Shown here: in pieces, positions 1 through 64,000 of the stretch | Layout: each line of letters begins with the position of its first letter | How positions within the stretch are numbered: position 1 is the first letter of the stretch | Sequence record: PZ402300.1 | Length of the DNA: 64,000 nucleotides | Reading direction: 5' to 3' (one strand) | Source of the DNA: a phage | The notes under the pieces: generated by a model | Told to the model about the DNA's origin: nothing | The model's input: the letters and a program-made list of their open reading frames with translations, nothing else | Database searches by the model: none | Made by a program: the position numbers and the translations under genes

Positions 1-131
1 AGTTCATTACCATTAAGCATAAAGTTGTTGGTGCTGGAATTTTCGGTAAGTGGGTGTGGGCTGGGGCAGGTGCAATTATTGGTGTATTGGCTGCTGCAAG
101 ACGGGAGATATTCGCATGGTTCGCAGGCTAA
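1..131 (+). CDS. 3' end of a gene truncated by the window start; hydrophobic C-terminus (…VVGAGIFGKWVWAGAGAIIGVLAAARREIFAWFAG), possible holin or other lysis membrane protein
   Basis: Open frame 3 from position 3 to TAA at 129-131; Gly/Ala-rich transmembrane-like tail; sits directly upstream of the lysis cassette. Confidence 0.3.
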   Translation, partial: FITIKHKVVGAGIFGKWVWAGAGAIIGVLAAARREIFAWFAG

Positions 132-376
132 AAAGAAAGGTAGAGTTAGTACCTAACTGGAAAAGATGCTGGAAATGGGCATCCATTCAGATTAGTACAC
201 TTGGTTTAATTATGTTTTCTGCCATAGATATCATACAGCCAATGATGACAGGATTACCTCGTCACATCCTGGAAGATATCCCCCATGGTTCCAATATTGC
301 AATTGCACTGTTTGCCTTAAATATTGTAGGCAGATTAATACGTTTCCGACCAAAGGAAGATTCACATGAAAGCTAA
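116..376 (+). CDS. Small membrane protein with two predicted TM segments; holin/pinholin or antiholin candidate
   Basis: Track ORF 50..376; in-frame ATG at 116 preceded by GGAG at 103-106; hydrophobic stretches ASIQISTLGLIMFSAIDII and SNIAIALFALNIVGRLI; overlaps endolysin start. Confidence 0.45.
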   Translation: MVRRLKRKVELVPNWKRCWKWASIQISTLGLIMFSAIDIIQPMMTGLPRHILEDIPHGSNIAIALFALNIVGRLIRFRPKEDSHES

Positions 377-1001
377 ACAGAAACTTGCTGCGAAAGGTGG
401 TGCAGTGGGAGGAGTTGTCGCTGCTATCCTGGGGGCAGTGTTTTATATGGAAGGGGGTTATGTAAACAATCCTCGTGACCCAGGTGGGGAAACTAATCAT
501 GGTATTACTCAATCAGTTGCTAAGACTCATAAAGAAGTACTAGCTACTGAATACGGTTGGGATGGTTCTATGAAAGGTTTATCTAAAGAGATGGCTGCTG
601 AGATATACATTGATGACTACGTACTTAAGCCTAACTTCGTAGCCTTTGCTGATATATCTCCTGCTGTAACACACAAGCTGGTAGATGCTGGTGTTAACAC
701 TGGTGTAACCCGTCCTGCTAAGTGGTTGCAGTTATCTCTTAATGAGATGTCCCGTAATGGCAAAGACTACCCTAAAATACAGGTTGATGGTAAAGTCGGT
801 ACAAGTACTGTTAATGCATATAAAGCATTACAGAAAAAACGAGGCAAAGTTGCAGCATGTCAGGTAATGATTAAGTTACTTGATGCCAAACAACTGAACC
901 ACTACACCTCATTAAACATGCCAGACTTTACGTATGGTTGGGTAGCTAACCGAATAGGCAATGTGCCACTGGAGGCATGTAATGAAGATGCTAATCACTA
1001 A
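366..1001 (+). CDS. Endolysin, GH108-type N-acetylmuramidase with C-terminal peptidoglycan-binding domain; N-terminal Gly/Ala-rich hydrophobic segment suggests a SAR endolysin (N4 gp61-like)
   Basis: Motif MEGGYVNNPRDPGGETNHGIT typical of GH108 lysins; N-terminus KGGAVGGVVAAILGAVFY is SAR-like; position next to spanins. Confidence 0.75.
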   Translation: MKAKQKLAAKGGAVGGVVAAILGAVFYMEGGYVNNPRDPGGETNHGITQSVAKTHKEVLATEYGWDGSMKGLSKEMAAEIYIDDYVLKPNFVAFADISPAVTHKLVDAGVNTGVTRPAKWLQLSLNEMSRNGKDYPKIQVDGKVGTSTVNAYKALQKKRGKVAACQVMIKLLDAKQLNHYTSLNMPDFTYGWVANRIGNVPLEACNEDANH

Positions 1002-1488
1002 GGGTTGGCCTTATCTTCTGGTGGTGGTCCTAGGGGCCACCATTTACTTTTGGGGAAATTCCAATGGGCAGTCTACTGTTCAAAAGAAATGGGATGACCA
1101 AAAGGTTGAAGATCAGAAGGCAATACAAAAAATACAGGACAAATACAATGCTCTCCAAAGAAACCATAGTTATGAAGTCGGGTTACTCACTTCCCGGTTG
1201 CAGACGGCTGAGAGTAATTACGCAAGCGAGCTTGCTCGCGTTAGCAGTGATTATGACAGCCGGATGCAACAGTCTGAAAGACGAGCATCGGTATATAAAC
1301 GTCAAGCCGAAGCCGGAACCTTTGAGTGCAGAAGTCTTGCAAGCCATGCAGCCAGACTCGACAACAGTCTTGAAGAAGGCAGACGTTTGGTTGAAGAACT
1401 CAGGGCAACTGTTAGACTCCGTGACAGCCAACTAATTGAGTTGGGTAAACAGATTCAGGCTGACCGTAAACTTTTTGAACAGGAATAA
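982..1488 (+). CDS. i-spanin (Rz-like): N-terminal TM segment followed by coiled-coil periplasmic domain
   Basis: Track ORF 961..1488; likely start ATG 982 after GGAGG at 971-975; [26 protein letters not shown] then charged helical region; contains embedded o-spanin. Confidence 0.6.
1172..1435 (+). CDS. o-spanin (Rz1-like outer-membrane lipoprotein) entirely embedded in the +1 frame of the i-spanin gene
   Basis: [32 protein letters not shown]: basic n-region, hydrophobic core, lipobox-like TAGC; proline-rich mature part. Confidence 0.55.
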   Translation: MKSGYSLPGCRRLRVITQASLLALAVIMTAGCNSLKDEHRYINVKPKPEPLSAEVLQAMQPDSTTVLKKADVWLKNSGQLLDSVTAN

Positions 1489-1490
1489 CT

Positions 1491-3761
1491 ATGGAACACC
1501 AAGACACTTTTAAGCCTTTACCAGACCCGGCTCAATCAGAGAAGTTAACGGACTGGAAGAAGGAACCAAGTATCCAATTACTGAAAGGTGATTTGGAATC
1601 AGCTAAACCTGCTCACGATGCAATCATGGCTCAGATTCGTGAGTGGAATGATTTGATGGAAGTTAAGGGTAAGGCTAAACCCCCAAAGGTTAAAGGACGT
1701 TCACAAGTCCAACCTAGACTGGTTCGCCGTCAGGCAGAGTGGCGTTATGCACCATTGTCTGAACCATTCCTCTCATCCAACAAACTCTTTAAGGTAACTC
1801 CCGTTACTTTTGAAGATGAGTTAGCTGCACGACAGAATGAACTAGTTCTTAACTACCAATTCCGTACCCAGCTTAATAAAGTAAAACTGGTAGATGATTA
1901 CGTACACAGTGTAGTGGATGATGGTACAGGTATTGCTCGTATTGGTTGGGAACGTAAGACTGTTAAGATTAAAACGGAAACTCCAGTATTCCAGCTGTAT
2001 CCAATTGAGAACCAGGAACAAGCAGACATTCTTCAGCAGGCTCTTCAGCTTCAGGCAGAGAATCCTCGTGAATATGATGAAACAATGCCCGAAGATATTA
2101 AGGAAGCTGTTAACTACTTCAATGAAACTGGAGAAGCTACCTATGCAATCCAGACTGGCGTTACTGAAGTAGAGGTAGAGAAGGCACTGGTTAACAGACC
2201 TACTGTTGAAATGCTTAACCCAAATAACGTAGTTATTGACCCAAGCTGTAATGGTGATTTGGACAAGGCTCTGTATGCAGTTATCTCATTTGAGACTTGC
2301 AAAGCAGACCTAATGAAGAACAAAGACCGTTACCACAATCTGGATAAGATTGACTGGGAAAGTTCCAGTCCTATGACTGATCCAGACCATGAAAGTAAAA
2401 CTCCTGGTGATTTCCAGTTTAAGGATGCACTTCGTAAAAAAGTCATTGCTTATGAATACTGGGGATTCTATGACATCAATGATGACGGTTCACTTGAACC
2501 TATTGTTGCTACCTGGATTGGTTCTACTCTTATTCGTATGGAGAAGAACCCATTCCCTGACGGTAAGTTACCGTTGGTAGTTGTTCCCTATATGCCACGT
2601 AAACGTGAACTCTATGGTGAAGCTGATGCTGAACTGTTAGGGGATAACCAAGCAATTCTTGGTGCAACTATGCGTGGGATGATTGACCTGTTAGGTCGAA
2701 GTGCAAATGGTCAACGTGGTTATCCTAAAGGGATGTTAGATACCCTTAACCGTCGTCGATATGACGATGGGCAGGATTATGAATACAACCCAATGCAGGG
2801 TAATCCTAGTCAGGCCATTATGGAGCACAAGTTCCCTGAGTTACCTCAGTCGGCAATAGTAATGACTCAGATGCAAAACCAGGAAGCAGAAGCACTAACA
2901 GGTGTTAAAGCATTTTCTGGTGGTGTAACTGGTGAAGCTTACGGTGATGTTGCTGCTGGTATTCGTGGTGTACTAGATGCAGCATCAAAACGTGAAATGG
3001 CAATCCTTCGTCGATTAGCTAAAGGCATGGCAGACATTGGTACTAAGATTTGTGCAATGAATGCTGTGTTCTTATCTGAGAAAGAAGTGGTACGTATTAC
3101 TAATGAACAGTATGTAGAAATTAACCGAGAAGACCTTAAAGGTAATTTCGATATTGAAGTTGATATTAATACTGCTGAAATTGATAACCAGAAATCTCAG
3201 GATTTGAGCTTCATGGTTCAAACATTAGGTAATACGGTTGATCAGACTATTACGTTATCTATTGTAGCTAAGATTGCAGAACTTAAACGTATGCCAGACC
3301 TCGCACATGAATTACGTACATGGAAACCACAACCAGACCTTATGGAAGAACAGCTTAAGCAGTTGGCAATTCAGAAAGCCCAGCTTGAGAATGAAGAGCT
3401 GAAAAGTAAGATTGCACTCAATAATGCTAAGGCTAAAGAAGCTATTTCTAGTGGTGACCTTAAAGACCTGGATTATCTGGAACAGGAATCTGGTACTAAA
3501 CATGCTCGTGATATGGAAAAACAAAAAGCACAATCCCAAGGAAACCAGAACCTTCAGATAACTAAGGCGTTGACAACACCTACTAAAGAAGGTGAAACTA
3601 CCCCCAACATATCTGCTGCTGTCGGATATAACGCTTTGACTAACGGGAACTCTTTACAGGAACGTGACTTAGCTGCACAGCAAGACCCGACTTATTCACT
3701 TAGTTCCCAGTATTATGACCCTAGCCAAGACCCAGCATCGGCTCTTGGTATGAACTTATAA
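1491..3761 (+). CDS. Portal protein (N4 gp59-like)
   Basis: 756 aa; size and position upstream of capsid genes in conserved N4-like late gene order. Confidence 0.75.
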
Positions 3762-3774
3762 GGCAGACCTTCAC

Positions 3775-4119
3775 ATGAGTAAAGAATCAACAATCGCAGG
3801 ACTGGAACATCGACTGGAAGCTGCTAAAGGTGCAGTTGCACATGCAGAGGATGTACGTAAACTTCTGGAAAACCCACTGTTCCGTAAAGTAATCCTTCGT
3901 CAGTTCTGTGTGGAAGATTGTGCACGTTACGTGCAGGAGTCTGGTGACCCACTGCTTGAACCTAATAACCGTGCAGATGCACTTAACATGGCTCAAGCTG
4001 CTGGTCACTTACGTCGTTGGCTCGACCTCGCCATTCGTATGGGTGAGAATGAAGCTGACGTTATTCTACAGGTAGAAGAAGAACTTGATGCAGTTCGTGC
4101 TGAACCTGAAGACGAATAA
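3775..4119 (+). CDS. Hypothetical virion-module protein (N4 gp58 position)
   Basis: 114 aa ORF, helical/charged; synteny only. Confidence 0.4.
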   Translation: MSKESTIAGLEHRLEAAKGAVAHAEDVRKLLENPLFRKVILRQFCVEDCARYVQESGDPLLEPNNRADALNMAQAAGHLRRWLDLAIRMGENEADVILQVEEELDAVRAEPEDE

Positions 4120-4138
4120 TTAACCGGAGATATTTCCT

Positions 4139-5359
4139 ATGACTACGGAAGCTGCAACCACAGCTTCCGACATTCTCGCAATGTCGGATGATGAGATTCT
4201 GAATATGGAAGCCCCAGCTATTATTGCTGAGGAAGACACTTCCACTCAGAACAACCCAGAAACCAACGGCGTACAGACTCCTGATGAAGAAGTTGACCCC
4301 TCTGCTGTTGAAGACCTACCAACCAAAGAAACTTCCCCTGAAACTGAACCAGTTGAAGATGATTCAGCAAATTCTTTAACTTCTGATAAAGTTGATGATA
4401 AAGTTGTTGACACAGAAGTTGATAGTAACGGCAAGCCGATTACTAAAGCTGAACCTTCTACTACTGAACCAGGCCAGGAACAGAAAGAAGAAGGCAAACA
4501 GTCTGAAGGTCTGCCTGCTGACTTCAACTATAAGGAAGGTTATGAGAAGTTGATGGCTCCTTTTAAAGCTAACGGCAAGATGATTACTCCCCGTTCTCCG
4601 GAGGAGGCCATTAGCCTGATGCAGATGGGTGCTAACTATACTCGTAAGATGCAAGAACTTCAGCCGTACCGTAAGGTAATGCTGATGCTACAGAACAACG
4701 GTTTAATGGATGAGGAAAAACTTTCTTTCCTGATTGACCTGGATAAGAAGAATCCTGAAGCCATTAAAAAGTTGTTGAAAGACTCTGGTACAGATCCTCT
4801 GGATTTTAATCCAGAAGAGGAAATTAATTACCAGGGTGGCAAACACCGTGTTACAGACACCGAAGCAGATTTTGCAACCGAAATTGACGACTTAAAGTCT
4901 ACTCAAGAAGGACAAGCTACATTAGGTGTTATTAGCTCGACATGGGATGCTGCCAGTAAAGATGCTCTTTATCATAATCGTGGCTTACTCCAGACTATTC
5001 ACGAACAGCGTGAGAATGGTATTTATGACACCATTGCTAACGAAGTGAATCGTCTCCAGATGTTAGGCCAGATTCCGGTAGGTACTCCATTTATTCAGGC
5101 TTATAACCACGTTGGTAACCTCCTTGCACAGCAGGGTGCATTTAACCAAGTGGCTAAGCCTGAACCGGTACAAGCAGTTAAACCAGCAGTTCAGCCGGTA
5201 GTGCGTGTAGCACGACCTAAGCAGACTCTGGCTAATAACGAGCAAGCTAAAGCAGCTTCCCTTAATCGGGCTGCTACACGTAAAGCTACACCTATTGTAA
5301 ACCCACTCGCTATGAGTGATGAAGATTTCGCTAAACTCCCAGTACCGGGTAGTCTTTAA
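4139..5359 (+). CDS. Hypothetical head-assembly protein with highly acidic low-complexity N-terminus (scaffold-like; N4 gp57 position)
   Basis: 406 aa; Asp/Glu/Pro/Thr-rich N-terminal third; immediately upstream of major capsid gene. Confidence 0.4.
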   Translation: MTTEAATTASDILAMSDDEILNMEAPAIIAEEDTSTQNNPETNGVQTPDEEVDPSAVEDLPTKETSPETEPVEDDSANSLTSDKVDDKVVDTEVDSNGKPITKAEPSTTEPGQEQKEEGKQSEGLPADFNYKEGYEKLMAPFKANGKMITPRSPEEAISLMQMGANYTRKMQELQPYRKVMLMLQNNGLMDEEKLSFLIDLDKKNPEAIKKLLKDSGTDPLDFNPEEEINYQGGKHRVTDTEADFATEIDDLKSTQEGQATLGVISSTWDAASKDALYHNRGLLQTIHEQRENGIYDTIANEVNRLQMLGQIPVGTPFIQAYNHVGNLLAQQGAFNQVAKPEPVQAVKPAVQPVVRVARPKQTLANNEQAKAASLNRAATRKATPIVNPLAMSDEDFAKLPVPGSL

Positions 5360-5375
5360 ACAGGAATGAGATGAT

Positions 5376-6578
5376 ATGTTAAACTATAACGCTCCAATTG
5401 ACGGTCAGAAATCTAGCATTGATGGTGCTGGTTCCGACCAGATGAATACCTATTACTGGCTGAAGAAGGCTATTATTCAGTCCCGTAAAGACCAGTATTT
5501 CATGCCTCTGGCTAACACCGTTAACATGCCGAAGAACTACGGTAAGACTGTTAAGGTGTATGAATACGTTCCTCTGCTCGATGACAAGAACATTAACGAC
5601 CAGGGTATTGATGCTAATGGTGCTACCATTGTTAATGGTAACCTGTACGGTTCTTCCAAAGACGTTGGTAACATCACTTCTAAACTGCCCCTGCTGTCAG
5701 AAAATGGTGGCCGTGTTAACCGTGTAGGCTTTACTCGTATTGCTCGTGAAGGCTCTATTCATAAGTTCGGTTTCTTCTACGAATTTACCCAAGAGTCCCT
5801 GGACTTTGATTCTGATGACCAACTGAAAGAACACCTGTCTCGTGAACTGATGAACGGTGCTGTACAGTTGACTGAGGCAGTTCTCCAGAAAGACCTGCTG
5901 GCTGCTGCTGGTACTGTACTGTATGCAGGTGCTGCTGTTTCTGATGCTACCATCACTGGTGAAGGTGATACCCCGTCTGTAGTTTCTTATAAGAACCTGA
6001 TGCGTCTTGACCAGATTCTTACTGAGAACCGTACTCCGACCCAGACTACTATCATCACTGGTTCTAAGCTGACAGATACCAAAGTACTTGGTGGTACTCG
6101 TGTAATGTACGTTGGTTCTGAACTGGTTCCAGAACTGAAAGCGATGAAAGACCTGTTCGGTAACAAAGCATTCATCGAAGTTCAGCACTATGCTGATGCT
6201 GGTACTCTGATGAACGGTGAAATCGGTTGTATTGATAAGTTCCGTATTATCCAGGTTCCTGAGATGCTTCACTGGGCAGGTGCTGGTAAAAAGGTTGGCA
6301 CTAACCCAGGCTACCGTTCCTCTATGGTTAGTGGTGAAGAGCACTACGACGTATTCCCGATGCTGGTAGTTGGTGACGACTCCTTCTCTACCATTGGCTT
6401 CCAGACTGATGGTAAGTCTGTTAAGTTCACCATCATGACTAAGATGCCTGGTAAAGAAACTGCTGACCGTAATGACCCGTATGGTGAAACTGGATTCAGT
6501 TCTATCAAGTGGTACTATGGTATTCTGGTTAAACGCCCAGAACGTCTGGCTCTGATTAAGACTGTTGCTCCTCTGTAA
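5376..6578 (+). CDS. Major capsid protein (N4 gp56-like)
   Basis: 400 aa; position after portal/scaffold-like genes; followed by GC-rich hairpin; codon usage consistent with high expression. Confidence 0.75.
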
Positions 6579-6595
6579 TAGTCATAAATAAAACA

Positions 6596-6615
6596 AGGGG
6601 GACGTATGTCCCCCT
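6596..6615 (+). terminator. GC-rich hairpin downstream of the capsid gene (attenuator or 3' stabiliser; weak U tract on + strand)
   Basis: AGGGGGAC-GTAT-GTCCCCCT stem-loop 18 nt after the MCP stop. Confidence 0.4.
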
Positions 6616-6645
6616 CTTAATAAAACTAAATGAACCACAGGAAAT

Positions 6646-7284
6646 ATGAACATGAGCATTAACGATAAACCGACCACTGACGTAGAAGTAAACGTACAGG
6701 GCAACGAAGATACCGTTAACGATATTGCAATGCCTAGCGAACTTGAAGTTCTTAAGCAACGTGCAACGTTGATGAATATCAAGTTCTCTAACAACATTTC
6801 CGTTGAGAAGCTTCGCGAGAAGATTGAAGCTGCACAAGTAAAAGATGAACCAGTAGTAGAAGCTGCTGTTAACCCATTGGGTGCTAATCAGGAATCTGGT
6901 GTTAAGAAGATGACCCTGGGTCAGAAGATTCGTGCAGAACAAACTCGACTGATTCGTGTACGTATCCAAAACCTTGACCCTAAAAAGAAAGACCTGCCAG
7001 GTGAGATTATCACCGTAGCTAACGAATATATGGGTACTGTACGTAAGTTTGTTCCGTTTGGTGAAGTAACCGACAATGGTTATCATATTCCGTACTGTAT
7101 CTACGAGTTCCTTAAAGAGCGTAAGTTCATCAACATTACGACTCGTAAAGGTAAGAATGGTTTACCGGATATCCGTGCAACCGAAGCACGTGAGTTCTCC
7201 ATTGAAGTACTGCCTCCGTTGACCGAAGCTGAATTAGCTCAGCTGGCTCAAGCACAGATTGCTGCTGGTAGCCTTAACGATTAA
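6646..7284 (+). CDS. Hypothetical structural protein (N4 gp55 position)
   Basis: 212 aa ORF between two hairpin terminators; synteny. Confidence 0.45.
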   Translation: MNMSINDKPTTDVEVNVQGNEDTVNDIAMPSELEVLKQRATLMNIKFSNNISVEKLREKIEAAQVKDEPVVEAAVNPLGANQESGVKKMTLGQKIRAEQTRLIRVRIQNLDPKKKDLPGEIITVANEYMGTVRKFVPFGEVTDNGYHIPYCIYEFLKERKFINITTRKGKNGLPDIRATEAREFSIEVLPPLTEAELAQLAQAQIAAGSLND

Positions 7285-7304
7285 CGTATAAGCTACAGTT
7301 CAAC

Positions 7305-7343
7305 ACGGCTCACTGGGGTAACTCCGTGGGCCGTTTCTTTTTG
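7305..7343 (+). terminator. Rho-independent terminator
   Basis: 9-bp stem ACGGCUCAC/GUGGGCCGU (one G-U) with 12-nt loop followed by TTTCTTTTT. Confidence 0.6.
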
Positions 7344-7354
7344 AACCAAGAGGA

Positions 7355-8197
7355 ATGATTATGTCTTGTTCTGCTGAGGTAGAAGCTAACCGACTCCTAG
7401 AAGAGTTAACTAAGGGTGATGACTTTACCCTTCCTGATATTGATATGTCTGGTCCTGAATGGGATATCCCTGGTGGGGATACTTCTCCAATCTTTGGTGC
7501 CATTACCAAAATAACCAATGAATCTCTTACTACCCGTGAAGTAGGAGGTAGTGGTACGTTTGATGCATTAATGGAATCTGCACACAATCACCTTAAAGCT
7601 GAGTTTAAGGCTAACCGAATTACAGGTGGTGAATATACCAAAGCCTATATTGCTATGATGGAATCATGCATGAGTAATGCTGTTCAGTTCTTACTTGGTC
7701 GTGACCAGGCATACTGGGCTGCTGCATTGGCACAGATTCAAGCAGTTACTGCTCGTGTTACATTGGCTACTTCTAAAGCTCAGTATGTGCTGGCTAAGAT
7801 TCAAGCACTGTCTTCTAAGAGTGAATACGCTCTTACTAAGATGAAGATTGCTACTGAGTCCGAGACGTACTGTGCTGCACTGTTTAACGTCGACCAGATG
7901 TTACCCCAACAGCTTAAGCTGATTACTGAACAGACCGAATCACAACGTGCACAGACACTGGATACTCGTACCGATGGTGCAGTAGTTAAGGGTTCTGTAG
8001 GCAAACAGAAAGAACTGTACTCCCAACAGATTACCTCTTACCAACGTGACGCAGAAGTTAAGGCATCTAAGTTGTTTACTGATGCATGGATTACTCAGAA
8101 GACTATTGATGAAGGCTTGAATCCACCTAATGGTTTCACTAACGCAAGTATTGATACCATTTTGACCAAGTTGAAGTCTAACAACGGGCTGAACTAA
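7355..8197 (+). CDS. Hypothetical virion protein (N4 gp54 position)
   Basis: 280 aa ORF; alternative start ATG 7361 with GAGGA RBS. Confidence 0.45.
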
Positions 8198-8198
8198 T

Positions 8199-10856
8199 AT
8201 GGGCTTATTCAGTGGGAAGACCAAAGTATACGTAGCATCCTCTGTCTATAACATGGCAGGGGATATACATAAACGTCCTAACTATATGAAGACCGTAGTT
8301 ATTGGGAACATCATTTCCAATACAGGATTCACTATGGCAGATACTATCTCTGATAGTTATCTGAATGGGCCTGGTATACGTATGCGACTGTTCTCCAGCT
8401 GGAGTAAGAACCACTATGATTCAGAAGTTGGTATGGCTGGTTCTTCATTGGGTGTACTAGCTAAGATTGACCCTACTGTAATAGAGGGTCAAATTACACC
8501 ACCTGCTGGAGAGTCTGTCTATGTTCAGGCAGCAGAGATTGGCTTTGCTGACTTTGAACAATGGTGTGACCAGTATCTTTATGAGAATGCCCCAAGTCGA
8601 ATCATGGAACGATTCGATATAGACATTAACGAAGATACCAATGAAATTACTATGACCTCCCTGGATGGAGGTTCTACTATTAAATTCACACCTACTAACT
8701 TTGAACCAGGTGCTTTGTATCTCTATGCTGATTACTCTTTCTATAAGTCTCCTACTACCAATCCACCAGTAGTAGGACCGACTACTGTCTATGATGATGA
8801 GGATGATTTACCATCCACTTTGCTATGGACTACCGTCTCAAGTGATACGACGGCTAATACAACCAATCTTACTAAGACCATACAGACTCATTCTGTTTAC
8901 TCTGATGGTAGACCAGATGAAGATAGTACTGTCACCGAACCAAGTGTGGATAACTGGAATTCCTACGTTAAGGTCTACCGTAGAGGATTCACTGAGAAAC
9001 CTGATGATGTAACTGTAGTTGTATCTGACAGGGTAATGACCCATAAAAAGTTTGGTGAGGTTCAATCCAGTACTACTGTAACTACTAATGTAGTTGATAT
9101 AGGTGGTGGTGTTACTCGTACTGATACAATTACTACAACCACAGAGACACTGGTTCGTAAGTATTCATCCCAGACTACTCGTACCGATACTGAGATGACT
9201 TCTGTTGGTACACCTAAGATGCTTATTTATAAACATAACTCTGGTAATGTTGCACTGGATTCACTGTTTGAGACTGAGGCTACTGACAACCGATTCTACC
9301 CATTCATTCCAATAAGGAATGATAAACGATGGGTAGAGAATGACCCAATCTACCCACACTGTAAGAAAGCTCTTTATAAAGCTACAGGTGGTAAGCTCAA
9401 TGATGTAGTAACTGAGCTTAAGAAGAATAAGGATATAGGAGATATCCAATACATTTATGGCACATTCGGTGTATCTCTTAATTCCCCTGAGGATACTGCT
9501 AAGGAATACATCTATCGTTTCTTTCAGATGGCTACTGAAGCATTCCCACCTGACCCAACCTATCCGACTTTGGAAGCAGTGATTGCAGGTTATCAGGCAG
9601 CAAACGATGCAGTCGATGCATACGTAAAATGGTGGAACAAGCCAGTAGGACAGCTTGCTGGAACACCTCCACCACCACTACCTGATTACCCAGTTATCCC
9701 CAAGAGGGAATTTAGAGTACATAGTAGTAAACACTACAAGTACGATATGACCATTGGTTGGAACTACGTATCAGAAACCACACATTCTGGTAAAGCATGG
9801 TCTGGTGCTAAGCAGGGGCAACTTCGATCCAGATATGCTGGAGATATAACTCTTACTCGCAAGAACATGAGGACAGTTCCTGGCTCCGGTTCTGCTAAGA
9901 AACTGGAGGTAACATACGCATTCTATTCAATGCAAGAGTATGAGTTACTTTGGCAGGATGGTAATAATTCCTACCGTAAACTCAGAATACTGGGTCTAAA
10001 CCACAACAATAGGGTATATAAGAATAAGTCTGTACACATTGATGTTGCCGGGGCAATGGGTGATGCAGAAGAGAGTGGGTTCATTATTCCACTGCACACT
10101 AACATCTACCGATCCATGTCACTGGTTCGTAGTACCCAATTATCCACTGCTTGCTCCTACTTAGTGATGAACTCATATAAGAAGGTTAAGAAGAAATGGT
10201 ATCAGACCGGGGCATTTAAAATTGTTGTTGTTGTGGTTGCTGTGGTTATCTCTGTATTTACAGCTGGTGCTGGTGGTGCAGGCATACTTGGGGCATATGG
10301 TGCAGTTGGTGCATCTCTGGGTTTTGTCGGATTAGCTGCTGTGATAGTTGGTGCTGTAGCAAACGCTATTGCTGGAATGATTCTGGTATCTATTATCACT
10401 GAAGTATCCGCCTCAATGTTCGGGGATAAGTTGGGATTTATTATTGCAGCTATTGCTTCAATGGTAGCTATGAATGTTGGTACTGCTATGTCTACAGGTA
10501 CATCCCTATCTACCCTGGCAAGTGAAATGATGAATGCACAAAACATCATGCAGCTCACCAGTTCAGTAGGTAATGGTATTAGCCAGTATATTAATGCATC
10601 TACGGCTGCTACTATTCAGAAAGCAGAGAAAGTAATGCAGCAGTACAATACTGATATGATGGCAATCAATAAGCAGTATGAAGAAATGTTTGGTACTGCT
10701 GGACAGGGTGTAATTGACCCAATGCAATTCGTGTCAATGGAGTCACTGGATTCATTCTTATCACGTACTCTCATGACTGGTTCAGATATAGCTGACCTGT
10801 CCCTAGATATGATAGGTAACTACTCTGACATGACCCTTAATACTGACCTTGTTTAA
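8199..10856 (+). CDS. Large virion protein with C-terminal cluster of Gly/Ala-rich transmembrane helices (N4 gp53 position); possible ejection or membrane-inserting protein
   Basis: 885 aa; residues ~665-760 form consecutive hydrophobic GA-rich segments (AFKIVVVVVAVVISVFTAGAGGAGILGAYGAVGASLGFVGLAAVIVGAVANAIAGMILVSII…). Confidence 0.5.
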   Translation: MGLFSGKTKVYVASSVYNMAGDIHKRPNYMKTVVIGNIISNTGFTMADTISDSYLNGPGIRMRLFSSWSKNHYDSEVGMAGSSLGVLAKIDPTVIEGQITPPAGESVYVQAAEIGFADFEQWCDQYLYENAPSRIMERFDIDINEDTNEITMTSLDGGSTIKFTPTNFEPGALYLYADYSFYKSPTTNPPVVGPTTVYDDEDDLPSTLLWTTVSSDTTANTTNLTKTIQTHSVYSDGRPDEDSTVTEPSVDNWNSYVKVYRRGFTEKPDDVTVVVSDRVMTHKKFGEVQSSTTVTTNVVDIGGGVTRTDTITTTTETLVRKYSSQTTRTDTEMTSVGTPKMLIYKHNSGNVALDSLFETEATDNRFYPFIPIRNDKRWVENDPIYPHCKKALYKATGGKLNDVVTELKKNKDIGDIQYIYGTFGVSLNSPEDTAKEYIYRFFQMATEAFPPDPTYPTLEAVIAGYQAANDAVDAYVKWWNKPVGQLAGTPPPPLPDYPVIPKREFRVHSSKHYKYDMTIGWNYVSETTHSGKAWSGAKQGQLRSRYAGDITLTRKNMRTVPGSGSAKKLEVTYAFYSMQEYELLWQDGNNSYRKLRILGLNHNNRVYKNKSVHIDVAGAMGDAEESGFIIPLHTNIYRSMSLVRSTQLSTACSYLVMNSYKKVKKKWYQTGAFKIVVVVVAVVISVFTAGAGGAGILGAYGAVGASLGFVGLAAVIVGAVANAIAGMILVSIITEVSASMFGDKLGFIIAAIASMVAMNVGTAMSTGTSLSTLASEMMNAQNIMQLTSSVGNGISQYINASTAATIQKAEKVMQQYNTDMMAINKQYEEMFGTAGQGVIDPMQFVSMESLDSFLSRTLMTGSDIADLSLDMIGNYSDMTLNTDLV

Positions 10857-10869
10857 CAGGAGAATCCCC

Positions 10870-11313
10870 ATGGATTTGTCATTCTTAACAGGCAACCAAA
10901 CCCCACAGCCAGCTGCTATGTCTTGGATGTCTAATAACAATCAAAACTTTAATACCCCGGCTATGAACTATAATCCCGGTGCAGCTATTGGTATGGGTAC
11001 GAATTTTGGAGCATCTGCCCCTAATACTTTCATGTCTGGCTCGGCTAGTCAGTTAGGCATGAACATACCTACCTTCCAATTAGGACTGGGTGCACTTGGT
11101 TCATTAGCTAATATCTACAGTGGTTTCCAGGCTAATAAGTTAGCCAAAGACCAGTTGAACTTTGCTAAGAGTGTTACTAACACTAACCTGAATAATCAGA
11201 TTAAGTCTTATAACACTGCACTGGAAGACCGTGCTCGTAGCCGTGCTGTTGCAGAGAACCGTGACCAATCTACTGCTGATGCTTACATTGCAGCTAATAA
11301 ATTAACCCGTTAA
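10870..11313 (+). CDS. Hypothetical virion protein (N4 gp52 position)
   Basis: Track ORF 10849..11313; in-frame ATG 10870 follows AGGAG at 10857-10861. Confidence 0.4.
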   Translation: MDLSFLTGNQTPQPAAMSWMSNNNQNFNTPAMNYNPGAAIGMGTNFGASAPNTFMSGSASQLGMNIPTFQLGLGALGSLANIYSGFQANKLAKDQLNFAKSVTNTNLNNQIKSYNTALEDRARSRAVAENRDQSTADAYIAANKLTR

Positions 11314-11325
11314 TAGGAAACCATC

Positions 11326-13272
11326 ATGGCTCAAATTACATGGCGTAATGTTGATGCACCCAACTTCTCTGGAGTTGGTGACAGCATTCGCACATTTGGC
11401 AATATGATTGGTAACGCCACCTCCGGCTTAAGTGATGCACTGGGTAATTTCCAGAACGCTGCCAAGCAGGAGGCTGGCAATGCCGTCATGATGAATGCTA
11501 TGCAGTATCAAGACCCTACTGAGTATCGTAATGCTCTGGCATCCGGTGCATTATTTCAGGGGGTTGATCCTTCATTGGTAAGCCAGCGTACTCTACAGAA
11601 TCTGGATGAGCGAGCAGGTACTCTTCTGACTCAACAAGGTCAACAGGGAATCAATGACTACAATGCTTATCGTTTTGGTCGTTTACAGAATACTGACTCT
11701 GCATTAGATAATGCATCTCCAGCTATTCGTTTACTGTCTGAGGCTTATCAGTCTGGTGACCAGAACCGTATTAATGCTGCATTGAGTCAGACTCGTGAGG
11801 CACTGTCTGCACTTCCTGCTGACCAACAACTGGATATGTTGAGTCGTCTGCAAGGTCAGGGTGGTCAGGCCATTAACCAAGCACAGAACCGTTTTGATTT
11901 GGGTGTGGCTCAGCGTAATGATGCTGATTCACAAGCTGCATCCGGTATATTGACAGATATTTTCCGCAGTGCTTCTACGCCTATGGATGCTCTTACACTG
12001 GCAGAATCTGCCATGAAGAATGCTTCTCCTGGTGTACGTGCTGCAATTATGCGAGGTGTGAACCAGAGATTCCCAGGTACTTATGCCACGTCTGCTTCTG
12101 GCTCTGCTCCTGGTACTGCCGGTACTCGTTCTGGTTCTCCTTATGATGTAACCTACACTTTTGCTGCTACTGATAAGCCCATTACCGAGATGACTCTCGG
12201 TGAGGTTACTAATCATCAACAAACTATGATTAATAACCCATCGCAAGGTCATTCTCCTGTAGGTGCATTCCAGATTAATAAAGCCACTCTGGAAGACTAT
12301 GCTCCTAAGGTGCTTGGTTCAGATTGGCGTAATCAGCAAATGACTCCTGAAGTACAGGACAAAATAGCTGAAGCAATCTTCAATGACCGTAAGAGTGGTA
12401 ACCTTTCTAAGACTTGGGCTGCATTGCCTGACCTGGGTGTAGGTGGTTATAAGGATATGCCTTGGAGTGAAGCACGTCAGTTAATTGCACAGGCAGAAGT
12501 AGGTGCATCCCTTGAACAGTTACAGACCCAGCAAGTAGTCTCAAACATGGCAGGCAATACAGTTGCTGCTCGTCAGTCTGAAGATAATACTGGAACCATT
12601 ACTGCTAACTATGCTCGTGCATTACGTGATAACTCTACCATTGGTGAAGTAGCAGACCGTCTTCTTAAGGATGCTTTTAAAGGTTCTGAGAAAGGATGGA
12701 TGATTGCTCGATTGAATGATGTTATGCAGGAATCTGGGCAGTCTCCTGCTGTAGCTGCTGAGATTCTTAAGCAGTCTACTACTAACGTACCGGAAAGAAT
12801 GATTAGTCGGGCACTTGATGCACTTAACCCGTTCATCTCCAATGAAGGTGGTAATGGTATTCGTATTGATGATACCGTTGCCAGAGAACTAGCACGTTCA
12901 GTACGACGTGGGGAAGGTATTGAAGCTACTGCTCGTGATAATGTTCTTACTCAGGTACAGGGTAATATTGCTAATGCCCAGAACCAGGTAAACCAAGCAG
13001 AAGCTTTGCTTGCTGATACCCGTCGTCGTGTAGCTGCTGGACAAAGTGGACTTGCTGCTACTATCCCTGCTCGTGAAGCTGAGTTAGCAAGAGCACGTGC
13101 TGCACTGGATGCTGCTGTTAATACTGTGGTAGCTAACCAGGGAAATCTGGTTCCACAGAACTTCCGTTCTAATGCTTCAGTAGAACGTGAGCGTAGTCGT
13201 GAAGATGAAGAACGAGCTAAACGTTATCGAAAATTGGCAGAGGGTTTACCTCCCTATATGCAACCTCGATAA
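11326..13272 (+). CDS. Virion protein with a lytic-transglycosylase-like motif (N4 gp51 position)
   Basis: 648 aa; segment TEMTLGEV…GHSPVGAFQINKATLEDY resembles the E…G(L/A)(M/F)Q core of lytic transglycosylases. Confidence 0.45.
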   Translation: MAQITWRNVDAPNFSGVGDSIRTFGNMIGNATSGLSDALGNFQNAAKQEAGNAVMMNAMQYQDPTEYRNALASGALFQGVDPSLVSQRTLQNLDERAGTLLTQQGQQGINDYNAYRFGRLQNTDSALDNASPAIRLLSEAYQSGDQNRINAALSQTREALSALPADQQLDMLSRLQGQGGQAINQAQNRFDLGVAQRNDADSQAASGILTDIFRSASTPMDALTLAESAMKNASPGVRAAIMRGVNQRFPGTYATSASGSAPGTAGTRSGSPYDVTYTFAATDKPITEMTLGEVTNHQQTMINNPSQGHSPVGAFQINKATLEDYAPKVLGSDWRNQQMTPEVQDKIAEAIFNDRKSGNLSKTWAALPDLGVGGYKDMPWSEARQLIAQAEVGASLEQLQTQQVVSNMAGNTVAARQSEDNTGTITANYARALRDNSTIGEVADRLLKDAFKGSEKGWMIARLNDVMQESGQSPAVAAEILKQSTTNVPERMISRALDALNPFISNEGGNGIRIDDTVARELARSVRRGEGIEATARDNVLTQVQGNIANAQNQVNQAEALLADTRRRVAAGQSGLAATIPAREAELARARAALDAAVNTVVANQGNLVPQNFRSNASVERERSREDEERAKRYRKLAEGLPPYMQPR

Positions 13273-13287
13273 AATCTTACATACTAA

Positions 13288-13314
13288 TAAAGCCCCATCC
13301 GGGGCTTTTCTCTT
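13288..13314 (+). terminator. Rho-independent terminator immediately upstream of the vRNAP gene
   Basis: AGCCCC-ATCC-GGGGCT hairpin followed by TTTCTCTT. Confidence 0.5.
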
Positions 13315-13375
13315 ACATTCACTTACTGTACAGTGAATCTTCTTATACGATATAAGTTTGAACAGGAATCATGCT

Positions 13376-16300
13376 ATGTCAACATTTGACCGTCTGGCAG
13401 GTTTCGCAGACAGCATCACTACTGCTAAGCAAGTCGATGTCTCTACTGCAACCTCTCGGAAACAAGCTGAACAAGGGCAAAGCCCTTTCCAACTAACCCC
13501 ACAGAACGCTTACCAATTACAGGCAGGTCGTGCTGGTGACTTAGGTGCTGGTGCATTTGACCCAGGTTCTATTCAGGCAGATTTTACTAATGCCTCCCCC
13601 CTTGAAATCGTAAACAAATATGGCAATGAGCAGGGAATGGACATTCTCAATGCTCGTGTCAATGCAGCTAATGCTGTTCGTCGTGATTTAACTAAGAGTC
13701 GTACATATGGTGAAGCACTTGGTGATACCCTTTTTGGTGTTGGTCTTGGTGTTGCTAATACCCTTGGGGGCATTGCTGCTCTTGGCACAGGTTTGGTCAA
13801 TGATAATGCCGGGGCATCCATTGCTTCCGGTCTTGACTGGTTAAACAAAGGTGTACACAACCTACAGTCTGATGCACTGAATGCTCGTCGTAATGTAGTA
13901 CAGAACCAGAACGTAATATCTGCACAGGAAAATGAGAAACTCTATAAGCAGGATGTTGCTAAAGGGGAAAGTGAACTCGTTGCTTCTCTGTCTCGCATTG
14001 GTCGTGATGCTTACGATTCCGTTGCTAACACTTTATCCAATGGTATGGCTGCTACAGATGGTCTGGCTGAGGGTGTTGGTTCTCTGTTTACAGGTGGTCC
14101 ATTAATTCGTGGTGTATCTGCACTTGGTAAAGTAATGGTAGGTGGGGATAAAGCTGTTAAGGGTATTACCTTAGCTGCTGAATTAGGTTCACGTCCTGCA
14201 CGTACTGCATTAGCTACTGGTCGTGTTGCTGCACCTGCTATGGCAATTGGTGGTATGGAAGCTGGTGGTGCATACCAACAGACTGCTAATGAAATTATGG
14301 AAATGCCATTCAGTGAACTGGCTGCTAAATCTTCTGTATACCAACAGCATATTAAAGACGGTCTGCCTCCTGAAGAAGCTCGTCGTCAGACTGCATCTGA
14401 AACGGGTATTACTGCTGCTGGTTTAACTGCTCCGATTGCTGCTCTTACTGGCCCATTAGTATCCAAGTTTGAACTTAACCCACTTAAGGTAGGTTCACTG
14501 GCTGGTGCTGGTTCTAATATGCTACGTGAGACTGTAGAAGAAGGTATTCAGTCTGGTACAAGTCAGTTTGCACAGAACAAGGCAATTCAGGGTAATGTAG
14601 ATGCTAATCGTGACCTGCTTAAAGGTGTTGGTGAACAAACCGGGCTTGGTGCATTGTATGGCTTTGGCTCTGCTGGAGTTGCTCAAGCTCCTGGTGCAAC
14701 TGTTAAGGCTGCTGGTGCTGCCGTTGGTCCTGCTGTACGTACTACCCTGGCTGGTGCTTCTCTGGCTGGTAAGGCACTAGCAAAAGTAGCTTCTCCTATT
14801 ACTAACATCCTGGTTCAACGTGGAGAAGAAGTAGCTAAACGTAACGAACAAGCATCCCCTGTATCAGACGCTACAGTTAATGCTGCTGCACAAGAAGCTA
14901 CTGCTCAGGCAGAACAAGCGCAAGCAACTGTACAGGAAGCAGTAGATGCAATGGACATTTCTCCAGAAGAGAAAGCTGCTGCTACCCAATATGCTGCTGA
15001 CTTAACTCAGGTAATGAAGTTTGACCCAGTAGAACTGGAACAAGCTAGTCCTGCAATCCGTGAAGCTGTTTCTGGTTCCACTAACCGTGTTGAAGCTATT
15101 CAGAAGATGGCTGACTTGGTTAATACTGCTGAAGACCCTAATGTTCAAATGGAAGCTGCAATCCAGATGTATGACAACATCATGTCTATGGATAGCTTCA
15201 TTAACCGTGACCCGGGTGCATTAGCTAATCTGGAACAAGGTTCTCCTGCTGCTAATATTGTTGACCAGTTCTCTGGTCTGATGGCTAACGTTCAGAATAC
15301 ACCAAAGGTACTTCGTGCATTCCGTGCTATTCATTCTATGATTCAGGAACAGGCTGAAGCAGGTAAACTGAAAGCTACTGAGGAAGCCAATCAAGCTCAG
15401 GCAAACAATATTGCTATGGCTGCTGATATGTCTCCAGAAGTACTGGATGCAGATTCAGTGAACATGGTTCTGAAACATGCAAGTGAAGGTAAGATTACAC
15501 TGGGGAATCGTCAGCGTGCTGCCCTGCAATCTGCTGCTGCTCTATTGCAAGGAGCACGAGAATTTGACGCTAAAGCAGAAGAACTAGGCTTACGTCCTCA
15601 AGACATTGTTAGTAAACAGATTAAAACCGACGAATCTCGTTCTAATGAAGGCCAGTACTCTGCGTTGCAACATGCTAAACGCATTCGTTCTGCGTACAAC
15701 TCTGGTAACTTCGATTTGGCTTCCGCTTATCTCGACGACTTTATGAAGTTCGCCCAGCACATGCAGAATAAGGTCGGAGCGTTGAATGAGCATCTGATTT
15801 CTGGGAATGCGGATAAAAATAAGTCTGTTCATTATCAGGCTCTTACTCCCTCGCGTGAATGGGTACGTAGTCGTACTGGCCTCGGTGTCAATCCGTATGA
15901 TACCAAGTCGGTTAAGTTTGCCCAGCAAGTAGGACTGGAGGCCAAGACCGTAGCTGATATTGCTAACGCACTTGCTACGGCTTACCCGGAGCTTAATGTT
16001 TCTCATGTGAAAGTTACCCCATTGGATTCACGTCTGGACAAACCTGCTGCCCAGGTAGTTAAAGAGTTCCGTCAGGGCAATCTTGATGCTGCTCAATCCC
16101 AACAGACCAATGAACCAGTGAATCAGGTTGATGAAACTCCTGTTACGAAACAGGAACCAGTTACCCCTACTGTACAGACTAAACCCTCTGTTAGTGAAGC
16201 TGTTAAAACAGAATCCACTATTAAAGAGTCTAAACCACAGTCTGTAAAAGAACCTGAGAACCAGTCTGAAAAACAGGATGTTACCCTCACTAATGAGGAT

Positions 16301-19300
16301 ACCACTCAGGAAGTGGCTGAAACTAAAACAGAAATGGAAACAGTGTTCCCTGTCTATAACAATGAAAAGACACCGAACCAGTTCATTAAAGCATTTTCTC
16401 TACCAGAAGAACCTAAGTCTCGTACCATTGGTTCTGAGTCTCCTCTGACCGATGTTAAGAAAGCACTGTCTTCTGCTGCTCGTTTCGAAGCATTCACTCA
16501 AAAAGAAAATAACGCCCTCACAAGTGATGTGATTAAGCGTTATCAGGACTTATTTGATTTTGGTGAAATTCTGAAGACTACCCTGTCTGACCGTCTGGCT
16601 AAGTTCCTTGCTAATAAGAATGTTGGTAAACGTTTTGCAGAAGGTACTGAGGCTAACCGTTGGGTAGGTGGTAAGTTACTTAACATCGTAGAAAAAGATG
16701 GTGACACCTTTAAGTTCAATGACCAGTTGTTAGAGACTGCTGTACTTGCTGGTCTGCAATGGCGATTAACTGCTACACAGAATGCTGCTGTTAAAGACAT
16801 GAAAGACGTAGCTGCTATTACTGGTGTAGAAGCATCTCTGCTACCAGAAGGCATTTTGGCTGATTTCGAAAATGCTCAGACATTGGTTGAAGCTACTAAC
16901 TCACTGGCTCAAAAGATTGAATCTTATTGGGGACTTAACCGTAATGCTGATGCACCACTTGGTTATACCAAGGGTATCCCAGTGGCAATGGCTACAGAGA
17001 TTCTATCTTCTTTTATTGAGATGGGTGTAGTTAAAGAGTCTATGCTGGATGTGTCTGAGATTGACCCAGAATCTAAAAAGACTGTTGGTCTGTATACCAT
17101 TGATAAGTTAGAGGATAATGATGCCATTAATAATTTCCCTACTGCTATTGAGGAAGCTGTCCTTGTAGAACCAGCAGAGAAACTGTACCTAGGTGATGAT
17201 ATTCCTTCCGTGGCTCCTACTCAGTTACGTAACCCTGCTGTCCGTAATACTCCAGAACAGAAAGCTGCTCTTAAAGCAGAACAGGCTACTGAGTTCTTTG
17301 TACATACTCCAATGGTTCAGTTCTATGAGGCGTTAGGTAAAGACCGTATCCTCGAACTGATGGGTGCAGGTACTCTGGATAAAGATTTACTTAATAAGAA
17401 CCATGCTAAATCTTTGGAAGGCAAGAATCGTTCAGTAGAGGATTCTTATAACCAATTGTTCTCTGTTATTGAACAGGTAAGAGCACAGAGTGAAGACATT
17501 TCCACTGTGCCTATTCACTATGCATACAATATGACTCGTGTTGGTCGTATGCAGATGTTAGGTAAATATACCCCCCAATCAGCTAAGCTGGTTCGTGAGG
17601 CTATTTTACCTACCAAAGCTACTCTGGATTTATCGAACCAGAACAACGAAGATTTCTCTGGCTTCCAGCTTGGACTGGCTCAGGCATTAGGTATCAAAGT
17701 TCATAAAATGACTCGTGAAACTATGTCAGAGGAACTTACCAAAGCTCTGGAAGGTAAGCTGAAACCTGCTGTAGATATGATGGTTGAGTTTGATAAGTCT
17801 GGATACTTACCTACTGATGCAGTGGATATCTTAAGAACATCTCTGGGTAATGATAAATCCTTTGTGGCTCTCATGGCTCTTATGGAATATGCCCGTTACC
17901 TTAACAGTGATGACCGTGCCAACTTTAATACTCCTTTGTACGTTGAAGCCGATGGGGTAACCAACGGACCAATCAACGCAATGGTATTAATGACTGGTGG
18001 TAAGTTCACTCCAAACTGGATTAAGAATACTGCCAAAGGTGGTTTGTTCTTTGGTAAAGCTGGTAAGACTATGAATGAGCATCATACGCAGGATGACAGT
18101 GTTGACCTGTATGAAGCATCTACAAATAGTCTGCAATTCTATCTGAATGAATTACGTAATACTTACAGTAAAAATATTCCAGTTATAAACCAGATGGACC
18201 ATCTCCAGAAGTTAATGAACTTGTTCATTAAAGACTTCAATCTTAAGGAAGACGGTACTCTGGACCTGAAGCGTGGTATCGCTAAAAACCCACTTACCAT
18301 TACCATCTATGGTTCTGGTGCTCGTGGTATTGCAGGCAAGATGGTAAGTGCAATTACTGATACCATCTATGAACGCTTAAGCGACGTTCTGAAAGCCCGT
18401 GCTGTTGACCCTAACATTCCCCCAGCTATGGCGATGTTTGGTAAGGAGGCTGCGTCTGAGGCTGATGCTCAGGCTATGCTGGATACCTTCCTTACTTCTA
18501 TGAAAGCGTTGACTGGGAATATTCCAGCTAAGCGTAAAGGTAAGTTATTCATTAAGGAAGTAGACGGTGTTCTGACTGGTAAGTTAGACCCCCAGGAGTT
18601 TACTGTATCTGGTAATGCTCTTAAGAACTTACAAGAGAATATGCTGCATTTCTTTGTTGAGCCAATGAGGCAAAGTATCCGGTTCACTGTTGGTGAGGGG
18701 TTGATGCACTCTACTGAGAATTTGCAGAAAGCTACCCAGATTCAATCTCTGGTATTGCAGGATATGTTCCAACAAGCAGTACAGGCTAAGCTGGCAGAAA
18801 AAGAAAAAGACCCAACATGGAAGAAGGGTGATTTCTTAACGCAGAAAGAATTGAATGAAATCCAGAATAGCTTAGCTCCACTGGCTCCAATGATTAAGAC
18901 TGGTTCCCAGACTTTCTACATTGCTGGAAGTGAGAATACTGACGTTGCTAACCAAGTATTGGCTACCAACTTAGATGACCGTATGCGTGTGCCAATGAGT
19001 ATCTATGCTCCTTCGCAGGCAGGTGTTGCAGGTATTCCCTTTATGACCATCGGTACTGGTGATGGCATGATGATGCAGACCCTTTCTACTATGAAAGGTG
19101 CTCCGAAGAATACCCTGAAAATCTTTGATGGTATGAACATTGGTATCAATGACATTACTGATGCAAGTCGTAAAGCTAATGAGGCTGTATATACTTCCTG
19201 GCAGGGTAATCCTATTAAGAATGTATATGAGTCTTTCTCTAAGTTTGTTAAGAATGTTGATTTAAATAAGCTGTCCGATTCAGCAATAGATGCTATTGCA

Positions 19301-22300
19301 AAGTCTGCTTTAGACTTTGAGCAACGTGCTCATATTGCCAGGGTAGATGGTGATAGAGATTATAAAATTTCTATGATTAGAGATTCTGGTATTGCATTAA
19401 TTGAGCGTAACCTACGTAACATTGCTTTGGGTGTAGATATTCGTCACAAGGTAATGGACCAGGTACAGGTCACTGTTGACCAGATGGCTGCTGTTGGTGC
19501 TCCTTATGTGAACAACGGTAAAATCTCTCTGGAAGGTCTGACTATAGACCAGCAAGTAGCCAAGCTGAACGAACTGTTTGATGCTGAATTAAACAAGCGT
19601 CGTGATGCAGTACGTGCTGCTAAAGCGGAACCAACGAAGGCAGAACCAGTGAAGGAAGTGCCGGTGAAAGTTGTACCAGCTATGGAGAAGGTAGGTCGTG
19701 TACTGAAGTCTGGTGTACGCCTGTTGTCTAATGCTGCTATTACTAAGCTGGCTAAAGAGATGTCTCCTGAACAGCAAGCAGTATTGAAAGAAATACAGAA
19801 ATCTCTTGCTGCTAAAGACTACAAGGTTGTTTACGGTACACCTTCTCAACTGGATGCCTACGCTATTGAGAAGAACATTACTCGCCCAGCACCAGAAGAT
19901 ATTGAAGCTGCTGAAGCAGGTAATGCATATGGCTGGACTAACTTTGAAGATAAGACCATCTACTTAGTTACCCCTTCCTTAGAGACTTTGGTTCATGAAT
20001 TAGTACATGCTTCTACTTTTGAATCTGTACTGGCTCACTACGAAGGCACCCCTAATGAAGCTGTCCAGAACATTGAAGACCTGATGAACCAGTTCCGTGC
20101 TTTGGATGTTAAGGATGAATCCCCGGTAGTACGTGAAGCATATGCCGATGCACTGAATACCATTAATGGTCATTTGTCTAATGGCTTTATTGAACCAGCA
20201 ATGGCTAAAGCTGCTGCACTGAATGAGTACATGGCTTGGGGTTTAACCAACCGTGAACTTATTAGTAAGCAGAAGAAAACCACTGCACTTAAGACTATGG
20301 TTCAGGCTGTATATGAAGCAATCAAACGTTTGGTATTCGGACGTAAGAAAGCTCCAGCTAATGCAGATGATATGTTCTCGGGCTTATTGTTTAACTCTGC
20401 TGTAGTTATGCGTGGGCAGGCTCCTACTGCTGCTGTAGCCAAAGACACTACCCTGTTCCATAACAAAGCATATGGTGACAATACTCGTCTGGAAGAGTTA
20501 GGGAAAACCTTCGATAAGTTGATTACTGACTACATTGGTTCAGAACCAGTACAGCAAGTAATTCGTAAAGGTAAGTTTTCCGATGCAGTAGTGAATGCAA
20601 CTAAAGTAACTCGTGATGTTCAGGCTCATGGCTTCACCATGAATATGCAGGAACAGCGTCTCTTTACTAACATTGTTGCTGCTCTCGCTACCGAGGCTGC
20701 TATTAACCCTGCTGCTCTGGCTCGTGCACAGGAATACTACACGCATGTTACTAAGAATCTGACTGTTGAAGCATTTATGTCTGACCCTGATAGTACTAAC
20801 CCTGCTGACCGTTACTATGCACAGCAGAAGTTCGATACCATCATGGGTGCTAACAACATTGAGTTTGATGCACAAGGTCGTTCTTCCTTACTGCCTACCT
20901 TTGTTGGTCTGGCAATGGTAAGCGAAGAGGTACGTAAGGTACTGGCTTATATTCCTGTTATGAAAGCAGATAAGAAATCAGGCAATACCGTTGATGCAAT
21001 GCTGACTAATATCGGTACTGCTGCAATGGCTAGTTTGAATGCTCGTGTAGCAGGCGATACTAAAGCCACTAACGTACAAGAAGGTATGGATGCACTGGCT
21101 CAGACAATCATGCAGACCAGCCTTAATGCAGAGTCCTTCTATGATTCCGTTGCTACTCCTACCGGTAATGCTATTGACCGTGCTAACCAGTATCTGGTGG
21201 ATTCTATTGATGTACTGTCTACCCGTGCTTTAGAAGGTGCTCGTGAAGTTGCAGCTAATACCAAGAACCCATTGGTTAAAGGTGCTGCTCATGCTGCACA
21301 ACTGGTAGCTGCTATTGCTACAGAGAAGAATGGTTCAATCGTAGCTGAGGGTGTTATGGCTGCAATGAACCAAGGTAAAGTATGGCAACCTTTCCATGAC
21401 CTGGTTAATGACATAATCGGTCGTACTAAGAGCAATGCTTCTGTATACGATTTGATTAAAGCAGTACGTGCACAGGTACAAGCTGACCGTCAACAGTTCC
21501 GTGAACACCTACCTACCACTATCGCATCCAAATTCAGCCGTAAGCTGACTAATGATGAGTGGAAAGCAATGCATACCGGTATGGGTAAAACTGACTTAGC
21601 TGTTCTGCGTGACACTATGTCTCTGGCTGAAATCCGTGACCTACTGACTGACCAAAAGATTGTTGACCGTGAGGTTAATAAACTGGAAGCAGATTTGCAG
21701 AAACAAGCAGGACGTAACTGGCCTCTGATTAATCGTAAATCTAAGCAACTGGCTCAGTACATGATTAATGGTACAGTCGGTAATAACCTGCTGCGTAATG
21801 CTACTGCAATTTCACGTTTGCTGGGTGAACGTAAGACTACACGTTCTGTTGTAGATGTAGCTCAGCTGGATAAACTGATTACTTTATATGCACTGGAAGC
21901 AATGAATAAGACTGACCGTGAGATGTTATCTTCACTGGCTCAGACAGAAATTGAAGGTATGGACTTTGCTACATCTTACCTGGTTGGCCAGCGTAAAGAT
22001 GAAATGGCTAAAGTCAAGTCTGATAGTCGTGCAACTCTGAACCAGTACAAAGGGTATATTCCTGGTGAGACTAAACAGGGTGTTAACCTGATTGTTGCTG
22101 AAGATAGTCAGTTTGTTGATTTGATTGAGAAATCCTATGTACGTCTGGGGACTTATCAAGGTAGCTCTGCTAATCGTGGTCCAGCACGTAGTTACTACTT
22201 TGCACCAGTACAGGCACAGGCTCCATTCTCACAGGGTATCCTACAGAACGTTCGCAATACTGCTGGTGGTGTAGACCTCGGCACAGGCTTTACGATGGGA

Positions 22301-29055: not shown

Positions 29056-29808
29056 TTAAGCGTAGTATTCAGCCAGATGGTCTAAGAGTTTCTGGGCATC
29101 GTTGTCGATGTAAGTCTCGGATTTATCGAACATACCCATTGGGGAACGAAGTCGTTTACCAACAGACTTCTTGGTTGGACGGGTCTGGAATACGTGCTTA
29201 TATCCTAAGTCACGTTCTTCTTCCGTAATTTCTAACATCTTGTTCCCATACTTCTCCAGTTCTTTAATGTCTACACGTTCTGCGTAAACCACTGTAGAGA
29301 AGTAGGCTTCAAGCCCGTTATTCTTCAGAGAGCCTTTCACTGGGATGAACGTTTTCATCACACCAGCAGCTTCATCCAGTTCGTCTTTAGCATGAGCAGT
29401 AATAATTACTGGCTTACCAAACTTAACGACTTTCTGTTGCAGCAGTATCTTAAAGAACTGTGCAAAATCACCCCAAGCCTTTTGTGTGTTTGCAGAAGGC
29501 AATACGTATTGAGATTCCAGCATATCCATCATAAAGGTTGCTGAGTCAATGATGATACCATCGACATCATCTGCCATCTCCCCACCAGGAGATGCAACAT
29601 CAAATGCTTCCCAAATCTGATATGGGTCTTCGATGTTGTAGGTATTGAACTTATTACGGAAAGGCAGACGTTTACCTGCTTCAGTATTCAGATAGAGCCA
29701 GCGTTCCTGGTTCCGGATGTTACGCAGTGATGCTGATTTACCACTCGCTGAGAATCCTGCAATCAGGATTAGCTGAGTGTTCATATCATTGGGAATTACT
29801 TCGGACAT
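29056..29808 (-). CDS. P-loop NTPase (RecA-like/Sak4-like ATPase candidate)
   Basis: Walker A GFSASGKS near N-terminus; 250 aa. Confidence 0.55.
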   Translation of the reverse strand: MSEVIPNDMNTQLILIAGFSASGKSASLRNIRNQERWLYLNTEAGKRLPFRNKFNTYNIEDPYQIWEAFDVASPGGEMADDVDGIIIDSATFMMDMLESQYVLPSANTQKAWGDFAQFFKILLQQKVVKFGKPVIITAHAKDELDEAAGVMKTFIPVKGSLKNNGLEAYFSTVVYAERVDIKELEKYGNKMLEITEEERDLGYKHVFQTRPTKKSVGKRLRSPMGMFDKSETYIDNDAQKLLDHLAEYYA

Positions 29809-29864
29809 TATTTTTCCTCATTTAATTTAGGAGTCCTTCAAACCAAAGAAAGACTCCTGTTTGC

Positions 29865-32075
29865 TTACTTGCCAGCGAAGCGTTTAGCCACGGTGACCAT
29901 TACGGTTGCATTCAATTCATCATCTGGTAATGGATTAGCCAGTTTCTTATTGAATGAGTGGACGGCTTGCTGTACTCGGGCAAAATCCCAACCACTGTCA
30001 ACCAATGCCAGTGCGTACTTAATCATTTGATTATTACGATTACCGGTAGCAATACGACTAGCGAACCAACGCTCCAGATTATCCAACGACTGTACTTCCT
30101 TCATCTGGTTCTGGAACTGCTCGTTCTTACTAGTACGAGGAATAAAGTCACGCACGTCCAACAGATTTGCTTCAAGATTGTAATGATAAGAACCAGTCTC
30201 ACAGGACATCCACTTCTTGGCTCGCTGGTTAGCAGATTCATCCGTTTCGAACGGTAGCCAAGACATAACGTTATTCATGAACTCTTTGTATTCCTCAGTG
30301 TCTAGGTGCAACTCATAGTTCATTGGAATAATCAGTCGGAAGCGGTTCTCTTCATCAGAATGACGTTTAGTGGTATAGGTCATGAACTTATATTCCTTCA
30401 TCAGTTCATGGCACGTATGCAGTGGCACTCCACCATCACAGTCAATAACAATCATGTTAAATCCTGGAATAACGTTCTCTTCAGAACGGTGTCCATTCTT
30501 CATGTGATGGTTTACCCAGTGCATACCGGGAGCTTGGGTTAACACATGCAACTGGTCGAACGGTACACGTTCACCAATGTAGTCATAAGCAAAGCTATCA
30601 CTATATGCCACTATCATCTCATTGATGTCAGTTTCTTTCAGAGTCTCACCACGGAAGAACTCAATACCTTCGTTGAAGGTTTTCTTAATGATGATGTGCT
30701 GTTTGTAGCCCCATGCTGTAGCAAGGGTCATCATTTCATTACGAGCTGCATTGCCACTCTTATAGAACGGTAACGACTCCACCAAGTCAGCATGAGTTAC
30801 TTCTTTACCTACAGAAGCAATGTACTTAGCCAGCTTCACATAAGCCTTCTCACGATTGAGGATTGTCTGAAATGCTGTTCCAGATTCTTCTACAAGTAGA
30901 ATTGCTTGTTTAAGATGAGACATCTCAATGAATGAACTTTGATCAACAAACGCCAGTGCACCTGCCAGCTTAAGTGCTTTGAAATAACGGTGGGAAATTT
31001 CAGCTTTACGAATATCTTCGTGGTCAGCCATAGCTTCTGCTTGTTTCTCACAATCAATTTTGTAAGCAATCAGAGCAATACCCACTGCATCTTCTACAAC
31101 CATCTTAAAGCCGAATAAGTTTGGATCAGCCAGACTATGGAAATGGTTAGCCCACTTACCAAGAGTCTGTACGTTATCTTGTTTAATCAGGTTACGGTAG
31201 ATTTCTTCCGGGGTTAGTGTTGCATGTGCTCTCTTGTCTAAGTGACCAATGGCAAACAGACAGCGACGTGCATACCCTATATCAAGAAAGCCATAGAACT
31301 GGTCCTCGGTCTGACCACCATCCAGTAGCTTACTTGGCGTACCAAACAGCAACAGGTTAGTTGGAGTTTTGCCATCCAATTCTTCGCCACGAATGCTTTC
31401 AGCAGTATTCTTGGTTAGTTTCTGTTTTACTTTTCCCTGGTCATATAACTCCAGGAACAAAGTTAGTACATCCATGTTAGCCAACAGGTTCGAACCAATT
31501 TCATCAATCTGAAGGTTAATTGAACCACACCCAGCCATTAACAGTTTATGGCGTAGCTGTTTAACTGCTGGTGGAGTACCGGAGTCAAATGTAAACGGAT
31601 ATGCTCCGGCACGTTTATACTCTGCTTCAACTTTATCAAACTCATCATTCTGGTCTGTACCCTGACGAGCAGCACGTTCGTTAGCAATCTTCCATAAACG
31701 GTCATTTGCAATGACGGGCATGGTGTCTTCCATAAAACGTTTACGGAATCCAGACATAAACCCGTCTTCAATGATATTTACTGAGTGACCTTTACCGAAA
31801 CCAGATGTAGCCAACGCAATAGCGTAGATGTTTACCGGCAGGTCACCACGGTCTTTAGTTACAATGGTTGCACCCATGCAGGATGCCATTTTAGCCAAGA
31901 AGTAGGCTACTTCGACACGGAAGAATCCCCGGTCATTATTCTGGGTTTTATTGCAGAGCACATCTACGATTTCTTCAATCGCCGGATGATGCACTACTCC
32001 GGTAAGGTCAATACTCATGATGGAAAATATCTCTCTCTTTGTTTGCAAATGGATGCTACAGGGCAGTACAGACAA
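29865..32075 (-). CDS. DNA primase (primase-polymerase-like C-terminal domain; N4 gp43 position)
   Basis: 736 aa; motif NMIVIDCDGG resembles the hhhDxD catalytic motif of archaeo-eukaryotic-type primases; synteny. Confidence 0.55.
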   Translation of the reverse strand: MSVLPCSIHLQTKREIFSIMSIDLTGVVHHPAIEEIVDVLCNKTQNNDRGFFRVEVAYFLAKMASCMGATIVTKDRGDLPVNIYAIALATSGFGKGHSVNIIEDGFMSGFRKRFMEDTMPVIANDRLWKIANERAARQGTDQNDEFDKVEAEYKRAGAYPFTFDSGTPPAVKQLRHKLLMAGCGSINLQIDEIGSNLLANMDVLTLFLELYDQGKVKQKLTKNTAESIRGEELDGKTPTNLLLFGTPSKLLDGGQTEDQFYGFLDIGYARRCLFAIGHLDKRAHATLTPEEIYRNLIKQDNVQTLGKWANHFHSLADPNLFGFKMVVEDAVGIALIAYKIDCEKQAEAMADHEDIRKAEISHRYFKALKLAGALAFVDQSSFIEMSHLKQAILLVEESGTAFQTILNREKAYVKLAKYIASVGKEVTHADLVESLPFYKSGNAARNEMMTLATAWGYKQHIIIKKTFNEGIEFFRGETLKETDINEMIVAYSDSFAYDYIGERVPFDQLHVLTQAPGMHWVNHHMKNGHRSEENVIPGFNMIVIDCDGGVPLHTCHELMKEYKFMTYTTKRHSDEENRFRLIIPMNYELHLDTEEYKEFMNNVMSWLPFETDESANQRAKKWMSCETGSYHYNLEANLLDVRDFIPRTSKNEQFQNQMKEVQSLDNLERWFASRIATGNRNNQMIKYALALVDSGWDFARVQQAVHSFNKKLANPLPDDELNATVMVTVAKRFAGK

Positions 32076-32995
32076 CGCTTAACCTGCCCCTCCACGACCT
32101 TGATAGCACCCTTGCCACCTTTTTCAGCCATGAAGATACGAGCAGATGCCATATCGTCAAAGTTTTTGGTACTTCTGGCTCCAGGTACATCTACCTTAGA
32201 AGCATCAGAGAAGTACTTGAACTGTGGTTCTGTTCGCCACAACTCCTCGTCAGTACATTCAGGAATTTCTTCTTCAGGTGCATTCCAGTACTTCTCAATG
32301 AGGTGAATCTTCTCTTCTACCCAACGTTCAGTCTTATCGACAGATAGCAACGGAATATCCTTATGCATAATACGATTAGCAGGATAGTTCGGATTGCTAT
32401 TAGCCATATGCTTCATGAAGTCAGTGAAGATGTAGTTAATACGAATTACATCCTCGGTAATGATGTCGTTGTGAATCCAACGATACAAGCTACCTTGTAT
32501 CTTGTGTTCATCATCACGGGAACCAGCAACCCAGGAATAGGTTGAGGTAGACTTAAAGTCTTGCAACAGACCTTCTGTTACGATGTCAAACTTACCACCG
32601 ATAGTCCAACCCTTAACTACCCTGGTTCCACGTTGTTCAATGTAGATTGGGATAAGGTCAGGGTTAGCATCAAAGTCTGCTTTGGTTGGGTTAATTACTA
32701 CTGCATCAATTACTCGCTGAGGATACCCCAACTTTTTCAATGCAGTCTTATGACCTAGCTTCCAGGCTTTCTCGATAGAATCATGTAAACCAGTACCCAT
32801 TGATGTGGAGACGAAATCCATAACATCAATTGACTGGTCACTTAAATCTACACGATGTTTCATAACGATTTGCTTAATAGGCTTAAGCAATGTAGTAACA
32901 GACAGATACTTAGGATTGTCTACGTAGTCATACTCGTCATGTAATAGCCATACAGCCAGAGCCAGTGAGACATCATGATTGTTGGTTATCTTCAT
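32015..32995 (-). CDS. PD-(D/E)xK nuclease with C-terminal Cys cluster (Cas4/RecB-like exonuclease candidate)
   Basis: GGKFDIVTEGLLQDFK nuclease-like motif; cysteines in CTDEELW and CLYCPVASIC. Confidence 0.5.
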   Translation of the reverse strand: MKITNNHDVSLALAVWLLHDEYDYVDNPKYLSVTTLLKPIKQIVMKHRVDLSDQSIDVMDFVSTSMGTGLHDSIEKAWKLGHKTALKKLGYPQRVIDAVVINPTKADFDANPDLIPIYIEQRGTRVVKGWTIGGKFDIVTEGLLQDFKSTSTYSWVAGSRDDEHKIQGSLYRWIHNDIITEDVIRINYIFTDFMKHMANSNPNYPANRIMHKDIPLLSVDKTERWVEEKIHLIEKYWNAPEEEIPECTDEELWRTEPQFKYFSDASKVDVPGARSTKNFDDMASARIFMAEKGGKGAIKVVEGQVKRCLYCPVASICKQRERYFPS

Positions 32996-33468
32996 CGGTA
33001 AATAATCCTGTATTTATGTACTTTACCCCAATGGATTGCTCCAATATTATCCGCATAATAGGTAAATGGTGGAGACGCCTCATGCTGGTCCTTGTACATA
33101 ACCTCAATAAACGTGATCGGTTTAGTGAGTAGTGGTTTCTCATTGGAATAAATCCAATTACTCCACACAGAGTTAAGGACATTTTTGACTGTTGGCTCTT
33201 CTGCAATCTTCTCTTTAGCGAGAATACGATTAGCGTAATGAACCAATTTCTCACAGTCATAAACTGCGGTGTTTCCAGGTTTACCATTACCCATACGGGC
33301 AGCAGCATTTCGCCATAGAGCTTTAAAGGCACAACCTTCATCGAAGGTCATGCCCAGTGCTTGGATAATATCCTCACACTCTGCTTGGTATGGCTCTTGC
33401 TCTTCCCGTTGGGGATTCTTAATTAGAACTACATAGTAGTTATTAAGACCACCGGAGAGCTTAGTCAT
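32992..33468 (-). CDS. Hypothetical protein
   Basis: 158 aa ORF, ATGA start/stop overlap with neighbours. Confidence 0.45.
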   Translation of the reverse strand: MTKLSGGLNNYYVVLIKNPQREEQEPYQAECEDIIQALGMTFDEGCAFKALWRNAAARMGNGKPGNTAVYDCEKLVHYANRILAKEKIAEEPTVKNVLNSVWSNWIYSNEKPLLTKPITFIEVMYKDQHEASPPFTYYADNIGAIHWGKVHKYRIIYR

Positions 33469-33773
33469 TATTCCCCCTTGGGAATCATGTTTGCCTGGAA
33501 CTCTGGTTCAGACATCAGACCCAGGTTACTAAGAGACAGATAAACAATGTCTTTCAAATCAACTGAAGTGTCGAAACGTTGGTCCAGACTAATCTTCAGT
33601 GAGTGATTGGCACGAGCCAAATCTTTATAGGTCACATAAGGTTCATCAGTGAGCAACATTGTGTTCATGGTAAGCAGGGAACCATCATCCACTTTAGGAA
33701 GCTGGAAAACTACCTGTGCTGCTACCATCCAATGATATTTTCTGACTACAGTTTCTTTAGTACTTTTGGTCAT
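33468..33773 (-). CDS. Hypothetical protein
   Basis: 101 aa ORF coupled to DNA polymerase gene. Confidence 0.4.
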   Translation of the reverse strand: MTKSTKETVVRKYHWMVAAQVVFQLPKVDDGSLLTMNTMLLTDEPYVTYKDLARANHSLKISLDQRFDTSVDLKDIVYLSLSNLGLMSEPEFQANMIPKGE

Positions 33774-36349
33774 GCGAATGCCTTTTGAATTATTTGACGA
33801 ACTTCTTCTGGGGTAGCGTGATTTGGAATTTCAATCTCGTTAGCCCACGTTGGGTAAAACAAGGATAGTTCCCCACCCAAACCAACTTCTGGATGAGCAA
33901 TATCAGGATGGTCTTGCCAGTTAACGGCTTCAACCAAATGTTTGTTCGTGAACTGCAAGGTATCCATGTTGTCACGAATCATGAAGTACTGAGCATCGTG
34001 AATGTGAATACTAGGACGAATATCTAACCTGAACTCACTGGCTCTGACTTTACGCATAAACTCTGAACCAGCACGGTTATTCAGTAGACACCAGCTTTGC
34101 CCTAAAGCATTACCAGCAGTTCTGCCTTCTGCTTCTGCTTCATACGGAGTCTTACATGTCCCACGTAATACCTGAGCCAGTAAAGGAGTACGCACTCTCA
34201 AACCGAATGCGGCAGTAACATAACCAGTTTTGGCAGCTTCGTCTAGTTTAGCCTGAACCCACATGTCACTAACTACATAGAGGTCGTGATAACGTTTCTC
34301 TGTAGTCTTAGCCTTCTCTTCAGAGAAGCCACAGTTTTTCATTAAGCCCATATATGTACCACCATAAGTAAGCAAGAAGGTTGGAGCCTTCGAGTCACTA
34401 CGTAATGATTTGTACTTATGCTGAATGGAGTTAATGGATTCTACTGTGTCTTCTATGTCTGGCATCTGCTCACCAAAGTAAGCATATGCACGGAGACTGT
34501 GTCCATCATAGCCATCGGTATATACCTTAAGCTTCTGTGGGTCTTTAGTAGTTAAAGCTGAGATACGGTCTTCAAGGCTCGCAAAGTCCAGTCCACAAAA
34601 GATCCAACCTGGTGGTGCTTCGAAGCATTTCTTAATCTTCTTGGCGTATTTGGAACCAGACGGAATGGTTTGCAGATTTGGTTCAGAGGCGGATAATCTA
34701 CCAGAAACCGTTCCCCCCAGATTGAGGTTGCCGAATAGGTAGTGCCATCCATCCGGCCCAGGTTGGGCATTCCTGAAAGCTGGTATAAAGCTAGTGATAA
34801 TCTTATCCACGAGCTTATAGTCGATAAGTGCATTGAGCAGTTCCTTAACATCTTCACTCTGCGTATGTGTTCGCAGTGCTTTAATAGTGTCACCGTCAGT
34901 AGCAGGTTGCTTGCTCTTAGTAAGACCAAGAACTGGTAAGCCAATATAATCAAATAACAGCTTCTGTAGTTGTGGACCGGAGTTAGGATTAAACTCGATA
35001 TCACAATCAGCGAGTGTTACTTGTTTCTTTTTGAGCTTAGCATTCTTATCGTCTACCCATTCCTGACGAAGCATCAGGGTGAAGTTCTTCATGAGCTTAG
35101 ACTCACGAATAGTTTTCAGAGCCTGGTTCCTGTCAGTTTCCATCTCCTTAGCTACCTGGTTAACGGTATCCATATTCATAGGCATACCGGTTAACTGCAT
35201 CTGGATAATATCTTCACAGGCTGGCTTAAAGATGTTGTTGTAAACATCCAGTTGGTCATCAGCAATGAGAGTATCCCAGTGCTTCTCGTAGGTGTACCAG
35301 GTACACAGACCATCAATGAGGTTGTAGCGTAACAGTTGCTCATTAGGAATAAGACGAATGTCTTTAATATCATCCTGAGCATAGTTACCAGCATACTCCT
35401 GAGCCTGGTCTTTCAGACTAAGGTGATTACCAGCACAACTGTTAGTAGCCAGGTAGGTGATTAGCTTAGTACAGTCCCAATTACGTAGCATGATTTCCAT
35501 GCCATGTAGTAAGCCTTCTGTATCAATCAGGTTATCCATGAATAATTGATAGATAAGTACATACACGTCATAGCTAATGTTGTGATACATCTGCCGTTGG
35601 GTGTACTTAATGAAGAACTCACGTAGAAGATTTCGAACAATATCATTTCTGTTGATACGCCCATATGGTGCTTCAGTAGCCCCAGGAATCGGCTCGTAGT
35701 CCACATTAAAGGCTATGCCTTGTGTCTTACTCCAACAGAATGTAATTGTCCCTATACCGGCGTTATAGTGCTTTAAACCGAATGCTTCAATGTCTATAGC
35801 CAATGGCTTATTCATCTCAAGCAACTGGTCTAGCCAGGCTTTAATCTTCTCTGGAGTATCCGGATAGGCTTCAAACTCAATGATTCCTTGACCTGGTTCT
35901 GCATACTGTCCACGAATGTGGTTAAGTAATGCATCCATACCCTGAGCAATCTTGGATTTTACTACAGGTGGGTCATAAAAGACCTGCCTGTAGCTAGGTG
36001 CATAGATAACCTTCTGCTTACCCCATACTGAGTCACAAACATAGCCGAGGTTAGCCTCTGCTTTAGCTTCTTTAGTCAGTATTTTGAAGTAATCAGAATC
36101 GGTACAGATAATGTACTGAGTCTCTGCATCATCCAGTACTTGTTGCAACTCCTGCTGTATGAACTCCTTAATTTCCCTTGCAGGAGTCTTCTTCTTGCCG
36201 GGGGCAGAATGAAGTTCAATGAAGATGAAATCTTCCATGCTTAGGTCATTAGGCAGCAGGTAGGTTTTAATCATCTCCTCCCTTCGGATTTGATGACCGA
36301 GGATAGCAATAGGATACTTACCCGTATCTTGAGAGGTGATGTAACGCAT
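33770..36349 (-). CDS. DNA polymerase, family A (N4 gp39-like)
   Basis: 859 aa; motif A CGLDFASLEDRI (cf. DYSQIELR), motif B KAPTFLLTYGGTYMG, motif C HIHDAQYF. Confidence 0.85.
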   Translation of the reverse strand: MRYITSQDTGKYPIAILGHQIRREEMIKTYLLPNDLSMEDFIFIELHSAPGKKKTPAREIKEFIQQELQQVLDDAETQYIICTDSDYFKILTKEAKAEANLGYVCDSVWGKQKVIYAPSYRQVFYDPPVVKSKIAQGMDALLNHIRGQYAEPGQGIIEFEAYPDTPEKIKAWLDQLLEMNKPLAIDIEAFGLKHYNAGIGTITFCWSKTQGIAFNVDYEPIPGATEAPYGRINRNDIVRNLLREFFIKYTQRQMYHNISYDVYVLIYQLFMDNLIDTEGLLHGMEIMLRNWDCTKLITYLATNSCAGNHLSLKDQAQEYAGNYAQDDIKDIRLIPNEQLLRYNLIDGLCTWYTYEKHWDTLIADDQLDVYNNIFKPACEDIIQMQLTGMPMNMDTVNQVAKEMETDRNQALKTIRESKLMKNFTLMLRQEWVDDKNAKLKKKQVTLADCDIEFNPNSGPQLQKLLFDYIGLPVLGLTKSKQPATDGDTIKALRTHTQSEDVKELLNALIDYKLVDKIITSFIPAFRNAQPGPDGWHYLFGNLNLGGTVSGRLSASEPNLQTIPSGSKYAKKIKKCFEAPPGWIFCGLDFASLEDRISALTTKDPQKLKVYTDGYDGHSLRAYAYFGEQMPDIEDTVESINSIQHKYKSLRSDSKAPTFLLTYGGTYMGLMKNCGFSEEKAKTTEKRYHDLYVVSDMWVQAKLDEAAKTGYVTAAFGLRVRTPLLAQVLRGTCKTPYEAEAEGRTAGNALGQSWCLLNNRAGSEFMRKVRASEFRLDIRPSIHIHDAQYFMIRDNMDTLQFTNKHLVEAVNWQDHPDIAHPEVGLGGELSLFYPTWANEIEIPNHATPEEVRQIIQKAFA

Positions 36350-36358
36350 AGCTTTACC

Positions 36359-36889
36359 TTAAAAAATCAGATGGGAAGCTGCATAGTACTCAATAGAGGG
36401 AAGAATCTTCTCATACTGTTTTATTGCCATGGGATCCCCAGTAAGAGTCCAGGCTGCTTCACGAGTACGTGGCAGTTCCTTGTACTTACCAGTCTGGTCC
36501 TGAGCTATCAGGCATTCAGGCAAAGCATCACGTACATCCTGATAGGACATACAACCACGAACCAGGCGATAAACAGTCTGGTTCACAAGGTGTACTTCCA
36601 TAATCAGACGACTGGAGGCTTTCAGATACTTGTCCATTGCAGGCCATAGTTCTGGATTAAGTGTTAATCGTTCACCGTAGGTTGGAGGTCTGGAAGCATT
36701 AGAACGCTGATAGAACTCCCCTTGATAAAGGAATCCAGCCGATACATCAATACCATTGATACGGTCGTTCTTATCAATGATACCGTTTAACACACTATCA
36801 AGACGAACCAGTTCCGCTAAGAACAGGTGTTTGACTATCTCACTGCTATTGGCAACTTGACCAATAGTCGCTGAACCAATCTGAGGCAT
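36359..36889 (-). CDS. Hypothetical protein
   Basis: 176 aa ORF between polymerase and helicase. Confidence 0.45.
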   Translation of the reverse strand: MPQIGSATIGQVANSSEIVKHLFLAELVRLDSVLNGIIDKNDRINGIDVSAGFLYQGEFYQRSNASRPPTYGERLTLNPELWPAMDKYLKASSRLIMEVHLVNQTVYRLVRGCMSYQDVRDALPECLIAQDQTGKYKELPRTREAAWTLTGDPMAIKQYEKILPSIEYYAASHLIF

Positions 36890-36899
36890 ATATCCTCCC

Positions 36900-38210
36900 T
36901 TAGAAAGTTAGACCACCATACTTACTGGCAAGATTTCCATAGAACACTACTCGCTTACGGGCACGAGACACAGCGACGTAAAGCAGACGGGCAACCATAT
37001 CGGGTTGGCGACAGCTTGAGAGGTCATTTGCATCAATGAAGATTGTGTCGTAAGTAGAGCCTTGTGATTTATGGACAGTACATGCATGAGTAGCACGTAG
37101 GTCTGGAATGGTTTCTTTAAGACGAAAGTAAGGTTCCCAGTTCTTCTCTTTACCAAGCCACTTAACTAAACGGTTGAAGTATTCCGGGTCGGTAGGTACT
37201 GGAACTTCACTTACAATACCACCATAACCAAGGTCCAGAGTACTGTCACGAACTTCTAGTTCCAGGTCACCCGTAACAGGAATCATGCGAGTACTACTAT
37301 CCTGGTCGATAAGTTTTACGTCCTGCTCGATAGACAGACGATCATCCACACCTAAGTGAACAGCTGAGTTAGATACTAGTTGTTCACCGATGGAGTATTC
37401 ACCCACGTAGCCATTGGCTTCACGAATGTAGTTATTGTAATTAATAACCTGGTCATTTGTGTAAGCAACAATACGGCTATTGGTAGGTTGAGTGAAGTGA
37501 CTGAGAACCAGTTTCTCCATCTCTTCCCCTTGTACCCAGTCAATGATGCCTGGAATACATTTAATAGGCAGGAAGCCTGTCTTACCTTCTACCGTATCAC
37601 GCAATTGCTGGTGCAATGTTTTGAGTTCCGGTGCATCGGTACGCATCTGTTCAGTCAGATAGTGTGTTGGGATATTGCCTGCATATACTGGAGACTTATT
37701 CTCTTTAACAGGCAGAAGCTGAGAGGCATCGCCTACGAATACCAGTTTACACTGGTGAGTACCTTCACGAGCATACTTAAGTAACTGACGGTCAATCATG
37801 GATGCTTCGTCTACGAAGATGATTTTGTTCTTCTTAATATTGAATGATTTAGACGGTACGACATTAGCCTCACCTGTCTTAAAGTCATTCTTAACAATCA
37901 GTCCCTGGAAGGAATGATAGGTAGATGTTGGACGCCCAGTAGCCTGAGCCAGAACTTCAGCAGCTTTGTTCGTGGTCGCAGTCATAACAACTTCGTTATA
38001 CAGTGGCTTGGTTCCCATCAGAGAACAAGTTTCCATATATGCAGGCATAGTGTCATCAATGAGGTGCGACATCAGGAATGTCTTGCCAGTACCACCTGGG
38101 CCTGAAATTCCAAATTCGGTAGCATTAGGGTCGAGCAGGAAATCGAAGAACTCCTTCGCAACCGCTTCTTGCCCCTTGTTCAGCGGGGCTTTGGTAGGTT
38201 TGGAAAACAT
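36900..38210 (-). CDS. SF1 DNA helicase (Dda/RecD-like; N4 gp37 position)
   Basis: Walker A GPGGTGKT; C-terminal HKSQGSTYD motif typical of RecD/Dda helicases. Confidence 0.8.
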   Translation of the reverse strand: MFSKPTKAPLNKGQEAVAKEFFDFLLDPNATEFGISGPGGTGKTFLMSHLIDDTMPAYMETCSLMGTKPLYNEVVMTATTNKAAEVLAQATGRPTSTYHSFQGLIVKNDFKTGEANVVPSKSFNIKKNKIIFVDEASMIDRQLLKYAREGTHQCKLVFVGDASQLLPVKENKSPVYAGNIPTHYLTEQMRTDAPELKTLHQQLRDTVEGKTGFLPIKCIPGIIDWVQGEEMEKLVLSHFTQPTNSRIVAYTNDQVINYNNYIREANGYVGEYSIGEQLVSNSAVHLGVDDRLSIEQDVKLIDQDSSTRMIPVTGDLELEVRDSTLDLGYGGIVSEVPVPTDPEYFNRLVKWLGKEKNWEPYFRLKETIPDLRATHACTVHKSQGSTYDTIFIDANDLSSCRQPDMVARLLYVAVSRARKRVVFYGNLASKYGGLTF

Positions 38211-38223
38211 TAAAATCTCCAGT

Positions 38224-38245
38224 AAAAAACCCTCCGTAGAGGGTT
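38224..38245 (-). terminator. Rho-independent terminator
   Basis: Minus strand AACCCUC-UACG-GAGGGUU followed by U6. Confidence 0.55.
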
Positions 38246-38702
38246 AGATGTAAGGGGTTAAATCCGGGGGAGTGTAGTCTTTCCCTTTCATAACTTTCTT
38301 ATTCTCGTTGAAGACGGGTTCTCCATCTTCAAACTTAGAATAGTTTGAGCGATTGACTTCAGCCAATGCTCCAGGGACATTCATCCCAAGGAAAGTACCG
38401 ACGCCAGTTGCTGTAACAATCTGGTCTGCCAGTGAGTCCAGTAGTTCTACTGAATCTTTGATAACAATATTGTTATCCTTTTTAAGCAGATTACCTACAT
38501 GGTCAATTGCTGCCCGTAATGCATCAATTTGTGAGGCACGTTCCAGGTTATTACTGGTAATAGCATTAAGCATTTCTGCTACTTCTTCCAGATGACAGCC
38601 AATCTGGGTACTAATATTTTTACTTGTCGGATTTGGTACTGCTTTCCGGAACCAGGCTTCCGTATTTGCCAGCGTACAAACGGATGAACTTGTCATGCTC
38701 AC
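38244..38702 (-). CDS. Hypothetical protein, possible MazG-like NTP pyrophosphohydrolase
   Basis: 152 aa; HLEEVAEMLNA segment; start overlaps upstream ORF by ~80 nt so true start may be internal. Confidence 0.35.
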   Translation of the reverse strand: MSMTSSSVCTLANTEAWFRKAVPNPTSKNISTQIGCHLEEVAEMLNAITSNNLERASQIDALRAAIDHVGNLLKKDNNIVIKDSVELLDSLADQIVTATGVGTFLGMNVPGALAEVNRSNYSKFEDGEPVFNENKKVMKGKDYTPPDLTPYI

Positions 38703-39015
38703 TCTCTTGGTTAAGGTGGCGATTGTTATATGCCTCCAGAATCAAGTCTCTTACATATGAGCGAATCTCATAAGCAGGACCAACTTGTTTTGATAGCCAA
38801 TCAGCCACATGGGTTGGTAAAGGACGTAATACGTTTTCCATGAACGTCCGACGTGTATCGGCTGGTTCAATGTTTAGAGAACGCAATCGCAAAGTAACCG
38901 TAGTGGGGTGAACCCCCAACGTCTTAGCGATAGTTGCGAGGGACAAACCAACAGCATTCATACGAATGATGTCTTCATCAGTTGCTTTGCGATTACTTCT
39001 GAATACTTTAGACAT
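38620..39015 (-). CDS. Small helix-turn-helix DNA-binding protein
   Basis: 131 aa; AVGLSLATIAKTLGVHPTTVTLRL HTH-like. Confidence 0.45.
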   Translation of the reverse strand: MSKVFRSNRKATDEDIIRMNAVGLSLATIAKTLGVHPTTVTLRLRSLNIEPADTRRTFMENVLRPLPTHVADWLSKQVGPAYEIRSYVRDLILEAYNNRHLNQESEHDKFIRLYAGKYGSLVPESSTKSDK

Positions 39016-39077
39016 AGCTTATTTCCTCTTCAAAGATAGCCTCACTTTATTATAAGTGAGGCTATTTGAACAGGCTA

Positions 39078-41126
39078 TTACTTAGCAGCTTTGACCAGCT
39101 TGGTAGCTAACTTAGCTTCTTCTTCAGTCAGACCCATTGCAGTGAATGACTTCTTAGCATGACGTTTGTAGTCTTGCAGGGCATGGCCTTTCTGATAGTC
39201 AGAGTACGTCATATCGTTCAGGATGCTACGTAGATTATCAGCATGTTTACCAGACGGAGCTACTTTAGTGGCAGAAGCAGAGCGAGTAGGTTTAACTGTC
39301 TTATCCTGCTTAACAGCTTTAGGTGCAGGAATGCGAGTACTACGGATAGTAGCAATTGCATCCACCACATCGGAACTAACTCCTAAAGCAGCCCATGGCT
39401 TACGAGCCTTGCCTCGCATTTCCACAAGCAAATCAGCAGCAGCTAATTTATCTTCTGGTGTTGTTGCATTAAGGAACTCTTTAACCAGTTCCTGGATTTG
39501 TTCTTTCACAGTAGGAGCCTTCTTAATAACAGGTTTAAGGTCAGTAGCCTTCACTGGTTCAGCAGCTACAGCTTCATTTAGTGACTCTTCCATGTTCAGT
39601 GCTTCTTTACTAGCGACTGTACGGAATTGTTCTACAGAACCAGATGTGAGATTAGTGTATTTGAGGTTAGTACCATAATGACCACCAACCATAATAAGTG
39701 TGGTAGGTGAGCTATGGTTCCCAACGATGGCATCATTAAGCAGTTTCTTACCTACTTCTGTCTTAGACAGGTAGATACCATTGTTAACGTTATTACGTTC
39801 CTCTTCCGGTAGTTCAGCAATAATATGATATGCAGATACACGCATCTTATTGGTGCTGTACTGAGGAACAGCAAATACATCTTCCGGTGCTACTTTACCA
39901 AGGATGGTCACATTACCACCGAAGCCACGTAGATAGCTCATGGATGCTACGTGCAGACCGTTAGAACAATCCTGACGACGGTCAGGGTCTACCAGGTCTT
40001 CACGTACCTGCACTTTACAGCCTACCCATTGACGAATGTTACCCGAGTGACAGTCAACGAATACACGCTTACCGCCATTTACCTCTTTATACTTCAGACG
40101 TTTCAGGAATAGGATAGAACCATCATCAGCAATAGGCAGTTCAGCAGTTTCCATGAATTTCATCAAGTCTTCCACTGAGTGCAGACGGTCTTTAATAACC
40201 GGAGCCAGACGCTCAAGGAACTTAGTAAAGCCCTTGTAGTCTTTCAGCTTGGCTGACTGACGTAAGTGACGATGCAGGTTCTCAACTCCGGGGATAACCC
40301 CATTGTTGGTAACAGCAACAACTACTTCATCTTCCTTCACATCAGTGTGGAAGTTAGCATCATCAGTACTGATAGCACCCAATGCAGCTAGCTTCTCAGA
40401 AGCAGCAGCCAGCTTATCCTGGTTCGTAGTTTTAACTACTTCAATGTAAGGCAGTGGTGTTTGCTCACGACTGGTAAATACAATGTGTACTCCTTTGATG
40501 TGCTTAGCTTGTTTAACAAACTCACCCATTTCATCATCGGATACTGCACGGATTCCAATAGGCCATTCCCGTGCAAGGATGCGATTAGTATGGTCATAGC
40601 CCCAACCCAGTACGTCGTTAATAAAACGAACCAGTGCAAGATGGTTATGGTCCTTATCCCAGCCAGTAACCCACATCAGATTGTCACGCCTGTCGTAGCA
40701 ACCATTTGATATTGTTACTTCTGGTTCATTAGCCTGTACAGCCAGGAAGGTATCCATGGCTTTAGATACTAATGTCTTAGTAGGATTACCTAACTTAATA
40801 TCTGAGACGATACGTGCAGGCGGAACACCTGTACCATCCTGGAAGAACTCTTTAAGTTTAGCTTTAGCTACCTTGAAGAAACGGACGAATCCGTTAGTGT
40901 TCTTCTCTGCTTCCAGATATTCAGTACGCAGGTTTATTTCCGGTGCAATGTTTACTTCTATTTGGTCTTTGGTAGTTCCCAGACCCTTGGTTTGTGCTTC
41001 AGATACGATGCGAGCAACCCGTGGGTCGCTCTGAGGATACACAACCGTGGAGCCATCAGGCTTCCACAGTGTAAGGTTACGACTGTCAACTGCCAGTGCA
41101 ATGATAGAAATCAGTTCGATTTTCAT
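39078..41126 (-). CDS. rIIB-like protein (putative)
   Basis: 682 aa ORF immediately downstream of rIIA-like gene; assignment by synteny and size. Confidence 0.45.
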   Translation of the reverse strand: MKIELISIIALAVDSRNLTLWKPDGSTVVYPQSDPRVARIVSEAQTKGLGTTKDQIEVNIAPEINLRTEYLEAEKNTNGFVRFFKVAKAKLKEFFQDGTGVPPARIVSDIKLGNPTKTLVSKAMDTFLAVQANEPEVTISNGCYDRRDNLMWVTGWDKDHNHLALVRFINDVLGWGYDHTNRILAREWPIGIRAVSDDEMGEFVKQAKHIKGVHIVFTSREQTPLPYIEVVKTTNQDKLAAASEKLAALGAISTDDANFHTDVKEDEVVVAVTNNGVIPGVENLHRHLRQSAKLKDYKGFTKFLERLAPVIKDRLHSVEDLMKFMETAELPIADDGSILFLKRLKYKEVNGGKRVFVDCHSGNIRQWVGCKVQVREDLVDPDRRQDCSNGLHVASMSYLRGFGGNVTILGKVAPEDVFAVPQYSTNKMRVSAYHIIAELPEEERNNVNNGIYLSKTEVGKKLLNDAIVGNHSSPTTLIMVGGHYGTNLKYTNLTSGSVEQFRTVASKEALNMEESLNEAVAAEPVKATDLKPVIKKAPTVKEQIQELVKEFLNATTPEDKLAAADLLVEMRGKARKPWAALGVSSDVVDAIATIRSTRIPAPKAVKQDKTVKPTRSASATKVAPSGKHADNLRSILNDMTYSDYQKGHALQDYKRHAKKSFTAMGLTEEEAKLATKLVKAAK

Positions 41127-41130
41127 CAGA

Positions 41131-43698
41131 TTAGTTACCTTTCAGTTTATTTAGACGATTACGGTAGAGGGACTTAAACCCAGGAATATCCTCTGGATTC
41201 TTCTTGAGGTGTTTGACCAGACTACCTAAGTCCAGCGTCTGTAGGATGTCATTTTTATTCCAGCTATAGCTGAATAATCCTTTGTAATCATTAAGTATTT
41301 GGAAATACTTATGATTGCGTGGATTAACCATCATTGTATATGGCTCTAAGTCATCTACTGATTTAATACAACCCATTTCAACAAGTTTTTCTTTGTTGTC
41401 ATGTGGGCGATTACGTAGAAAGTCGTATGCCCATTCATACTCTGGTTTAAAAATCAGATTCTGTAATGGTTTGAATGTTAGACCCAGTATGTCTAGAATT
41501 TCCCAGTATTCCCTGTCATCTAGTCCTACATATTCCAGAATACCAATACGGTGTTCAGTAACATATTTCTTAAATCCCTTACTGGAAATAACAGACATCA
41601 ATTCGTTAAGACGAACGTCATCAATATGAATAGCACCTCGCCGTTTGGCCTTGTTAGCTTCGATTTGATTTCGGCAGACAACTGTCTCTGCTTTCATCTC
41701 ATCGGATAACTCATACCATTTCCACATGGTTCCAATTCGAGCAGTCATTGGACTACCGGAACCAACCTGATTGGCTAGTACGTAGTACTTAGGCTGTTCT
41801 ACCTCAACGAAACCATATTTCTCATGACGACTTGGGTCAGCAAATTCTTTCTGAATATACGGCTTGGGTTCCCAATCTCCATTTTTATTCCGCACCTGAG
41901 TAGCACCAAGAACTGCATTCAATGAAATCAGAGCATTGGTTTTACCTCCTGCTTTGATTTTATTTACAGCTATTGTCTTAGCACGTTTCTCAGCAGCTAT
42001 CCTAGCTTGCTCTCTGCGGAAGTTAGTTGGTTTGTCCCACTCATTATATTGAGTAAGGTCAATTACCCGATAACCCATAGCAGTGAACTTAGCTACAGCT
42101 TCTTCTGCTGCACCCTTCTTAGGACCAACGACGTGAACAAAAGCTGTACGCTCCAGGTCACCTCGGTTGTATTCCGGGAAGTATGAGAAAGAGTCTGCAC
42201 AATCAGATAAACGTCGGGTAACTACAACGTTCTTGGTAGTGAATATGCCAATACTCTGATGAGAGTTATGGAATATCCTAAAGTAGTCAGCGAGTTTACC
42301 CTTCTCCAAGTCAACACTGTTACCCTGGTTCACTATGTAACCAGACCACTTAATACCAGTAGCTTTTAAAGCAGCAAGCTGGGGTAAGTGCAGATGACGA
42401 TATATTAATTCATGGAATGGCGAGTATGTACTTTCTTCACGAGTATCCTTAAGTGCACGCATAGCTTTACCATAAAGCTTCTTAAGACCTGCATATTCAG
42501 GACGAGCTAATAATGCTTTATTAGATAAGTTACGCCAGTGCTTGATATGATGTTTACGTTGCTTAGCCCACAAGCTAGAGGACATATAGCGTTGAACAGT
42601 TCTGTCTGTAACAGCAAGTAGGAAAGACGGATATTCCCAAAAGCGGGTAGAGGATTCAGAAGCGTATTCTTCAACCTGTTTAATAGCTTCAGGAATCTTA
42701 GCTTTAATCTCTTTCTCCATACGGTCTACTAAATCTACACACAGAGTAGTAATACCATCGTCAGTTAACTTCTGGTTAGACAGTGTTTCTCGGCTGGGAG
42801 CAATAGCTAGAGTATCTGGTGCAGCCTGAACTACTAAATTGTCAGCACCAATAATATTCATGAAGTTGAGGATAAGACCCACAGCCTCTTCACTAGCTGG
42901 GCTGGATACAATTGGGTACATTACGTTACCGTAACGAACGAATATGTTACTGTTACCCATATATCTTTTATACCAGCTATCAGACATATCGTATGAACCA
43001 GGTTCAAATGACATGCCTAATGTATTCAGTAGAGTGTAGTCACCTTGTTGAATACTATTGCCTGCTTCTGTTTTAACAAGTTTAGGGATACTAAGCTCAG
43101 CTTTAATCTCACCGTTAAATACAATTGATGTGATGTAATGCACGAAAGTATTTACATCATGCTTACCTAACTGGAATTTAACTTCCAGACCAGATTCCTC
43201 AGTAGGAATATTAGTAACAATAGGAACAATGCCAGGCTTACCATCATTCTCAATTGCAGCCTTAGCTACATTATATACCGACATTTTCCCTTGGTTCCAT
43301 GAAGTAACCTGGAAGCTATCTGTATAAGCGAATGGGGATTTACATCCCAGACCAAAGCCACCAGTAACACTACTGTTAGACTTCTTAGTAGATGCACCAT
43401 AGACACCATAAATGGAACCAATGAGTTCATCGGGAATGCCATTACCGTAATCACGGAAGGTAATAAAGTTGTCTGTATCAATGGTGATACGAATAGGAGT
43501 ATCAGTCTTGCCTGCTTCAATATGAGCATCCCAACTGTTACAGATAGTTTCACGAACTACTGCCAGCGTAGGATTGTTATACAAGGAAGTACTTAATACG
43601 TGAAAGAATGTCGGATCATCAGAGATGCCAAAGGCAATCGTTTCTTTGCCACCCAGTGTCGCTGAGGTAGCTACTTCATTGGTGTCTGCAACTAACAT
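41131..43698 (-). CDS. rIIA-like protein with N-terminal GHKL-type ATPase domain
   Basis: 855 aa; N-box ETICNSWDAH, G1 box RDYGNGIP, G2 box GGFGLGCKS. Confidence 0.7.
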   Translation of the reverse strand: MLVADTNEVATSATLGGKETIAFGISDDPTFFHVLSTSLYNNPTLAVVRETICNSWDAHIEAGKTDTPIRITIDTDNFITFRDYGNGIPDELIGSIYGVYGASTKKSNSSVTGGFGLGCKSPFAYTDSFQVTSWNQGKMSVYNVAKAAIENDGKPGIVPIVTNIPTEESGLEVKFQLGKHDVNTFVHYITSIVFNGEIKAELSIPKLVKTEAGNSIQQGDYTLLNTLGMSFEPGSYDMSDSWYKRYMGNSNIFVRYGNVMYPIVSSPASEEAVGLILNFMNIIGADNLVVQAAPDTLAIAPSRETLSNQKLTDDGITTLCVDLVDRMEKEIKAKIPEAIKQVEEYASESSTRFWEYPSFLLAVTDRTVQRYMSSSLWAKQRKHHIKHWRNLSNKALLARPEYAGLKKLYGKAMRALKDTREESTYSPFHELIYRHLHLPQLAALKATGIKWSGYIVNQGNSVDLEKGKLADYFRIFHNSHQSIGIFTTKNVVVTRRLSDCADSFSYFPEYNRGDLERTAFVHVVGPKKGAAEEAVAKFTAMGYRVIDLTQYNEWDKPTNFRREQARIAAEKRAKTIAVNKIKAGGKTNALISLNAVLGATQVRNKNGDWEPKPYIQKEFADPSRHEKYGFVEVEQPKYYVLANQVGSGSPMTARIGTMWKWYELSDEMKAETVVCRNQIEANKAKRRGAIHIDDVRLNELMSVISSKGFKKYVTEHRIGILEYVGLDDREYWEILDILGLTFKPLQNLIFKPEYEWAYDFLRNRPHDNKEKLVEMGCIKSVDDLEPYTMMVNPRNHKYFQILNDYKGLFSYSWNKNDILQTLDLGSLVKHLKKNPEDIPGFKSLYRNRLNKLKGN

Positions 43699-43725
43699 TT
43701 ATTTACTCTCCAGATTAAATGTTGC

Positions 43726-43986
43726 TTACATTAGAACTTGTTTACACTTATTAAAAATAGCTTTACGAAGTTCAGCTTCTTCCTGTGGTTCATCATTAGG
43801 GTGGTAACCCAGTGGACTGTTTTGAAAAGCATTCATTAGGAATAAGACCTGATACTCAGTTAAGCCATTAATCTGAATGCTATACGTTTTCTCTGAGGCG
43901 ATATTTACATTAGCCATTTCGTTTACCTGCCATTGCTTGAAGGACAAATACCACAGCGTCTGAAATTTGGTCATCAGTTGGTTCAA
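43726..43986 (-). CDS. Hypothetical small protein
   Basis: Track ORF; likely internal start MANVNIASEK. Confidence 0.35.
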   Translation of the reverse strand: MNQLMTKFQTLWYLSFKQWQVNEMANVNIASEKTYSIQINGLTEYQVLFLMNAFQNSPLGYHPNDEPQEEAELRKAIFNKCKQVLM

Positions 43987-44272
43987 CTAATTGACCGTTC
44001 TCATCATACATTTCTTTCAGAAGAGCATTCAGTTCAGCCATACCAGCCAGTATCATTTCCTTGCTTGGTTCCAACCATAACTTACGTTCTTCTGCTAGTG
44101 CAGCGATGCACATACATAGAGAAACAATGTTTGCAGGGCAAGCAGCAATATCACCTGTAACTGCAATCTCACTAAGCGGGACAGCCTTACCGGTTTTACT
44201 ATGAATTACTTCAGGGTTAATCATGGATTTGCTCCAGGTTATGGGCAGGAATAGGAAAGCATGGATAGTCAC
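43910..44272 (-). CDS. Hypothetical small protein
   Basis: Track ORF, 120 aa. Confidence 0.35.
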   Translation of the reverse strand: MTIHAFLFLPITWSKSMINPEVIHSKTGKAVPLSEIAVTGDIAACPANIVSLCMCIAALAEERKLWLEPSKEMILAGMAELNALLKEMYDENGQLVEPTDDQISDAVVFVLQAMAGKRNG

Positions 44273-44429
44273 CGGTAGGGTCCAGTGTTACTGACACATG
44301 CAGTGTATTGGTCATTTGGGTTAACATCTGAGCAGCATTGAAATCATCCTGTATACAGGCATATACAATGTCACCCTTCTCACCCTCACACATTACGGGT
44401 GTGTCTTTGATACGGTATTTAGCAGGCAT
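44217..44429 (-). CDS. Hypothetical small protein
   Basis: Track ORF, 70 aa. Confidence 0.35.
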   Translation of the reverse strand: MPAKYRIKDTPVMCEGEKGDIVYACIQDDFNAAQMLTQMTNTLHVSVTLDPTGDYPCFPIPAHNLEQIHD

Positions 44430-44454
44430 ATGCCCTCCTGAAAGAGTTAATTGA

Positions 44455-44484
44455 AACCAAAAAAAGACCTCCCGGGGGAGGTCT
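44455..44484 (-). terminator. Rho-independent terminator
   Basis: Minus strand AGACCUCC-CCCG-GGAGGUCU followed by U7. Confidence 0.6.
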
Positions 44485-44489
44485 TAGGT

Positions 44490-44729
44490 TTACTTACGAA
44501 TTTGTTCTACATAGCGTATCATTTGTTTTCTCGCTTCTTCTTGCTCACGAATTGCTTCGTAGTCACGAGCAAAGTAATAGACACACCATAAACCAATTTC
44601 ACTTACAAAGAACAGAATACTTGCTCGAATGAACTGCATATCTGTTTCTACGACAAAGGCAATTTTGTATGCGTAGGTCAGTGTTAGTAAGGCACTAATT
44701 AGCATTGTGTATAGAGCTAGTTTTTTCAT
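44490..44729 (-). CDS. Small membrane protein (2 TM)
   Basis: 79 aa; hydrophobic segments LALYTMLISALLTLTYAY and ILFFVSEIGLWCVYYF. Confidence 0.45.
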   Translation of the reverse strand: MKKLALYTMLISALLTLTYAYKIAFVVETDMQFIRASILFFVSEIGLWCVYYFARDYEAIREQEEARKQMIRYVEQIRK

Positions 44730-45670
44730 TCAGTAATAGTCTCGCCAGGGATTAATTTACGGAATTGGATAAAGTGAAGCAGGTTACCTGAGTACAGATT
44801 CCCTTCTTTATCCATGGATGTAACACCTTGTTCCCATGTAACTGGGTTCATGTTATTCACATATTTCTCACCAAGGTTCATAGGCGTAGCTTGATGTTCC
44901 GTTGGAGAAGCATGAATAGGTTGGTTTTCCACTAACTTAGTAAATAAGCCAAGGTCTTCTTCAATAGTAGAAGGTCGTCCTTCAAAGTTGTTATATGAAG
45001 CACGGGCACAACGTGCAGCACTTACTTTAAGAAGTAGGCCATGCACTTCTGCATCACTTGGTTCATCGCGTGTAATTCGATTACGTTTGCAGAAATTGTA
45101 AGCCCCAACACGGTCAATATGAGCAATATACGGCATATGCCATTGTCCATACGGTAATGCCCTTGGTGTACTTTCTTCATGTGCCTTACGCATTGCTTGA
45201 GCCAGTTCACGAATCTCTGGTTGTGCATCTTTGTGGTCACGCAGTCCATAGAAATTAGCCCAGCTAGTTGAGGTTACCACCACACGGATATGTGTGAATG
45301 GTTCTAGAATACGGTTAACAATCTGCTTATGTACTTGCCCACGACGTAGCTGTTCAGCATACACAGCAGCAGCAGATGCAGCGTTATCCCAGATAAACTT
45401 GGCATCCTCAATCTCCATAGGAGTGAGTTCTTTCTCTGCTTGCATACCTTTCTGGTTCTTGCCCCAGTGACTTGGCATCACTGGTTCATTACGAACCTGT
45501 TCGATAAGCTTAGAGGTGGGAATAGCACGACTGCTTGAAGCGTTACGGTTAAATACACGGTGGGTCATAAACTCACTGTGAATGAATCTGGGATAAACCA
45601 ATTCAAAGGTTGTGATACGGGTTCCTGTTTCTGGATGAACGGAATCTGCAATTACTGATGCCTTAATCAT
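44726..45670 (-). CDS. thyX: Flavin-dependent thymidylate synthase ThyX-like
   Basis: THRVFNRNASSSR matches ThyX (R)HR-x7-S motif; later DAQPEIRELA resembles ThyX AQxExR region. Confidence 0.6.
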   Translation of the reverse strand: MIKASVIADSVHPETGTRITTFELVYPRFIHSEFMTHRVFNRNASSSRAIPTSKLIEQVRNEPVMPSHWGKNQKGMQAEKELTPMEIEDAKFIWDNAASAAAVYAEQLRRGQVHKQIVNRILEPFTHIRVVVTSTSWANFYGLRDHKDAQPEIRELAQAMRKAHEESTPRALPYGQWHMPYIAHIDRVGAYNFCKRNRITRDEPSDAEVHGLLLKVSAARCARASYNNFEGRPSTIEEDLGLFTKLVENQPIHASPTEHQATPMNLGEKYVNNMNPVTWEQGVTSMDKEGNLYSGNLLHFIQFRKLIPGETITE

Positions 45671-46113
45671 TAGAATGACCTTAGATAGTTGGTGATACCA
45701 CTTCTCGTCTCTGTGATTCTCTTAACCTGAACGTATACCAGCTTAAACTCACTACGGGGTAGTTCTTGTAATACTGCTACACCTTCAGTAAGGGCCACAG
45801 AACACGCTATAGCGGTTTCTTCTTTAAAGGAGTACAAGTCTTCATACATGAGGGCTTCATACTCTTTACGGAGCATACAGAGAGCATGTCTTGCTTTATC
45901 ACTTACTTCTCGTGAACCAGCAGACATAGCTAAGCTGTATATGATAAAGACTTGTTCAAAAACAAAGTCCAGTAATCTATCAGGATTGTTAGTCCCCATG
46001 AATAGTTTTGTTGTGTAGGAACGAGCTTTACGGTTGAGTTCATACTCATTCTCTATACCTTTCTTATAAAGAACATGTCTTTGTTCTCTTTTTCTTAGGA
46101 ATGGGATACGCAT
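45670..46113 (-). CDS. Hypothetical protein
   Basis: 147 aa ORF, start-stop overlap coupling. Confidence 0.45.
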   Translation of the reverse strand: MRIPFLRKREQRHVLYKKGIENEYELNRKARSYTTKLFMGTNNPDRLLDFVFEQVFIIYSLAMSAGSREVSDKARHALCMLRKEYEALMYEDLYSFKEETAIACSVALTEGVAVLQELPRSEFKLVYVQVKRITETRSGITNYLRSF

Positions 46114-46523
46114 TAGTATTTACTACCTCTTCTATACCAGGGGTAGTGGTGAGTAGTACTTTTACTCTTGAACAAGTCACGAGTAATGGGATTCTTTCGT
46201 AATTGCTCCAGGTATAGGTACATGTGACCTTCTCCTGGATATGCCCAGAACTTATCTATGATTCGGTCTACCTTAGATTTCAGATGTGGTTCCGGGGGAA
46301 TGTATGGATGAAAAGATCTGCTAGTAGTCCATCCTTTTTGAACAAGAACCTGCATTGCTGCATAAACATCAGGATCAATTCCATTATCTTCTACTAGGTC
46401 ATGGATAGTTTTACCCAAAGTGAGTATTGCAGTTTGTTCTAGTTTACTTAAGTCCAGCCCATACAAGATAGACTTACCATTTCGTCTGTTTGTCATAAGA
46501 GTACCTGTAATTAAAAAGCCCAC
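46113..46523 (-). CDS. Hypothetical protein
   Basis: 136 aa ORF. Confidence 0.45.
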   Translation of the reverse strand: MGFLITGTLMTNRRNGKSILYGLDLSKLEQTAILTLGKTIHDLVEDNGIDPDVYAAMQVLVQKGWTTSRSFHPYIPPEPHLKSKVDRIIDKFWAYPGEGHMYLYLEQLRKNPITRDLFKSKSTTHHYPWYRRGSKY

Positions 46524-46612
46524 GGGTTAGGTGGGCTTGGGTTAGGAGATGGATAAGCAATGAGCTGGAAGTAACTTCCACAAGCACCACTATGTAATGA
46601 TGCTTAGGTTAG

Positions 46613-46891
46613 TTACTCTTCTTTGCTGCCACCATTGGTTTGTACAACAGTTACATTTGTAACCTGGCTCTGGCCTTTGTTGGACAATGCCCAAATCAGT
46701 GCTACTACCCAGAATACTAGTGTCCAGCCTAATACGATATTGAGTACACCAATACCCCACTTAGAGGCATGACCTCGCGAAAAAGCAATGATAGTAGGGA
46801 TAAGGTATACAGCTAATACAAACAACATAACAAGGATTGCTGCTAAAGATTCCATGATGGTTCCTATGTGGGGTTGAGTTAGTTTCTTCAC
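46613..46891 (-). CDS. Small membrane protein (2 TM)
   Basis: 92 aa; two long hydrophobic segments. Confidence 0.45.
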   Translation of the reverse strand: MKKLTQPHIGTIMESLAAILVMLFVLAVYLIPTIIAFSRGHASKWGIGVLNIVLGWTLVFWVVALIWALSNKGQSQVTNVTVVQTNGGSKEE

Positions 46892-46928
46892 AGATAGCCC
46901 AACTATGTTGGGCTATTTAGGCAGCTAC

Positions 46929-47132
46929 TTACTCAGCATCTTTACTTGCAGGAGCAAGGGCTTTCTTCAGGTAACCACGCACAGAGCGATAGCTTTCTTT
47001 CACAGATACAGAACGACCATCAATCAGATGGATTACAGCACCAGCCGGAGTTTCATCTACGTCTACTACGTTAGTTGCAACAATAGTTTTACGCATAGTG
47101 CTGTCGGTAGGGGTTACTTGAAATACTGACAT
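46929..47132 (-). CDS. Hypothetical small protein
   Basis: 67 aa ORF. Confidence 0.4.
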   Translation of the reverse strand: MSVFQVTPTDSTMRKTIVATNVVDVDETPAGAVIHLIDGRSVSVKESYRSVRGYLKKALAPASKDAE

Positions 47133-47141
47133 GTTGTTTCC

Positions 47142-47648
47142 TTATTTACTGCTTCTTGCAGCTACTGGTTTGTTTTCCTGGTTCATGTACTTGCCATTGT
47201 AATTAGCAGGTTCCTGAACCAGATGAAATAATACTTGAGCTATCCCGGAACCAGCCGGGATATGTAATTTCTTACGACCATGATAGACCAGTTCAAGGGT
47301 AAGATACCCTTTCCATCCTGGTTCTATTACGGTATTGAACACTGATAGTGCACGTCTTGCCCATGTAGACTTATCGTGAACGATTGCTACACAGGAAGGA
47401 GACATGTTGAACTTCTCAATTGCTGAAGCCAATGTGAATTTACCGAAATGTCGTGATACTTGATTTCCATCAACGACCTTCACCATTGGAATCAAACCAA
47501 ATAAGCGATAGAAGGTAATATCTTGTTTGATACGAATATCATAACCAGCTTCACCCAATCCATAGCTTACACCGTGCTCTGATACCTTACGGTCTGGGAC
47601 GTCCAGCAACTGAGATGAACGATATAGAGAATTACCATTAACAACCAT
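47142..47648 (-). CDS. dcd: dCTP deaminase / dUTPase-fold protein
   Basis: 168 aa; motifs GYDIR and VIEPGWKGYLTLEL typical of dCTP deaminase family. Confidence 0.6.
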   Translation of the reverse strand: MVVNGNSLYRSSQLLDVPDRKVSEHGVSYGLGEAGYDIRIKQDITFYRLFGLIPMVKVVDGNQVSRHFGKFTLASAIEKFNMSPSCVAIVHDKSTWARRALSVFNTVIEPGWKGYLTLELVYHGRKKLHIPAGSGIAQVLFHLVQEPANYNGKYMNQENKPVAARSSK

Positions 47649-48835
47649 TATTTCATTCCTTTAGGGATATGAACTACCTCCCCAAAAGGTACGGTAGCAT
47701 TGGGATTATTCAGAACACACCAGATGATAGGAATATCAAATGGCAATTCTTCCATAGGGTGAACATACATATCGGAGAATATGATTGCAGCGGTTGGCTT
47801 ATTCTTAACAATCCATTCGCGTACTGGTTCAAGGTTTGTACCACCACGACCAGTAATCTTAATCTCTTCAAAAGTATCTTCTTCAGTGATGTCTATCTCT
47901 TCCTGGATAACATCGTCGAAGGTGATTAGGGTCATCTTCTTAGGATTGAACTGGCTTTTAACGTAGGCAACCTCTGAGTTAAAACGCAGAGAGTCAGCAC
48001 TACTGATGGAACCAGATACATCTTCAAAGTAGGCTAGGTGTCGCAAACGTCCTTCATCATCTTCCAAAGAAGGTAGATAGATATCAGTGTAACGACGGTT
48101 AGGTCTGGCCCACGTATAGTGAGTGTCATCAATGTCGGTAAAGAAGTTCATGAGTACTTCTTGCCATGGAACCACTGGTTTAAGGAATTGGGTAATAACC
48201 TCTTCCATACGACCAGCACCTTTACCAGGCATTGTTCCACCAGCCATTTTCTGGCTCTGCATTGCACGTACTACGTTGTTGACGACAGCACCCTGGGACT
48301 GCCCCGAAGTGGGGGATTTCATGTCGCCAGCAAGACCTGCTCCAGCACCCCCTGACGGCTTCTGCCTTTTCTGAGGGTTTTTCATCAGGTCATCATAGAT
48401 GTCTTCTTCGACCCACCCTTTATATTGAGGGTCTTTGCAAATACCTTCATCAATACCAGTGAACTTGTAACCATCCTCCTCTAACTGAAGGTTAATGAAG
48501 TGATCACATGCCTGGTTCCAGACTTCTGGGTCACGGCTTCCACGACGGATGTCATGTAGATATGCCACATGCCAGAGTTCGTGCATTAATACTGTTTCTC
48601 TTGCATCTGGACACATCCAGATAAAGAAGTCTGGGTTGAAATGTAGTTCTATCCCATCAGTACATGCAGTGGGACAATCCTCACGTTTCCATGAGAATTT
48701 AAGACTACATAGTAATGAACCAAAAAAGGCTGCGCTGCGTCCCAGAAATGCCTGAGCCTGAATACGGTCATACTCACGCATGAGTTGTTCATCACTAAGA
48801 GTGTGCTGAGGAAATTGGTTCATTGTTTTATCCAT
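47648..48835 (-). CDS. vWA-like / putative zinc metallopeptidase domain protein (HExxH)
   Basis: 395 aa; LMHELWHVAYLH HExxH motif; translationally coupled to upstream AAA ATPase. Confidence 0.5.
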   Translation of the reverse strand: MDKTMNQFPQHTLSDEQLMREYDRIQAQAFLGRSAAFFGSLLCSLKFSWKREDCPTACTDGIELHFNPDFFIWMCPDARETVLMHELWHVAYLHDIRRGSRDPEVWNQACDHFINLQLEEDGYKFTGIDEGICKDPQYKGWVEEDIYDDLMKNPQKRQKPSGGAGAGLAGDMKSPTSGQSQGAVVNNVVRAMQSQKMAGGTMPGKGAGRMEEVITQFLKPVVPWQEVLMNFFTDIDDTHYTWARPNRRYTDIYLPSLEDDEGRLRHLAYFEDVSGSISSADSLRFNSEVAYVKSQFNPKKMTLITFDDVIQEEIDITEEDTFEEIKITGRGGTNLEPVREWIVKNKPTAAIIFSDMYVHPMEELPFDIPIIWCVLNNPNATVPFGEVVHIPKGMK

Positions 48836-49880
48836 GAATGTAGCGAGAGATATTAGCAGCAGCCTTACGCCATTCAGAAGTAGCCTGAAGTTCTGGCAAT
48901 GCTCTGCCTACTGTACGGAAGTACAGAATCTTATGGGTGAACGTTTTAAAGCGTTCAATGTACTGAAGAACATCAGCGAAGTTCTCTTCAGTAGTCTTGT
49001 TAGCCAGATGGTTAACAGTAGCCCAGCATAGGTTGTTATCTTCCGGTAGTGCACAGCCTAATGGGTCTTTGACTACCTTTTCAATCGTAATGATACGATT
49101 GTACACCTGAGTAAACTGAACAAATTCTGTAGCCTTACCAGCAGTAACGTGTCCTGCGTAGTAAAGAGAATCTTCATCAGGCAGAGCACCTTCTGGCAGG
49201 TTCTTGAGGTCTTTGTTAACAAAGTCCCATGTACGAGGGCAACAGAACGTTTTATTCTTGTGGGCTGGGTCGAAGTCATGTAAATAACCTGGGTTAGCAT
49301 GTAAGAATGCAACCAGACGTTCATCCCATTGCTGAGGAATCATTACGTCTTCAACAAAGATGTCGAAGTTAAGTTCCATTTCAAAATGAACCACACGAGA
49401 CTGCATTGCAGTACCTAGTGGGTTAACAATGGCACGGTCAGTGGCTTTGTTACCAGCACAGACAATCATCACATTAGGATGAAGTTTTTTCTGACCAGTC
49501 ATGCGGTCCAGAATCAGTTTGTATGCAGCAGCTACCACTTCTTTCTTAGCTGAGTTGAATTCGTCAAGGAACAAAATCCACCCGTTATATCCTTCTGGTA
49601 CTTCATCTCCCTCAATGGGGAATAAGTCAGCGAATGGAATAAACTCTGCACGGTCACCATTACGGAATGGCAGACCAGAAAGGTCTTCTGGGGCAGAAGT
49701 AGACAGACGATGATCTATCAGCTTCATACCAAATTCTTCTGCAATAGAACGAATGATTGCGGATTTACCCATGCCTGGAGATGAAGTCAGGAACGGTACG
49801 TTACCCGCTTTCAGAGCACGGATAATAAAGTTGCGAGCTTGACGTGAATTACATACAGTCAAGGAGTCGATGTTTGCCAT
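48828..49880 (-). CDS. AAA+ ATPase (MoxR-like)
   Basis: Walker A SSPGMGKS; 350 aa. Confidence 0.65.
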   Translation of the reverse strand: MANIDSLTVCNSRQARNFIIRALKAGNVPFLTSSPGMGKSAIIRSIAEEFGMKLIDHRLSTSAPEDLSGLPFRNGDRAEFIPFADLFPIEGDEVPEGYNGWILFLDEFNSAKKEVVAAAYKLILDRMTGQKKLHPNVMIVCAGNKATDRAIVNPLGTAMQSRVVHFEMELNFDIFVEDVMIPQQWDERLVAFLHANPGYLHDFDPAHKNKTFCCPRTWDFVNKDLKNLPEGALPDEDSLYYAGHVTAGKATEFVQFTQVYNRIITIEKVVKDPLGCALPEDNNLCWATVNHLANKTTEENFADVLQYIERFKTFTHKILYFRTVGRALPELQATSEWRKAAANISRYIHG

Positions 49881-49914
49881 TTACTTACTCTCCTAAAGCT
49901 AATGGAATTACTAA

Positions 49915-50241
49915 TTAAGATTTAATACATGGATATGCTGTATCAATTGCTAACAGAACCATGTCTGATGGTACTTTTACTGCATTAACCTTTCGGTCAT
50001 ACAGAATAATAGTGGCTACTTTGTCAAAGACATTTCCTAACTTTAAACTATCTGGTACGCAGTTCTTACCTGCCTCTACGCCCATAGTAACCATGCCCAT
50101 GAAGTAACCCTGGTTCACAAAGTTTGCATTATTGGCTTTGTAGTCAGCAGCAGCGTCTAACAGAGTTTCACGGCTAGATGCTTGAGCATTGAATGACAGA
50201 ACTGATAAAGCTACTACAGCAACAGCAATTAAAGTTTTCAT
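49915..50241 (-). CDS. Small secreted/periplasmic protein with signal peptide
   Basis: MKTLIAVAVVALSVLSFNAQA signal peptide with AQA-SS cleavage site; two Cys. Confidence 0.5.
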   Translation of the reverse strand: MKTLIAVAVVALSVLSFNAQASSRETLLDAAADYKANNANFVNQGYFMGMVTMGVEAGKNCVPDSLKLGNVFDKVATIILYDRKVNAVKVPSDMVLLAIDTAYPCIKS

Positions 50242-50427
50242 TTAGTTACCTTTTAACTCGTTGAGTTGAAGTACTCCGGTAGGGGTTAATGACCACCCAA
50301 GACCAGTATTGAACTGTACTAAGCCCAGCTTCTTAAGAGACTGTGCAGTTTTGTTATTACGGTTGCTGGTGGCAGAACCACCTTGAACCATACGAAGGAA
50401 GATTGCTTGGGACTGAGTTAATTTCAA
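50242..50427 (-). CDS. Hypothetical small protein
   Basis: 61 aa ORF, start-stop overlap. Confidence 0.35.
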   Translation of the reverse strand: MKLTQSQAIFLRMVQGGSATSNRNNKTAQSLKKLGLVQFNTGLGWSLTPTGVLQLNELKGN

Positions 50428-50633
50428 AGGTAATATCCTTCCAGGTTTATTGGTGTTACGAATGTACTTGCTGATAGACAGAAAGACTTACCAGTCTCTA
50501 CTGCAACAGCAGCAGGTTTACCATCAGGTAGGTGAATCTTTAGACATACCGTCTGGTTATAAATAAACCCATTAGCAGGCTCTACATCACCGAAAGTTAC
50601 TTCATTACTTTCAGAACGATTTGTTACTTTCAC
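50424..50633 (-). CDS. Hypothetical small protein
   Basis: 69 aa ORF, 4-nt overlap coupling. Confidence 0.35.
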   Translation of the reverse strand: MKVTNRSESNEVTFGDVEPANGFIYNQTVCLKIHLPDGKPAAVAVETGKSFCLSASTFVTPINLEGYYL

Positions 50634-50890
50634 TCATCTTCTCCTTCATCCGGTAGCGGTGACAAATCTACACCTAAATACTTCAGGCGTTTCTCTAAGT
50701 CATCTACCTTATTTTGATAAAACGACAGTAGATCAGGAAGTATTCTTGTACGAGCTTGTGGTCCTAAATCCGTATCGTAGAAGGATACTTTCACCATATG
50801 TGGAGCTTTCTTCAAACTAGCTAATTGCTGACGGTTGTCGTTGTATTCTTCATACAATTTTTCAACCAAATGTATGTTATGAATATTCAT
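50630..50890 (-). CDS. Hypothetical small protein
   Basis: 86 aa ORF. Confidence 0.4.
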   Translation of the reverse strand: MNIHNIHLVEKLYEEYNDNRQQLASLKKAPHMVKVSFYDTDLGPQARTRILPDLLSFYQNKVDDLEKRLKYLGVDLSPLPDEGEDE

Positions 50891-51108
50891 TTCTTCTCCG
50901 GTACGAACTGCATTACACAGTTTTGATTACGAGGGATATTAAGTTCACATTCATACTTGAGGGTTTGTGTTACAGAGTTTGGAGTATAACCAAAGTAGGT
51001 ATTAGAAATAGCTACAAATCCTGCACCTATCAAACCACCGAGTAAGAATGAGAAGAATGCAATCTCTTTATACATTTCCTGGCTCCAGATGTAGAAAACC
51101 CCAGTCAA
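50887..51108 (-). CDS. Small membrane protein (1 TM)
   Basis: 73 aa; IAFFSFLLGGLIGAGFVAI hydrophobic segment. Confidence 0.4.
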   Translation of the reverse strand: MTGVFYIWSQEMYKEIAFFSFLLGGLIGAGFVAISNTYFGYTPNSVTQTLKYECELNIPRNQNCVMQFVPEKK

Positions 51109-51136
51109 TGCTGGGGTTTACCTATCAGTTCATGCT

Positions 51137-51397
51137 TTATAGACCATGTGGTCGGCATAGACTACCCGAACCAAACGAACGGTGTCCAAGTCGGCCCAGG
51201 ATTAGATTGCTTACTTCAGCAGCAGCACGACTGAACGCTTTAAAATCAAAGACTACGACACCAAAGAGTGGGGCTGCAATAGCAGCTACCATGACTGGCG
51301 TCAGGTCAATCAATGACATACCCAAGATTACATGGGCAGCGTAGGCAATTAAGCCCATTACAGCACCACAACCATATCCAATAGCAATTTTACGCAT
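51137..51397 (-). CDS. Small membrane protein
   Basis: 86 aa; hydrophobic segments. Confidence 0.35.
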   Translation of the reverse strand: MRKIAIGYGCGAVMGLIAYAAHVILGMSLIDLTPVMVAAIAAPLFGVVVFDFKAFSRAAAEVSNLILGRLGHRSFGSGSLCRPHGL

Positions 51398-51453
51398 AGT
51401 TACCTTCTTAGTTAGTAGATTGATACATATTCATATAACAGACAAACAATAGT

Positions 51454-51483
51454 CAAAAAAAGACCTCCCTTCAATAGGGAGGT
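51454..51483 (-). terminator. Rho-independent terminator
   Basis: Minus strand GACCUCCC-UAUUGAA-GGGAGGUC followed by U7. Confidence 0.6.
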
Positions 51484-51534
51484 CAAACTTGAGGGTTTCA
51501 CTTCAGGGTTTATAACCCCAAACAAAGAATACCC

Positions 51535-52368
51535 TTATTCTGCAACAGTAACAGGGATGGTTACATCGACAGTACCGTTGGTAACTACTACAGAAGTAGC
51601 ATCACCAGCAGCTACTGGTTTAACTGTCAGTACGTTACCGGCAATGGTAGCCGTAGCACGTCCAGACTCTGGAGCAGTCTTGATAGACAAAGCACCAGAA
51701 GAAGAACCAACAGGCATAGCAACAATTGTTACGGTCTTACCATCAGTAGTATCGGCAGCAACAGACAGAGCCAGTGAAGCAGGAGTAGCTACCAGAGAGC
51801 TTGCTTCGTAGTAGCCTACAGCCAGCAAAGACTCATCTTCTACCGTGGTTCCATTAGCATCAGTAACAATCACCTTATAAGTACCGGCAGAGGCAGCTGT
51901 TACGTCTTTAAGAGTCAATGTTGCAGCAGCAGCGGATGGGTTAGTACTGGAGCTAATATCAGCGAATGCTGCACCAGCAGTATCAGCTTTGAACTGCCAT
52001 TTATAAGTAAATGGTGCTTTACCACCTGCTACATCAACATGCCAGTTAATATCTTCACCTTCGATAGCAGAGACTACACGAGGCAGTTTGGTAGCAATAG
52101 TCAGTCGTGGAGTAGCTTTCATATCAATAGAGATAGACTGCATATCTACGATATTGTTAGGCCAGAAGCCTTCTTCAGATGGGTCTTTAGCAGAGCGTTT
52201 ATACAGCAGATCACGAACACCATGGAAGATAACTAAGCTATCTGGGTAAGTGGCATCTGGGTGTATAAAAGTACCTACTTCTACGGAACCACCCGGGATA
52301 GAACCACTGGCATCCAGTACAGTTGCGACATTAGTGGTTTTGTTAAAACCTACTTTCAAAGTTGGCAT
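51535..52368 (-). CDS. Ig-like (bacterial Ig-like fold) domain protein forming its own transcription unit
   Basis: Track ORF 51535..52431; start reset to ATG 52368 (GAGGAAA RBS; the track start would overlap a terminator hairpin); β-rich repeats such as KAPFTYKWQFK and GTYKVIVTDANGTTV. Confidence 0.5.
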   Translation of the reverse strand: MPTLKVGFNKTTNVATVLDASGSIPGGSVEVGTFIHPDATYPDSLVIFHGVRDLLYKRSAKDPSEEGFWPNNIVDMQSISIDMKATPRLTIATKLPRVVSAIEGEDINWHVDVAGGKAPFTYKWQFKADTAGAAFADISSSTNPSAAAATLTLKDVTAASAGTYKVIVTDANGTTVEDESLLAVGYYEASSLVATPASLALSVAADTTDGKTVTIVAMPVGSSSGALSIKTAPESGRATATIAGNVLTVKPVAAGDATSVVVTNGTVDVTIPVTVAE

Positions 52369-52413
52369 ATCAATTTCCTCATAAGTAAATGGCAGAGTTA
52401 GTATACATGACAG

Positions 52414-52444
52414 ATAAAAAAATAAACCCACCTAGTGGTGGGTT
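52414..52444 (-). terminator. Rho-independent terminator
   Basis: Minus strand AACCCACC-ACUA-GGUGGGUU followed by U-rich run. Confidence 0.55.
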
Positions 52445-52658
52445 AGCTATTTACACAGTAAATAGCAAAAGCTATCCATCCTGTCATTACAAAGCAACCA
52501 AGTGAGTATGCCCCATAGTAGTAGTAAGCAAACTTAGACTTGTGGGCACGGACTATTGTAGTCAGAACCAGTACAGATAAAGCTATCAGTATTAACTGAA
52601 AGATTACTTCAAAAGTGATTAGCATAGTTGCTACCTCCAAGCAAAAAATATGCCTCAC
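52443..52658 (-). CDS. Small membrane protein (2 TM)
   Basis: 71 aa; hydrophobic segments. Confidence 0.4.
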   Translation of the reverse strand: MRHIFCLEVATMLITFEVIFQLILIALSVLVLTTIVRAHKSKFAYYYYGAYSLGCFVMTGWIAFAIYCVNS

Positions 52659-52676
52659 TCCCGAAGGAATGAGGCT
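52643..52676 (-). terminator. Rho-independent terminator (UUCG loop) after the RNAP II large-subunit gene
   Basis: Minus strand GCCUCAUUCC-UUCG-GGAGUGAGGC followed by AUAUUUUUUGC. Confidence 0.55.
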
Positions 52677-52682
52677 AGTTTA

Positions 52683-52796
52683 TTAACTTAATGCATAATC
52701 TGTTTCAAGGATGTCCTGCCAGAGGCTGTCATCCAGCTTACCAGCAGAGAACTCTTGTCCCAGTACCTGAGTCAGGATGAATCCCAGTAAGTCACT
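52683..52796 (-). CDS. RNAP II large subunit, exon 3 (C-terminal segment ending …WQDILETDYALS); 5' boundary uncertain (alternative exon start 52898)
   Basis: C-terminus aligns with T7 RNAP C-terminal …LRDILESDFAFA; lies in track ORF 52683..52979 whose N-terminal part overlaps the HNH ORF and is presumed intronic. Confidence 0.45.
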   Translation of the reverse strand, partial: SDLLGFILTQVLGQEFSAGKLDDSLWQDILETDYALS

Positions 52797-53839
52797 CTTA
52801 GCAATGTCAGACAGAATCTGATTGTACTGACGACGCAGGTCATTACCGTAGTTAGGATGGCATCTAAAACCATTAGTTAAACGAGTCGTTAGCTCGCCCT
52901 TACCTTCCATGATTAACATGGAAGCCATACGTAGCATCTGCTTCTTTACGAGCAAGCATTGCCTCCTCAAGTGTGTCATACGTACCCAGACCGATCTGTT
53001 TACGATTGACTGTGATGTGTGCCTGGAATCTACCAGAAGGTAATATTCTTACACCATTCACTTTGCTTGATGTATTACGTGATAAACCCATATTCATCTG
53101 GTTCTGTCTACTGGTTACATTTCTCAGATTAGACCAACGGTTGTCGTTTCTAATGTGATTGATGTGATCCACCTGGTTAGGTGTTTCCCCTGTTTCCATT
53201 ATCCAGATTATTCGATGCAGTAAGTACTCTTTACGACCCAGACTAACAGATAAATAGCCTTCTTTGTGAGGATACCCCACAATTGTTCCGGCTAATCCAC
53301 TAGCAGAGTCGTAACGATGAGTTACTAGCCCACTTTCTCTGTCATACCGTAAAACCTTCTTCAAAGATTCTTGGGTAATAGTATCCAAGTCTTTTATCAG
53401 GTTCTTACAGGTAGGACATAGGTGGCCTATTGGACTCTTTTTAGCATCATAGAAGTTGCAAACAAACTCACTAGAGCATTGCTTACAACTACAGATAGCT
53501 GTGTACTTACCAGTTTTACGTAATATTTGGGAGTTATCTAACATATGGATTCCTTAGTAATTTTGCATACAATTTCAGATTGTATCCTAACCAAGGAAGT
53601 AAGTCTCCAGTTTTCACTGGAGTATCGGACTATATCATCACCCACTAATCAGTGGGGCAAGGCGCTTGGGTGGTCACTTGACTCACCTACTCTACTCACA
53701 TACGAAATGTTTTCGATAGTCTCTGAACCTTCCCTCATGGAGGGCTTGGCTGCTGATTGGCATATCCATAGGACTTAGCTTTCCAGCAATTCACCTTGTT
53801 TTCGACACGGATTACTCCGTGAAGGATCATTTATGTTTA
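52797..53839 (-). mobile_element. Group I intron 2 (approximate boundaries) carrying an HNH-AP2 homing endonuclease gene
   Basis: Minus-strand core elements AAUUGCUGGAAAGC (P-like), AAUCAGCAGCC (Q-like), GGUUCAGAGACUAUCG (R-like, 53714-53729) and GAUGAUAUAGUCCGAUAC (S-like, 53622-53639); begins with UAA directly after the exon-2 …VHD codon; P1 not identified, 3' end could be 52899 instead. Confidence 0.55.
52900..53544 (-). CDS. HNH homing endonuclease with C-terminal AP2-type DNA-binding domain (intron 2-encoded)
   Basis: 214 aa; HNH motif VDHINHIRNDNRWSNLRNV; AP2-like region VNGVRILPSGRFQAHITVNRKQIGLGTYDTLEEA. Confidence 0.7.
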   Translation of the reverse strand: MLDNSQILRKTGKYTAICSCKQCSSEFVCNFYDAKKSPIGHLCPTCKNLIKDLDTITQESLKKVLRYDRESGLVTHRYDSASGLAGTIVGYPHKEGYLSVSLGRKEYLLHRIIWIMETGETPNQVDHINHIRNDNRWSNLRNVTSRQNQMNMGLSRNTSSKVNGVRILPSGRFQAHITVNRKQIGLGTYDTLEEAMLARKEADATYGFHVNHGR

Positions 53840-54446
53840 ATCATGTACAGTCATTACAGGGAATGGCTTCTTAGGTAAAGTATTGAGCATAGTCAGGATT
53901 ACATCTGTATCAACCAATGCAATGGTTTCTGAGTCCAGATAATCAAAGATACGGGTAGACAGAAAGCCTGATTTCTCATAGCTAGCCCACAGTGTATTAA
54001 CCGTTTCATGACTAGCACCAGGGACAACTATGTATTCACCAGTTCCTTCACAGAGGGACTTAATATAGTTCACCTGGTTCACGTTGAAGTTACAACGACG
54101 CAGCATCTCACGTACCACCATCCCATCAATAGAGTGAGTGATGTTAGCAGAGAGCATACGGGTCTTCTCTTCAGTACCCTGAACCATACGAGTGATGTCG
54201 AATGGCTTACCTAAGAAGTTAACAGTCTGTACTTCAGGAACCATGACCTTAATGACAGCATGGAAGTTGTCAGGAAGTACCCATACGTAACGGTTAGCAT
54301 CAGGATTACCACATTGCAGTAAGAACTTGTTAAGTGCCCAAGGACCACTAGCAACAGTTTCCATTACATTCTCAAAAGTCTTGAGACGAATACCTTCACC
54401 GAATACTTCTTTAGGCTTGGCTTCTGAGCCGTAGAATGCAGTCATA
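53840..54446 (-). CDS. RNAP II large subunit, exon 2 (motif B second half through motif C region)
   Basis: Track ORF 53837..54445 (MTAFYGSEAK…VMTVHD); TAFYGS aligns to T7 RNAP TLAYGS (Y639); TLWASYEKSG aligns to T7 TVVWAHEKYG. Confidence 0.7.
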
Positions 54447-55253
54447 CATTATGTTCAAGGGAGGTCGTTAGTCTCCCCCAGCAGCTTTACCTGCATCTCA
54501 CTGTTACCAGTGAGTTCGGACTATATCATCTAGACTGATAGTCTAGCCGGGCGCTTCGACCCACTTGGGCCTACTCTACTAAGTTCAGCTTTCGCTGCTT
54601 TTCGATAGTCTCTGCACCTTTTGGTTATTCAAAACAGCATCACACATATCAATAAAGTCATTGGTTGAGAGGTCACCCTTTGCTCGGTTTACACACCAAG
54701 CTAACCATTGAACATTACCAATACTGTATCCTTTACTTGGTTCTATCTGATCTAGTGATAGACACAAAGGATGCCCCGATTCAATTACTAAGGTTGCTCC
54801 AGTTAAAGCACATTTAAATTCCTGTGATTTAAGGATTTCAAATAAATACTCTACTGTACAATCTGGCATAGGCTTACCAAACTTTTTACACCGACTTCTT
54901 GCATCCTTTAGTCTATGGGAGACTGCGGAATACCATTTACGGTGTTCTTTTGGTATTGCTTTACGAACTCCAGTTCCATTGTAACCTGGGTTCTTTTTAC
55001 GCCATTCACGAGCTACAGCAGCCTTACAGGGTCTGCAACGATTCTCGTAATTAGTTTTGAATCCTGTGAGTGATTTTTTAGTCTCTGGGAATACTTCGAT
55101 AGGAAGTAATTTTTTACATCGACTACATGTTTTGAATTCTGACATAGAATGCTCCTTATTGAACTTTCTACGCTACCAACTTGGCTCATGATTGTCCACT
55201 AGGGATGTTCCATGAGTTCACCCGGTTTTAAGGCCGCCATGACTTAAAGGTTA
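54447..55253 (-). mobile_element. Group I intron 1 (807 nt) carrying an HNH/His-Me-finger-like endonuclease ORF
   Basis: 5' exon ends GGCCGU paired with intron GCGGCC (P1, U-G at splice site); intron AGUCAUG pairs with exon-2 start UAUGACU (P10); terminal G at 54447; R-like GGUGCAGAGACUAUCG (54602-54617) and S-like GAUGAUAUAGUCCGAAC (54514-54530). Confidence 0.75.
54585..55145 (-). CDS. Intron 1-encoded putative homing endonuclease (zinc-ribbon N-terminus, degenerate HNH/His-Me finger core)
   Basis: 186 aa; CSRCKK…CRPCK Cys pairs; LSLDQIEPSKGYSIGNVQWLAWCVNRAKGD resembles an HNH-type nuclease core. Confidence 0.5.
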   Translation of the reverse strand: MSEFKTCSRCKKLLPIEVFPETKKSLTGFKTNYENRCRPCKAAVAREWRKKNPGYNGTGVRKAIPKEHRKWYSAVSHRLKDARSRCKKFGKPMPDCTVEYLFEILKSQEFKCALTGATLVIESGHPLCLSLDQIEPSKGYSIGNVQWLAWCVNRAKGDLSTNDFIDMCDAVLNNQKVQRLSKSSES

Positions 55254-55675
55254 ACGGCCTGCTTAGTGTCACTACGCTTAATACGTGATGCTTCACCAAG
55301 GATGTCCAGCATCTTGTGATAGATAACTGTATAGGCATCACGGCGTAATGGCTTACCATTCTCATCCATGTAGTTAACTACGTTACACAGTTCAGCAGCA
55401 GAGCGGTCACCAGTCAGACAGGCCAGTAACTGTAAGCCTGATGATGTAGCATCCAGAGCTACAGCATAACCAATAGGCTTACCTGCTTTCATATCTTTCC
55501 ATGCATTTACACCTGCAAAGAACAGAGCAGAATCCTCTGCTTCATCTACCAGATTAAGCAGGTTAGCTTCATTCTCATCGAACCAGGCAATACGTTCATC
55601 CCATGTCTTTTTATCTAAGCCATAGTTATTAGCGATATCTACTTTCAGGTATTCACGAGCGGTTAACAGTTGCAT
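55254..55675 (-). CDS. RNAP II large subunit, exon 1 (motif A through first half of motif B)
   Basis: Track ORF 55244..55675; ALDATSSGLQLLACLTGDRSAA aligns to T7 RNAP [22 protein letters not shown] (D537); ends RSDTKQAV. Confidence 0.7.
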
Positions 55676-55882
55676 TTTATGTTCCTTTTGCTTCTTGGCT
55701 CCCCACTATGGAGAGCCTGCTTATTGGATGATTAGGCAGTTACTACGTCAGCAGATAGTTTATAAATAATGGTTTTACTCTCAGGGTTTTGAAGCTTGTA
55801 AAGTTTCGCAAAGTATAAGCACTTCACATATGTACCCGAGTAGACACACTCCTCATTAACCCATAGCTCATAGGAGCCAATG

Positions 55883-56701
55883 TTAGTCTTCATTTACTAA
55901 CTCCTTATCAGCGAACTCCAGTACAGCTTTGTTGTAACTGGTTCCCTGATAGTTGATGTGGTAGCCACAGGCATAGGTACGCCCACGTTTGTCGTATTTG
56001 TGAGCTAAGGAGAAGTTATTACCTTCTTTGGTCACTAGCTCCATTACTTCCTTAGCTGTACGGCTGTACTTCTCAAAGGCTTTAACACGTTTTTCATAGT
56101 CCTGACGGGTTTCACCTTCTTTAGGTTTATCCATGTTAGGACGAGAGTCTTTTACATAATTAGCAACGTCCCAGTTAATGCAGAGACGTTGGTTATTCAT
56201 GCGGTTGATGTGGTCAAGACAGACATCCATCTCATGATGGTTCTTCTTGAGGATGATGCTACCTCTGCTTTCGTAGTAACCAGTATCACGATTACACTTA
56301 ACAGGCTTAGGAGCACTTACGATAGGCAATGGATACTGGAATGCTTCCAGTTCCATCTGTACATCTTCACTAATCTCATAGATAACACCTAACTTGTCGA
56401 TGGTAGGGTCATAGTTGAAGCAGTCATTCTCTGCCATCTTATACAGACAGTCAGCAATGTACTGAGCATCATCTGAATGACTCATGAGAGAGCCAATCAT
56501 AGTCTGGATGTCAGCACGCTTATGTAGAGCAATCTGCACCATTGCATCAATGAGCAGCTTATAATCAATTTCCAAATAGGCAGCAAAAGCCTTAAAGTCA
56601 ATTTCTTCGGAGTCCTCGAATTCCTTCCTCATGCGAGGGAGTAATTGATTCTTGTTGAAAAGGATTTCAAGTCGCTTCTGATGTTCAATAGATGAGTACA
56701 T
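55883..56701 (-). CDS. RNAP II small subunit (N4 gp15-like; N-terminal portion of a split T7-like RNA polymerase)
   Basis: 272 aa; C-terminal KYDKRGRTYACGYHINYQGTSYNKAVLEF aligns to T7 RNAP DWRGRVYAVSMFNPQGNDMTKGLLTL. Confidence 0.65.
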   Translation of the reverse strand: MYSSIEHQKRLEILFNKNQLLPRMRKEFEDSEEIDFKAFAAYLEIDYKLLIDAMVQIALHKRADIQTMIGSLMSHSDDAQYIADCLYKMAENDCFNYDPTIDKLGVIYEISEDVQMELEAFQYPLPIVSAPKPVKCNRDTGYYESRGSIILKKNHHEMDVCLDHINRMNNQRLCINWDVANYVKDSRPNMDKPKEGETRQDYEKRVKAFEKYSRTAKEVMELVTKEGNNFSLAHKYDKRGRTYACGYHINYQGTSYNKAVLEFADKELVNED

Positions 56702-56754
56702 CGCTTATTCTCCTAAATGTGATTAATAACCGAAAGCTGCGGAGCAGCTATTAC

Positions 56755-57015
56755 CTAACGCTTAGTCCAAAAGGCAATACGAATGCTGTTCTCTTGACCA
56801 AGATAGTTGATACGTACATATAATCCATTACCATTAAATTCTTTTCTTTTTTCCTGATAAGGCCATACCAGACTACGCATAGGTATATTAACAAAACCTG
56901 ATATGTGACCTAACTTAGTACGACCTTTTAGTTCGTTTTGTAATGCACAATAGATGTCATGTCGTGTGAGTGCTCTGGCTCTGACTTGAGCAGACCACAA
57001 TTCTTCATATGTCAT
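56755..57015 (-). CDS. Hypothetical small protein
   Basis: 86 aa ORF. Confidence 0.4.
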   Translation of the reverse strand: MTYEELWSAQVRARALTRHDIYCALQNELKGRTKLGHISGFVNIPMRSLVWPYQEKRKEFNGNGLYVRINYLGQENSIRIAFWTKR

Positions 57016-57395
57016 GAGAAGGTTCCCCAGTAGATATAGTTATCCCCCAGAATAGGCTTCCAGGTTTCGTCGAACATGACATTGCCAGTAGCATTAGCAA
57101 ACATAGGAGCAATTTCTTCATCCTTATAGCCAGCTAATCCACAACCAATACGTGTTACTTTAAAGTCCCACTTTGGGTGTGCTGTTGCATATAGGATGAA
57201 TGCATCTACGAATGTCTTAATATCTTCTAAGGGCATAGTCTTGATTGACTGATCTTTGGTTGGGATTGCATAACTGCAACCATAATGGCCTACGCCCATA
57301 CCCCAACGAGCACCGTGCTTCTTATATGCAACCTTTGCTGCACCAGCACCATGACGCCCTGCTAAATTACTTCCGAATACGAAGATTTCTTTCAT
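57012..57395 (-). CDS. Hypothetical protein (Rossmann-like Gly-rich N-terminus FVFGSNLAGRHGAGAAK)
   Basis: 127 aa ORF; motif only, family not assigned. Confidence 0.4.
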   Translation of the reverse strand: MKEIFVFGSNLAGRHGAGAAKVAYKKHGARWGMGVGHYGCSYAIPTKDQSIKTMPLEDIKTFVDAFILYATAHPKWDFKVTRIGCGLAGYKDEEIAPMFANATGNVMFDETWKPILGDNYIYWGTFS

Positions 57396-57398
57396 GAA

Positions 57399-57779
57399 TT
57401 ATCCTTTTGGATTTTCTACAAAATAGTTATACATAGCCTTTACTAGCTTCTCTTTAATAACCTCACCATGACATGGTTTCGGATAACAGAAGCACTGTAA
57501 GACTAATCCCTTCTCGTCAATGGCTTTATTACCCAGACGATTAAGTTCATCCAGTACAACCGGATTACCTTTATCAATCTGTTCTTGTAACCAGACTTTA
57601 TACTTAGCAATTACTTGCTCTCTGGTTCCATGTTTACCAATGACGAATGGATTACCTAATGGTGAACCACGCCCAATATACTCACCGTATTTACCGTGAT
57701 GTTTGTTAACAATAGTAATTGGACGTGCAGATACACCAAGTAAAGCATTGGTATCGTCACCTAATGACATAATCTTCAT
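57399..57779 (-). CDS. DUF4326-like protein
   Basis: 126 aa; GSPLGNPF and C-terminal CFCYPKPCHG motifs. Confidence 0.45.
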   Translation of the reverse strand: MKIMSLGDDTNALLGVSARPITIVNKHHGKYGEYIGRGSPLGNPFVIGKHGTREQVIAKYKVWLQEQIDKGNPVVLDELNRLGNKAIDEKGLVLQCFCYPKPCHGEVIKEKLVKAMYNYFVENPKG

Positions 57780-58090
57780 GGTTTAAGTACCTGAAATGGA
57801 AATACAGGACGTTTACTACGCCACTGGTTCATAGCTAGTTCACTGGTTTCAGAACCATCATGTAAGTCATAGATAAATGAGATTACATAGTCTGGTTCTT
57901 CCGGGAAGTTCTCTGTAGAGAATGGTAAACCTGATTCTTTGAGGATAGGAACCAAAGGAGATTCAGCATTACAGTAGAGAGTAAACTCTTCATTGAATGC
58001 CTGGCTTGTCTGAGATACATAATCAATATTATGCATCATCTTATCTACATCGGTAAATGTAGAATCATGAACTACTAGAATAGTTTTCAT
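57776..58090 (-). CDS. Hypothetical small protein
   Basis: 104 aa ORF. Confidence 0.4.
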   Translation of the reverse strand: MKTILVVHDSTFTDVDKMMHNIDYVSQTSQAFNEEFTLYCNAESPLVPILKESGLPFSTENFPEEPDYVISFIYDLHDGSETSELAMNQWRSKRPVFPFQVLKP

Positions 58091-58341
58091 ACCTTTCTCA
58101 ATGTCCCATAGATGTTATTATCGACAATACTCAAATCACAAAAACCAATCTCTTCTTGTCTCCCAGAGGATACCCAGATATTGTTTTCTGTTAGCTTAGG
58201 CTTCTTAAAGAATCCTATTAATGAGGTATTAGCACTCTTATACTGCCGAGGTAGTAATGCTATATACTTAACCCAGTGAGGCACTTGAATAGTATGTTTC
58301 ATATATTCCACGATCTTACCCGTAGGATATGTAATAATCAT
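58087..58341 (-). CDS. Hypothetical small protein
   Basis: 84 aa ORF. Confidence 0.4.
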   Translation of the reverse strand: MIITYPTGKIVEYMKHTIQVPHWVKYIALLPRQYKSANTSLIGFFKKPKLTENNIWVSSGRQEEIGFCDLSIVDNNIYGTLRKV

Positions 58342-58559
58342 TTCTGATAACCTTCAATGAAGTTAGTACGACGAATGAGCTGAGTAGATGCTTTAATAGC
58401 TGTCCCCTTGAACTCATCTTTGTGCTGATTTTCCAGTATCTTATCCCATTCTTTCTGGTTCCGTCGTTTCTGTAGGATACGACTACACTTCTTATGATTT
58501 GCAACTCCTCTTCCTTTCTTACAGATTGGGCAGATTCCATAATTAGTGCTGAACAACAT
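58338..58559 (-). CDS. Small zinc-ribbon-like protein
   Basis: 73 aa; CPICKK…HKKC; preferred over overlapping frame 58316..58540. Confidence 0.4.
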   Translation of the reverse strand: MLFSTNYGICPICKKGRGVANHKKCSRILQKRRNQKEWDKILENQHKDEFKGTAIKASTQLIRRTNFIEGYQK

Positions 58560-58571
58560 TTTGCTTATTCC

Positions 58572-58805
58572 TTAGTAAGTATATTCAAGAGATGTTTTAC
58601 CATCTGTATAACATACAGATACTTTACTATCTATGAAGTACATCTTGCTATTAATACGTACTTCATCAATAGAGAAATTGCTAAAAGGTTTAGAGTACAC
58701 CTTACGAATAATAGTTCTGTTATTACCCTTTAGTTTAATTCGGGCATAACCTTTTCGGTCAACGAATATCTCATTACCTACAATTACATCACTGAGGTTG
58801 TTCAC
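58572..58805 (-). CDS. Hypothetical small protein
   Basis: 77 aa ORF. Confidence 0.35.
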   Translation of the reverse strand: MNNLSDVIVGNEIFVDRKGYARIKLKGNNRTIIRKVYSKPFSNFSIDEVRINSKMYFIDSKVSVCYTDGKTSLEYTY

Positions 58806-59106
58806 TTAGTGCCTCCATCAGTATTTTACGAATAACATTCACATCAGATTCAGTACCAATTAAACCAACAGGTTTACCTGTACTATCTGTTACAAAGGAT
58901 GCAATCCTTTCCATCTCTGCTGTAATTAACTTGTCACCACTAATAAGACGATTACGAAGGTAAGCCTCATAAGCTACCTCTACATCTTCTACTGTGGTTC
59001 TTTCATTACGAGAGAATGGATTGCTTAGTGGGAATGGTAGGTGGATACGTATATTCCGGTCAGCTATTTTAGCTGAATGTGGAAGTATACAAACAATTTC
59101 ATTCAA
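58789..59106 (-). CDS. Hypothetical small protein
   Basis: 105 aa ORF. Confidence 0.4.
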   Translation of the reverse strand: MNEIVCILPHSAKIADRNIRIHLPFPLSNPFSRNERTTVEDVEVAYEAYLRNRLISGDKLITAEMERIASFVTDSTGKPVGLIGTESDVNVIRKILMEALSEQPQ

Positions 59107-59146
59107 GGTTATTTCTCCTATTTAAATATATATCTAACTATTCAGG

Positions 59147-59179
59147 AATAAAAAATAGAAGTCCTCCTAATGGAGGACT
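59147..59179 (-). terminator. Rho-independent terminator
   Basis: Minus strand AGUCCUCC-AUUA-GGAGGACU followed by U-rich run. Confidence 0.55.
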
Positions 59180-59297
59180 CCTCATTATTTGATACATGGA
59201 TGATTGAAGGTAACAATCTTACGTACTGGTTCAGATGTCTGTTTCTTAGCAGTCAGACGTTCTTTTATCTTCTGTACGTCTTCTTTGGTTCCCATGA

Positions 59298-59480
59298 TTA
59301 AGGATTTACGCATGATTTAGTATTCCACATAAAGTTAAAAGGTTTATTGTTACGTACAATTCTTACAACCATTTGATAGCCATTGAGTTGCACAACACCA
59401 TAGTGTCGTTTCTGTACACCAGTGTGATACCTACGAAAGATACATTCTTCAATGGCATCTTCTATGTTAGTGAATATCAC
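59298..59480 (-). CDS. Hypothetical small protein
   Basis: 60 aa ORF. Confidence 0.3.
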   Translation of the reverse strand: MIFTNIEDAIEECIFRRYHTGVQKRHYGVVQLNGYQMVVRIVRNNKPFNFMWNTKSCVNP

Positions 59481-59681
59481 AGGTTCTCCGGTAATACTGA
59501 TAACTGAGCACAGGTAAATAACGTTTACACATCCCCACCTGGTTCATCTCTACCACGAGCATCACTCCCTATGACTACAAACATACCAATAATTACACCT
59601 ACAGCTAATAACCATGGAAATGCAGCTACCAGCAGTATCATTAATAAAGTACACAGAATTTCTACCAGTAGCTTCATAGCA

Positions 59682-59867
59682 TTATCCTTTGTGAAGTTTA
59701 CGTATCTGTTTACGGGTAGGTTTAGTTACAAAGAAGTGGTCATAGCAGCGACCATTTGCATCTTCTACAGATACCTGCCAACGAGCATTAAGTGACATCT
59801 TGCTGCCCCAAGGTTGTAACATAACAATCATCTTTTGTGGGTTATAACGGTTACATACTGTACGCAT
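59682..59867 (-). CDS. Hypothetical small protein
   Basis: 61 aa ORF. Confidence 0.3.
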   Translation of the reverse strand: MRTVCNRYNPQKMIVMLQPWGSKMSLNARWQVSVEDANGRCYDHFFVTKPTRKQIRKLHKG

Positions 59868-59970
59868 AATGGTTACTCCTTCATCTAATATAAATCTATA
59901 TCTATCTGATTACTGTTTCAGTACCCTTCGTCTAAAGATACTCAAAAAGTAGAAATAGCCTTTCGCATAG

Positions 59971-60001
59971 TTAAAAATAAAAGACTCCCCGAAGGGAGTC
60001 T
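59971..60001 (-). terminator. Rho-independent terminator (UUCG tetraloop)
   Basis: Minus strand AGACUCCC-UUCG-GGGAGUCU followed by UUUAUUUUUAA. Confidence 0.6.
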
Positions 60002-60010
60002 ATTGATTGA

Positions 60011-60391
60011 TTAGAAAGTCAGTTTACGAGCATATTTATTCTCGTCTGCTGGGATGTCAGCAGCCTCTGCTTTCACACGACGAAGTTGAACTTGCAGGTT
60101 AATGACTCCTTCTTCACCTGGTTCCAGGTTCTGAGCATATGCAATTAACTGTTCCAGCAAGTCGTTCTGTGCACAACGCATAGCACGGAAGTCAGCATTG
60201 CTGCTATTAGTAGGCAGCGGTTCCTGAGTATCCAGTGGAATACCAGTAGGCAGTGAGATGAATTTCTCATCATCAGAGCCTTCATTAGCTACATAACCAA
60301 TGTTCAGCCAGAACTGAGCTTTTGGTTTATCAGCTTTAGCAGTGGTAGCAGCAGCGTTAGATTGACCGAAAGTGAATTTTTGAATAGCCAT
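60011..60391 (-). CDS. Hypothetical early protein
   Basis: Track ORF 60011..60484; start reset to ATG 60391 (MAIQKF) preceded by GGAGAG RBS. Confidence 0.45.
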
Positions 60392-60520
60392 TTTGTACTC
60401 TCCAGATTTATGTGATTTACGGGTGAACTCGTCGGTGAGAACACCCAAACAAAGGGATAAAAGTTCAATGATTAGTGGATGCATTTACATCATCCATAAG
60501 ACGCGGAGCGTCGTTGCCTT

Positions 60521-60736
60521 TCAGAATGGACAACCTGTTTCAGCTTCCAGTTTATCCATGAAGTAGCCTGAGTTATGCAGATAAGCATGTAATTCAACAT
60601 GCCCTTGCATACGATACTCTTCGAGTAAGGATAGAAACTCTCCATACTCTTTATCTGTAGACCTTCTTGCATTGCTGAGGTTTACAGGTTTATTGCTAAA
60701 GCAATTCTCAATCATACGGATATTTTCTACGTTCAT
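60521..60736 (-). CDS. Hypothetical small protein
   Basis: 71 aa ORF. Confidence 0.4.
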   Translation of the reverse strand: MNVENIRMIENCFSNKPVNLSNARRSTDKEYGEFLSLLEEYRMQGHVELHAYLHNSGYFMDKLEAETGCPF

Positions 60737-60746
60737 GGATGTCTCC

Positions 60747-61001
60747 TTAATTGGTTGAAATGTATCCGTAAGCTGTGGAACAGCTTAGCTCTTCCTTATC
60801 TGGCTCTCCTTCACAGGATTCCCACTGCCATACATAACCAGTTAGTGGAAGGGTTTCTCCCTCCACAAAGTAGGGTTCACCATCTTTAATTTTTAAATCG
60901 GAATCTCTTGTAAGAGTGATTTCTCCATCCATCAATTCTCCTACGATAATTGTTCCAACAGGGACATCAGCAGAGCCTTCGATACAACGGAATTTGGTCA
61001 T
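60747..61001 (-). CDS. Hypothetical small acidic protein
   Basis: 84 aa ORF. Confidence 0.4.
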   Translation of the reverse strand: MTKFRCIEGSADVPVGTIIVGELMDGEITLTRDSDLKIKDGEPYFVEGETLPLTGYVWQWESCEGEPDKEELSCSTAYGYISTN

Positions 61002-61017
61002 GATTTTCTATCCTTAA

Positions 61018-61035
61018 AGTAGATAGTTATCTACT
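61018..61035. promoter_or_regulatory. 8-2-8 inverted repeat AGTAGATA-GT-TATCTACT (candidate operator) upstream of gene 60747..61001
   Basis: Perfect 8-bp arms; adjacent TTATCTATCTA repeat; 17-34 nt upstream of start codon. Confidence 0.4.
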
Positions 61036-61054
61036 TTTGATTATCTATCTAATG

Positions 61055-61083
61055 TTCAAAACAGGAGACTCCGAAGAGCCTCC
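61055..61083 (-). terminator. Hairpin terminator (UUCG loop, weak U tract)
   Basis: Minus strand GGAGGCUC-UUCG-GAGUCUCC followed by UGUUUUG. Confidence 0.45.
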
Positions 61084-61091
61084 TAGGTGAC

Positions 61092-61415
61092 TTAGTCTTT
61101 AGTCAGGATGTCAATTACTTTGGAATATTCTGCGTTATAGATACGAGCGTTCTCTGAATCCTTGCAGAATTCCTCAATACTTTTCTTACGCAGAGTCTCA
61201 GTCATAGCTGTTTCCTCTGCCAGTTTATTAACAAAGGTATGCATTTCTAATTTAGTACGAATGGCTTGTTTCTCTGCCATCGTACTTACATATGAATTAA
61301 GCATACCTACTGCTTTAGTTGCTGTACTGAATGTATCTGCAACAGTAGTAGCAGCTGAGTTAACAGTACCAAGTAAAGTTCCTGCGGTCATACGTACAGT
61401 AGCTTGAGTAGTCAT
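61092..61415 (-). CDS. Hypothetical small protein (Thr/Ala-rich N-terminus)
   Basis: Track ORF 61092..61604; start reset to ATG 61415 (MTTQATV) with GGAG RBS; upstream part of track ORF spans the G11 tract and is likely non-coding. Confidence 0.4.
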   Translation of the reverse strand: MTTQATVRMTAGTLLGTVNSAATTVADTFSTATKAVGMLNSYVSTMAEKQAIRTKLEMHTFVNKLAEETAMTETLRKKSIEEFCKDSENARIYNAEYSKVIDILTKD

Positions 61416-61497
61416 GATGATAGCTCCAATAGTTGATGATAGGACGACATGTCCATAACATGCGGAGCATGTGTAACGTGTAAGGTGGGGTAGGGTA

Positions 61498-61565
61498 GTG
61501 GCTACACCGTCAACATACCGGGGGGGGGGGCTAGCTGAGTGTAAGGGTGTAGCCCCAGCCACACC
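61498..61565. repeat. Imperfect inverted repeat enclosing an 11-G homopolymer (61520-61530) in a G-rich intergenic region
   Basis: GCTACACC (61501-61508) pairs with GGTGTAGC (61546-61553); upstream GGTGGGGTAGGGTAGTGG. Confidence 0.45.
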
Positions 61566-61597
61566 ACTGTAGTCATACCTACATAATGAATATTTAG

Positions 61598-61625
61598 TAT
61601 GCAAAAAATTATGAGGTAACTATCT
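61598..61625. promoter_or_regulatory. Repeat copy 1: TATGCAAAAAATTATGAGGTAACTATCT
   Basis: Near-duplicate of motif at 61665; contains CTATCT element shared with the 61018 inverted repeat. Confidence 0.4.
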
Positions 61626-61664
61626 GCATAAGGTTGTAGCCATACATAACTATGCTACTTTTCA

Positions 61665-61688
61665 TATGCAAAAATATGATAGCTATCT
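61665..61688. promoter_or_regulatory. Repeat copy 2: TATGCAAAAATATGATAGCTATCT
   Basis: Direct repeat of 61598 motif ~67 bp away. Confidence 0.4.
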
Positions 61689-62014
61689 TACTTATAAGCA
61701 GTTAAATAGGAGGGAGCATATACCAGGTGAGGGGTTCGTAGTTCACTCGTAATACCAAAAGTAAGAGTGTACTTATCTGTATTCACATGCCATGGTGAGT
61801 ACATGGAAGAAGGCCATGGTAGTTCCTTTCCTGGTTCCTGTAAGAATACTCTTACTTCTATTCCCAGTAACAAGGCTAACCCTTTTACTTCATGAAATGT
61901 TTGTTCATCCGGTACTAGTATAATAGTAGTAAGTCTATCTGGTATAAGGTTTTGTAAGGTTGTATGGATGGTGGGATTAGGCCCACCAGCATAACCTATC
62001 TTAGTAAGTTTCAT
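61688..62014 (-). CDS. Paralog-family small early protein A
   Basis: 108 aa; motif TIILVPDEQTFHEVKGLALLLG shared with five neighbouring ORFs. Confidence 0.5.
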   Translation of the reverse strand: MKLTKIGYAGGPNPTIHTTLQNLIPDRLTTIILVPDEQTFHEVKGLALLLGIEVRVFLQEPGKELPWPSSMYSPWHVNTDKYTLTFGITSELRTPHLVYAPSYLTAYK

Positions 62015-62348
62015 GGGATATAATCCTTACTCTCTTAAAATCTTTATTAGGTCTGCTATCTATAGTAAGTCCAACAAACCCTTCTTCTATCCTTGGTTCA
62101 AAGAACAAGAATGCAGATTCACCAGCAGGTATCTTTATGGATTCTCCTGGGTTGAGAATGGTTAACTTAGCTGGACTATTGAGAAGAAGGATGGAACCAC
62201 GGGTACTATCTGCTAACTCTCCTGATAGCATAACCATATGACAGTCTTGCGGTAGTAACCATTCAATAGCTTTAGTAATGTTCTCGGAGTAAACAGAGAC
62301 TTCATCCTTATACTGATGGAGATACAGTACTCTATTCATAAGGCACAC
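62001..62348 (-). CDS. Paralog-family small early protein B (divergent)
   Basis: 115 aa; MVMLSGELADSTRGSILLLN…LTILNPGE matches family pattern. Confidence 0.45.
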   Translation of the reverse strand: MCLMNRVLYLHQYKDEVSVYSENITKAIEWLLPQDCHMVMLSGELADSTRGSILLLNSPAKLTILNPGESIKIPAGESAFLFFEPRIEEGFVGLTIDSRPNKDFKRVRIISHETY

Positions 62349-62656
62349 TCGTCGCTAGATAAATATGAGGTAGAAGGATAGAGGGTAATAAGTCTACCAG
62401 TTAGAGTAGTAACTACCATAGGTTCACAAGAGGAGTAGATGTATACAACTACATTCTCTGGAGCTTCGATGGAAGTATCTATTTTAATAAAAGTAATAGG
62501 TACACCCAACATGAGGCAGGTTCCGATGAACTCATCCGCTTTTTCACATTGTTCATAGTACATTGTCATAGGCGTATTTATTCTCATCCAATGAGATTTA
62601 CCTACCCCCAGATTAAGGGGACTGGTACTACGATAACTCAAACCATAGAAGTGCAT
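62336..62656 (-). CDS. Paralog-family small early protein C (divergent)
   Basis: 106 aa; EQCEKADEFIGTCLMLG…IEAPE matches family pattern. Confidence 0.4.
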   Translation of the reverse strand: MHFYGLSYRSTSPLNLGVGKSHWMRINTPMTMYYEQCEKADEFIGTCLMLGVPITFIKIDTSIEAPENVVVYIYSSCEPMVVTTLTGRLITLYPSTSYLSSDECAL

Positions 62657-62659
62657 AGC

Positions 62660-62977
62660 TTACTTCCTTATGTAGAAGTAGCAGTATTCATCATTTACAT
62701 ACCTACTTTCCCATTGGTAGGCATCAGACACCAACATGTATGGAATAGGGTCACCTGCACTGTAGTTGGTATAAACAGAAGGAGGAATAATACATACAAC
62801 TTTACGGTCATTACCTGCTAAGAAGAGCTGACCTCTTACTTCATGGTAGTCCTCCAAGGTAGGAACCAGGATTACTTGCTGGGGATTGCTGTTCATGACT
62901 TCTTCTAAAGTGAAGTCAGTTGTGTACATAGACCCTACTTCTTCAGCATAGCTGGGGATGGTCATTATGAATTTCAT
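62660..62977 (-). CDS. Paralog-family small early protein D
   Basis: 105 aa; QQVILVPTLEDYHEVRGQLFLAGN. Confidence 0.5.
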   Translation of the reverse strand: MKFIMTIPSYAEEVGSMYTTDFTLEEVMNSNPQQVILVPTLEDYHEVRGQLFLAGNDRKVVCIIPPSVYTNYSAGDPIPYMLVSDAYQWESRYVNDEYCYFYIRK

Positions 62978-63338
62978 GATGGATTTTCCTTCCTTTAGGA
63001 ATAGGTCTGAAGTAAATGGAAAGTGTTTTATTAAAGACGTTATGGTCAGCTATCATTTCCCAGCCAGGTACTTTATAGAATCTGACTCCTGGGAATAATG
63101 TTTCGAAGTCTGCATACTCAGTAAGATCATACACAACTGGTTCAGTAAGTATACGTGTATTGATTTGCAGGTTACTTAAGAAAAATGAACCAACTATCTC
63201 GTGGGATTCTTCACAGTCTGGTAGGAAGACTACATGTTTAGATAGGAACTTACTTACCATCTCTGGTTCTCCAAGGTAGTAGGGTTCCTGCTTGCGTAGT
63301 ACACCGGTAATATCAATATCAAAAGCGTAGATGCTCAT
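62943..63338 (-). CDS. Paralog-family small early protein E
   Basis: 131 aa; HVVFLPDCEESHEIVGSFFLSN. Confidence 0.5.
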   Translation of the reverse strand: MSIYAFDIDITGVLRKQEPYYLGEPEMVSKFLSKHVVFLPDCEESHEIVGSFFLSNLQINTRILTEPVVYDLTEYADFETLFPGVRFYKVPGWEMIADHNVFNKTLSIYFRPIPKGRKIHHEIHNDHPQLC

Positions 63339-63352
63339 ATTTGCATACCTCC

Positions 63353-63389
63353 TGAAAAAGAAATGGGGTAGAGCCTCTCGACTCTACCC
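63353..63389 (-). terminator. Rho-independent terminator
   Basis: Minus strand GGGGUAGAG-UCGAGAGGC-UCUACCCC followed by AUUUCUUUUUC. Confidence 0.55.
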
Positions 63390-63538
63390 CTTACCGTTTT
63401 CAATCACGGGTCAGTTCATCACCCTAGATACATGTGTATCGTTAGCCTACTAGGTAGGAAAGGAGCCGGGCAACCCTGACTGTAGAAGTTATTAACTCTT
63501 TACGAGTACCGCCACTGTCTACTAGGCGACATGACTAA

Positions 63539-63829
63539 TCACATCGTCACCGTCATCCGAACACTGTCTTTGCTTCGCCTGACGGAGACACTATGAGGTA
63601 ATTTTGTGAAGAACACAAGAGAGGAAGGGCGTTTTTCTAAAGAGTAACTTTCTCTTGGTTCTAAGATCTTAATGCCCGGACGATTTTCTAAAAGCATCAT
63701 CCCAGCTAATTCATGGTAGGTGTCTTCATCATGTGTAATGATGATATCATCTGAAAGAATACCAGCCTTGGTGTGGTCTAGCTCCTTGTATTCATCTTTA
63801 GAGTCGTGGACTCTCATATAGATTCTCAA
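63539..63829 (-). CDS. Paralog-family small early protein F
   Basis: 96 aa; DDIIITHDEDTYHELAGMMLLENR. Confidence 0.45.
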   Translation of the reverse strand: MRIYMRVHDSKDEYKELDHTKAGILSDDIIITHDEDTYHELAGMMLLENRPGIKILEPRESYSLEKRPSSLVFFTKLPHSVSVRRSKDSVRMTVTM

Positions 63830-64000
63830 AGGTTACTCCTTTTGGGAATAGGGTCATCGGAACATTACATACTATACAGTATCATGAACTTTTTCTATAT
63901 CATGACTAAAGTGTAACTGTATGGTATCGTTTCTTCAAGGGGTATATCACCCCAAGAAAAGAATCTTCTTTAATAGACATAACTTTGTAGCGAGATAAGT

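Follow-up and report, generated by a model that had tools for sequence, protein, structure and literature searches.

The first 1.5 kb of the window, a stretch of 64,000 nucleotides of phage DNA (record PZ402300.1), is a standard N4-like coliphage lysis cluster. We put the probability that this cassette works like the lysis cassette of phage N4 at roughly 0.87. Gene order, domains, membrane-segment properties and orthology to N4 were computed here, and the functions assigned are those of the N4 orthologues. The cassette is already known: many copies have been sequenced, and its mechanism has been dissected experimentally in N4 (Awuah et al., preprint, bioRxiv 10.1101/2025.11.12.688109; hereafter Awuah et al.). 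All features lie on the plus strand, in the order gp63 homologue (cut by the window start), gp62 homologue, gp61 endolysin and gp60 i-spanin with an embedded o-spanin, and an SU10/N4-type portal gene follows directly after the cassette.

The source phage is a G7C-like relative of N4 (genus Gamaleyavirus, Schitoviridae), and positions 1-1500 share 96-97% nucleotide identity with phages PD205, pSb-1, St11Ph5 and Bp4. The window also contains a 3479-aa ORF that fits a virion RNA polymerase of the N4 type. As a separate observation, the gene for the large subunit of the phage RNA polymerase II is interrupted twice, by a clear group I intron and by a probable one, and both insertions carry an endonuclease gene. 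Genes of the gp63-gp62-gp61 type occur in identical order in 59 phage records (at least 80% coverage), and conservation of the triad extends across Enquatrovirinae, Rothmandenesvirinae, Erskinevirinae and Pokkenvirus. Because the three-gene arrangement recurs in 59 records and in several Schitoviridae subfamilies, it is not due to chance. The wider diversity of relatives was drawn from annotated phage records and a large protein database, and the single-protein locus search yielded 18 close relatives. A scan of positions 1-4200 for promoters and terminators gave nothing exceeding shuffled expectation; a hairpin at 1020-1044 sits within the region coding for the i-spanin transmembrane domain (TMD) and is probably incidental.

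The endolysin ORF (366-1001; 211 aa), whose product begins MKAKQKLAAKGGAVGGVVAAILGAVFYMEGGY, was assigned from Pfam and from homology to N4 gp61 (70% identity). A sequence-only reading of this DNA had proposed an endolysin with GH108 and PG_binding_3 domains, and this was confirmed by two Pfam matches above their gathering thresholds, to Glyco_hydro_108 (PF05838) at residues 24-113 (71.7 bits; cut-off, 21.2) and to PG_binding_3 (PF09374) at residues 117-196 (31.9 bits; cut-off, 24.6). The AlphaFold2 model (pLDDT 93.1) is closest in fold to TtsA (6v40), Sen1395 (6v3z), SagA (7dnp) and NMB1012 (2ikb), with a Foldseek probability of 1.00 to all four and TM-scores, normalised by target length, of 0.70-0.79. 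Glu29 of the EGGY motif (codon 450-452) is invariant among the aligned homologues (72/72); its counterpart in the alignment with TtsA is the REGGY-motif Glu, the catalytic residue E14 of that enzyme (PMC6996933). On the basis of these alignments, Glu29 is the predicted catalytic glutamate. Purified N4 gp61 is reported to have N-acetylmuramidase activity on peptidoglycan (Awuah et al.), and the endolysin here, with its GH108 and PG_binding_3 domains, would likewise act as an N-acetylmuramidase.

The signal-arrest-release (SAR)-type segment, delimited from sequence properties, spans residues 11-28 (GGAVGGVVAAILGAVFYM; 396-449). It consists of 18 uncharged residues with 50% Gly+Ala, is preceded by four lysines (K2, K4, K6 and K10) and directly abuts Glu29 of EGGY. 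Its mean Kyte-Doolittle hydropathy is 1.87, and its Wimley-White octanol sum is +0.45 kcal/mol; on this scale the i-spanin TMD reaches -9.2 and the core of gp62 TMD1 -6.9 kcal/mol. The sequence-only reading had described a weakly hydrophobic, Gly/Ala-rich N-terminus, quoting a peptide that corresponds to residues 10-27, and both the composition and the near-zero Wimley-White sum bear this description out. The AlphaFold2 model predicts a single helix at residues 12-29. Since low-complexity masking in BLASTP and tblastn covers residues 1-25, SAR segments were compared by MAFFT alignment and direct parsing. The N-terminal layout, an uncharged stretch before an EGGY-type motif, is common to all of the 120 best database homologues. 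An EGGY-type motif scan matched 102 of these, and 100 of the 102 have 15 or more uncharged residues ahead of the Glu; in the remaining 18 the motif deviates at its fourth position alone, and the N-terminus is the same. One homologue already carries the name 'SAR endolysin N-acetylmuramidase [Stenotrophomonas phage Philippe]'.

N4 gp61 has been shown by complementation and mutants to be a SAR endolysin and is reported to be membrane-associated (Awuah et al., bioRxiv 10.1101/2025.11.12.688109). Alone, it causes slow, gradual lysis, and it works with the S21 pinholin; lysis curves and pinholin complementation demonstrated both slow release without a holin and synchronous release once the membrane is depolarised. 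Deletion of the N4 pinholin selects compensating changes within the SAR domain, and the G12E substitution causes rapid lysis (Awuah et al.). Gly12 of N4 gp61 corresponds to Gly15 here. The alleles from that work that were mapped onto this phage are G12E in gp61 and T65I and T71A in gp63.

Topology and the uncleaved state of the N-terminus were judged from simple hydropathy scales together with the N4 data. Signal-peptide endolysins exist, for example Lys44 of Oenococcus phage fOg44, and the N-terminal segment could be an ordinary cleavable Sec signal peptide, in which case the endolysin would be secreted, processed and restrained in some other way. Four lysines followed by a hydrophobic stretch do follow an n-region/h-region layout, and a loose -3/-1 rule permits cleavage after G23 or A24. 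However, a polar c-region is lacking, as the hydrophobic stretch runs directly into the invariant catalytic EGGY motif, and cleavage near G23/A24 would damage the fold, since residues 19-28 correspond by alignment to a structural helix in the soluble GH108 enzymes. With N4 gp61 being membrane-associated and SAR-like, and with G12E speeding lysis (Awuah et al.), we consider a cleaved signal peptide very improbable. The 18 uncharged residues and the predicted helix at 12-29 would also suffice to span the membrane as a permanent type II signal anchor, the enzyme acting while tethered, or needing a large-hole holin or proteolysis, with no release on depolarisation. Against this stand the 50% Gly+Ala content and a Wimley-White sum near zero, compared with -7 to -9 kcal/mol for the stable TMDs of the cassette, as well as the gradual lysis by N4 gp61 alone, its function with the S21 pinholin and the SAR-domain changes selected by pinholin loss (Awuah et al.). 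A permanent anchor therefore has just as little to recommend it, and a releasable SAR segment is the preferred reading.

Residues 19-28, which make up the C-terminal half of the SAR helix, appear to serve also as helix alpha-1 of the GH108 fold. Among the SAR positions, conservation is highest at I21, L/I22, V25 and F26; together with E29, these are spaced as on one helical face, and this conserved face aligns with the N-terminal helix found in two soluble GH108 enzymes, TtsA and the phage Seifer lysin. If residues 19-28 do double as helix alpha-1, the active site would for that reason be incomplete while the segment is in the membrane. The SAR helix may then be more than a tether, its release from the bilayer completing the catalytic domain; we offer this tentatively and rate it at somewhat below even odds. 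If true, it would represent a refolding-type activation like that of R21 of phage 21, arisen independently in an unrelated fold.

The sequence-only reading had also noticed, at the window start, a truncated gene with a hydrophobic C-terminal end, and had named pinholin candidates to go with the endolysin. Both points held: over 3-131, frame 3 is uninterrupted from the edge of the window onwards, and its product, a homologue of N4 gp63 encoded two genes upstream of the endolysin within the triad conserved across subfamilies, ends in FITIKHKVVGAGIFGKWVWAGAGAIIGVLAAARREIFAWFAG before the stop codon. Only the last 42 codons and the stop are present in the window, and the complete protein in relatives has 109 aa. 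The part present encodes the last residues of the 'Receiver' region (FITIKHK), then a Gly/Ala-rich C-terminal membrane segment (VVGAGIFGKWVWAGAGAIIGVLAAA) and then the tail RREIFAWFAG. Direct comparison of the part inside the window with the N4 gp63 C-terminus gave 38 identical residues out of 42, and the full-length 109-aa relative from St11Ph5 is 68% identical to N4 gp63. The homologue matches phrog_5211; with the full-length relative as query, no Pfam family passed its threshold. Two threonines of the N4 gp63 Receiver region, Thr65 and Thr71, are conserved. In public records, this gene is variously named 'hypothetical protein', 'tail length tape-measure protein' and 'tail needle protein'.

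N4 gp63 is a pinholin that complements an S21 defect promptly, does not complement lambda S105 and is conditionally essential (Awuah et al., bioRxiv 10.1101/2025.11.12.688109). Judged by sequence relationship, the cut gene at the window edge, and not the two-TM ORF downstream of it, is the likely pinholin. The gp63 homologue has a single C-terminal hydrophobic segment and not the two TMDs of the S21 type, and by analogy with N4 it would act in a pinholin-like manner from outside the S21-type class II holin family.

The gene between them (116-376), assigned from Pfam and N4 gp62 homology, encodes an 86-aa protein with two hydrophobic segments at about residues 21-45 and 57-77, as expected from the earlier description of a two-TM ORF at this position. 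That description had taken both small upstream membrane proteins for lysis genes; this part stands, since they are homologues of N4 gp63 and gp62, and it had left the roles of the two unassigned. The gp62 homologue is 66% identical to N4 gp62 and matches DUF7940 (PF25612; 54.4 bits; cut-off, 27) and phrog_1356 'holin'. Its gene overlaps the gp63 gene by 16 nt and the endolysin gene by 11 nt, and a Shine-Dalgarno sequence, GGGAGA, lies 7 nt 5' of the ATG. In N4, gp62 is a dispensable lysis regulator with late holin-like lethality; it proves lethal following CCCP and in time releases SAR and soluble endolysins alike, and its deletion advanced wild-type lysis by ~1 h, an effect that was not complemented (Awuah et al., bioRxiv 10.1101/2025.11.12.688109). 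By analogy, the two-TM protein here would regulate lysis without being essential and would show holin-like activity late; it is not a demonstrated antiholin.

RefSeq and PHROGs assign 'holin' to the gp62 homologue and not to gp63. These labels, the two TMDs that recall class II holins and the lethality after CCCP and eventual release of both endolysin types by N4 gp62 (Awuah et al.) would fit a reading in which the DUF7940 protein is the real holin and the cut upstream gene encodes an accessory factor or antiholin. Prompt complementation of S21 by N4 gp63 and its conditional essentiality (Awuah et al.) argue against this, as does conservation across subfamilies, which is higher for the gp63 membrane segment and Receiver region than for gp62. 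We therefore consider the exchanged roles unlikely and keep gp63 as the probable pinholin; given the 'holin' labels on gp62 and the late lethality of N4 gp62, this division of labour between gp63 and gp62 is probable, not certain.

The gp62 homologue may also possess a 22-codon N-terminal extension (50-115), an open frame starting from a GTG at 50 directly after a TAA. The resulting 108-aa form corresponds to the ATG-initiated 109-aa N4 gp62 used by Awuah et al., who mention dual starts (bioRxiv 10.1101/2025.11.12.688109). The extension overlies the gp63 membrane segment in an alternative frame, which is open in Enquatrovirinae and Axy10 and closed in Paxi and Fifi287. No good Shine-Dalgarno sequence precedes the GTG at 50, and by our estimate chance alone would keep 22 codons over a conserved overlapping gene free of stops in about one in three cases.

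The lysis unit extends past position 1001, where the i-spanin and the embedded o-spanin complete the cassette. The i-spanin gene (982-1488; 168 aa; gp60 type) overlaps the endolysin gene by 20 nt, and GGAGG lies 6 nt 5' of its ATG. Its product has an N-terminal TMD and a helical periplasmic domain, matches phrog_6197 'Rz-like spanin' (E 9e-78) and is 57% identical to N4 gp60. The o-spanin gene (1148-1435; gp60a type), annotated as gp60.1 in St11Ph5, lies wholly inside the i-spanin gene in the +1 frame and encodes a lipobox, ..VIMTAG/C, whose Cys is specified by positions 1265-1267. At 56 residues, the mature lipoprotein has a length conserved in three relatives (L011, L021 and L022) and in mature N4 gp60a; N4 gp60/gp60a complement lambda RzRz1 (Awuah et al., bioRxiv 10.1101/2025.11.12.688109).

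If the cassette works as in N4, the endolysin would be exported by host Sec and tethered in the inner membrane by its Gly/Ala-rich N-terminal helix. Because the catalytic Glu29 lies right where the SAR helix ends, the tethered enzyme would be inactive. The gp63-type protein, with its C-terminal membrane segment and cytoplasmic helical N-terminus, would accumulate in the membrane and at a set time form small holes, collapsing the membrane potential. Depolarisation would let the SAR helix exit the bilayer and the enzyme refold in the periplasm, where it would cleave glycan strands as an N-acetylmuramidase; the i-spanin/o-spanin pair would then disrupt the outer membrane. The gp62-type protein with its two TMDs would be accessory, modulating timing and producing late lethal membrane lesions.

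The discovery value of the locus is small, with near-identical gene copies in dozens of sequenced coliphages and the mechanism worked out in N4. Public annotation is nonetheless misleading, as it makes the likely pinholin a 'hypothetical', 'tape-measure' or 'tail needle' protein and gives the name 'holin' to the accessory gp62 homologue. GH108 SAR endolysins are also enzybiotic candidates, and their N-terminal segment needs correct handling in that setting.

Among known systems, the soluble GH108 muramidases (Salmonella TtsA, 6v40; Sen1395, 6v3z; the Klebsiella phage Seifer endolysin) share the two-domain fold and the EGGY catalytic Glu with the endolysin here. They are without the Lys-rich start and the Gly-rich extension of the SAR endolysin, and their helix alpha-1 is charged (DEIFAAILSRE, ADQIIEGVLGKE), whereas Ala, Gly or Val occupies those positions here. 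The phage 21 R21/S21, P1 Lyz and phiKMV gp45/gp44 systems combine a weakly hydrophobic tether, release on depolarisation and a small-hole holin partner, as proposed here. The SAR endolysins of these systems have a T4-lysozyme-type or GH24 fold, in contrast to the GH108 fold of this enzyme, and the proteins of the classical SAR/pinholin pairs are unrelated to those of the cassette. S21 has two TMDs and the first of these is a SAR domain in its own right, whereas the gp63-type pinholin has one C-terminal TMD. N4 gp61 and gp63 nevertheless cross-complement the phage 21 system (Awuah et al., bioRxiv 10.1101/2025.11.12.688109).

The lysis genes of the G7C-like coliphages (St11Ph5 gp63-gp60.2, pSb-1 gp16-gp13, Bp4 and EC1-UPM) show no substantive difference from the cassette here, with identical ORF boundaries and 96-97% nucleotide identity over 1-1500; their public annotation is inconsistent. 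The lysis cassette of N4, an Enquatrovirus (Stojkovic & Rothman-Denes 2007, J Mol Biol 366:406; Awuah et al.), has the same five genes (gp63-gp62-gp61-gp60/gp60a), order and portal adjacency as that of this Gamaleyavirus. Protein identity is 57-70%, and the SAR segment has the same length and the same position relative to EGGY. The segment is slightly less hydrophobic here than in N4 (Kyte-Doolittle, 1.87 versus 2.48; Wimley-White, +0.45 versus -0.27), and the long form of gp62 would need a GTG start here, compared with ATG in N4. G7C has been reported to be without the lysis inhibition typical of N4, so lysis regulation may differ between N4 and the phage here. The less hydrophobic SAR segment may make G7C-type phages natural 'rapid lysers', which would explain the reported lack of lysis inhibition. 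Because they possess the full N4 cassette and yet reportedly show no lysis inhibition, G7C-type phages are a natural comparison for mapping the cause of the lysis delay.

The first 1,500 nucleotides of the window contain five overlapping, tightly packed plus-strand genes, followed by a portal gene of 756 aa. Named after the lysis proteins of phage N4, these are the 3' end of a gp63 homologue cut by the window edge (3-131, frame 3), a gp62 homologue of 86 aa (116-376), a gp61-type endolysin of 211 aa (366-1001), a gp60-type i-spanin of 168 aa (982-1488), and a small lipoprotein, the o-spanin, encoded in the +1 frame inside the i-spanin gene (1148-1435). All five genes end in TAA, and a purine-rich Shine-Dalgarno sequence lies 6 to 7 nt 5' of the starts at 116, 366, 982, and 1148. 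The sequence-only reading had drawn the unit at 1-1001; the genes described there were confirmed, but the functional lysis unit reaches to 1488, taking in the spanins. A GC-rich hairpin of 11 pairs followed by a T-rich tract was also observed on the plus strand at 1020-1044, within the coding region of the i-spanin transmembrane domain (TMD). The count of terminator-like structures in the surrounding region was not above shuffled expectation, and this hairpin is therefore probably incidental.

A megablast search with window positions 1-1500 matched 87 phage records, the best of which (PD205, pSb-1, nithesis, St11Ph5, and Bp4) were 96 to 97% identical over the full 1-1500. The records of pSb-1 and St11Ph5 place these two phages in the Schitoviridae, genus Gamaleyavirus (the G7C group). 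The portal downstream of the cassette is of the SU10/N4 type, and an open reading frame of 3479 aa at 13358-23797 is consistent with an N4-type virion RNA polymerase. The St11Ph5 annotation names the five genes gp63, gp62 (holin), gp61 (N-acetylmuramidase), gp60.2 (Rz-like spanin), and gp60.1 (Rz1-like). The gene order in N4 is identical (gp63-gp62-gp61-gp60-portal), with identities to N4 of 70% for gp61, 66% for gp62, 57% for gp60, and 68% for gp63 when a full-length relative is compared; 38 of the 42 gp63 residues inside the window are identical. The triad of gp63, gp62, and SAR (signal-arrest-release) endolysin was also found in Achromobacter phage Axy10, Stenotrophomonas phage Paxi, and Erwinia phage Fifi287, whereas the holin of Pseudomonas phage ZC03 differs from that of the triad.

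The endolysin had been described as a GH108 enzyme with a weakly hydrophobic, Gly/Ala-rich N terminus of the SAR type, and each part of this description held. The product of 366-1001 matched the Pfam families Glyco_hydro_108 and PG_binding_3 with scores of 71.7 and 31.9 bits, respectively, each well over threshold, and the quoted N-terminal peptide is present as residues 10-27. The SAR segment, GGAVGGVVAAILGAVFYM, comprises 18 uncharged residues, half of them Gly or Ala, preceded by K2, K4, K6, and K10 and followed directly by Glu29 of the invariant EGGY motif. Its summed hydrophobicity was +0.45 kcal/mol on the Wimley-White octanol scale (White and Wimley, 1999), versus -9.2 for the i-spanin TMD and -6.9 for the core of the first gp62 TMD, so that stable insertion is only marginally favored. 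Such marginal fitness for stable membrane insertion is a hallmark of SAR domains. In a search among 5.8 billion proteins, the N-terminal layout was common to all of the best 120 matches. A scan for EGGY-type motifs caught 102 of these, the remaining 18 deviating only at the fourth motif position, and at least 15 uncharged residues preceded the Glu in 100 of the 102. One of the best 120, from Stenotrophomonas phage Philippe, is already named "SAR endolysin N-acetylmuramidase."

An AlphaFold2 model of the endolysin, built with 72 homologues (mean pLDDT, 93.1), showed residues 12-29 as a single helix. Foldseek and sequence searches of the PDB returned the GH108 structures TtsA (6v40), Sen1395 (6v3z), SagA (7dnp), and NMB1012 (2ikb). 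Glu29 aligned with the Glu of the TtsA REGGY motif, which is the catalytic E14 (PMC6996933). At residues 11-20 of the SAR segment, Gly, Ala, Val, Ile, Ser, and Thr are freely interchanged, while the best-conserved positions are I21, L/I22, V25, and F26, whose spacing, together with E29, fits one helical face. In alignments, these positions fall on the first helix of soluble TtsA (DEIFAAILSRE) and of the phage Seifer lysin (ADQIIEGVLGKE); at places occupied by Ala or Gly in the SAR form, these two enzymes have charged residues. In its C-terminal half, the SAR tether is inferred to double as the structural helix alpha-1 of the catalytic domain, bearing the catalytic Glu. Embedding of this helix in the membrane would keep the active site incomplete.

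The cut open reading frame at 3-131 ends, as had been noted, in a hydrophobic Gly/Ala-rich segment; its complete form is 109 aa in St11Ph5. The gp63 homologue has a long, charged helical N-terminal part and one C-terminal segment, VVGAGIFGKWVWAGAGAIIGVLAAA, and is a member of no Pfam holin family. Sites of rapid-lysis alleles in N4 gp63, Thr65 and Thr71 (bioRxiv 10.1101/2025.11.12.688109), are kept in the G7C group, Thr71 being the T of FITIKH within the window. The 116-376 product possesses the two hydrophobic segments previously reported and matched DUF7940 at 54.4 bits. Both proteins had been proposed as pinholin/antiholin candidates. The pinholin is probably the product of the cut gene, while the two-TM protein is an accessory regulator, for which an antiholin role is a candidate only. 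The gp62 homologue could be extended upstream by 22 codons (50-115, plus strand), in an alternative frame that overlaps the codons of the gp63 membrane segment. The extension starts at GTG 50, right after a TAA, in contrast to the ATG of N4, where the 109-aa form used in the preprint results, and the frame is closed in the more distant relatives Paxi and Fifi287. Use of this extension in the window phage is poorly supported.

For the i-spanin, an N-terminal TMD and a match to phrog_6197 (E value, 9e-78) were found. The o-spanin carries a lipobox (..VIMTAG/C, Cys codon 1265-1267), and its mature part of 56 residues equals the length reported for N4 gp60a.

Outside the cassette, when the entire window was scanned with Rfam, a full-length group I intron core (RF00028) was detected at 53605-53848 on the minus strand, with a score of 92.8 bits (gathering score, 50). 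The gene that it interrupts is homologous to N4/G7C gp16 and specifies the large subunit of the middle RNA polymerase of the phage (RNAP2); in G7C, this gene is a single open reading frame of 405 aa. Alignment with G7C placed two minus-strand insertions in this gene, at sites that correspond to motifs B and C of T7 RNA polymerase. Insertion 1 (55253-54447, 807 nt) encodes a 186-aa endonuclease VII-like protein (55145-54585, phrog_1035) and matches the group I intron model of Rfam below threshold (36.1 bits; E value, 8e-7); insertion 2 (53838-52871, 968 nt), which holds the 92.8-bit match, encodes a 214-aa HNH_3 and AP2 homing endonuclease (53544-52900). For each, there is one choice of splice sites in which a T precedes the 5' site and the insertion ends in G, and excision at these sites restores the exact G7C frame (..KQAV/MTAFYGS.. 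and ..TVHD/CFRCHPNYG.., respectively). Among 62 matching phage records, only ZQ2 and Moonfish share insertion 2 with the window phage, and their annotations list the pieces of the split gene as individual "RNA polymerase" genes. No close match to insertion 1 was found in 50,697 phage records, nor was a 22-mer from it matched in IMG/VR; a 53% identical endonuclease splits the RNAP2 gene of Achromobacter phage JWAlpha at about the same position. Insertion 1 may be an intron that splices itself out or, alternatively, a free-standing endonuclease gene that splits the polymerase gene. Two adjacent minus-strand tRNA genes were also detected, at 25093-25166 and 25175-25247 (Rfam, 64.8 and 42 bits); ARAGORN assigned the former as tRNA-Ile (anticodon AAT) and gave no assignment for the latter.

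The interpretation of the sequence-only reading is supported, and the cassette is a correctly identified system, already known and already annotated. In N4, Awuah et al. (bioRxiv 10.1101/2025.11.12.688109) found that the cloned gp60-63 cassette lyses Escherichia coli in ~25 min. There, the conditionally essential gp63 can stand in for the S21 pinholin but not for lambda S105; gp62, which the authors term a lysis regulator, is dispensable and lethal late; and gp60/gp60a complement lambda Rz/Rz1. gp61 complements endolysin defects in large-hole and pinholin backgrounds alike, and alone with the spanins it gives slow lysis; by the preprint's account of Stojkovic and Rothman-Denes (2007), the purified protein is a membrane-associated N-acetylmuramidase. 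Public labels are at odds with these experiments. Across window 3-131 and its homologues in Bp4, PD205, ZQ2, UE-M6, and UE-S5a, the gp63-type gene is labeled "hypothetical protein," "tail length tape-measure protein," or "tail needle protein," and the "holin" label sits on the accessory gp62 homologue. Only two points are mildly new: the proposed double role of the SAR helix as helix alpha-1, and a G7C-type SAR segment slightly less hydrophobic than that of N4. In the same preprint, rapid-lysis alleles of N4 gp61 introduce a negative charge into the SAR segment (G12E), and coliphage G7C is described as being without the lysis inhibition of N4.

Follow-up and report, generated by a model that had tools for sequence, protein, structure and literature searches.

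A Gly/Ala-rich hydrophobic block in a G7C-like phage belongs to a very probable N4-family tail plug and in part corresponds to the cork of the N4 tail tube

The open reading frame (ORF) at positions 8,199 to 10,856 of a 64,000-nucleotide stretch of phage DNA (sequence record PZ402300.1; the whole stretch is called the window below) encodes a protein with about 100 consecutive residues of hydrophobic, Gly/Ala-rich sequence. This raises the question of whether these residues are transmembrane helices by which an ejected protein or a channel former would enter the host envelope, as the initial annotation had supposed, or have another role in the virion. We conclude that the ORF is very probably the tail plug gene of a podophage of the N4 family (Schitoviridae, G7C-like), and that a single copy of its product would cap the dodecameric tail tube at its distal end. 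The hydrophobic feature is real, its nature has already been published for the orthologue, and at least some of the helices would cork the tube.

The ORF is intact: on the plus strand it runs from an ATG through 885 codons to a stop codon. When hydropathy was calculated in a 19-residue Kyte-Doolittle window with a threshold of 1.6, mean values of at least 1.6 were obtained only at window starts 667–747, that is, over residues ~667–765, and values were 0.7 or lower everywhere else. Ala, Gly and Val account for 21%, 16% and 18% of residues 671–765, and charged residues make up 4% of them, compared with 19% of the whole protein. Hydropathy and composition therefore bear out the description of an 885-aa ORF with a GA-rich hydrophobic stretch of roughly 100 residues. 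The cluster does lie near the C-terminus, but the protein does not end in it as had been stated: the block stops ~120 residues before the C-terminus and is followed by a non-hydrophobic, partly well-conserved tail. The rest of the protein had been described as soluble and Thr/Ser-rich; Thr is indeed abundant at residues 201–340 (24%), but it is there that the richness is concentrated rather than throughout the soluble portion. When membrane insertion was scored with approximate values of a Hessa-type scale, the segments 675–693, 702–720, 715–733 and 745–763 scored about −0.1 to +2.0 kcal/mol, and every other 19-mer of the protein scored at least 8.4.

The window belongs to a G7C-like (Gamaleyavirus) N4-family E. 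coli phage of the Schitoviridae. The best tblastn matches of the protein, all full-length, were to G7C-like coliphages at 91–95% identity, for example vB_EcoP-ZQ2 (ZQ2; Gamaleyavirus), and full-length matches were also obtained with gp70 of Shigella phage Moo19 (70%) and with N4 gp53 (54% over residues 1–884). N4 gp63 to gp50 all match the window collinearly with 48–90% identity, and the gene order is that of N4: portal, gp58, gp57, major capsid protein (MCP), gp55, gp54, the ORF under study, gp52, gp51 and gp50, with 48–89% identity for all of them from the portal to gp50. Its immediate neighbourhood is as follows.

7355..8197, plus strand: tail tube gene, N4 gp54 orthologue (64% identity to N4 gp54; PHROG 2050)
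8199..10856, plus strand: very probable tail plug gene, orthologue of N4 gp53, DEV gp74 and Moo19 gp70 (885 aa)
10870..11313, plus strand: N4 gp52 orthologue, ejection protein (60% identity to N4 gp52 from 10870)
11326..13272, plus strand: N4 gp51 orthologue, ejection protein (48% identity to N4 gp51; PHROG 6126)
13376..23797, plus strand: virion RNA polymerase gene, N4 gp50 orthologue (67% identity from residue 1; Schitoviridae marker)

At the sequence junction, the ATG of the 885-aa ORF lies one base downstream of the stop codon of the 280-aa tail tube ORF. The gp52 orthologue is likely to start at ATG 10870 rather than at TTG 10849, because the similarity to N4 gp52 begins at 10870 and an AGGAG motif precedes this ATG. 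The 3,479-aa virion RNA polymerase ORF carries four N4 virion-RNA-polymerase Pfam domains. The PHROGs and Pfam collections offered little by way of function for the other products: the protein matched PHROG 2220 with 1,104 bits over residues 1–884, a group annotated only as of unknown function, and no Pfam family was found for it or for the gp54-, gp52- and gp51-like proteins of the window.

In the comparison with N4 gp53 that the initial annotation had proposed, gp53 is a full-length orthologue with ~54–56% identity (54% by tblastn, 56% by global alignment). A phmmer search returned the PDB entry 9yft_FA, 'Gp53', with E = 0 and 1,061 bits over residues 1–884, and also matched 9ze4 chain M, 'N4 gp53-like protein'. 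The N4 gp53 tail plug is reportedly also treated by Zheng et al. 2025 (Structure 33:1250). N4 gp53 (PDB 9YFT) is a single-copy tail plug that closes the 12-mer gp54 tube and lies mostly outside it (Bellis et al. 2026, PMC13434306). It consists of a globular core and a feather-shaped beta-sheet, and a 'hydrophobic knot', built from residues 29–56 and 670–716 as six short helices, corks the base of the tube (PMC13434306). The N4 model covers gp53 residues 9–724; the final ~160 residues are outside the model, within the lumen of the tail (PMC13434306). Assignment to the virion module likewise holds, given the orthology and the detection of orthologues in virions by mass spectrometry: gp53 was found in N4 virions by LC-MS (PMC13434306), and Moo19 virions purified in CsCl contained gp70, annotated as 'hypothetical protein, similar to N4's gp53'. 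At the tip of the Moo19 tube the authors saw only 'very weak density', which they left without assignment and which counts against the plug reading. In Pseudomonas phage DEV, cryo-EM revealed the same plug arrangement for gp74 (PDB 9ZE4 chain M), which is held by a gp56-gp55-gp54 fibre (PMC12892993). For DEV delta-56, leaky or DNA-less virions have been seen. Predicted transmembrane domains of gp53 have also been remarked on before (PMC12642591).

When the published N4 structure was mapped onto the protein by global alignment, both halves of the knot aligned without gaps, and the following parts could be assigned.

8283..8366, plus strand: counterpart of the N-terminal half of the knot, residues 29–56, corresponding to N4 gp53 29–56 (68% identity to N4, ungapped)
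8829..9200, plus strand: Thr-rich beta-'feather', residues 211–334 (AlphaFold2 strands at residues 211–234, 241–266, 272–302 and 305–334)
10179..10202, plus strand: basic/aromatic collar KKVKKKWY, residues 661–668, directly before the hydrophobic block (from conservation)
10221..10361, plus strand: counterpart of the C-terminal half of the knot, residues 675–721, corresponding to N4 gp53 670–716 (66% identity, ungapped)
10362..10493, plus strand: second half of the hydrophobic block, residues 722–765 (from hydropathy and conservation)
10494..10853, plus strand: C-terminal 120 residues (predicted helical, pLDDT below 50)

The last residue of the N4 model, 724, corresponds to residue 729 here in the same global alignment, and thus the first half of the block corresponds to the knot, and residues 722–765 together with the C-terminal 120 residues are the stretch near or past the end of the N4 model. 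Residues 675–721 are the most hydrophobic part of the protein and have a low column entropy of 1.48 bits. Across 262 sequences, G695, L697, G698, V703, G704, G708, G711, A714 and G718 in this segment were each at least 85% conserved, as were F673 in front of it, K664, K666, W667 and Y668 of the collar, whose charge pattern is seen in the alignment, and N722, A723, A725, G742 and G746 in the second half of the block, where residues 742–744 form a conserved G-D/E-K turn. The C-terminal 120-residue segment, which can still be aligned to DEV gp74, contains a motif at ~848–865 in which E848, F853, L854, R856, T857, L858, G861 and A865 reach at least 85% conservation in the same 262 sequences. In the helix at residues 712–734, conservation showed helical periodicity with a peak at 95 degrees and a conserved face of small residues. 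The pattern of G704, G708, G711, A714 and G718, together with N722, is as would be expected for tight helix-helix packing. Such small-residue periodicity is compatible both with a packed knot and with a membrane helix bundle, between which sequence alone does not distinguish, and the segments are sufficiently hydrophobic to pass for transmembrane helices.

An AlphaFold2 monomer model displayed a globular core and four strands of ~24–31 residues, with block-mean pLDDT of ~70–92 across most of residues 7–660 and 50–64 in a few blocks. In the beta-feather these values were mostly 83–92, with one block at 69. The core fold is common to the AlphaFold2 model and the solved DEV plug, with 12–13% identity in the structural alignments. 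Confidence fell to pLDDT ~54–62 at residues 661–688 and below 50 for most of 689–885. Helices were predicted at residues 29–40 and 46–55, and for the hydrophobic block itself the low-confidence AlphaFold2 prediction and the six short helices of the N4 cryo-EM model agree with helices rather than a buried beta core, as had been anticipated. The knot as such is absent from the monomer prediction, a point against the plug reading, although a knot forming inside a 12-mer tube is beyond the reach of a monomer model. An aerolysin-type beta-pore-forming toxin was also considered for the beta-feather and rejected, as the combination of significant fold similarity and an amphipathic insertion hairpin was not found in it.

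The block is a property of the family. It was present at the same location in 32 of 32 aligned homologues with 33–94% identity, among which residues 671–724 had a mean column identity of 68%, compared with 52% overall. A profile search of 1.84 billion representatives recovered 2,387 relatives, and the block was found in all 261 homologues of at least 600 aa that were compared, with a median span of 100 residues and an end at a median of 125 residues before the C-terminus; the 21 of them shorter than 800 aa all carry it, featherless forms included. Because its position is the same in 32/32 aligned homologues and in 261/261 homologues of at least 600 aa, the hydrophobic block is not a product of chance. 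The feather stretch, on the other hand, is missing from many homologues of ~730–830 aa, which matched the profile in two stretches. DEV gp74 retained sequence similarity across the hydrophobic block and the C-terminus with E = 1e-13 to 5e-18. Relative to N4, identity was 85% over residues 1–40 and 62–82% over 601–800, compared with 28–50% over 161–360 and 481–600. The segments predicted to enter the tube are thus the best conserved relative to N4 and the parts predicted to be exposed are the least.

The present analysis supports the plug assignment by showing that the protein is an orthologue in a syntenic position, that the block is conserved across the family and that the core resembles the DEV plug in fold. 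The location of the plug, its copy number and the structure of the knot were determined by others for N4 and DEV, and the homology suggests that the plug arrangement would be the same in this phage. By this homology, the globular core and the Thr-rich beta-feather would sit outside the tube, while residues 29–56 and 675–721 would form a compact knot of short hydrophobic helices wedged in the tube lumen, and the knot would keep both the DNA and gp52, the ejection protein of the lumen, from leaving. What remains of the block would run up the lumen together with the last ~120 residues of the chain. For N4, a lateral displacement of the plug upon receptor binding has been proposed, in which its C-terminus would serve as a 'ripcord' for the luminal gp52 (PMC13434306). 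Release has the status of a model even in N4 and may by analogy proceed here in the same way: once the receptor-binding apparatus has engaged the host, a sideways pull on the plug would draw the knot and the C-terminal tail out of the tube, and gp52, gp51 and the virion RNA polymerase would then be released, leading to a trans-envelope channel.

How the plug is held and released probably differs between lineages. The core of N4 gp53 binds domains D9–D10 of the receptor-binding sheath protein gp65 (PMC13434306). N4 gp64 and gp65 were not detected in the window, which begins inside the gp63 homologue, so that the tail-fibre genes lie outside it; their absence was therefore judged in the closest relative, ZQ2 (95% identical in the plug), rather than in this phage's own tail-fibre module. 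In ZQ2, tblastn gave no match to gp65 or gp64 at E <= 1e-3, and blastp with the cut-off relaxed to E <= 10 gave no significant match to either (best E 0.09). The tail-fibre module of ZQ2 consists of a gp67-like adaptor, a 1,073-aa protein that shares only its first 72 residues with N4 gp66, and a 780-aa tailspike. As judged in ZQ2, the gp65 sheath that defines an N4-type tail-gating complex (plug plus gp65/gp64 sheath) was not found, and since ZQ2 is without gp64 and gp65, retention and release of the plug in this lineage must differ from those in N4. Receptor binding in G7C-type phages occurs via branched tailspikes, and the tailspike and the 1,073-aa gp66-like protein are candidate partners of the plug.

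Among the other explanations, the one that fares best, which we nonetheless regard as unlikely, is a dual role in which the protein serves as a plug in the virion and, after release, the block (especially residues 722–765) and the C-terminal tail enter the host outer membrane, where they would anchor the plug or seed the insertion of the gp52 channel. On the approximate scale, the four segments lie near the threshold for membrane insertion and nothing else in the protein comes close, and the conserved Lys-rich, Trp-Tyr collar ahead of the block resembles an interfacial anchor. In addition, the N4 model leaves out one half of the block as well as the 120 residues that follow it, all of which adjoin the membrane-active gp52, for which the N4 authors' 'ripcord' proposal likewise involves the C-terminus (PMC13434306), and phi29 gp9 provides a precedent for a hydrophobic element that fills a lumen and later enters a membrane (PMC6542822). 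Two observations point the other way. The plug is found on both full and empty N4 particles (PMC13434306), and its return to the tube in emptied particles speaks against a move into the membrane, albeit that the emptying was done in vitro; moreover, residues 675–721 are highly conserved on all faces, which a packed knot fits better than lipid-facing helices. In a more specific and still less probable form, the block may be a putative two-state element, a knot and luminal tail in the virion that enters the outer membrane after release and anchors the displaced plug or nucleates the gp52 pore, with a different plug partner replacing gp64/gp65 in G7C-like phages.

That the protein is itself ejected and forms, or forms part of, a trans-envelope DNA channel via transmembrane helices, like N4 gp51/gp52 or T7 gp14–16, is very improbable. 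The TM-like hydropathy, the position of the gene next to the ejection cassette gp52-gp51-gp50 and the GenBank annotation of the Klebsiella phage KP8 orthologue as having '4 transmembrane helical domains' are consistent with it, but the N4 proteins demonstrated to form channels in bilayers are gp52 and gp51, not gp53, and gp52 sits in the N4 tail lumen (PMC13434306). Furthermore, a folded core of ~670 residues with a rigid beta-feather is ill-suited to unfold through a tail channel of ~35 Å, and the N4 orthologue is single-copy, mostly external and retained on empty particles, so that this reading is largely refuted for N4; being present in one copy, a plug could not by itself build a DNA-sized channel. 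Of the earlier proposal, the role in ejection survives in that the protein would take part in starting it, and the channel-forming, envelope-inserting mechanism is not supported, as N4 gp53 is a single-copy plug and the channels belong to gp52 and gp51. Least probable of all is an assembly device in which the block targets the newly made plug to the host inner membrane or a chaperone and has no sealing role: TM-like hydropathy and an upstream Lys cluster in keeping with the positive-inside rule are all that favour it, while in the N4 structure these residues physically occlude the tube (PMC13434306), the strict small-residue packing pattern, with residues 29–56, argues for a defined fold, and tail assembly in this family is not known to be membrane-associated.

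The tail plug assignment bears on current annotation. Among the matches listed, all eight close relatives (91–95% identity) have the gene in GenBank as 'hypothetical protein', and in other GenBank records it appears as 'baseplate wedge protein' and as '4 transmembrane helical domains containing protein'. The gene can now be named tail plug, and the hydrophobic block can be explained as the cork of the tail tube.

Compared with the known systems, the protein is closest to N4 gp53, with which it shares the length of 885 aa, the genomic position, the ungapped knot segments, the Thr-rich beta-feather and the conserved C-terminal motif, whereas its external surfaces are far less conserved (the 28–50% regions at 161–360 and 481–600). 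DEV gp74 differs in its length of 740 aa, in being without the beta-feather and in being held by a receptor-binding fibre instead of a sheath. Moo19, like the lineage of the window, carries G7C-gp66-like and tailspike proteins. N4 gp52 and gp51 (DEV gp73 and gp72) resemble the plug in being encoded by neighbouring genes, in being carried in the virion, in having hydrophobic or membrane-active parts and in acting at a common ejection step. In contrast to the single-copy, mostly external plug that stays on emptied particles, they are multi-copy, have their storage site around the portal or within the tail lumen, and form bilayer channels after expulsion. The L-loops of phi29 gp9 are hydrophobic helices that occupy the distal part of the tail lumen in the mature virion and come out at ejection; they are part of the tube protein, are present in multiple copies and rearrange to a helix barrel that penetrates the membrane and has a channel of ~32 Å (Xu et al. 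2016 Nature; PMC6542822). The likeness of phi29 gp9 to the plug is a functional analogy without homology, and here the helices are borne by one separate plug protein.

The extreme C-terminus of the 885-aa tail plug protein, residues 848-885 (window 10740-10853), bears a conserved motif in which E848, F853, L854, R856, T857, L858, G861, and A865 are at least 85% conserved across 262 homologues. DEV gp74, the tail plug of Pseudomonas phage DEV, is still alignable across the motif, and the N4 map has no resolved density for this region of the plug (PMC13434306). These C-terminal residues probably make contact with the tube wall or with gp52 inside the tail lumen.

For the gp52-like ORF, the listed start is TTG 10849, which makes it overlap the stop codon of the plug gene (window 10849-10870). 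Similarity to N4 gp52 begins at ATG 10870, and AGGAG sits upstream of this ATG. Judged from the sequence, the 147-aa form starting at ATG 10870 is more likely to be the gp52-like product than the longer TTG form. Directly 3' of the stop codon of the gp51-like gene, a GC-rich hairpin is followed by a T-run (aaagccccatccggggcttttctctt; window 13270-13376). By its sequence, this element looks like an intrinsic terminator, which would separate the plug-gp52-gp51 genes from the vRNAP gene. Similarity of the vRNAP to its N4 counterpart begins at nt 13376, whereas the listed start is TTG 13358.

The 406-aa gp57 orthologue (window 4139-5359) is named "tail length tape measure protein" in PHROG 2120 and in the record of Escherichia phage vB_EcoP-ZQ2 (ZQ2), the closest relative. 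Since the phage is short-tailed, this name is doubtful and is probably a propagated misannotation. In an ORF-poor region downstream of the vRNAP gene, two neighbouring tRNA genes were observed (window 25092-25247, minus strand), one a tRNA-Ile (AAT) and the other with an irregular two-base anticodon according to ARAGORN; their scores of 64.8 and 42 bits both exceed the Rfam tRNA gathering score.

Because the window begins within the gp63 homologue, the tail module was read from ZQ2 instead:

ZQ2 genome 4967-11358 (outside the window), tail module: a 1,073-aa protein with a gp66-like start, then a 780-aa tailspike

No homologues of N4 gp64 and gp65 were found in ZQ2 (tblastn, no hit at E <= 1e-3; blastp with the cut-off at E <= 10, nothing significant, best E 0.09). 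In N4, the plug is held by these two sheath proteins (PMC13434306); G7C-type tails would therefore retain it through some other partner. Conservation of gp66 in ZQ2 is limited to its first 72 residues, which form the start of the 1,073-aa protein.

Follow-up and report, generated by a model that had tools for sequence, protein, structure and literature searches.

A lambda-lysozyme-like module lacking the canonical catalytic helix, predicted in the N4 gp51-type tunnel protein of a phage

The ejected tunnel protein encoded at positions 11326–13272 of the 64,000-nucleotide stretch of phage DNA analysed here (record PZ402300.1, hereafter the window) contains a compact module homologous to lambda-type lysozyme (lytic transglycosylase family 4, GH104, COG4678), in which most of the family's motifs are retained and the catalytic helix is replaced by a linker. 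It is highly probable that this module, of lambda-lysozyme ancestry, engages peptidoglycan, whether by cutting it or by binding it without catalysis. That it is still lytic, with the invariant residue E391 acting as the general acid, is a narrower proposal, to which we give a little under an even chance.

The reading frame at 11326–13272 is genuine: it opens with ATG, and an AGGAA ribosome-binding site precedes this codon by 8 nt. Residues 1–358 of the product match PDB 11mn, the N4 "66 kDa protein" gp51 (E 2e-116), and the whole 648-aa product matches PHROG 6126, "virion structural protein" (1015 bits, residues 1–648); this homology bears out the original prediction of a virion protein. A search with the full protein returned 316 homologs, all of about 650 aa and all close relatives, and the gene has 92–94% nucleotide identity with those of ECBP1/St11Ph5-type Gamaleyavirus phages. 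The order gp53-gp52-gp51-vRNAP in the late/virion cluster (ORFs 8199–10856, 10849–11313, 11326–13272 and 13358–23797) is identical to that in the N4 record. On sequence grounds, by both homology and gene order, the product belongs to the N4 gp51-type family (PHROG 6126), its ortholog in coliphage N4 being gp51, which is ejected to form the periplasmic tunnel. Virion presence, ejection, a decameric channel and membrane insertion are known for N4 only, and would extend to this protein by orthology. Annotation pipelines currently call these proteins merely "virion structural protein", and the GenBank product name "lysozyme containing protein" in phage SP5M is the sole earlier hint of a lysozyme-like gp51. 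The gene and its neighbours are as follows:

10849–11313, + strand: upstream neighbour, predicted gp52-type ejection protein (PHROG 2646, synteny with N4)
11326–13272, + strand: predicted gp51-type ejected periplasmic-tunnel protein gene (648 aa, N4 gp51 ortholog)
13358–23797, + strand: downstream neighbour, virion RNA polymerase (vRNAP), 3,479 aa (Pfam PF21894, PF21867, PF21769 and PF21624)

In N4, gp52 is the outer-membrane complex (PMC13434306). A Pfam scan found no lysozyme domain in the vRNAP, and no recognisable wall hydrolase was found in the other virion genes of the window, the vRNAP and gp53-like proteins included; the GH108 protein encoded at 366–1001 is the lysis endolysin.

The protein can be divided into four parts:

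11326–12090, + strand: N-terminal helical part, aa 1–255 (PDB 11mn alignment; helices 18–248 in the full-length model)
12091–12120, + strand: Gly/Ser/Ala/Pro linker SASGSAPGTA, aa 256–265 (hhalign and MAFFT alignments, linker composition in 151 relatives)
12121–12504, + strand: predicted alpha1-less lambda-lysozyme-like module, aa 266–393 (AlphaFold2 model, hhalign, domain-profile matches)
12505–13272, + strand: C-terminal part, aa 394–648, a low-confidence linker followed by helices (full-length model)

Confidence in the full-length AlphaFold model is low (pLDDT 60, with residues 254–282 below 50), and this model served for segmentation alone. Modelled separately with AlphaFold2, the 128-residue module is compact (pLDDT 89.9, pTM 0.84), with low-confidence Gly/Ser/Ala/Pro linkers on both sides; 47% of its columns are invariant among orthologs, and only one other part of the protein is more constrained. 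N4 gp51 belongs to the same length class and shares the module down to its closing "IAQAE", again with a linker where alpha1 would be; identity between the two proteins is about 57%, counted from the PDB 11mn alignment and thus for the aligned part only. Bellis et al. (Nat Commun 2026, PMC13434306) describe N4 gp51 as a helical tunnel resembling T7 gp15, residues 52–255 forming a decameric tunnel by cryo-EM and hydrophobic C-terminal residues being proposed as an inner-membrane channel (PMC13434306). The construct used in that study stopped at residue 359, and everything beyond residue 255 was disordered (PMC13434306); residue 359 falls inside the module, which would account for the disorder of this part.

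The evidence for lambda-type ancestry comes from profile comparisons. The module profile matched a profile of 10 lambda-type lysozymes (hhalign 98.3%, E 2.2e-14, 105 columns, lambda R residues 29–146), the gp5-type tail lysozyme of phiM12 (98.3%, E 1.2e-14) and the N-terminus of the T7-like gp16 of Bordetella phage BB8 (97.8%, E 1.3e-12), and the latter two canonical domains reciprocally matched the gp51 PHROG at 7e-10 and 5e-6. The bridging proteins are themselves linked to lambda R: the phiM12 lysozyme matches it by BLASTP (2e-8), and the BB8 protein finds lambda/HK97 R at 4e-21 and N4-like gp51 at 5e-4 by tblastn. Significance depended on deeper profiles and on these bridging sequences, as a shallow 9-sequence profile compared with lambda R alone gave an hhalign probability of only 4%. 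Taken together, these matches indicate a lysozyme-like resemblance well beyond chance and identify the module, at the level of its sequence profile, as a homolog of lambda-type lysozyme. Pfam and NCBIfam searches with the protein and the isolated segment yielded nothing relevant, and lambda R itself has no model in either database. A homolog search with a 130-aa segment found nothing, owing to a word-index limit, and one with the lambda-type alignment returned close relatives only. The structural match to solved lambda lysozyme failed: Foldseek of the pLDDT-90 module model against the PDB gave no hit with E<1 (best E 1.3, TM at most 0.30), with lambda lysozyme absent from the results, suggesting that the fold of the module has drifted. 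Entries for leech destabilase and EtgA in these results were at noise level and were discarded. Among viral predicted structures, matches were found by Foldseek at TM 0.5–0.6, and those nearest to the module act on the cell wall: hubs of the gp5/VgrG type, fusions with M15B and M23 peptidases, and a SAR endolysin transglycosylase.

The motifs that follow motif I in the lambda family, as defined from our own canonical alignment (GYD-hh-GG, S-x-A-G-R-Y-Q, F-S-P-x-x-Q-D and W-A-S-L-P-G-x-G-Y), are recognisable in the module as Y273-D274, S310..G313-A-F-Q316, T340-P-E-V-Q344-D345 and W364-A-A-L-P368..G373-x-Y375. Column counts are based on 151 diverse representatives clustered at 50% identity:

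12142–12147, + strand: Y273-D274, counterpart of lambda "GY33-D34-VIVGG" (alignments; among the 151, 113 have D and 26 have N)
12262–12273, + strand: G313-A-F-Q316, counterpart of lambda G65-R-Y-Q68 (G in 151/151, Q in 150/151)
12355–12360, + strand: Q344-D345, counterpart of lambda Q91-D92 ("FSPxSQD"; Q in 151/151; both lambda residues invariant among canonical members)
12415–12429, + strand: W364-A-A-L-P368, counterpart of lambda W124-A-S-L-P ("WASLPGAGYGQ"; W in 150/151)

G-R-Y-Q is invariant across the canonical lambda-type set, and A125 of the lambda enzyme reports on sugar subsite D (PMC6916166). The retained motifs correspond to the sugar-contacting parts of lambda lysozyme.

The segment singled out by the original prediction, TEMTLGEV...KVLG (aa 287–331, nt 12184–12318), lies inside this module, and homology supports its placement in a lysozyme/lytic-transglycosylase-type module of a particle-associated protein ejected with the genome. 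The transglycosylase core proposed for it holds insofar as G-A-F-Q is homologous to lambda G-R-Y-Q; the family is lambda-type (GH104) and not SLT/GH23. The specific reading as an SLT-type enzyme (family 1, GH23, PF01464), with a catalytic glutamate in "TEM" or "GEV" about 25 residues before G-A-F-Q, draws on a spacing from Glu to G-x-x-Q superficially like that of E-S...G-L-M-Q. G-x-x-Q is, however, the only SLT motif present: the E-S and A-Y-N-x-G motifs are absent, and Pfam showed no SLT match for either the whole protein or the segment alone at E<=1 and E<=10. The glutamate that had been put forward as catalytic is not conserved:

12187–12189, + strand: E288, the Glu in "TEM"

At this position the 151 relatives have Q in 46, S in 43, T in 19 and E in 18, and N4 has Q. 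The glutamate of "GEV" fares little better, as position 293 (E87/D37/Q18/G5) is non-acidic in 27 of the 151 and is Q in phiM12, which keeps its own catalytic Glu. Every significant link leads to the lambda-type family, and an SLT-type enzyme is therefore extremely improbable, this reading being already refuted as regards family assignment and residue conservation in the alignments. The lack of an SLT-like hit, which had been named as part of the refuting condition, would have misled as a false negative in this case, because Pfam and NCBIfam lack a model even for lambda R. The peptidoglycan-degrading activity proposed for the particle is not established, since the catalytic helix and Glu19 of the family are missing.

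This loss is uniform. Motif I ("FLDMLAWSEGT", a helix ending in Glu19) is invariant in 10/10 canonical members, and Glu19 is described as essential for catalysis (PMC6916166, PMC4656821). In the gp51 family, the linker at aa 256–265 stands where canonical enzymes carry helix alpha1 and this glutamate, and the helix is replaced by linker in 151/151 diverse relatives; the column aligned to Glu19 has A in 50, G in 22 and P in 20, with no Glu in 151, and when the alignment is read in another register, five of the 151 sequences have Glu there. By alignment, the gp51 module thus lacks motif I, the catalytic hallmark of the lambda-type family, and it may cut the wall via a non-canonical residue or only bind to it. 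Three candidates for a displaced helix were considered, and the first two were rejected. The upstream helix "MD221ALTLAE227" is not conserved as a motif in 140 relatives and lies within the resolved tunnel part of N4 gp51, and the column of the downstream "LDALNPFISNE507GGNG" is mainly gap or Asn. The idea of a relocated alpha1 in the last helix of the module arose from the similarity of gp51 "LIAQAEVG" to the catalytic helix "LIAQGEVS" of Ab31; the register placing E391 on E19 ranked second in an ungapped profile scan, inside the shuffle null (p ~0.36), and hhalign sets this last helix opposite lambda alpha6. It is kept purely as a hypothesis.

The module has a single invariant acidic residue:

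12496–12498, + strand: E391, a candidate for ligand binding or for non-canonical catalysis

E391 is kept without exception, in 151/151 and in 138/138 relatives. It lies at the C-terminus of the last helix, on a conserved inward face shared with W380, M383, R384 and I387, and persists even where the protein ends 5–8 residues later. The position aligned to it varies among canonical enzymes that have Glu19. We know of no lysozyme-superfamily enzyme with its general acid on a C-terminal helix.

The principal alternative to a lytic module is a pseudo-enzyme, a dead lambda-lysozyme relic that binds glycan strands and in this way fixes the tunnel in the murein or sets its position there, or else forces it through pores already present, cutting being left to host enzymes or unneeded and E391 serving to bind ligand or stabilise the fold. 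The disappearance of alpha1 and Glu19 in 151/151 relatives, with the other motifs kept, is the classic signature of an enzyme turned binder. The activity of the T7 gp16 transglycosylase, which reportedly matters at low temperature and on stationary-phase cells, is reportedly dispensable under optimal conditions; this dispensability fits the pseudo-enzyme reading, as does the existence of DEV-type relatives without the module. The N4 ejection proteins also appear to be without wall-hydrolase activity, hydrolysis being "presumably provided in trans" (PMC13434306). A relic would not, however, be expected to hold a strictly invariant Glu that stays in place where it falls at the very C-terminus, as in some proteins, nor to stand, as an anchored lone module, in place of the entry transglycosylase in the tectivirus-like contigs described below, and the inactivation of an enzyme requires less than the loss of an entire core helix. 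The pseudo-enzyme is a serious contender, with a probability nonetheless distinctly below even. No muralytic activity or zymogram for N4 virions and no published description of a lysozyme-like gp51 were found in the literature.

Comparison with known systems places the module in a wider group of genome-delivery proteins. With its domain profile, at least 726 cluster representatives (50% identity) were recovered. The module is not universal among gp51-type tunnel proteins, as the DEV gp72 tunnel protein (PDB 8VXQ) gave no match to the profile. Lambda R (PDB 1AM7, 3D3D) shares GYD, G-R-Y-Q, FSPxSQD and WASLPG..Y with the gp51 module, but it is a free 158-aa lysis enzyme with alpha1 and Glu19, whereas the module lacks both and is built into a structural protein that is ejected; the module also differs in a shortened alpha5 region and an additional "M-T-I-G-E-V" helix. 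The nearest canonical relatives in sequence are T4 gp5-type hub lysozymes (phiM12 gp111 and the Atu_ph07 hub; Foldseek E 4.5e-4), and the phiM12-type hub shares with the gp51 module a subfamily-specific "M-T-V-G-Q-V-x-x-L-Q" helix. The phiM12-type domain belongs to a myovirus puncturing device, is C-terminal, has the catalytic helix "MLDYIGQKEGTD" and has no equivalent of E391. T7-like gp16 proteins likewise carry a muralytic-type module on a podophage ejected internal protein; the T7 gp16 domain is SLT-type, whereas that of BB8 is lambda-type and homologous to the gp51 module. The BB8 module is N-terminal on an inner-membrane-complex protein and has a canonical "FLDFLGKAEG" helix, while the gp51 module sits in the middle of a tunnel protein.

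A position of this kind has been reported for Autographivirales, the gp15-like tunnel proteins of which carry lysozyme/transglycosylase domains at wall height (bioRxiv 10.64898/2026.05.18.726046). Ar-KM gp42 is one of these proteins, and in the Dunnvirinae the tunnel lysozyme domain is central, near residue 300, as in gp51; the domains are predicted to face outward. These phages belong to another virus order, and the Ar-KM gp42 domain is described as T4-lysozyme-like and active-type, whereas the gp51 module is lambda-type and without a catalytic helix. An alpha1-less module also exists on its own. P0175 (261 aa), for which no Pfam match was found, consists of the stand-alone module with a C-terminal hydrophobic anchor and is encoded by a separate gene in PRD1-like tectivirus contigs, adjoining an M15 peptidase in a PRD1-like gene cluster. 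The P7 domain of PRD1 is SLT-type. P0175 resembles P7, the 27-kDa transglycosylase that associates with the membrane and serves DNA entry (PMC5380687), in size and membrane anchor, and differs from it in having a gp51-type module.

A role apart from peptidoglycan would be to organise DNA or ejection proteins in the capsid, or to dock the RNA polymerase after ejection. The grooves of lysozyme-like domains in the PhiM1 ejectosome have been proposed to guide spooled DNA (PMC11440229), and N4 gp51 is present in the virion before ejection, in 12 copies, and is thought to associate with the vRNAP (PMC13434306). This role is unlikely, as the conserved residues are exactly those common to active wall enzymes, with no new surface, and as the baseplate hubs, peptidase fusions and tectivirus entry-type protein in which the module is also found have the cell wall as their common context.

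The evidence leans in both directions on the question of lysis. The invariance of E391, the mirroring of PRD1 P7 by P0175, the lysozymes in Autographivirales tunnels and the lack of a recognisable wall hydrolase in the other virion genes of the window favour a lytic module; the absence of alpha1 and Glu19, the lack of a PDB match, the lack of significant similarity between the last helix and alpha1, and a DEV gp72 without the module weigh against it. In the mechanism proposed here, the gp51-type protein would be expelled via the tail after adsorption and would form a periplasmic tunnel from the gp52 outer-membrane complex to the inner membrane. The module derived from lambda lytic transglycosylase would sit on flexible linkers between the N-terminal tunnel helices and the C-terminal part, and about 10 copies per tunnel, at the height of the murein, would engage glycan strands, so that the tunnel would pass the sacculus and be held there. 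We lean towards a module that is still lytic, in which E391, where the last helix ends, would be the general acid replacing the lost Glu19. Orthology with N4 gp51, lambda-type homology, the pattern of kept and lost motifs, the invariance of E391 and the recurrence of the truncated module in further genome-delivery proteins are shown by these comparisons; that the module sits at the wall, that it binds peptidoglycan and, most of all, that it is catalytic are inferences from them. A broader proposal, made tentatively and with a probability somewhat short of even, is that alpha1-less modules constitute an unrecognised, widespread family of muralytic domains for genome delivery, with at least 726 clusters at 50% identity and no model in Pfam or NCBIfam, in which the general acid has moved from the N-terminal to the C-terminal helix (E391).

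The passage of an N4-like megadalton ejectosome and a polymerase of 3,500 residues through the murein is an acknowledged gap, and a module derived from lambda lysozyme is now placed in the region of gp51 that the 2026 N4 study could not see. E391, Q316, Q344 and W364 are named as residues for mutation. The family merits a profile in domain databases, because pipelines label its members "virion structural protein" only. If the broader proposal is true, the alpha1-less family would supply the "missing" wall-cutting of N4-like phages and some PRD1-like tectiviruses, and its minimised architecture would suit proteins that have to pass a narrow channel in the tail and regain their fold in the periplasm. 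An active module would represent a new arrangement for catalysis in the lysozyme fold, as well as a compact scaffold for virion-associated lysins; an inactive one would be a clear case of an enzyme that has become the wall anchor of a DNA-delivery machine.

Judging from its sequence, the window comes from an N4-like coliphage of the G7C/ECBP1/St11Ph5 group (Gamaleyavirus, Schitoviridae); its gp51 gene region has 92–94% nucleotide identity to phages of this group, and its genes follow the N4 order gp53-gp52-gp51-gp50. The genes concerned are:

366–1001, + strand: N4 gp61-type endolysin (211 aa; GH108 and PG_binding_3), start of the late block
961–1488: ORF overlapping the endolysin gene (175 aa; no Pfam hit)
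8199–10856, + strand: gp53-like ORF (885 aa; no Pfam hit)
10849–11313, + strand: gp52-type gene (154 aa), adjoining the gp51-type ORF on one side
11326–13272, + strand: gp51-type ORF (648 aa; ATG start, AGGAA upstream)
Other side of the gp51-type ORF: virion RNA polymerase gene (3,479 aa; N4 RNAP Pfam domains)

The N-terminus of the gp51-type protein, MAQITWRNVDAP, is identical to that of N4 gp51, and residues 1–358 match PDB 11mn, the N4 ‘66 kDa protein’ (E 2e-116). N4 gp51 is ejected together with the genome and makes a periplasmic tunnel (Bellis et al., 2026; PMC13434306). The label ‘virion protein’ in the original prediction was therefore correct, the ORF being orthologous to this ejected tunnel protein, and can be sharpened to gp51-type ejection protein. 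No recognisable wall hydrolase was found among the other virion genes of the window, and the GH108/PG_binding_3 protein is the phage's lysis endolysin. The gp52-like ORF has a TTG start and an 8-nt overlap with the end of the gp53-like ORF, the product of which is hydrophobic and rich in Gly/Ala/Val/Ile over a long stretch of its C-terminal part (about aa 650–760 by eye). Between the end of the virion RNA polymerase gene (23797) and position 27665, there are no ORFs of at least 150 aa on either strand; transcription direction and GC skew switch at 23800–27600, probably an early or small-gene region.

The gp51-type protein contains a module at aa 266–393 (nt 12121–12504), within which lies the segment originally highlighted (aa 287–331, nt 12184–12318, + strand). 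Among orthologs, 47% of columns are invariant in the module region, 37% in the tunnel part and 17–31% in the C-terminal parts. When a profile of aa 258–400 was run exhaustively through HMMER (E<=1e-3), it matched 726 cluster representatives; these are mostly proteins of 550–800 aa that carry the module near residues 250–420. An AlphaFold2 model based on 32 diverse sequences was compact (pLDDT 89.9, pTM 0.84), with four main helices. In a full-length model of low confidence, pLDDT fell below 50 on either side of the module (residues 254–282 and 389–426), the N- and C-terminal parts outside these two stretches being helical; throughout the family, Gly, Ala, Ser and Pro abound in the linkers beside the module. 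Recombinant N4 gp51 1–359 assembles into a decameric channel, with order confined to residues 52–255 (PMC13434306); the disorder past residue 255 is explained by the end of the construct at 359, mid-module.

The original prediction likened this segment to the catalytic core of soluble lytic transglycosylases (SLT). The Pfam check for an SLT domain, run on protein and module, gave no match, nor did NCBIfam for the module, and lambda R likewise went unmatched in both. Foldseek found no significant match to the module model in the PDB; against predicted viral structures, gp51 orthologs came top, followed at E ~5e-4 or weaker by T4-gp5/VgrG-type baseplate hubs (phiM12, Atu_ph07), M15B and M23 peptidase fusions, a protein with a peptidoglycan-binding-like domain and a ‘SAR endolysin transglycosylase’. 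Annotation assigns the phiM12 ‘baseplate hub subunit and tail lysozyme’ to COG4678, the lambda-type muramidase; this protein matched the module profile (hhalign 98.3%, E 1.2e-14) and also lambda R (BLASTP 2e-8), with the catalytic ‘SEGTD’ within the match. Bordetella phage BB8 has a gp16-like internal protein D whose N-terminus also matched the module (97.8%, E 1.3e-12) and in tblastn retrieved lambda/HK97 R (4e-21), P2-type gpK (~5e-16) and, directly, an N4-like gp51 (5e-4). In a ten-member canonical alignment (endolysins, hub or tail lysozymes and a gp16-like protein), L12, D13, E19, Y33, G65, Y67, Q68, Q91, D92, W124 and S126 are invariant, and profile–profile comparison of the module with this set gave 98.3% (E 2.2e-14, 105 columns). 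PHROG scans of module and canonical domains agreed in both directions. These profile matches therefore identify the module as a relative of lambda-type lysozyme (lytic transglycosylase family 4/GH104; ‘glycoside hydrolase family 104’ and ‘lysozyme’ are both in use as names for lambda R relatives) and as unrelated to SLT, the SLT reading being hardly credible. The module also matches positions 1501–1565 of the 1853 in tape-measure PHROG 6090 (E 1.2e-4), which points to the same lambda-type module inside the tape measure proteins of some siphophages.

Four lambda motifs are kept in the module:

Y273-D274: lambda Y33-D34
G313-A-F-Q316: lambda G65-R-Y-Q68
Q344-D345: lambda Q91-D92
W364-A-A-L-P: lambda W124-A-S-L-P

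The G-A-F-Q proposed as a transglycosylase motif thus has a real counterpart, but in the lambda-type family. G313, Q316, T321, Q344 and W364 are invariant or almost so among 151 diverse representatives, and lambda L70, N122 and A125, adjoining the kept motifs, serve as reporters for sugar subsites B to D (PMC6916166). The alignment to lambda begins at residue 29, with no counterpart of helix alpha1 and its Glu19 (motif I), which is essential in lambda lysozyme (PMC6916166, PMC4656821). When hhalign aligns the module with phiM12, the catalytic Glu of the latter lies opposite A265, a column with A50/G22/P20 and Glu in 0/151; in the alternative register, at P262, Glu occurs in just 5/151. Some relatives start with Met right at the YD motif, and N4 gp51 has the same kept and lost elements. 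Neither glutamate of the highlighted segment proved to be a catalytic candidate: E288 of ‘TEM’ is not conserved (Q46/S43/T19/E18 in the 151), and E293 of ‘GEV’ (E87/D37/Q18/G5) belongs to a subfamily-specific ‘M-T-I-G-E/Q-V’ helix shared with phiM12, where a separate catalytic Glu is present. On these alignments, the module is an alpha1-less offshoot of family 4; it does not belong among the bona fide family 4 transglycosylases, since motif I was sought and is absent. That it only binds the wall, with no cutting, is a real possibility, at less than even odds.

Of the acidic residues in and around the module, only E391 is invariant (151/151 and 138/138 sequences). It lies where the last helix ends, on its C-terminal side, and shares a face with the conserved W380, M383, R384 and I387; x-Gly comes next. 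P0264 and P0266, two proteins found in the searches that terminate 5–8 residues beyond E391, keep it too, and it is therefore not conserved merely as a connection to a downstream part. Enzymes that possess Glu19 vary at the corresponding position near the end of the helix (E, T, K, K, L, Y). It is quite conceivable, if tentative, that the module still cuts the wall, with E391 as candidate non-canonical general acid. As relocated Glu helices, an upstream D-x5-E helix and a downstream ‘LD...EGxNG’ segment were not conserved; the last helix as a relocated alpha1 was not significant. A role unrelated to the wall appears improbable, and the general reading, which we regard as very probable, is that module copies on the tunnel would be positioned at the murein layer, engaging its glycan strands.

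The module in gp51 fits a known theme of wall-enzyme domains in ejection proteins. In Autographivirales, lysozyme/transglycosylase domains occur at the gp16-like N-terminus, the C-terminus of the gp15-like tunnel protein or the tunnel-protein centre near residue 300, and are predicted at wall height (bioRxiv 10.64898/2026.05.18.726046), and such domains are also present in the PhiM1 ejectosome (PMC11440229). P0175 (261 aa) is made up of the module, starting at Met1, and a hydrophobic segment at the C-terminus; its gene is translated separately, with an ATG overlapping the upstream stop codon, and lies in PRD1-like tectivirus-type contigs (L012:6001-6786, ENA ERZ27315043 k141_394783; also L013, JGI 3300000052) with a P3 capsid gene, a PRD1_DD gene and, two genes downstream, an M15 peptidase gene. 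P0175 mirrors PRD1 P7, a 27-kDa membrane-associated transglycosylase for DNA entry (PMC5380687), and seems to be a P7 analogue made from another domain. P0233 (872 aa), with the module at about 414–569 and a C-terminal staphylococcal-nuclease domain (PF00565, E 2e-20), is by its domains a putative ejection-type protein combining wall module and nuclease. P0264 (852 aa) and P0266 (848 aa) have no Pfam hits, and the module lies at their extreme C-terminus. DEV gp72 (PDB 8VXQ) did not match the module profile, so the module is not in all schitoviruses.

Annotation of the family is inconsistent: one GenBank record, that of SP5M (L004, MT682708, 697–2661), calls the gp51 ortholog a ‘lysozyme containing protein’, so the resemblance has been noticed by at least one annotator, and the other records listed have ‘structural protein’, ‘66 kDa protein’ or ‘hypothetical’. 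No published analysis of a lysozyme-like resemblance of gp51 was found in the literature. Profile comparisons and modelling show, in the ortholog of an ejected tunnel protein, a discrete, linker-borne module of lambda-lysozyme ancestry, with the motifs after motif I, one invariant C-terminal Glu and no catalytic helix, that recurs in other genome-delivery proteins; this conflicts with the recent claim that the N4 ejection proteins are without any such domain (PMC13434306).

Follow-up and report, generated by a model that had tools for sequence, protein, structure and literature searches.

Two adjacent genes in a 64,000-nucleotide stretch of phage DNA (PZ402300.1; the window) encode a MoxR-class AAA+ ATPase and a protein that joins a zincin-like domain to a VWA domain. 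By analogy with known MoxR/VWA pairs, and with modest confidence, we propose that their products would make up a two-component, ATP-driven protein remodeler with a built-in protease. Both ORFs lie on the minus strand where the earlier note had placed them, at 48828..49880 (350 aa) and 47648..48835 (395 aa). Domain and fold searches backed all three of the assignments made there (AAA+, VWA and metallopeptidase), with unequal strength.

The genome belongs to a Gamaleyavirus (G7C/N4-like, Schitoviridae), a coliphage. The DNA of the region is 91-93% identical to that of G7C-like phages, and the two proteins share up to 99% identity with those of phages ECBP1 and St11Ph5. The corresponding G7C genes, which occur in the same order as in the window, are annotated as homologs of N4 gp24 and gp25. 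Judged by sequence and gene order, the two window genes are orthologs of N4 gp24 and gp25, and we use these names here. As in G7C, they lie upstream of the genes for dCTP deaminase and ThyX. N4-like phages have 14 core genes, among them gp24, listed as "Unknown", and gp25, listed only as "vWFA domain", and both are middle transcripts in N4 (PMC4193335). The remark in the earlier note that the role of such pairs in phages is poorly defined is thus accurate. There is no terminator-like site between gp24 and gp25. The nearest ones on the minus strand are at 51462-51484 and 46516-46538. The stretch that they bound holds the pair together with the dCTP deaminase gene and not with structural genes. 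Not far upstream of the pair is a Hoc-like gene for head decoration, gp17 (51535..52431).

We assigned the gp24 product (48828..49880, minus strand) to the MoxR class, with a NorQ/CbbQ-like character, from its ORF and from Pfam, PHROG and Foldseek comparisons. It matches Pfam AAA (E = 1.3e-6) and PHROG 1297, "ATPase" (E = 5e-133). None of the MoxR-type Pfam cut-offs was reached (AAA_5, 20.0 of 22 bits; bpMoxR, 13.8 of 27), and AAA_3 had no match in the window gp24. Across 56 aligned gp24 sequences, weak matches (E up to 1) occurred to AAA_5 in 51, to AAA_3 in 16 and to bpMoxR in 12. The closest solved relatives of the AF2 model (pLDDT 86.9) found by Foldseek in the PDB are NorQ (9qhg/9qh4) and CbbQ (6l1q/5c3c), with E-values of ~2e-7 to 2e-6 and target-normalised TM scores of 0.57-0.65; midasin and dynein come next. 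The matched NorQ structures include complexes of NorQ with the NorD VWA domain. PDB searches with single gp24 sequences and with profiles gave weak midasin matches only. Together, the Pfam AAA match and the rank of NorQ and CbbQ as best structural matches support the original reading of this protein as a MoxR-type AAA+ ATPase.

The motifs expected of such an ATPase are present and conserved. The Walker A motif SSPGMGKS, which had been picked out in the earlier note, occupies residues 33-40 (49761..49784, minus strand), and all 56 aligned sequences share its P35, G38, K39 and S40. Among 61 bacterial gp24 homologs, position 39 is lysine in 58 and arginine in 1, with 2 sequences gapped. Walker B is ILFLDE at residues 102-107 (49560..49577, minus strand); D106 and E107 do not vary in the phage-type alignment, and the bacterial homologs have DE (50 sequences) or DD (11). 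Sensor 1 (N144, in AGN) and the arginine finger (R162, in QSR) delimit a further segment (49395..49451, minus strand), and neither residue varies across the 56 aligned sequences or among the bacterial homologs (61/61). An insert of 40 residues (residues 59-100; 49581..49706, minus strand) separates strand 2 from the Walker B strand, at the position where MoxR-class ATPases have their helix-2 insert. It is highly conserved, yet modeled at a pLDDT of ~50, so that a hairpin shape is only putative. Its invariant residues are P64, D66, G69, P71, A78, F80, F83, P88, P95, G100 and W101. The first four of these are kept in 59 of the 61 bacterial homologs, and the remaining 2 are gapped there. In NorQ, the corresponding H2 insert touches a "finger" of the VWA domain (PMC13036017).

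The gp25 product (47648..48823, minus strand; 391 aa from M5, or 395 aa from 48835) was delimited by its ORF and by Pfam, and its AF2 model has a pLDDT of 77.5. Residues ~10-155 (48371..48808, minus strand) form an N-terminal zincin-like domain, recognized by Pfam DUF2201_N ("putative metallopeptidase"; E = 2.1e-56) and in the model, where pLDDT is mostly 83-94. Three short strands are followed by the HExxH helix and then by the helix that carries D111, a modeled order that is compatible with a zincin core. The HExxH motif is HELWH at residues 85-89 (48569..48583, minus strand), as had been reported, and sits inside helix 76-91 of the model. H85, E86 and H89 are invariant in an alignment of 61 gp25 sequences. 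In 77 bacterial homologs, both histidines are present in 77/77 and E86 in 68/77. The nine sequences that lack E86 come from Desulfobacterota and keep H85, H89, H94, D111 and the VWA domain's MIDAS residues, so that peptide hydrolysis is not universal in the family. Two candidates for the third zinc ligand, H94 and D111, lie in the segment from H94 to the W-N-x-A-C-D motif (residues 94-111; 48503..48556, minus strand): D111 is invariant and H94 at least 90% conserved in the phage-type sequences, and both are present in 77/77 bacterial homologs. Two gp25 homologs contain inteins, inserted exactly between A109 and C110 (WNxA|CD). Intein insertion typically targets functionally central sites.

By composition alone, a protein of such size is expected to contain ~0.01 HExxH and ~0.01 Walker A motifs by chance, and of the 103 ORFs in the window that reach 100 aa, only one other has an HExxH. 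Conservation is, in our sequence comparisons, the stronger evidence for both motifs. The earlier note had taken HExxH to suggest a peptidase. The DUF2201_N match and the conserved HExxH, H94 and D111 support this, but with the full-length query there is no solved zincin among the 50 PDB matches of gp25 listed by Foldseek, all of which fall on the VWA half. PDB sequence and profile searches with gp25 gave nothing significant, only a single sub-threshold alignment to an integrin I-domain over the MIDAS. Weak Peptidase_M91 matches occur in 4 of the 61 gp25 homologs. The putative peptidase assignment is the weakest of the three.

The N-terminal domain is joined to the rest of gp25 by a Gly-rich, largely disordered linker (residues ~156-262; 48050..48370, minus strand), whose pLDDT drops under 50 in three stretches (161-168, 217-226 and 234-262). 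The linker ends in the conserved segment W-x-R-P-N-R-R-Y, in which W242 and R248 never vary among the 61 aligned sequences and R244, P245, N246 and R247 are at least 90% conserved. Residues ~263-395 (47651..48049, minus strand) form a compact C-terminal VWA-like domain according to Pfam (DUF2201, "VWA-like"; E = 2.9e-34) and Foldseek. This domain is shortened, at ~130 aa, and is modeled with a pLDDT of 63-92. Its best PDB matches, whose E-values run from 5e-4 to 1e-2, are VWA domains of CLCA1, ArnB (VWA2), ITIH1 and BatB as well as integrin I domains. The CLCA1 VWA domain (E = 5e-4) has a target-normalised TM of ~0.5. Pfam VWA_CoxE matches 12/61 of the gp25 homologs. The MIDAS consists of DVSGS (D272, S274 and S276; 48008..48022), T333 (47837..47839) and D355 (47771..47773), all on the minus strand, and none of these five residues varies across the 61 aligned sequences. 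In the bacterial homologs, D272, S274 and S276 are present in 77/77, T333 in 76/77 and D355 in 74/77. With the DUF2201 match, VWA domains as the best PDB matches and an intact MIDAS, the description of this protein as VWA-like holds. The earlier note had missed this complete MIDAS motif. In the VWA domains of MoxR partners, a finger-like extension enters the AAA+ pore (PMC13036017).

The two genes meet at 48821..48835 (minus strand), with the gp24 stop codon, TAA, at 48830..48828. Starting gp25 at its first ATG (48835..48833) gives an 8-nt overlap with gp24, ATGGATAA, and starting it at the ATG of M5 (48823..48821) leaves a 4-nt spacer after the gp24 stop. G7C lacks the first ATG (CAC for CAT), and its gp25 begins at the equivalent of M5. 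The gp25 homologs are 390-391 aa long and begin with MN; one of them (P0001; 97% identical, 799 member sequences) has 391 aa. Because of these features, the true start is probably M5, giving a 391-aa protein and a 4-nt gap rather than an overlap. The earlier note had described the genes as translationally coupled. A 4-nt spacer is tight enough for coupling to be plausible, whereas the 8-nt overlap depends on an ATG that G7C does not have. Strict coupling is not required, since G7C and several relatives have an HNH gene (gp24.1) inserted exactly at this junction and rV5-like phages encode the gp24 and gp25 homologs ~4 kb apart on opposite strands.

We found that the pairing of these genes extends well beyond the N4-like phages. 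The gp25 family is very large: its profile retrieved 21,562 clusters at 50% identity and matched 743 phage and 107 plasmid records. The family ranges over podoviruses, myoviruses, jumbo phages, conjugative plasmids and mobile-element-like chromosomal regions. The gp24 family occurs in 806 phage records, and the taxon distributions of the two families nearly match. In the jumbo phage RaK2, the gp24-like and gp25-like genes are adjacent (profile matches with E = 5e-42 and 2e-40). In bacteria, a gp24 homolog lies upstream of the gp25 homolog on the same strand at 66 loci, directly adjacent in 21 and spaced in 45. Among loci whose upstream sequence extends for at least 2.5 kb, only 5 lack one. This conserved synteny rules out chance adjacency. 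At least 28 of the 45 spaced loci have a DUF3150-like ORF of ~300 aa between the ATPase and zincin-VWA genes. No such ORF is found among the ORFs of the phage window, where gp24 and gp25 abut. Neighbors of the module in mobile elements include PRTRC ThiF/E, Sipho_Gp157, RNase H and VirB4/VirB11, and on a conjugative Burkholderia plasmid the T4SS operon follows with the module immediately upstream of it. NCBIfam has no match for gp24 or gp25. PADLOC gave insignificant P-loop matches only (DolB and IetA), so the pair is part of no catalogued defense system.

How might such a module work? By analogy with NorQ/NorD and CbbQ/CbbO, gp24 would assemble into a hexameric AAA+ ring, on which the C-terminal VWA domain of gp25 would dock, probably through the conserved helix-2-insert region. 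The metal of the MIDAS would take hold of an acidic residue on a client, and ATP hydrolysis would then twist and stretch gp25 through its long flexible linker. The N-terminal HExxH domain would cut the client held in this way, or gp25 itself. Our comparisons show which domains the proteins have, that their motifs are conserved and that the genes stay paired across mobile elements; we infer that gp24 and gp25 form a physical complex, that it has ATPase and peptidase activities, and what kind of client it would act on. Its expression would fall in the middle phase of infection, alongside that of nucleotide-metabolism and replication genes. Middle-phase expression and the occurrence of the module on plasmids and other mobile elements make a host protein, or a component shared by invading DNA elements, a likelier client than a virion protein.

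A bolder form of this proposal, which we consider speculative and unlikely, is that the module is a pan-mobile-element "entry weapon", an ATP-powered protease whose MIDAS would seize one particular protein of the host (for example a defense or nucleoid-associated factor), which is then unfolded and cut. If true, the same weapon would be shared by virulent phages (N4-like, rV5-like and jumbo), conjugative plasmids and other mobile elements. It would represent a new mechanistic class of anti-host or anti-defense machine and would explain the core status of the genes in Schitoviridae.

Other functions for the pair have to be weighed against that of a protease-bearing remodeler. It could be a virion-assembly chaperone with a maturation protease, in which the MoxR-VWA part aids capsid or tail assembly and structural proteins are processed by the zincin. 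This function was put forward by Iyer et al. for the same architecture in group 2.2 jumbo phages, with the MoxR-vWA pair that Acidianus two-tailed virus (ATV) needs for tail development as a precedent (PMC7824862). The VWFA protein ORF892 of ATV is among the structural matches in BFVD, at rank 45. Moreover, the Hoc-like gene gp17 is close by, and roseophage RPP1 has some virion-protein genes near its gp24/gp25 homologs (PMC4193335). However, the gp24/gp25 homologs are absent from the list of virion proteins of RPP1 and RLP1, and N4 gp24 and gp25 are middle rather than late transcripts (PMC4193335). The company of dCTP deaminase rather than structural genes between the flanking terminators also speaks against this role, as does the presence of the module, with its motifs conserved, in virion-less conjugative plasmids and mobile-element-like chromosomal regions. 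On balance, we regard a virion-assembly function as unlikely.

A metal-insertion or enzyme-activation chaperone like NorQD, CbbQO or CobST seems to us quite improbable. Under this explanation, the His/Asp site of the N-terminal domain would bind a metal or hand it over instead of cutting peptides, with a metalloenzyme of the phage or host matured by the module. NorQ and CbbQ are indeed the nearest solved structures to gp24, and VWA_CoxE is matched by a minority of gp25 homologs. The nine bacterial homologs that have lost the general-base Glu, with H85, H89, H94, D111 and the MIDAS invariant, fit this explanation, and nucleotide-metabolism genes (dCTP deaminase and ThyX) surround the pair. On the other hand, E86 is invariant in 61/61 phage-type sequences and is retained by most bacterial ones, and in the phage, plasmid and mobile-element settings of the module, no candidate metalloenzyme is conserved beside it. 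Neither dCTP deaminase nor ThyX is known to require a metal-insertion chaperone. Finally, PHROG 1314 and many GenBank/RefSeq records of related phages label gp25 an HNH endonuclease, and this annotation stands under the match in many phage records. We give that label almost no credence: DUF2201_N and DUF2201 together cover gp25 fully, and no HNH Pfam family was found in gp25 or in 60 aligned homologs at E up to 1. The label probably stems from intein-bearing members or from the HNH gene beside gp25 in G7C-type genomes.

In the literature that we searched, we found no experiments on any member of the gp24 or gp25 families and no functional data for DUF2201, DUF3150, Schitoviridae MoxR proteins or N4 in CRISPRi-ART. 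The "gp25" of the CRISPRi-ART paper belongs to a different phage, PTXU04. We conclude that the earlier note is a correct reading of a known, functionally uncharacterized module. The sequence finding itself is not new, with the families in Pfam and PHROGs and the architecture in print. Nevertheless, gp24 and gp25 are two of just 14 genes common to all N4-like phages, and identifying their client would close a gap in the biology of N4 and reveal how a MoxR-VWA motor acts with a protease-bearing adaptor.

Among known systems, NorQ/NorD and CbbQ/CbbO resemble the pair in having adjacent genes, a helix-2-insert region in the ATPase that is conserved in gp24, and a partner in which an N-terminal domain and a flexible linker precede a C-terminal VWA domain with a MIDAS. 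NorD has this layout, with a disordered linker (PMC9976466; PMC13036017). Sequence identity to these systems is only 15-19%, and the C-terminal helical region of gp24, at ~180 aa, exceeds the NorQ lid in length. In gp25, the VWA domain is compact (~130 aa), and the zincin-like HExxH domain at its N terminus is lacking from NorD and CbbO. Furthermore, the clients of these systems, NO reductase and Rubisco, have no bearing on a coliphage. A viral MoxR-VWA pair also occurs in Acidianus two-tailed virus, p618 (MoxR) and p892 (VWA), of which ORF892 is a distant structural match. This pair has been cited as a tail-development chaperone and has no peptidase domain (PMC7824862). ATV is an archaeal virus, and the likeness seen here is a structural one. 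The top PDB match of the gp25 VWA domain is that of CLCA1 (E = 5e-4). CLCA proteins have the domain order predicted for gp25, with a self-cleaving zincin followed by a VWA domain with a MIDAS. CLCA1 is a secreted eukaryotic protein without an AAA+ partner, and its resemblance to gp25 may be convergent.

The plasmid and mobile-element modules of ATPase, DUF3150 and VWA have three genes, whereas the phage window has two and no DUF3150-like ORF. Iyer et al. (2021) described a MoxR and metallopeptidase-vWA pair from jumbo phages of group 2.2 as previously unrecognized, with the two-gene architecture and domain order seen in the window (PMC7824862). Given this description of the same architecture, the pair is less novel than the earlier note implied. 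The role proposed in jumbo phages is virion assembly, whereas the window pair belongs to the core middle genes of ~72-kb podoviruses, and the distribution of the module over plasmids and mobile elements suggests a broader role. G7C and several of its relatives differ from the window genome in carrying gp24.1 between the two genes. The orthologous gp24 and gp25 of N4 occupy the same position, and nothing essential differs between that pair and ours.

The earlier note described a MoxR-type AAA+ ATPase followed by a vWA-like HExxH protein. Both ORFs lie on the minus strand where it had placed them, at 48828..49880 for the 350-residue ATPase (gp24) and 47648..48835 for its partner (gp25, 395 residues when counted from the first ATG, as residue numbers are here). 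The motifs it had cited are also present, SSPGMGKS at residues 33-40 of gp24 and HELWH at residues 85-89 of gp25. By composition, a protein of this size is expected to contain ~0.01 HExxH and ~0.01 Walker A matches, and among window ORFs of 100 residues or more, HExxH occurs in just one besides gp25. The observation was correct and its interpretation essentially so. At the DNA level, the region shares 91-93% identity with G7C-like coliphages (Gamaleyavirus, Schitoviridae), and G7C annotates the two products as 'ATPase' and 'VWA-like domain-containing protein', homologues of N4 gp24 and gp25. What the window carries is the known N4 gp24/gp25 module, for which Pfam and PHROG already have families and whose architecture is in print (PMC7824862). 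Both genes belong to the 14-gene core of N4-like phages, entered as 'Unknown' and 'vWFA domain' (PMC4193335), and in N4 they are middle transcripts (PMC4193335; PMC2784036). We found no experimental data on their function in the literature, and the interest of the module lies in its being a core gene pair with a very broad distribution in mobile elements.

At the junction of the two genes (48821..48835), which reads ...CAT GGA TAA AAC A ATG AAC..., the first gp25 ATG lies in an 8-nt overlap with the gp24 stop. Because G7C has CAC in place of CAT at this position and starts its gp25 at the equivalent of M5, and because the commonest close homologue is 391 aa long, the true start is most likely the ATG at 48823..48821 (M5), 4 nt past the gp24 stop. 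G7C and several relatives, including the UE-S5/UE-M phages, U1G and others, carry a 477-nt HNH homing-endonuclease gene (G7C gp24.1) exactly at this junction (7715..8195 in the G7C locus, L001). The inserted gene begins 4 nt past the gp24 stop, where gp25 of the window has its ATG, and its own stop overlaps the gp25 start (TAATG); the insertion is absent from the window. At 47648, gp25 ends in an overlap with a dCTP deaminase gene, stop and start again sharing TAATG. We saw no terminator-like site between gp24 and gp25. With the nearest minus-strand sites of this kind at 51462-51484 and 46516-46538, the two genes are probably co-transcribed with the small upstream ORFs and the dCTP deaminase gene. 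Immediately upstream of gp24 is a 108-aa ORF (49915..50241, minus strand) whose N-terminus resembles a signal peptide. Pfam matches it to Rap1a immunity proteins weakly and below threshold (E = 0.004), and the records of several related phages name it 'Tai4'.

Elsewhere in the window, a group I intron (Rfam RF00028, 92.8 bits, E = 5.5e-24; 53605..53848, minus strand) is placed after the ...TVHD codon of the homologue of the N4 RNAPII large subunit (gp16). Downstream of the intron, a 214-aa ORF (52900..53544, minus strand) encodes a putative HNH-type homing endonuclease, and the last gp16 exon restarts at ~52871..52686. The homologue is split a second time (55244..55675, 54585..55145 and 53837..54445, all minus strand), the counterparts of G7C residues 1-141 and 142-343 lying on two ORFs, of which the former ends at a stop of its own and the latter opens with its own ATG. 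A 186-aa ORF between the pieces may be a free-standing homing endonuclease. Given this split, the middle RNA polymerase subunit may be made in pieces. Two tRNA genes (Rfam RF00005; 25093..25166 and 25175..25247, minus strand) lie near a sign change in GC skew at ~24 kb, which is presumably a strand switch of gene blocks.

Motifs and structural model predict that gp24 behaves as a MoxR-class ATPase, in agreement with the earlier note at the level of fold and motif, yet the protein falls below every curated MoxR sequence model. Pfam assigns it to AAA (E = 1.3e-6), AAA_5 scores 20.0 bits, slightly short of the 22-bit cut-off, and 56 aligned gp24 sequences give weak matches to AAA_5 (51), AAA_3 (16) and bpMoxR (12). 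This alignment shows no variation at Walker A G38/K39/S40, Walker B D106/E107, sensor 1 N144 or the arginine finger R162. The same catalytic motifs are also kept in 61 bacterial homologues, with DD instead of DE in Walker B of 11 of them. AlphaFold2 models gp24 with confidence (pLDDT 86.9). Residues 59-100, from strand 2 to Walker B, are of low model quality yet among the most conserved segments; in NorQ, the stretch at this position forms the helix-2 insert, by which the ATPase holds on to the 'finger' of its partner's VWA domain (PMC13036017).

Two Pfam families, DUF2201_N ('putative metallopeptidase', E = 2.1e-56) and DUF2201 ('VWA-like', E = 2.9e-34), together cover gp25. Its model (pLDDT 77.5) has a confident N-domain (~10-155), a Gly-rich, mostly disordered linker (~156-262) and a compact VWA domain. 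The vWA-like assignment is borne out by the DUF2201 match, by the PDB fold matches listed, all of them VWA domains (CLCA1, ArnB VWA2, ITIH1 and integrin I), and by a complete MIDAS, the metal-dependent binding motif of VWA domains, which had been overlooked (DVSGS 272-276, T333, D355). The proposed peptidase activity is the weakest of the assignments: the PDB matches listed include no solved zincin resembling the N-domain, so this putative reading rests on the HExxH motif and how well it is conserved, together with the Pfam match. Across a 61-sequence alignment, H85, E86, H89, D111 and the five MIDAS positions never vary, and at least 90% keep H94. Among 77 bacterial homologues, which share 26-33% identity with gp25, H85, H89, H94 and D111 are each found in 77/77, as are D272, S274 and S276, with T333 in 76/77 and D355 in 74/77. 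Two metagenomic homologues, P0253 (701 aa) and P0244 (519 aa), are interrupted by inteins (matched by Pfam Intein_splicing and, below threshold, by the Vint Hint domain). The insertion point falls precisely between A109 and C110, inside the invariant WNxACD motif, a placement that marks this part of the zincin-like domain as functionally central. PHROG 1314 and many GenBank/RefSeq records label the gp25 family 'HNH endonuclease'; no HNH domain is detectable in the sequence, and the label therefore looks like a propagated error.

Among the best 80 loci encoding a gp25 relative in bacterial and archaeal genome assemblies, 66 have a gp24 homologue upstream on the same strand, and only 5 loci with 2.5 kb or more of sequence before the gene lack one. 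The two genes are directly adjacent in 21 cases and spaced in 45, at least 28 of the latter with a DUF3150-like ORF (~300 aa) in between; no such ORF was seen in the phage window. Neighbors of the bacterial modules (PRTRC ThiF and E proteins, Sipho_Gp157, RNase H, an XF1762-family protein, VirB4 and VirB11) point to mobile elements, and on a conjugative Burkholderia pseudomallei plasmid an ATPase/DUF3150/VWA three-gene set lies directly upstream of the T4SS operon. Relatives of gp25 are present in 743 phage records and those of gp24 in 806, with nearly matching taxon counts, spread over rV5-like myoviruses, Campylobacter phages and jumbo phages, among others. The genes are adjacent in RaK2 and ~4 kb apart on opposite strands in rV5-like phages. 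The gp25 profile matched 21,562 clusters at 50% identity within 1.84 billion representatives.

For the same MoxR and metallopeptidase-vWA pair in group 2.2 jumbo phages, Iyer et al. proposed a role in virion assembly and processing, citing the MoxR-vWA pair of ATV as precedent (PMC7824862). We consider a module for virion assembly and maturation unlikely, because middle-phase expression argues against a virion-only role, as does the fact that plasmids and chromosomal mobile elements also carry the module. Metal insertion, suggested by kinship to NorQ/CbbQ, seems more doubtful still. It would suit a clade of nine Desulfobacterota and related sequences, all chromosomal (L038, L047, L055, L057, L061, L066, L067, L070 and L071), in which T, V, L or I replaces the HExxH Glu and every His/Asp ligand and the MIDAS motif are retained. 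In these loci the ATPase gene abuts directly, without the DUF3150-like gene, and a distinct 153-aa ORF comes next in 6/9. In phages, however, the Glu is invariant, and no conserved client enzyme is evident.

We lean slightly toward gp24/gp25 being an ATP-driven remodeller that would hand a captured client to gp25's own protease domain. In the template provided by the best-studied relatives, a hexameric MoxR-class ring uses the helix-2 insert to hold one VWA partner by a finger-in-pore contact, an acidic client residue is bound at the MIDAS site, and ATP hydrolysis turns the VWA domain, stretching the linker to the N-domain and remodelling the client (PMC9976466, PMC13036017). By analogy, we infer for the phage pair the complex, both activities (ATPase and peptidase) and the client. 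A remodeller with a protease of its own is suggested because gp25 shares the N-domain, linker and VWA layout of the NorQ/NorD-type template but differs from it in having a zincin-like N-domain.

Follow-up and report, generated by a model that had tools for sequence, protein, structure and literature searches.

The window analysed here, a 64,000-nucleotide stretch of sequence record PZ402300.1, belongs to a phage of the genus Gamaleyavirus (N4-like, Schitoviridae) with a nucleotide identity of about 92% to phage Bp4. Its late structural genes, including those for the major head protein and a 3479-aa virion RNA polymerase, lie on the plus strand at 1..23797, and its early and middle genes lie on the minus strand, as does gene 17. 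At the gene 17 locus the following features were found, given in the direction of transcription:

52652..52675, minus strand: third predicted intrinsic terminator, behind the final gp16 exon; 10 pairs, 6 of them GC, a UUCG loop and a T-run
52443..52625, minus strand: gp16.1, a 60-aa hydrophobic protein encoded between the two upstream terminators (PHROG 12530, E 7.5e-36)
52416..52444, minus strand: upstream predicted intrinsic terminator, 8-bp stem and 4-nt loop; AACCCACCACTAGGTGGGTT then TATTTTTTT
52400..52405, minus strand: -10-like hexamer TATACT, putative promoter element of the gene 17 cassette
52392..52393, minus strand: invariant GC at which transcription may start, 7-8 nt 3' of the hexamer
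52376..52380, minus strand: Shine-Dalgarno sequence GAGGA, conserved in the spacer alignment
51535..52368, minus strand: gene 17, 277 aa, capsid decoration protein by homology, ortholog of N4 gp17 (the '32 kDa virion protein')
52105..52368, minus strand: domain DI (about aa 1-88, boundary approximate), N-terminal capsid anchor by homology
51820..52104, minus strand: domain DII (about aa 89-183, boundary approximate), I-set/Ig_3-like beta-sandwich
51538..51819, minus strand: domain DIII (about aa 184-277), C-terminal and Ig-like by homology, its whole extent aligned with N4 gp17
51455..51484, minus strand: downstream predicted intrinsic terminator, GACCTCCCTATTGAAGGGAGGTC then TTTTTTT; 9-bp stem and 5-nt loop

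The original prediction of an open reading frame with a strong ribosome binding site at this place holds for the minus strand, where gene 17 runs from an ATG at 52368..52366 to a TAA at 51537..51535 and is preceded by GAGGA at a distance of 7 nt. A 298-aa version starting from a GTG at 52431, as given in a mechanical list of open reading frames, was rejected: this GTG falls within the stem of the upstream terminator, has no ribosome binding site and misfits the N-terminus of gp17, the ATG being consistent with the start of N4 gp17 in its PDB entry. The third exon of gp16 ends at 52683, 5' of the start of gene 17 at 52368. Between the two lies gp16.1, whose counterpart in Bp4 is orf77, annotated as 'similar to gp16.1 of G7C', and which has no equivalent at the N4 or Moo19 locus; because of the third terminator at 52675..52652, after gp16, this small gene is bracketed by terminators as well. 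The neighbouring gp16 is itself interrupted by two insertions that carry HNH, of which one is clearly a group I intron while the other matches less well; the putative exon junctions are at about 55244/54445 and about 53840/52872. The pieces of gp16 have been entered as separate 'RNA polymerase' open reading frames in related records; the split gene is a separate curiosity that matters mainly for annotation.

The gene 17 protein aligns from end to end with N4 gp17 (PDB 9e99_J; residues 1-277 against 1-279, E 4.9e-118, 72% identity), and it also matches Moo19 gp28 (9d7z_J; E 1.1e-90, with 60% identity in the multiple alignment) and the whole of PHROG 2973 (E 4.7e-101, profile positions 1-310 of 310). 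Its counterparts in Bp4, Uz-1 and PD38 are annotated as gp17 or capsid decorating protein. By this homology, the open reading frame at 51535..52368 is the N4 gp17 ortholog of an N4-like podophage and codes for its capsid decoration (cement) protein; the guess that it codes for a virion decoration protein is thus borne out by two orthologs, N4 gp17 and Moo19 gp28, both located on capsids by cryo-EM. Likewise, judged by homology to DI-DIII of N4 gp17, of which all three Ig-like domains have been solved in the N4 capsid at 2.45 A (PMC11768535), the protein has Ig-like beta-sandwich domains, so that its identity to N4 gp17 upholds the beta-rich, Ig-like nature proposed earlier.

The three domains differ in how far they are conserved. 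DI is the only part found in all Schitoviridae homologs, those from distant phages matching no further than residues 1-57 to 1-105, and in an alignment of nine phages from five host genera 13 of the 14 invariant columns fall within residues 1-76. Amongst the invariant residues of DI are G27, G32, F34, H36, P37, D38, S44, V51, L55, Y56 and M76, and the conserved motif G-x-F-x-HPD ... HGVRDLLYK ... DMQ is present. DII is matched by two Pfam families at scores below their gathering cut-offs, namely Ig_3 at residues 96-169 (26.1 bits, cut-off 30, E 1.2e-5) and I-set at residues 93-175 (21.7 bits, cut-off 23.7, E 2.2e-4), and it shows weak similarity to the Ig domain of T5 pb10 (5lxk, E 7e-4) and to 8zvi. 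A single-sequence AlphaFold model was poor overall (pLDDT 48.9) and usable for DII alone, which it renders as all-beta with a pLDDT of 70-82 for residues ~100-180. The suggested assignment to Big_2 did not stand, since no match to Pfam Big_2 (PF02368) was obtained in the gene 17 protein at E <= 1; Big_2 modules are found behind the same DI anchor in KP8, phiAxp-3, the P. putida phage Holyagarpour and RiverRider (37-111 bits).

What the protein does in the virion can be read from its orthologs. Moo19 gp28 was seen on the capsid by cryo-EM and was also identified in virions by mass spectrometry (PMC11654681), and the KP8 homolog belongs to the structural proteome with 84% coverage in the mass spectrometric analysis (PMC6950046). 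The number of copies per virion was given as 175 for N4 (PMC3715699) and amounts to about 180 in the solved capsids, at three per asymmetric unit. In N4 gp17, DI sits on the quasi-3-fold axes, and DIII is flexible, exposed to solvent and in minimal contact with the capsid (PMC11768535). Going by the solved N4 and Moo19 capsids, DI of the gene 17 protein would dock at the quasi-3-fold axes of a T=9 capsid, DII would lie flat against the P-domain of a major capsid protein, and DIII would be flexible and exposed to solvent; the three copies per asymmetric unit would strengthen the contacts between capsomers.

In all Schitoviridae lineages compared, gene 17 lies on the early/middle strand, 3' of gp16, which encodes the large subunit of the middle RNA polymerase (RNAPII). 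This comparison covered N4, G7C, Bp4, Moo19, Erwinia phage Frozen, Klebsiella phage KP8, Achromobacter phage phiAxp-3, Xanthomonas phage RiverRider and Holyagarpour as well as 22 IMG/VR loci, and in the KP8 paper the location has been termed "usual for N4-like phages" (PMC6950046). The terminator-flanked place beside the RNA polymerase genes is therefore a conserved layout of the family and not an anomaly of the window genome: an insulated location on the early strand had been predicted correctly, but its description as unexpected does not hold for a layout shared by nine named phages and 22 IMG/VR loci.

Both flanking hairpins are predicted intrinsic terminators, each consisting of a GC-rich stem-loop and a U-run on the transcribed strand, and the prediction of rho-independent terminators on both sides of the gene was thus confirmed. 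The upstream terminator (52444..52416) has a dG of -13.2 kcal/mol (z -4.1), and the downstream one (51484..51455), which follows the stop codon of gene 17 at a distance of 50 nt, has a dG of -17.1 kcal/mol (z -4.7); for the third, at 52675..52652, the values are -18.8 kcal/mol and z -6.5. Strong minus-strand terminators number about 11 in the 40-kb early/middle region, with three within 1.25 kb at gene 17. Hairpins are present on both sides of gene 17 in 31/31 related loci examined. In the upstream stem, five of the eight pairs show compensatory changes across 12 phages, the one non-canonical cell being an AC at the outermost pair, and the downstream hairpin is identical in G7C and most Gamaleyavirus loci and has functional equivalents in all other lineages. 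In the GenBank record of G7C, both flanking structures are already annotated as stem_loop. Since the protein, its virion role, its position and the stem-loops are described in the literature or in GenBank for N4, G7C, KP8 and Moo19, the finding as stated was already known and adds nothing new.

The spacer between the upstream terminator and the start codon contains a further conserved element. The hexamer TATACT is the sole 5/6 match to TATAAT within 140 nt 5' of the gene 17 ATG; it reads CATAAT in N4, G7C, KP8 and L018, and all four fixed letters of nATAnT (A, T, A and T) are kept in each of 12 sequences, drawn from five lineages, whose flanks diverge. The GC that follows corresponds to the invariant columns G58 and C59 of the spacer alignment. 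At the -35 position the sequence is GGTTTA, a 1/6 match which falls within the stem and T-run of the terminator, and because a -35 element is missing a scan for consensus promoters reports no sigma70-type site in the gene 17 spacer. Hexamers resembling a -10 element also occur at gene 17 in Erwinia, Achromobacter, Xanthomonas and Stenotrophomonas phages.

Other candidate signals were set aside. The early-type hairpin promoter of the virion RNA polymerase, vRNAP (GCTCCGC...TATGG), is absent 5' of gene 17 and has three copies in the window, at 61.45, 60.5 and 56.7 kb. An 8-mer, TACTAACT, is common to the leaders of genes 17 and 17.1, and with 8 matches against 3.9 expected it is not clearly enriched, as 4 of 100 shuffles reach 8. 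The motif TAGATA(G/T)ATA, which is present at three early-region intergenic sites and absent 5' of gene 17, is not enriched either (13 against 12.3 expected).

The explanation that we consider best overall, at a probability of roughly 0.85, is that gene 17 codes for a capsid decoration protein in an insulated cassette with a promoter of its own, probably of the late class read by the host polymerase. With its anatomy as described, gene 17 would work as a monocistronic unit. An early hairpin promoter lies at 56730-56745, upstream of the gp15 and gp16 genes, and both genes are transcribed by vRNAP (PMC13434306), so that the terminators at 52675 and 52444 would close the early unit. One or two terminators would thus stop the early transcripts carrying the RNAPII genes gp15 and gp16, the upstream one insulating gene 17 from them; as these transcripts would end before gene 17, it is proposed that the structural protein is therefore not made from them. 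Expression would start instead from a dedicated promoter in the 56-nt spacer, comprising the -10-like TATACT and the GC 7-8 nt further 3', without a -35 element. The strong ribosome binding site and a highly biased codon usage would favour a high output, and the downstream terminator would shield the small middle genes that follow from transcription of the cassette. With an optimal-codon fraction of 0.685, gene 17 ranks third amongst 49 genes, after those for the major head protein (0.755) and SSB (0.743), the latter being the gp45 homolog at 28219..29016; the codon bias of gene 17 fits an abundant product and says nothing on timing. The hexamer and the codon usage together point to a cassette that is insulated and highly expressed, and that the host polymerase probably transcribes late.

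As to the polymerase, we lean towards a promoter of the N4 late class, transcribed by the host sigma70 RNA polymerase upon activation by the phage SSB, in which case gene 17 would be a late gene lying within the early/middle strand. We infer timing and polymerase here because usable transcript data for gene 17 of N4-like coliphages, or time-resolved transcriptomes of N4 or of Gamaleyavirus, were not found in the literature; the only transcript maps of N4-like phages found there are those of LUZ7 and LIT1, which are phages without gp17. No virion structural proteins are synthesised when rifampicin is present (reviewed in PMC4496689). N4 late promoters resemble sigma70 promoters weakly (PMC9163698), and the spacer hexamer fits such a weak resemblance, being a 5/6 -10-like element with invariant A2 and T6 and a poor -35. 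In LUZ7, the early/middle strand carries about 20% of the late start sites (PMC9163698). [quoted passage not shown] Also against it, the N4 late-strand intergenic regions have no motif in common with the gene 17 spacer, and amongst them the vRNAP leader alone is comparable in layout, with a terminator followed by TATAGT.

The same protein and the same cassette might be read by another enzyme, if the spacer held a middle promoter for the heterodimeric phage RNAPII with gp2. This would place gene 17 first among the middle genes past the early region, and its product would build up before capsid assembly. [quoted passage not shown] Moreover, the minimal RNAPII promoter, from -7 to +2, is highly AT-rich, and the AT-rich stretch around the hexamer, with its conserved block (T)CATAATAA / GTATACTAA, could equally be one; the spacer has no -35 element. 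However, the lack of virion structural proteins under rifampicin argues against a phage enzyme (PMC4496689), and conservation falls precisely on A2 and T6, the key positions of a sigma70 -10 hexamer. Similar hexamers are found in distant phages, and the middle promoters of at least one distant relative (LUZ7) have another architecture, markedly unlike that of N4 (PMC9163698); an RNAPII motif is therefore unlikely to have been kept so widely. In addition, the AT-rich TAGATA-type motif of the three early-region intergenic sites is absent at gene 17. We regard transcription by RNAPII as possible but clearly less probable than transcription by the host enzyme.

A second alternative concerns the protein. 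The exposed Ig-like domains might act as an adhesin in the manner of T4 Hoc, besides or instead of cementing the capsid, and binding of host-surface or mucus glycans would raise the rate of encounter with hosts. In favour of such a role, the modules behind DI are swapped between lineages, being I-set-like in the window phage and Big_2 in KP8, phiAxp-3, RiverRider and the P. putida phage, and module swapping is the pattern expected of a part that faces the environment. However, N4 gp17 lies flat on the capsid and does not project as Hoc does (PMC11768535), the similarity to Hoc is not significant (3shs, E 0.42), and binding data for gp17 homologs were not found in the literature examined. An adhesive function appears doubtful.

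The order of terminator, promoter and gene is not universal in the family, since in Moo19, in the Erwinia phages and in others a promoter would not fit between hairpin and ribosome binding site. For such loci a bypass of the terminator can be conceived. Where the upstream terminator abuts the ribosome binding site, a -10 element would lie 0-3 nt 5' of the hairpin. With transcription beginning within its 5' arm, the RNA would be unable to fold into the terminator, and the polymerase would continue into gene 17. Early transcripts from gp16 would still terminate at the same hairpin. A single hairpin would thus insulate the gene against upstream transcripts and be invisible to the promoter of the cassette itself. 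Matches of 5/6 to TATAAT do occur 0-3 nt 5' of the hairpin in five of nine lineages with an abutting terminator (Erwinia phages Frozen and phiEaP8, Achromobacter phage phiAxp-3, Xanthomonas phage RiverRider and Stenotrophomonas phage Pokken), an observation made post hoc on lineages that are not independent and at sites where stop codons and A-tracts enrich such hexamers. Moo19 and L019 have 4/6 matches at the same place, as read from the sequences, and for comparison one of about ten other strong terminators of the window has such a hexamer, as judged by eye. The joint reading, in which the gene 17 cassette of all gp17-bearing Schitoviridae is a late host-polymerase unit, co-directional within the early/middle strand and equipped with a terminator bypass, is unlikely to hold in full.

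Less probable still is that gene 17 has no promoter of its own and is expressed only by partial read-through of early and middle transcripts, with the terminators acting as attenuators that set the dose. This would account for the hairpins and T-runs that abut the ribosome binding site without a spacer in Moo19 and in Erwinia, Pseudomonas and Achromobacter phages, and elsewhere in the window, too, a terminator is directly followed by a ribosome binding site (at 52625, 44429 and 38210); in addition, read-through is extensive and time-dependent in the N4-like LUZ7 (PMC9163698). However, at about 180 copies per virion and with the third-highest codon bias, supply by leakage past two strong terminators of dG -18.8 and -13.2 is improbable, and the conserved hexamer and GC of the spacer would be left without an explanation. 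Finally, a non-structural early or middle protein, e.g. a cell-surface or exclusion factor, is most improbable, as its sole support is the position among early and middle genes beside small membrane proteins, whereas orthologs with 60-72% identity have been located on capsids in cryo-EM structures and found in virions by mass spectrometry, and neither a signal peptide nor a transmembrane segment is evident in the gene 17 protein sequence.

The interest of the locus lies in its expression, as the literature examined holds no report of which of the three polymerases of N4-like phages transcribes the sole virion gene on the early/middle strand. Being short, sharply delimited and conserved in phages of hosts from E. 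coli to Xanthomonas, the gene 17 cassette offers a convenient test case for how a single gene can be switched to late, high-level expression without inversion, and it could serve as a compact insulated expression module.

Amongst the known systems, N4 is the closest. Its gp17 (PDB 9e99, 9lbz, 9ld7) is of nearly the same length as the gene 17 protein (279 against 277 aa) and has the same three-domain layout, its gene directly follows the RNAPII gene gp16, and both loci share the succession of terminator, 53-56-nt spacer with a -10-like hexamer, GAGGA ribosome binding site, gene and terminator. They differ in the hexamer, which is TATACT in the window phage and CATAAT in N4, in gp16.1 with its own terminator, added between gp16 and gene 17 in the genus of the window phage, and in the surface residues of DII and the DII-DIII linker of the protein. 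Shigella phage Moo19 likewise has a capsid decoration ortholog (gp28, by cryo-EM) whose gene follows that for RNAP2; here, however, the upstream hairpin and T-run abut the ribosome binding site, with 24 nt from the end of the stem to the ATG and no spacer hexamer, in place of which a weaker TAATAT lies at the hairpin's 5' edge.

T4 Hoc (3shs) and T5 pb10 (5lxk) resemble the gene 17 protein in being Ig-like capsid decoration proteins, non-essential ones. The capsid-binding domain of Hoc is C-terminal, whereas the conserved anchor of the gp17 family is N-terminal, and hoc lies among late genes. The match of 3shs_A to the gene 17 protein is limited to a 35-residue stretch and not significant, and N4 gp17 lies flat around the quasi-2-fold axes and forms no projecting fibre (PMC11768535). 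The label 'Hoc-like head decoration' given by annotation pipelines (PHROGs, RefSeq) is accordingly a functional name. By way of functional analogy, the gene 17 cassette may also be compared to gene 10 of T7, which forms a cassette of the phi10 promoter, gene 10 and the T-phi terminator and is read by the phage RNA polymerase within the late module. In both cases an abundant capsid protein is encoded directly 5' of a strong terminator and, for gene 17 putatively, behind a strong promoter of its own; in contrast to gene 17, T7 gene 10 has no terminator in front and stands in the late module, and the polymerase of gene 17 is probably the host enzyme.

With respect to protein identity, the product of gene 17, the ORF that drew attention by its Ig-like repeats, aligns end to end with N4 gp17 (the '32 kDa protein'; PDB 9e99, 9lbz, 9ld7; E 4.9e-118) and is further similar to the decoration protein of Moo19 (9d7z; E 1.1e-90), with identities of 72% and 60%, respectively, in a protein alignment of nine gp17 homologs (A1). 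PHROG 2973 'Hoc-like head decoration' is a further match (E 4.7e-101), and the syntenic gene of Bp4 carries the annotation 'gp17; capsid decorating protein'. Judged from its sequence, gene 17 thus belongs to the N4 gp17 family by every testable criterion, i.e., full-length homology, conserved anchor domain and synteny. [quoted passage not shown] Likewise, Moo19 gp28 was resolved on the capsid and is among the listed virion proteins of that phage (PMC11654681), and the KP8 homolog was detected with 84% coverage by MS (PMC6950046).

The proposed assignment to Big_2 did not hold, as the Pfam search gave no Big_2 match for the gene 17 product; matches to Ig_3 and I-set at residues 93-175 were both sub-threshold. 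The nine homologs are conserved mainly over their N-terminal 80-90 residues, distant phages match in this N-terminal part only, and behind it the distant homologs carry Big_2 modules in place of the I-set-like one. The family can therefore be described as one in which Ig-type modules are exchanged behind a conserved capsid anchor. Membership in the Hoc family was rejected, the similarity to T4 Hoc not being significant (E 0.42).

The 1.7-kb stretch around gene 17 has 92% identity with Escherichia phages Bp4, Uz-1 and PD38 and matches 56 phage records, nearly all of them from Gamaleyavirus (Schitoviridae, N4-like podophages). Late structural genes occupy the plus strand from 1 to 23797 of the window, and between about 24 and 64 kb the minus strand holds the early and middle genes, with the following landmarks:

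5376..6578, plus strand: major head protein (PHROG 1357)
13358..23797, plus strand: virion RNA polymerase (vRNAP), 3479 aa
56730-56745, 60494-60509 and 61453-61468, minus strand: three vRNAP-type hairpin early promoters (stem, CTCCG loop region, then TATGG/TTCGG; GCTCCGC...TATGG)
51484..51462 followed by TTTTTTT, minus strand: downstream terminator (dG -17.1 kcal/mol, z -4.7)
51535..52368, minus strand: gene 17, 277 aa (ATG at 52368, TAA at 51537..51535), with GAGGA 7 nt before the ATG
52444..52425 followed by TATTTTTTT, minus strand: upstream terminator (dG -13.2 kcal/mol, z -4.1)
52443..52625, minus strand: gp16.1, 60 aa, strongly hydrophobic (PHROG 12530, function not annotated)
52675..52652, minus strand: third terminator, 3' of the RNA polymerase gene (dG -18.8 kcal/mol)

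The strong RBS and the bracketing by rho-independent terminators are thereby confirmed, and the flagged span of 51454..52444 is delimited exactly by the downstream T-run at one end and the upstream stem at the other. Minus-strand terminators of comparable strength number about 11 in 40 kb by our own count, three of which cluster at gene 17. The insulated location on the early strand is real, but it is not unexpected, since it is the layout of the whole family in phages from N4 to RiverRider. In particular, the homolog follows the large-subunit gene of RNAPII (the heterodimeric middle RNA polymerase, gp15 + gp16) on the early/middle strand in N4, G7C, Bp4, Moo19 and Erwinia phage Frozen, as well as in Klebsiella KP8, Achromobacter phiAxp-3, Xanthomonas RiverRider and a Pseudomonas putida phage, and 22 IMG/VR contigs have it likewise after this gene. 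A GC-rich hairpin both precedes and follows the gene at every locus examined; in 12 sequences the upstream stem shows compensatory substitutions at five of eight pairs, its single non-canonical cell being AC at the outermost pair. The GenBank record of G7C already annotates a stem_loop on either side of gp17. The terminator-flanked architecture is real, ancient and already recorded; the observation was correct, and its biology already known.

The early promoter at 56730-56745, whose motif, like that of the other two, is the one derived from N4 in the KP8 paper (PMC6950046), directly precedes the RNAPII small-subunit gene (55883..56701) and sits ahead of gp15 and gp16. As the vRNAP of N4 was reported to transcribe these two genes (PMC13434306), the terminators at 52675 and 52444 appear to mark the end of an early transcription unit, just past which gene 17 would start. 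Between these two terminators, and thus itself bracketed, lies gp16.1, which occurs in Gamaleyavirus, is missing at the same position in N4 and Moo19, and has the look of a small, insulated gene inserted ahead of gene 17 and behind the early unit.

As a separate observation, gp16 itself (RNAPII large subunit, 52683..55675, minus strand) is split into three colinear exons, where its Bp4 counterpart (405 aa) is uninterrupted:

55244..55675, about 53840..54445 and about 52683..52872, minus strand: gp16 exons
54585..55145 and 52900..53544, minus strand: HNH endonuclease ORFs, one per insertion
53605..53848, minus strand: Rfam group I intron match (92.8 bits, gathering score 50)
54497..54769 (36 bits) and 55159..55215 (16.7 bits), minus strand: weaker Rfam group I intron matches

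The putative second intron breaks a conserved sequence between VHD and CF, which we take to be catalytic motif C of T7-like RNA polymerases. In a collection of 50,697 phage records, only two other phages, ZQ2 and Moonfish, have this intron, and their annotation treats the gp16 pieces as individual RNA polymerase ORFs; no close relative of the putative first intron was found in this collection.

The distance from upstream stem to ATG is 53-77 nt in N4, Gamaleyavirus, KP8 and one uncultured relative. Counted outside the T-run and the RBS, the invariant positions of the spacer in these phages are the A, T, A and T of nATAnT and a GC 7-8 nt downstream (52393..52392). The hexamer reads TATACT in the window (52405..52400), where it is the sole 5/6 match to TATAAT within 140 nt upstream of gene 17, and CATAAT in the others. 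By our reading the -35 position falls in the terminator stem and T-run without a match, and for this reason the consensus promoter scan reported nothing at the spacer. Canonical sigma70-type sites are strongly depleted overall as compared to dinucleotide shuffles (11 vs. 38.6±5.7 expected at 1-20 kb, 27 vs. 39±6 at 24-44 kb, 12 vs. 50±7 at 44-64 kb), which fits a phage that relies on polymerases of its own early in infection and on weak, activator-dependent promoters late in infection. The vRNAP gene, too, is preceded by a terminator and spacer (13273..13357, plus strand); the corresponding N4 spacer (locus L032, 15027..15126) contains TATAGT in a layout like that of gene 17, while the hexamer is not conserved in the window, where TTG is the start codon of the gene.

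Transcript data for gene 17 were not found in the accessible literature, and the weights given here to the possible polymerases are inferred estimates. Transcription by the host enzyme as a late gene is favoured, with a probability of roughly 0.55. In line with this, N4 late promoters bear only a weak resemblance to sigma70 promoters, and in the N4-like phage LUZ7 roughly one in five late start sites is located on the early/middle strand (PMC9163698); rifampicin prevents the synthesis of virion structural proteins (PMC4496689); and -10-like hexamers lie next to the gene even in Erwinia, Achromobacter, Xanthomonas and Stenotrophomonas phages. Such wide conservation would not be expected of an RNAPII motif, because the middle-promoter architecture of LUZ7 differs from that of N4 (PMC9163698). 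Transcription by RNAPII as a middle gene seems less likely. In its favour, gene 17 shares its region and polarity with middle transcripts, and the conserved block could also be the minimal RNAPII promoter, which is AT-rich from -7 to +2. Expression solely by terminator read-through is improbable. Elsewhere in the early region, three intergenic sites on the minus strand (59127..59140, 59889..59908, 61042..61051), each 3' of a terminator and 5' of an RBS, carry an AT-rich TAGATA(G/T)ATA-type motif. Over the whole genome this motif shows no enrichment (13 matches, 12.3 expected), and the three sites may be middle promoters of RNAPII or have arisen by chance.

A tighter arrangement is seen in Moo19, the Erwinia phages, phiAxp-3, RiverRider, Pokken and the Pseudomonas putida phages: hairpin and T-run lie directly against the RBS (stem end to ATG 19-32 nt where the scan called a terminator), leaving no room for a promoter. 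Five of nine such lineages have a 5/6 match to TATAAT 0-3 nt upstream of the hairpin and, by our reading, two more a 4/6 match at the same place; the hexamers upstream of the gp17-like genes at loci L004, L005, L007, L008, L027 and L030 are CATAAT, TAAAAT, TATCAT or TATGAT, and TAATAT in Moo19. Transcripts starting 6-8 nt past such a hexamer would begin within the hairpin's 5' arm and could not form the terminator. By eye, a like hexamer is found at only one of about ten other strong terminators of the window. That promoters are placed in these lineages to let their own transcripts skip the upstream terminator has a low probability: the pattern was noticed post hoc, in lineages related to one another and at positions biased by stop codons and A-tracts.

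With a share of 0.685, gene 17 is third among 49 genes in its use of E. coli-optimal codons, behind only the major head protein (0.755) and SSB, the phage late activator (0.743), and this fits a protein required at about 180 copies per particle. Taken together with the conserved hexamer and GC and with the terminators, this suggests that the unit is probably an insulated, monocistronic, high-output cassette. Early transcripts would be blocked by the upstream terminators, gene 17 would be driven by a dedicated putative promoter and a strong RBS, and the small genes further on would be shielded by the downstream terminator. The likeness of this regulation to the T7 gene 10 cassette is one of logic only.
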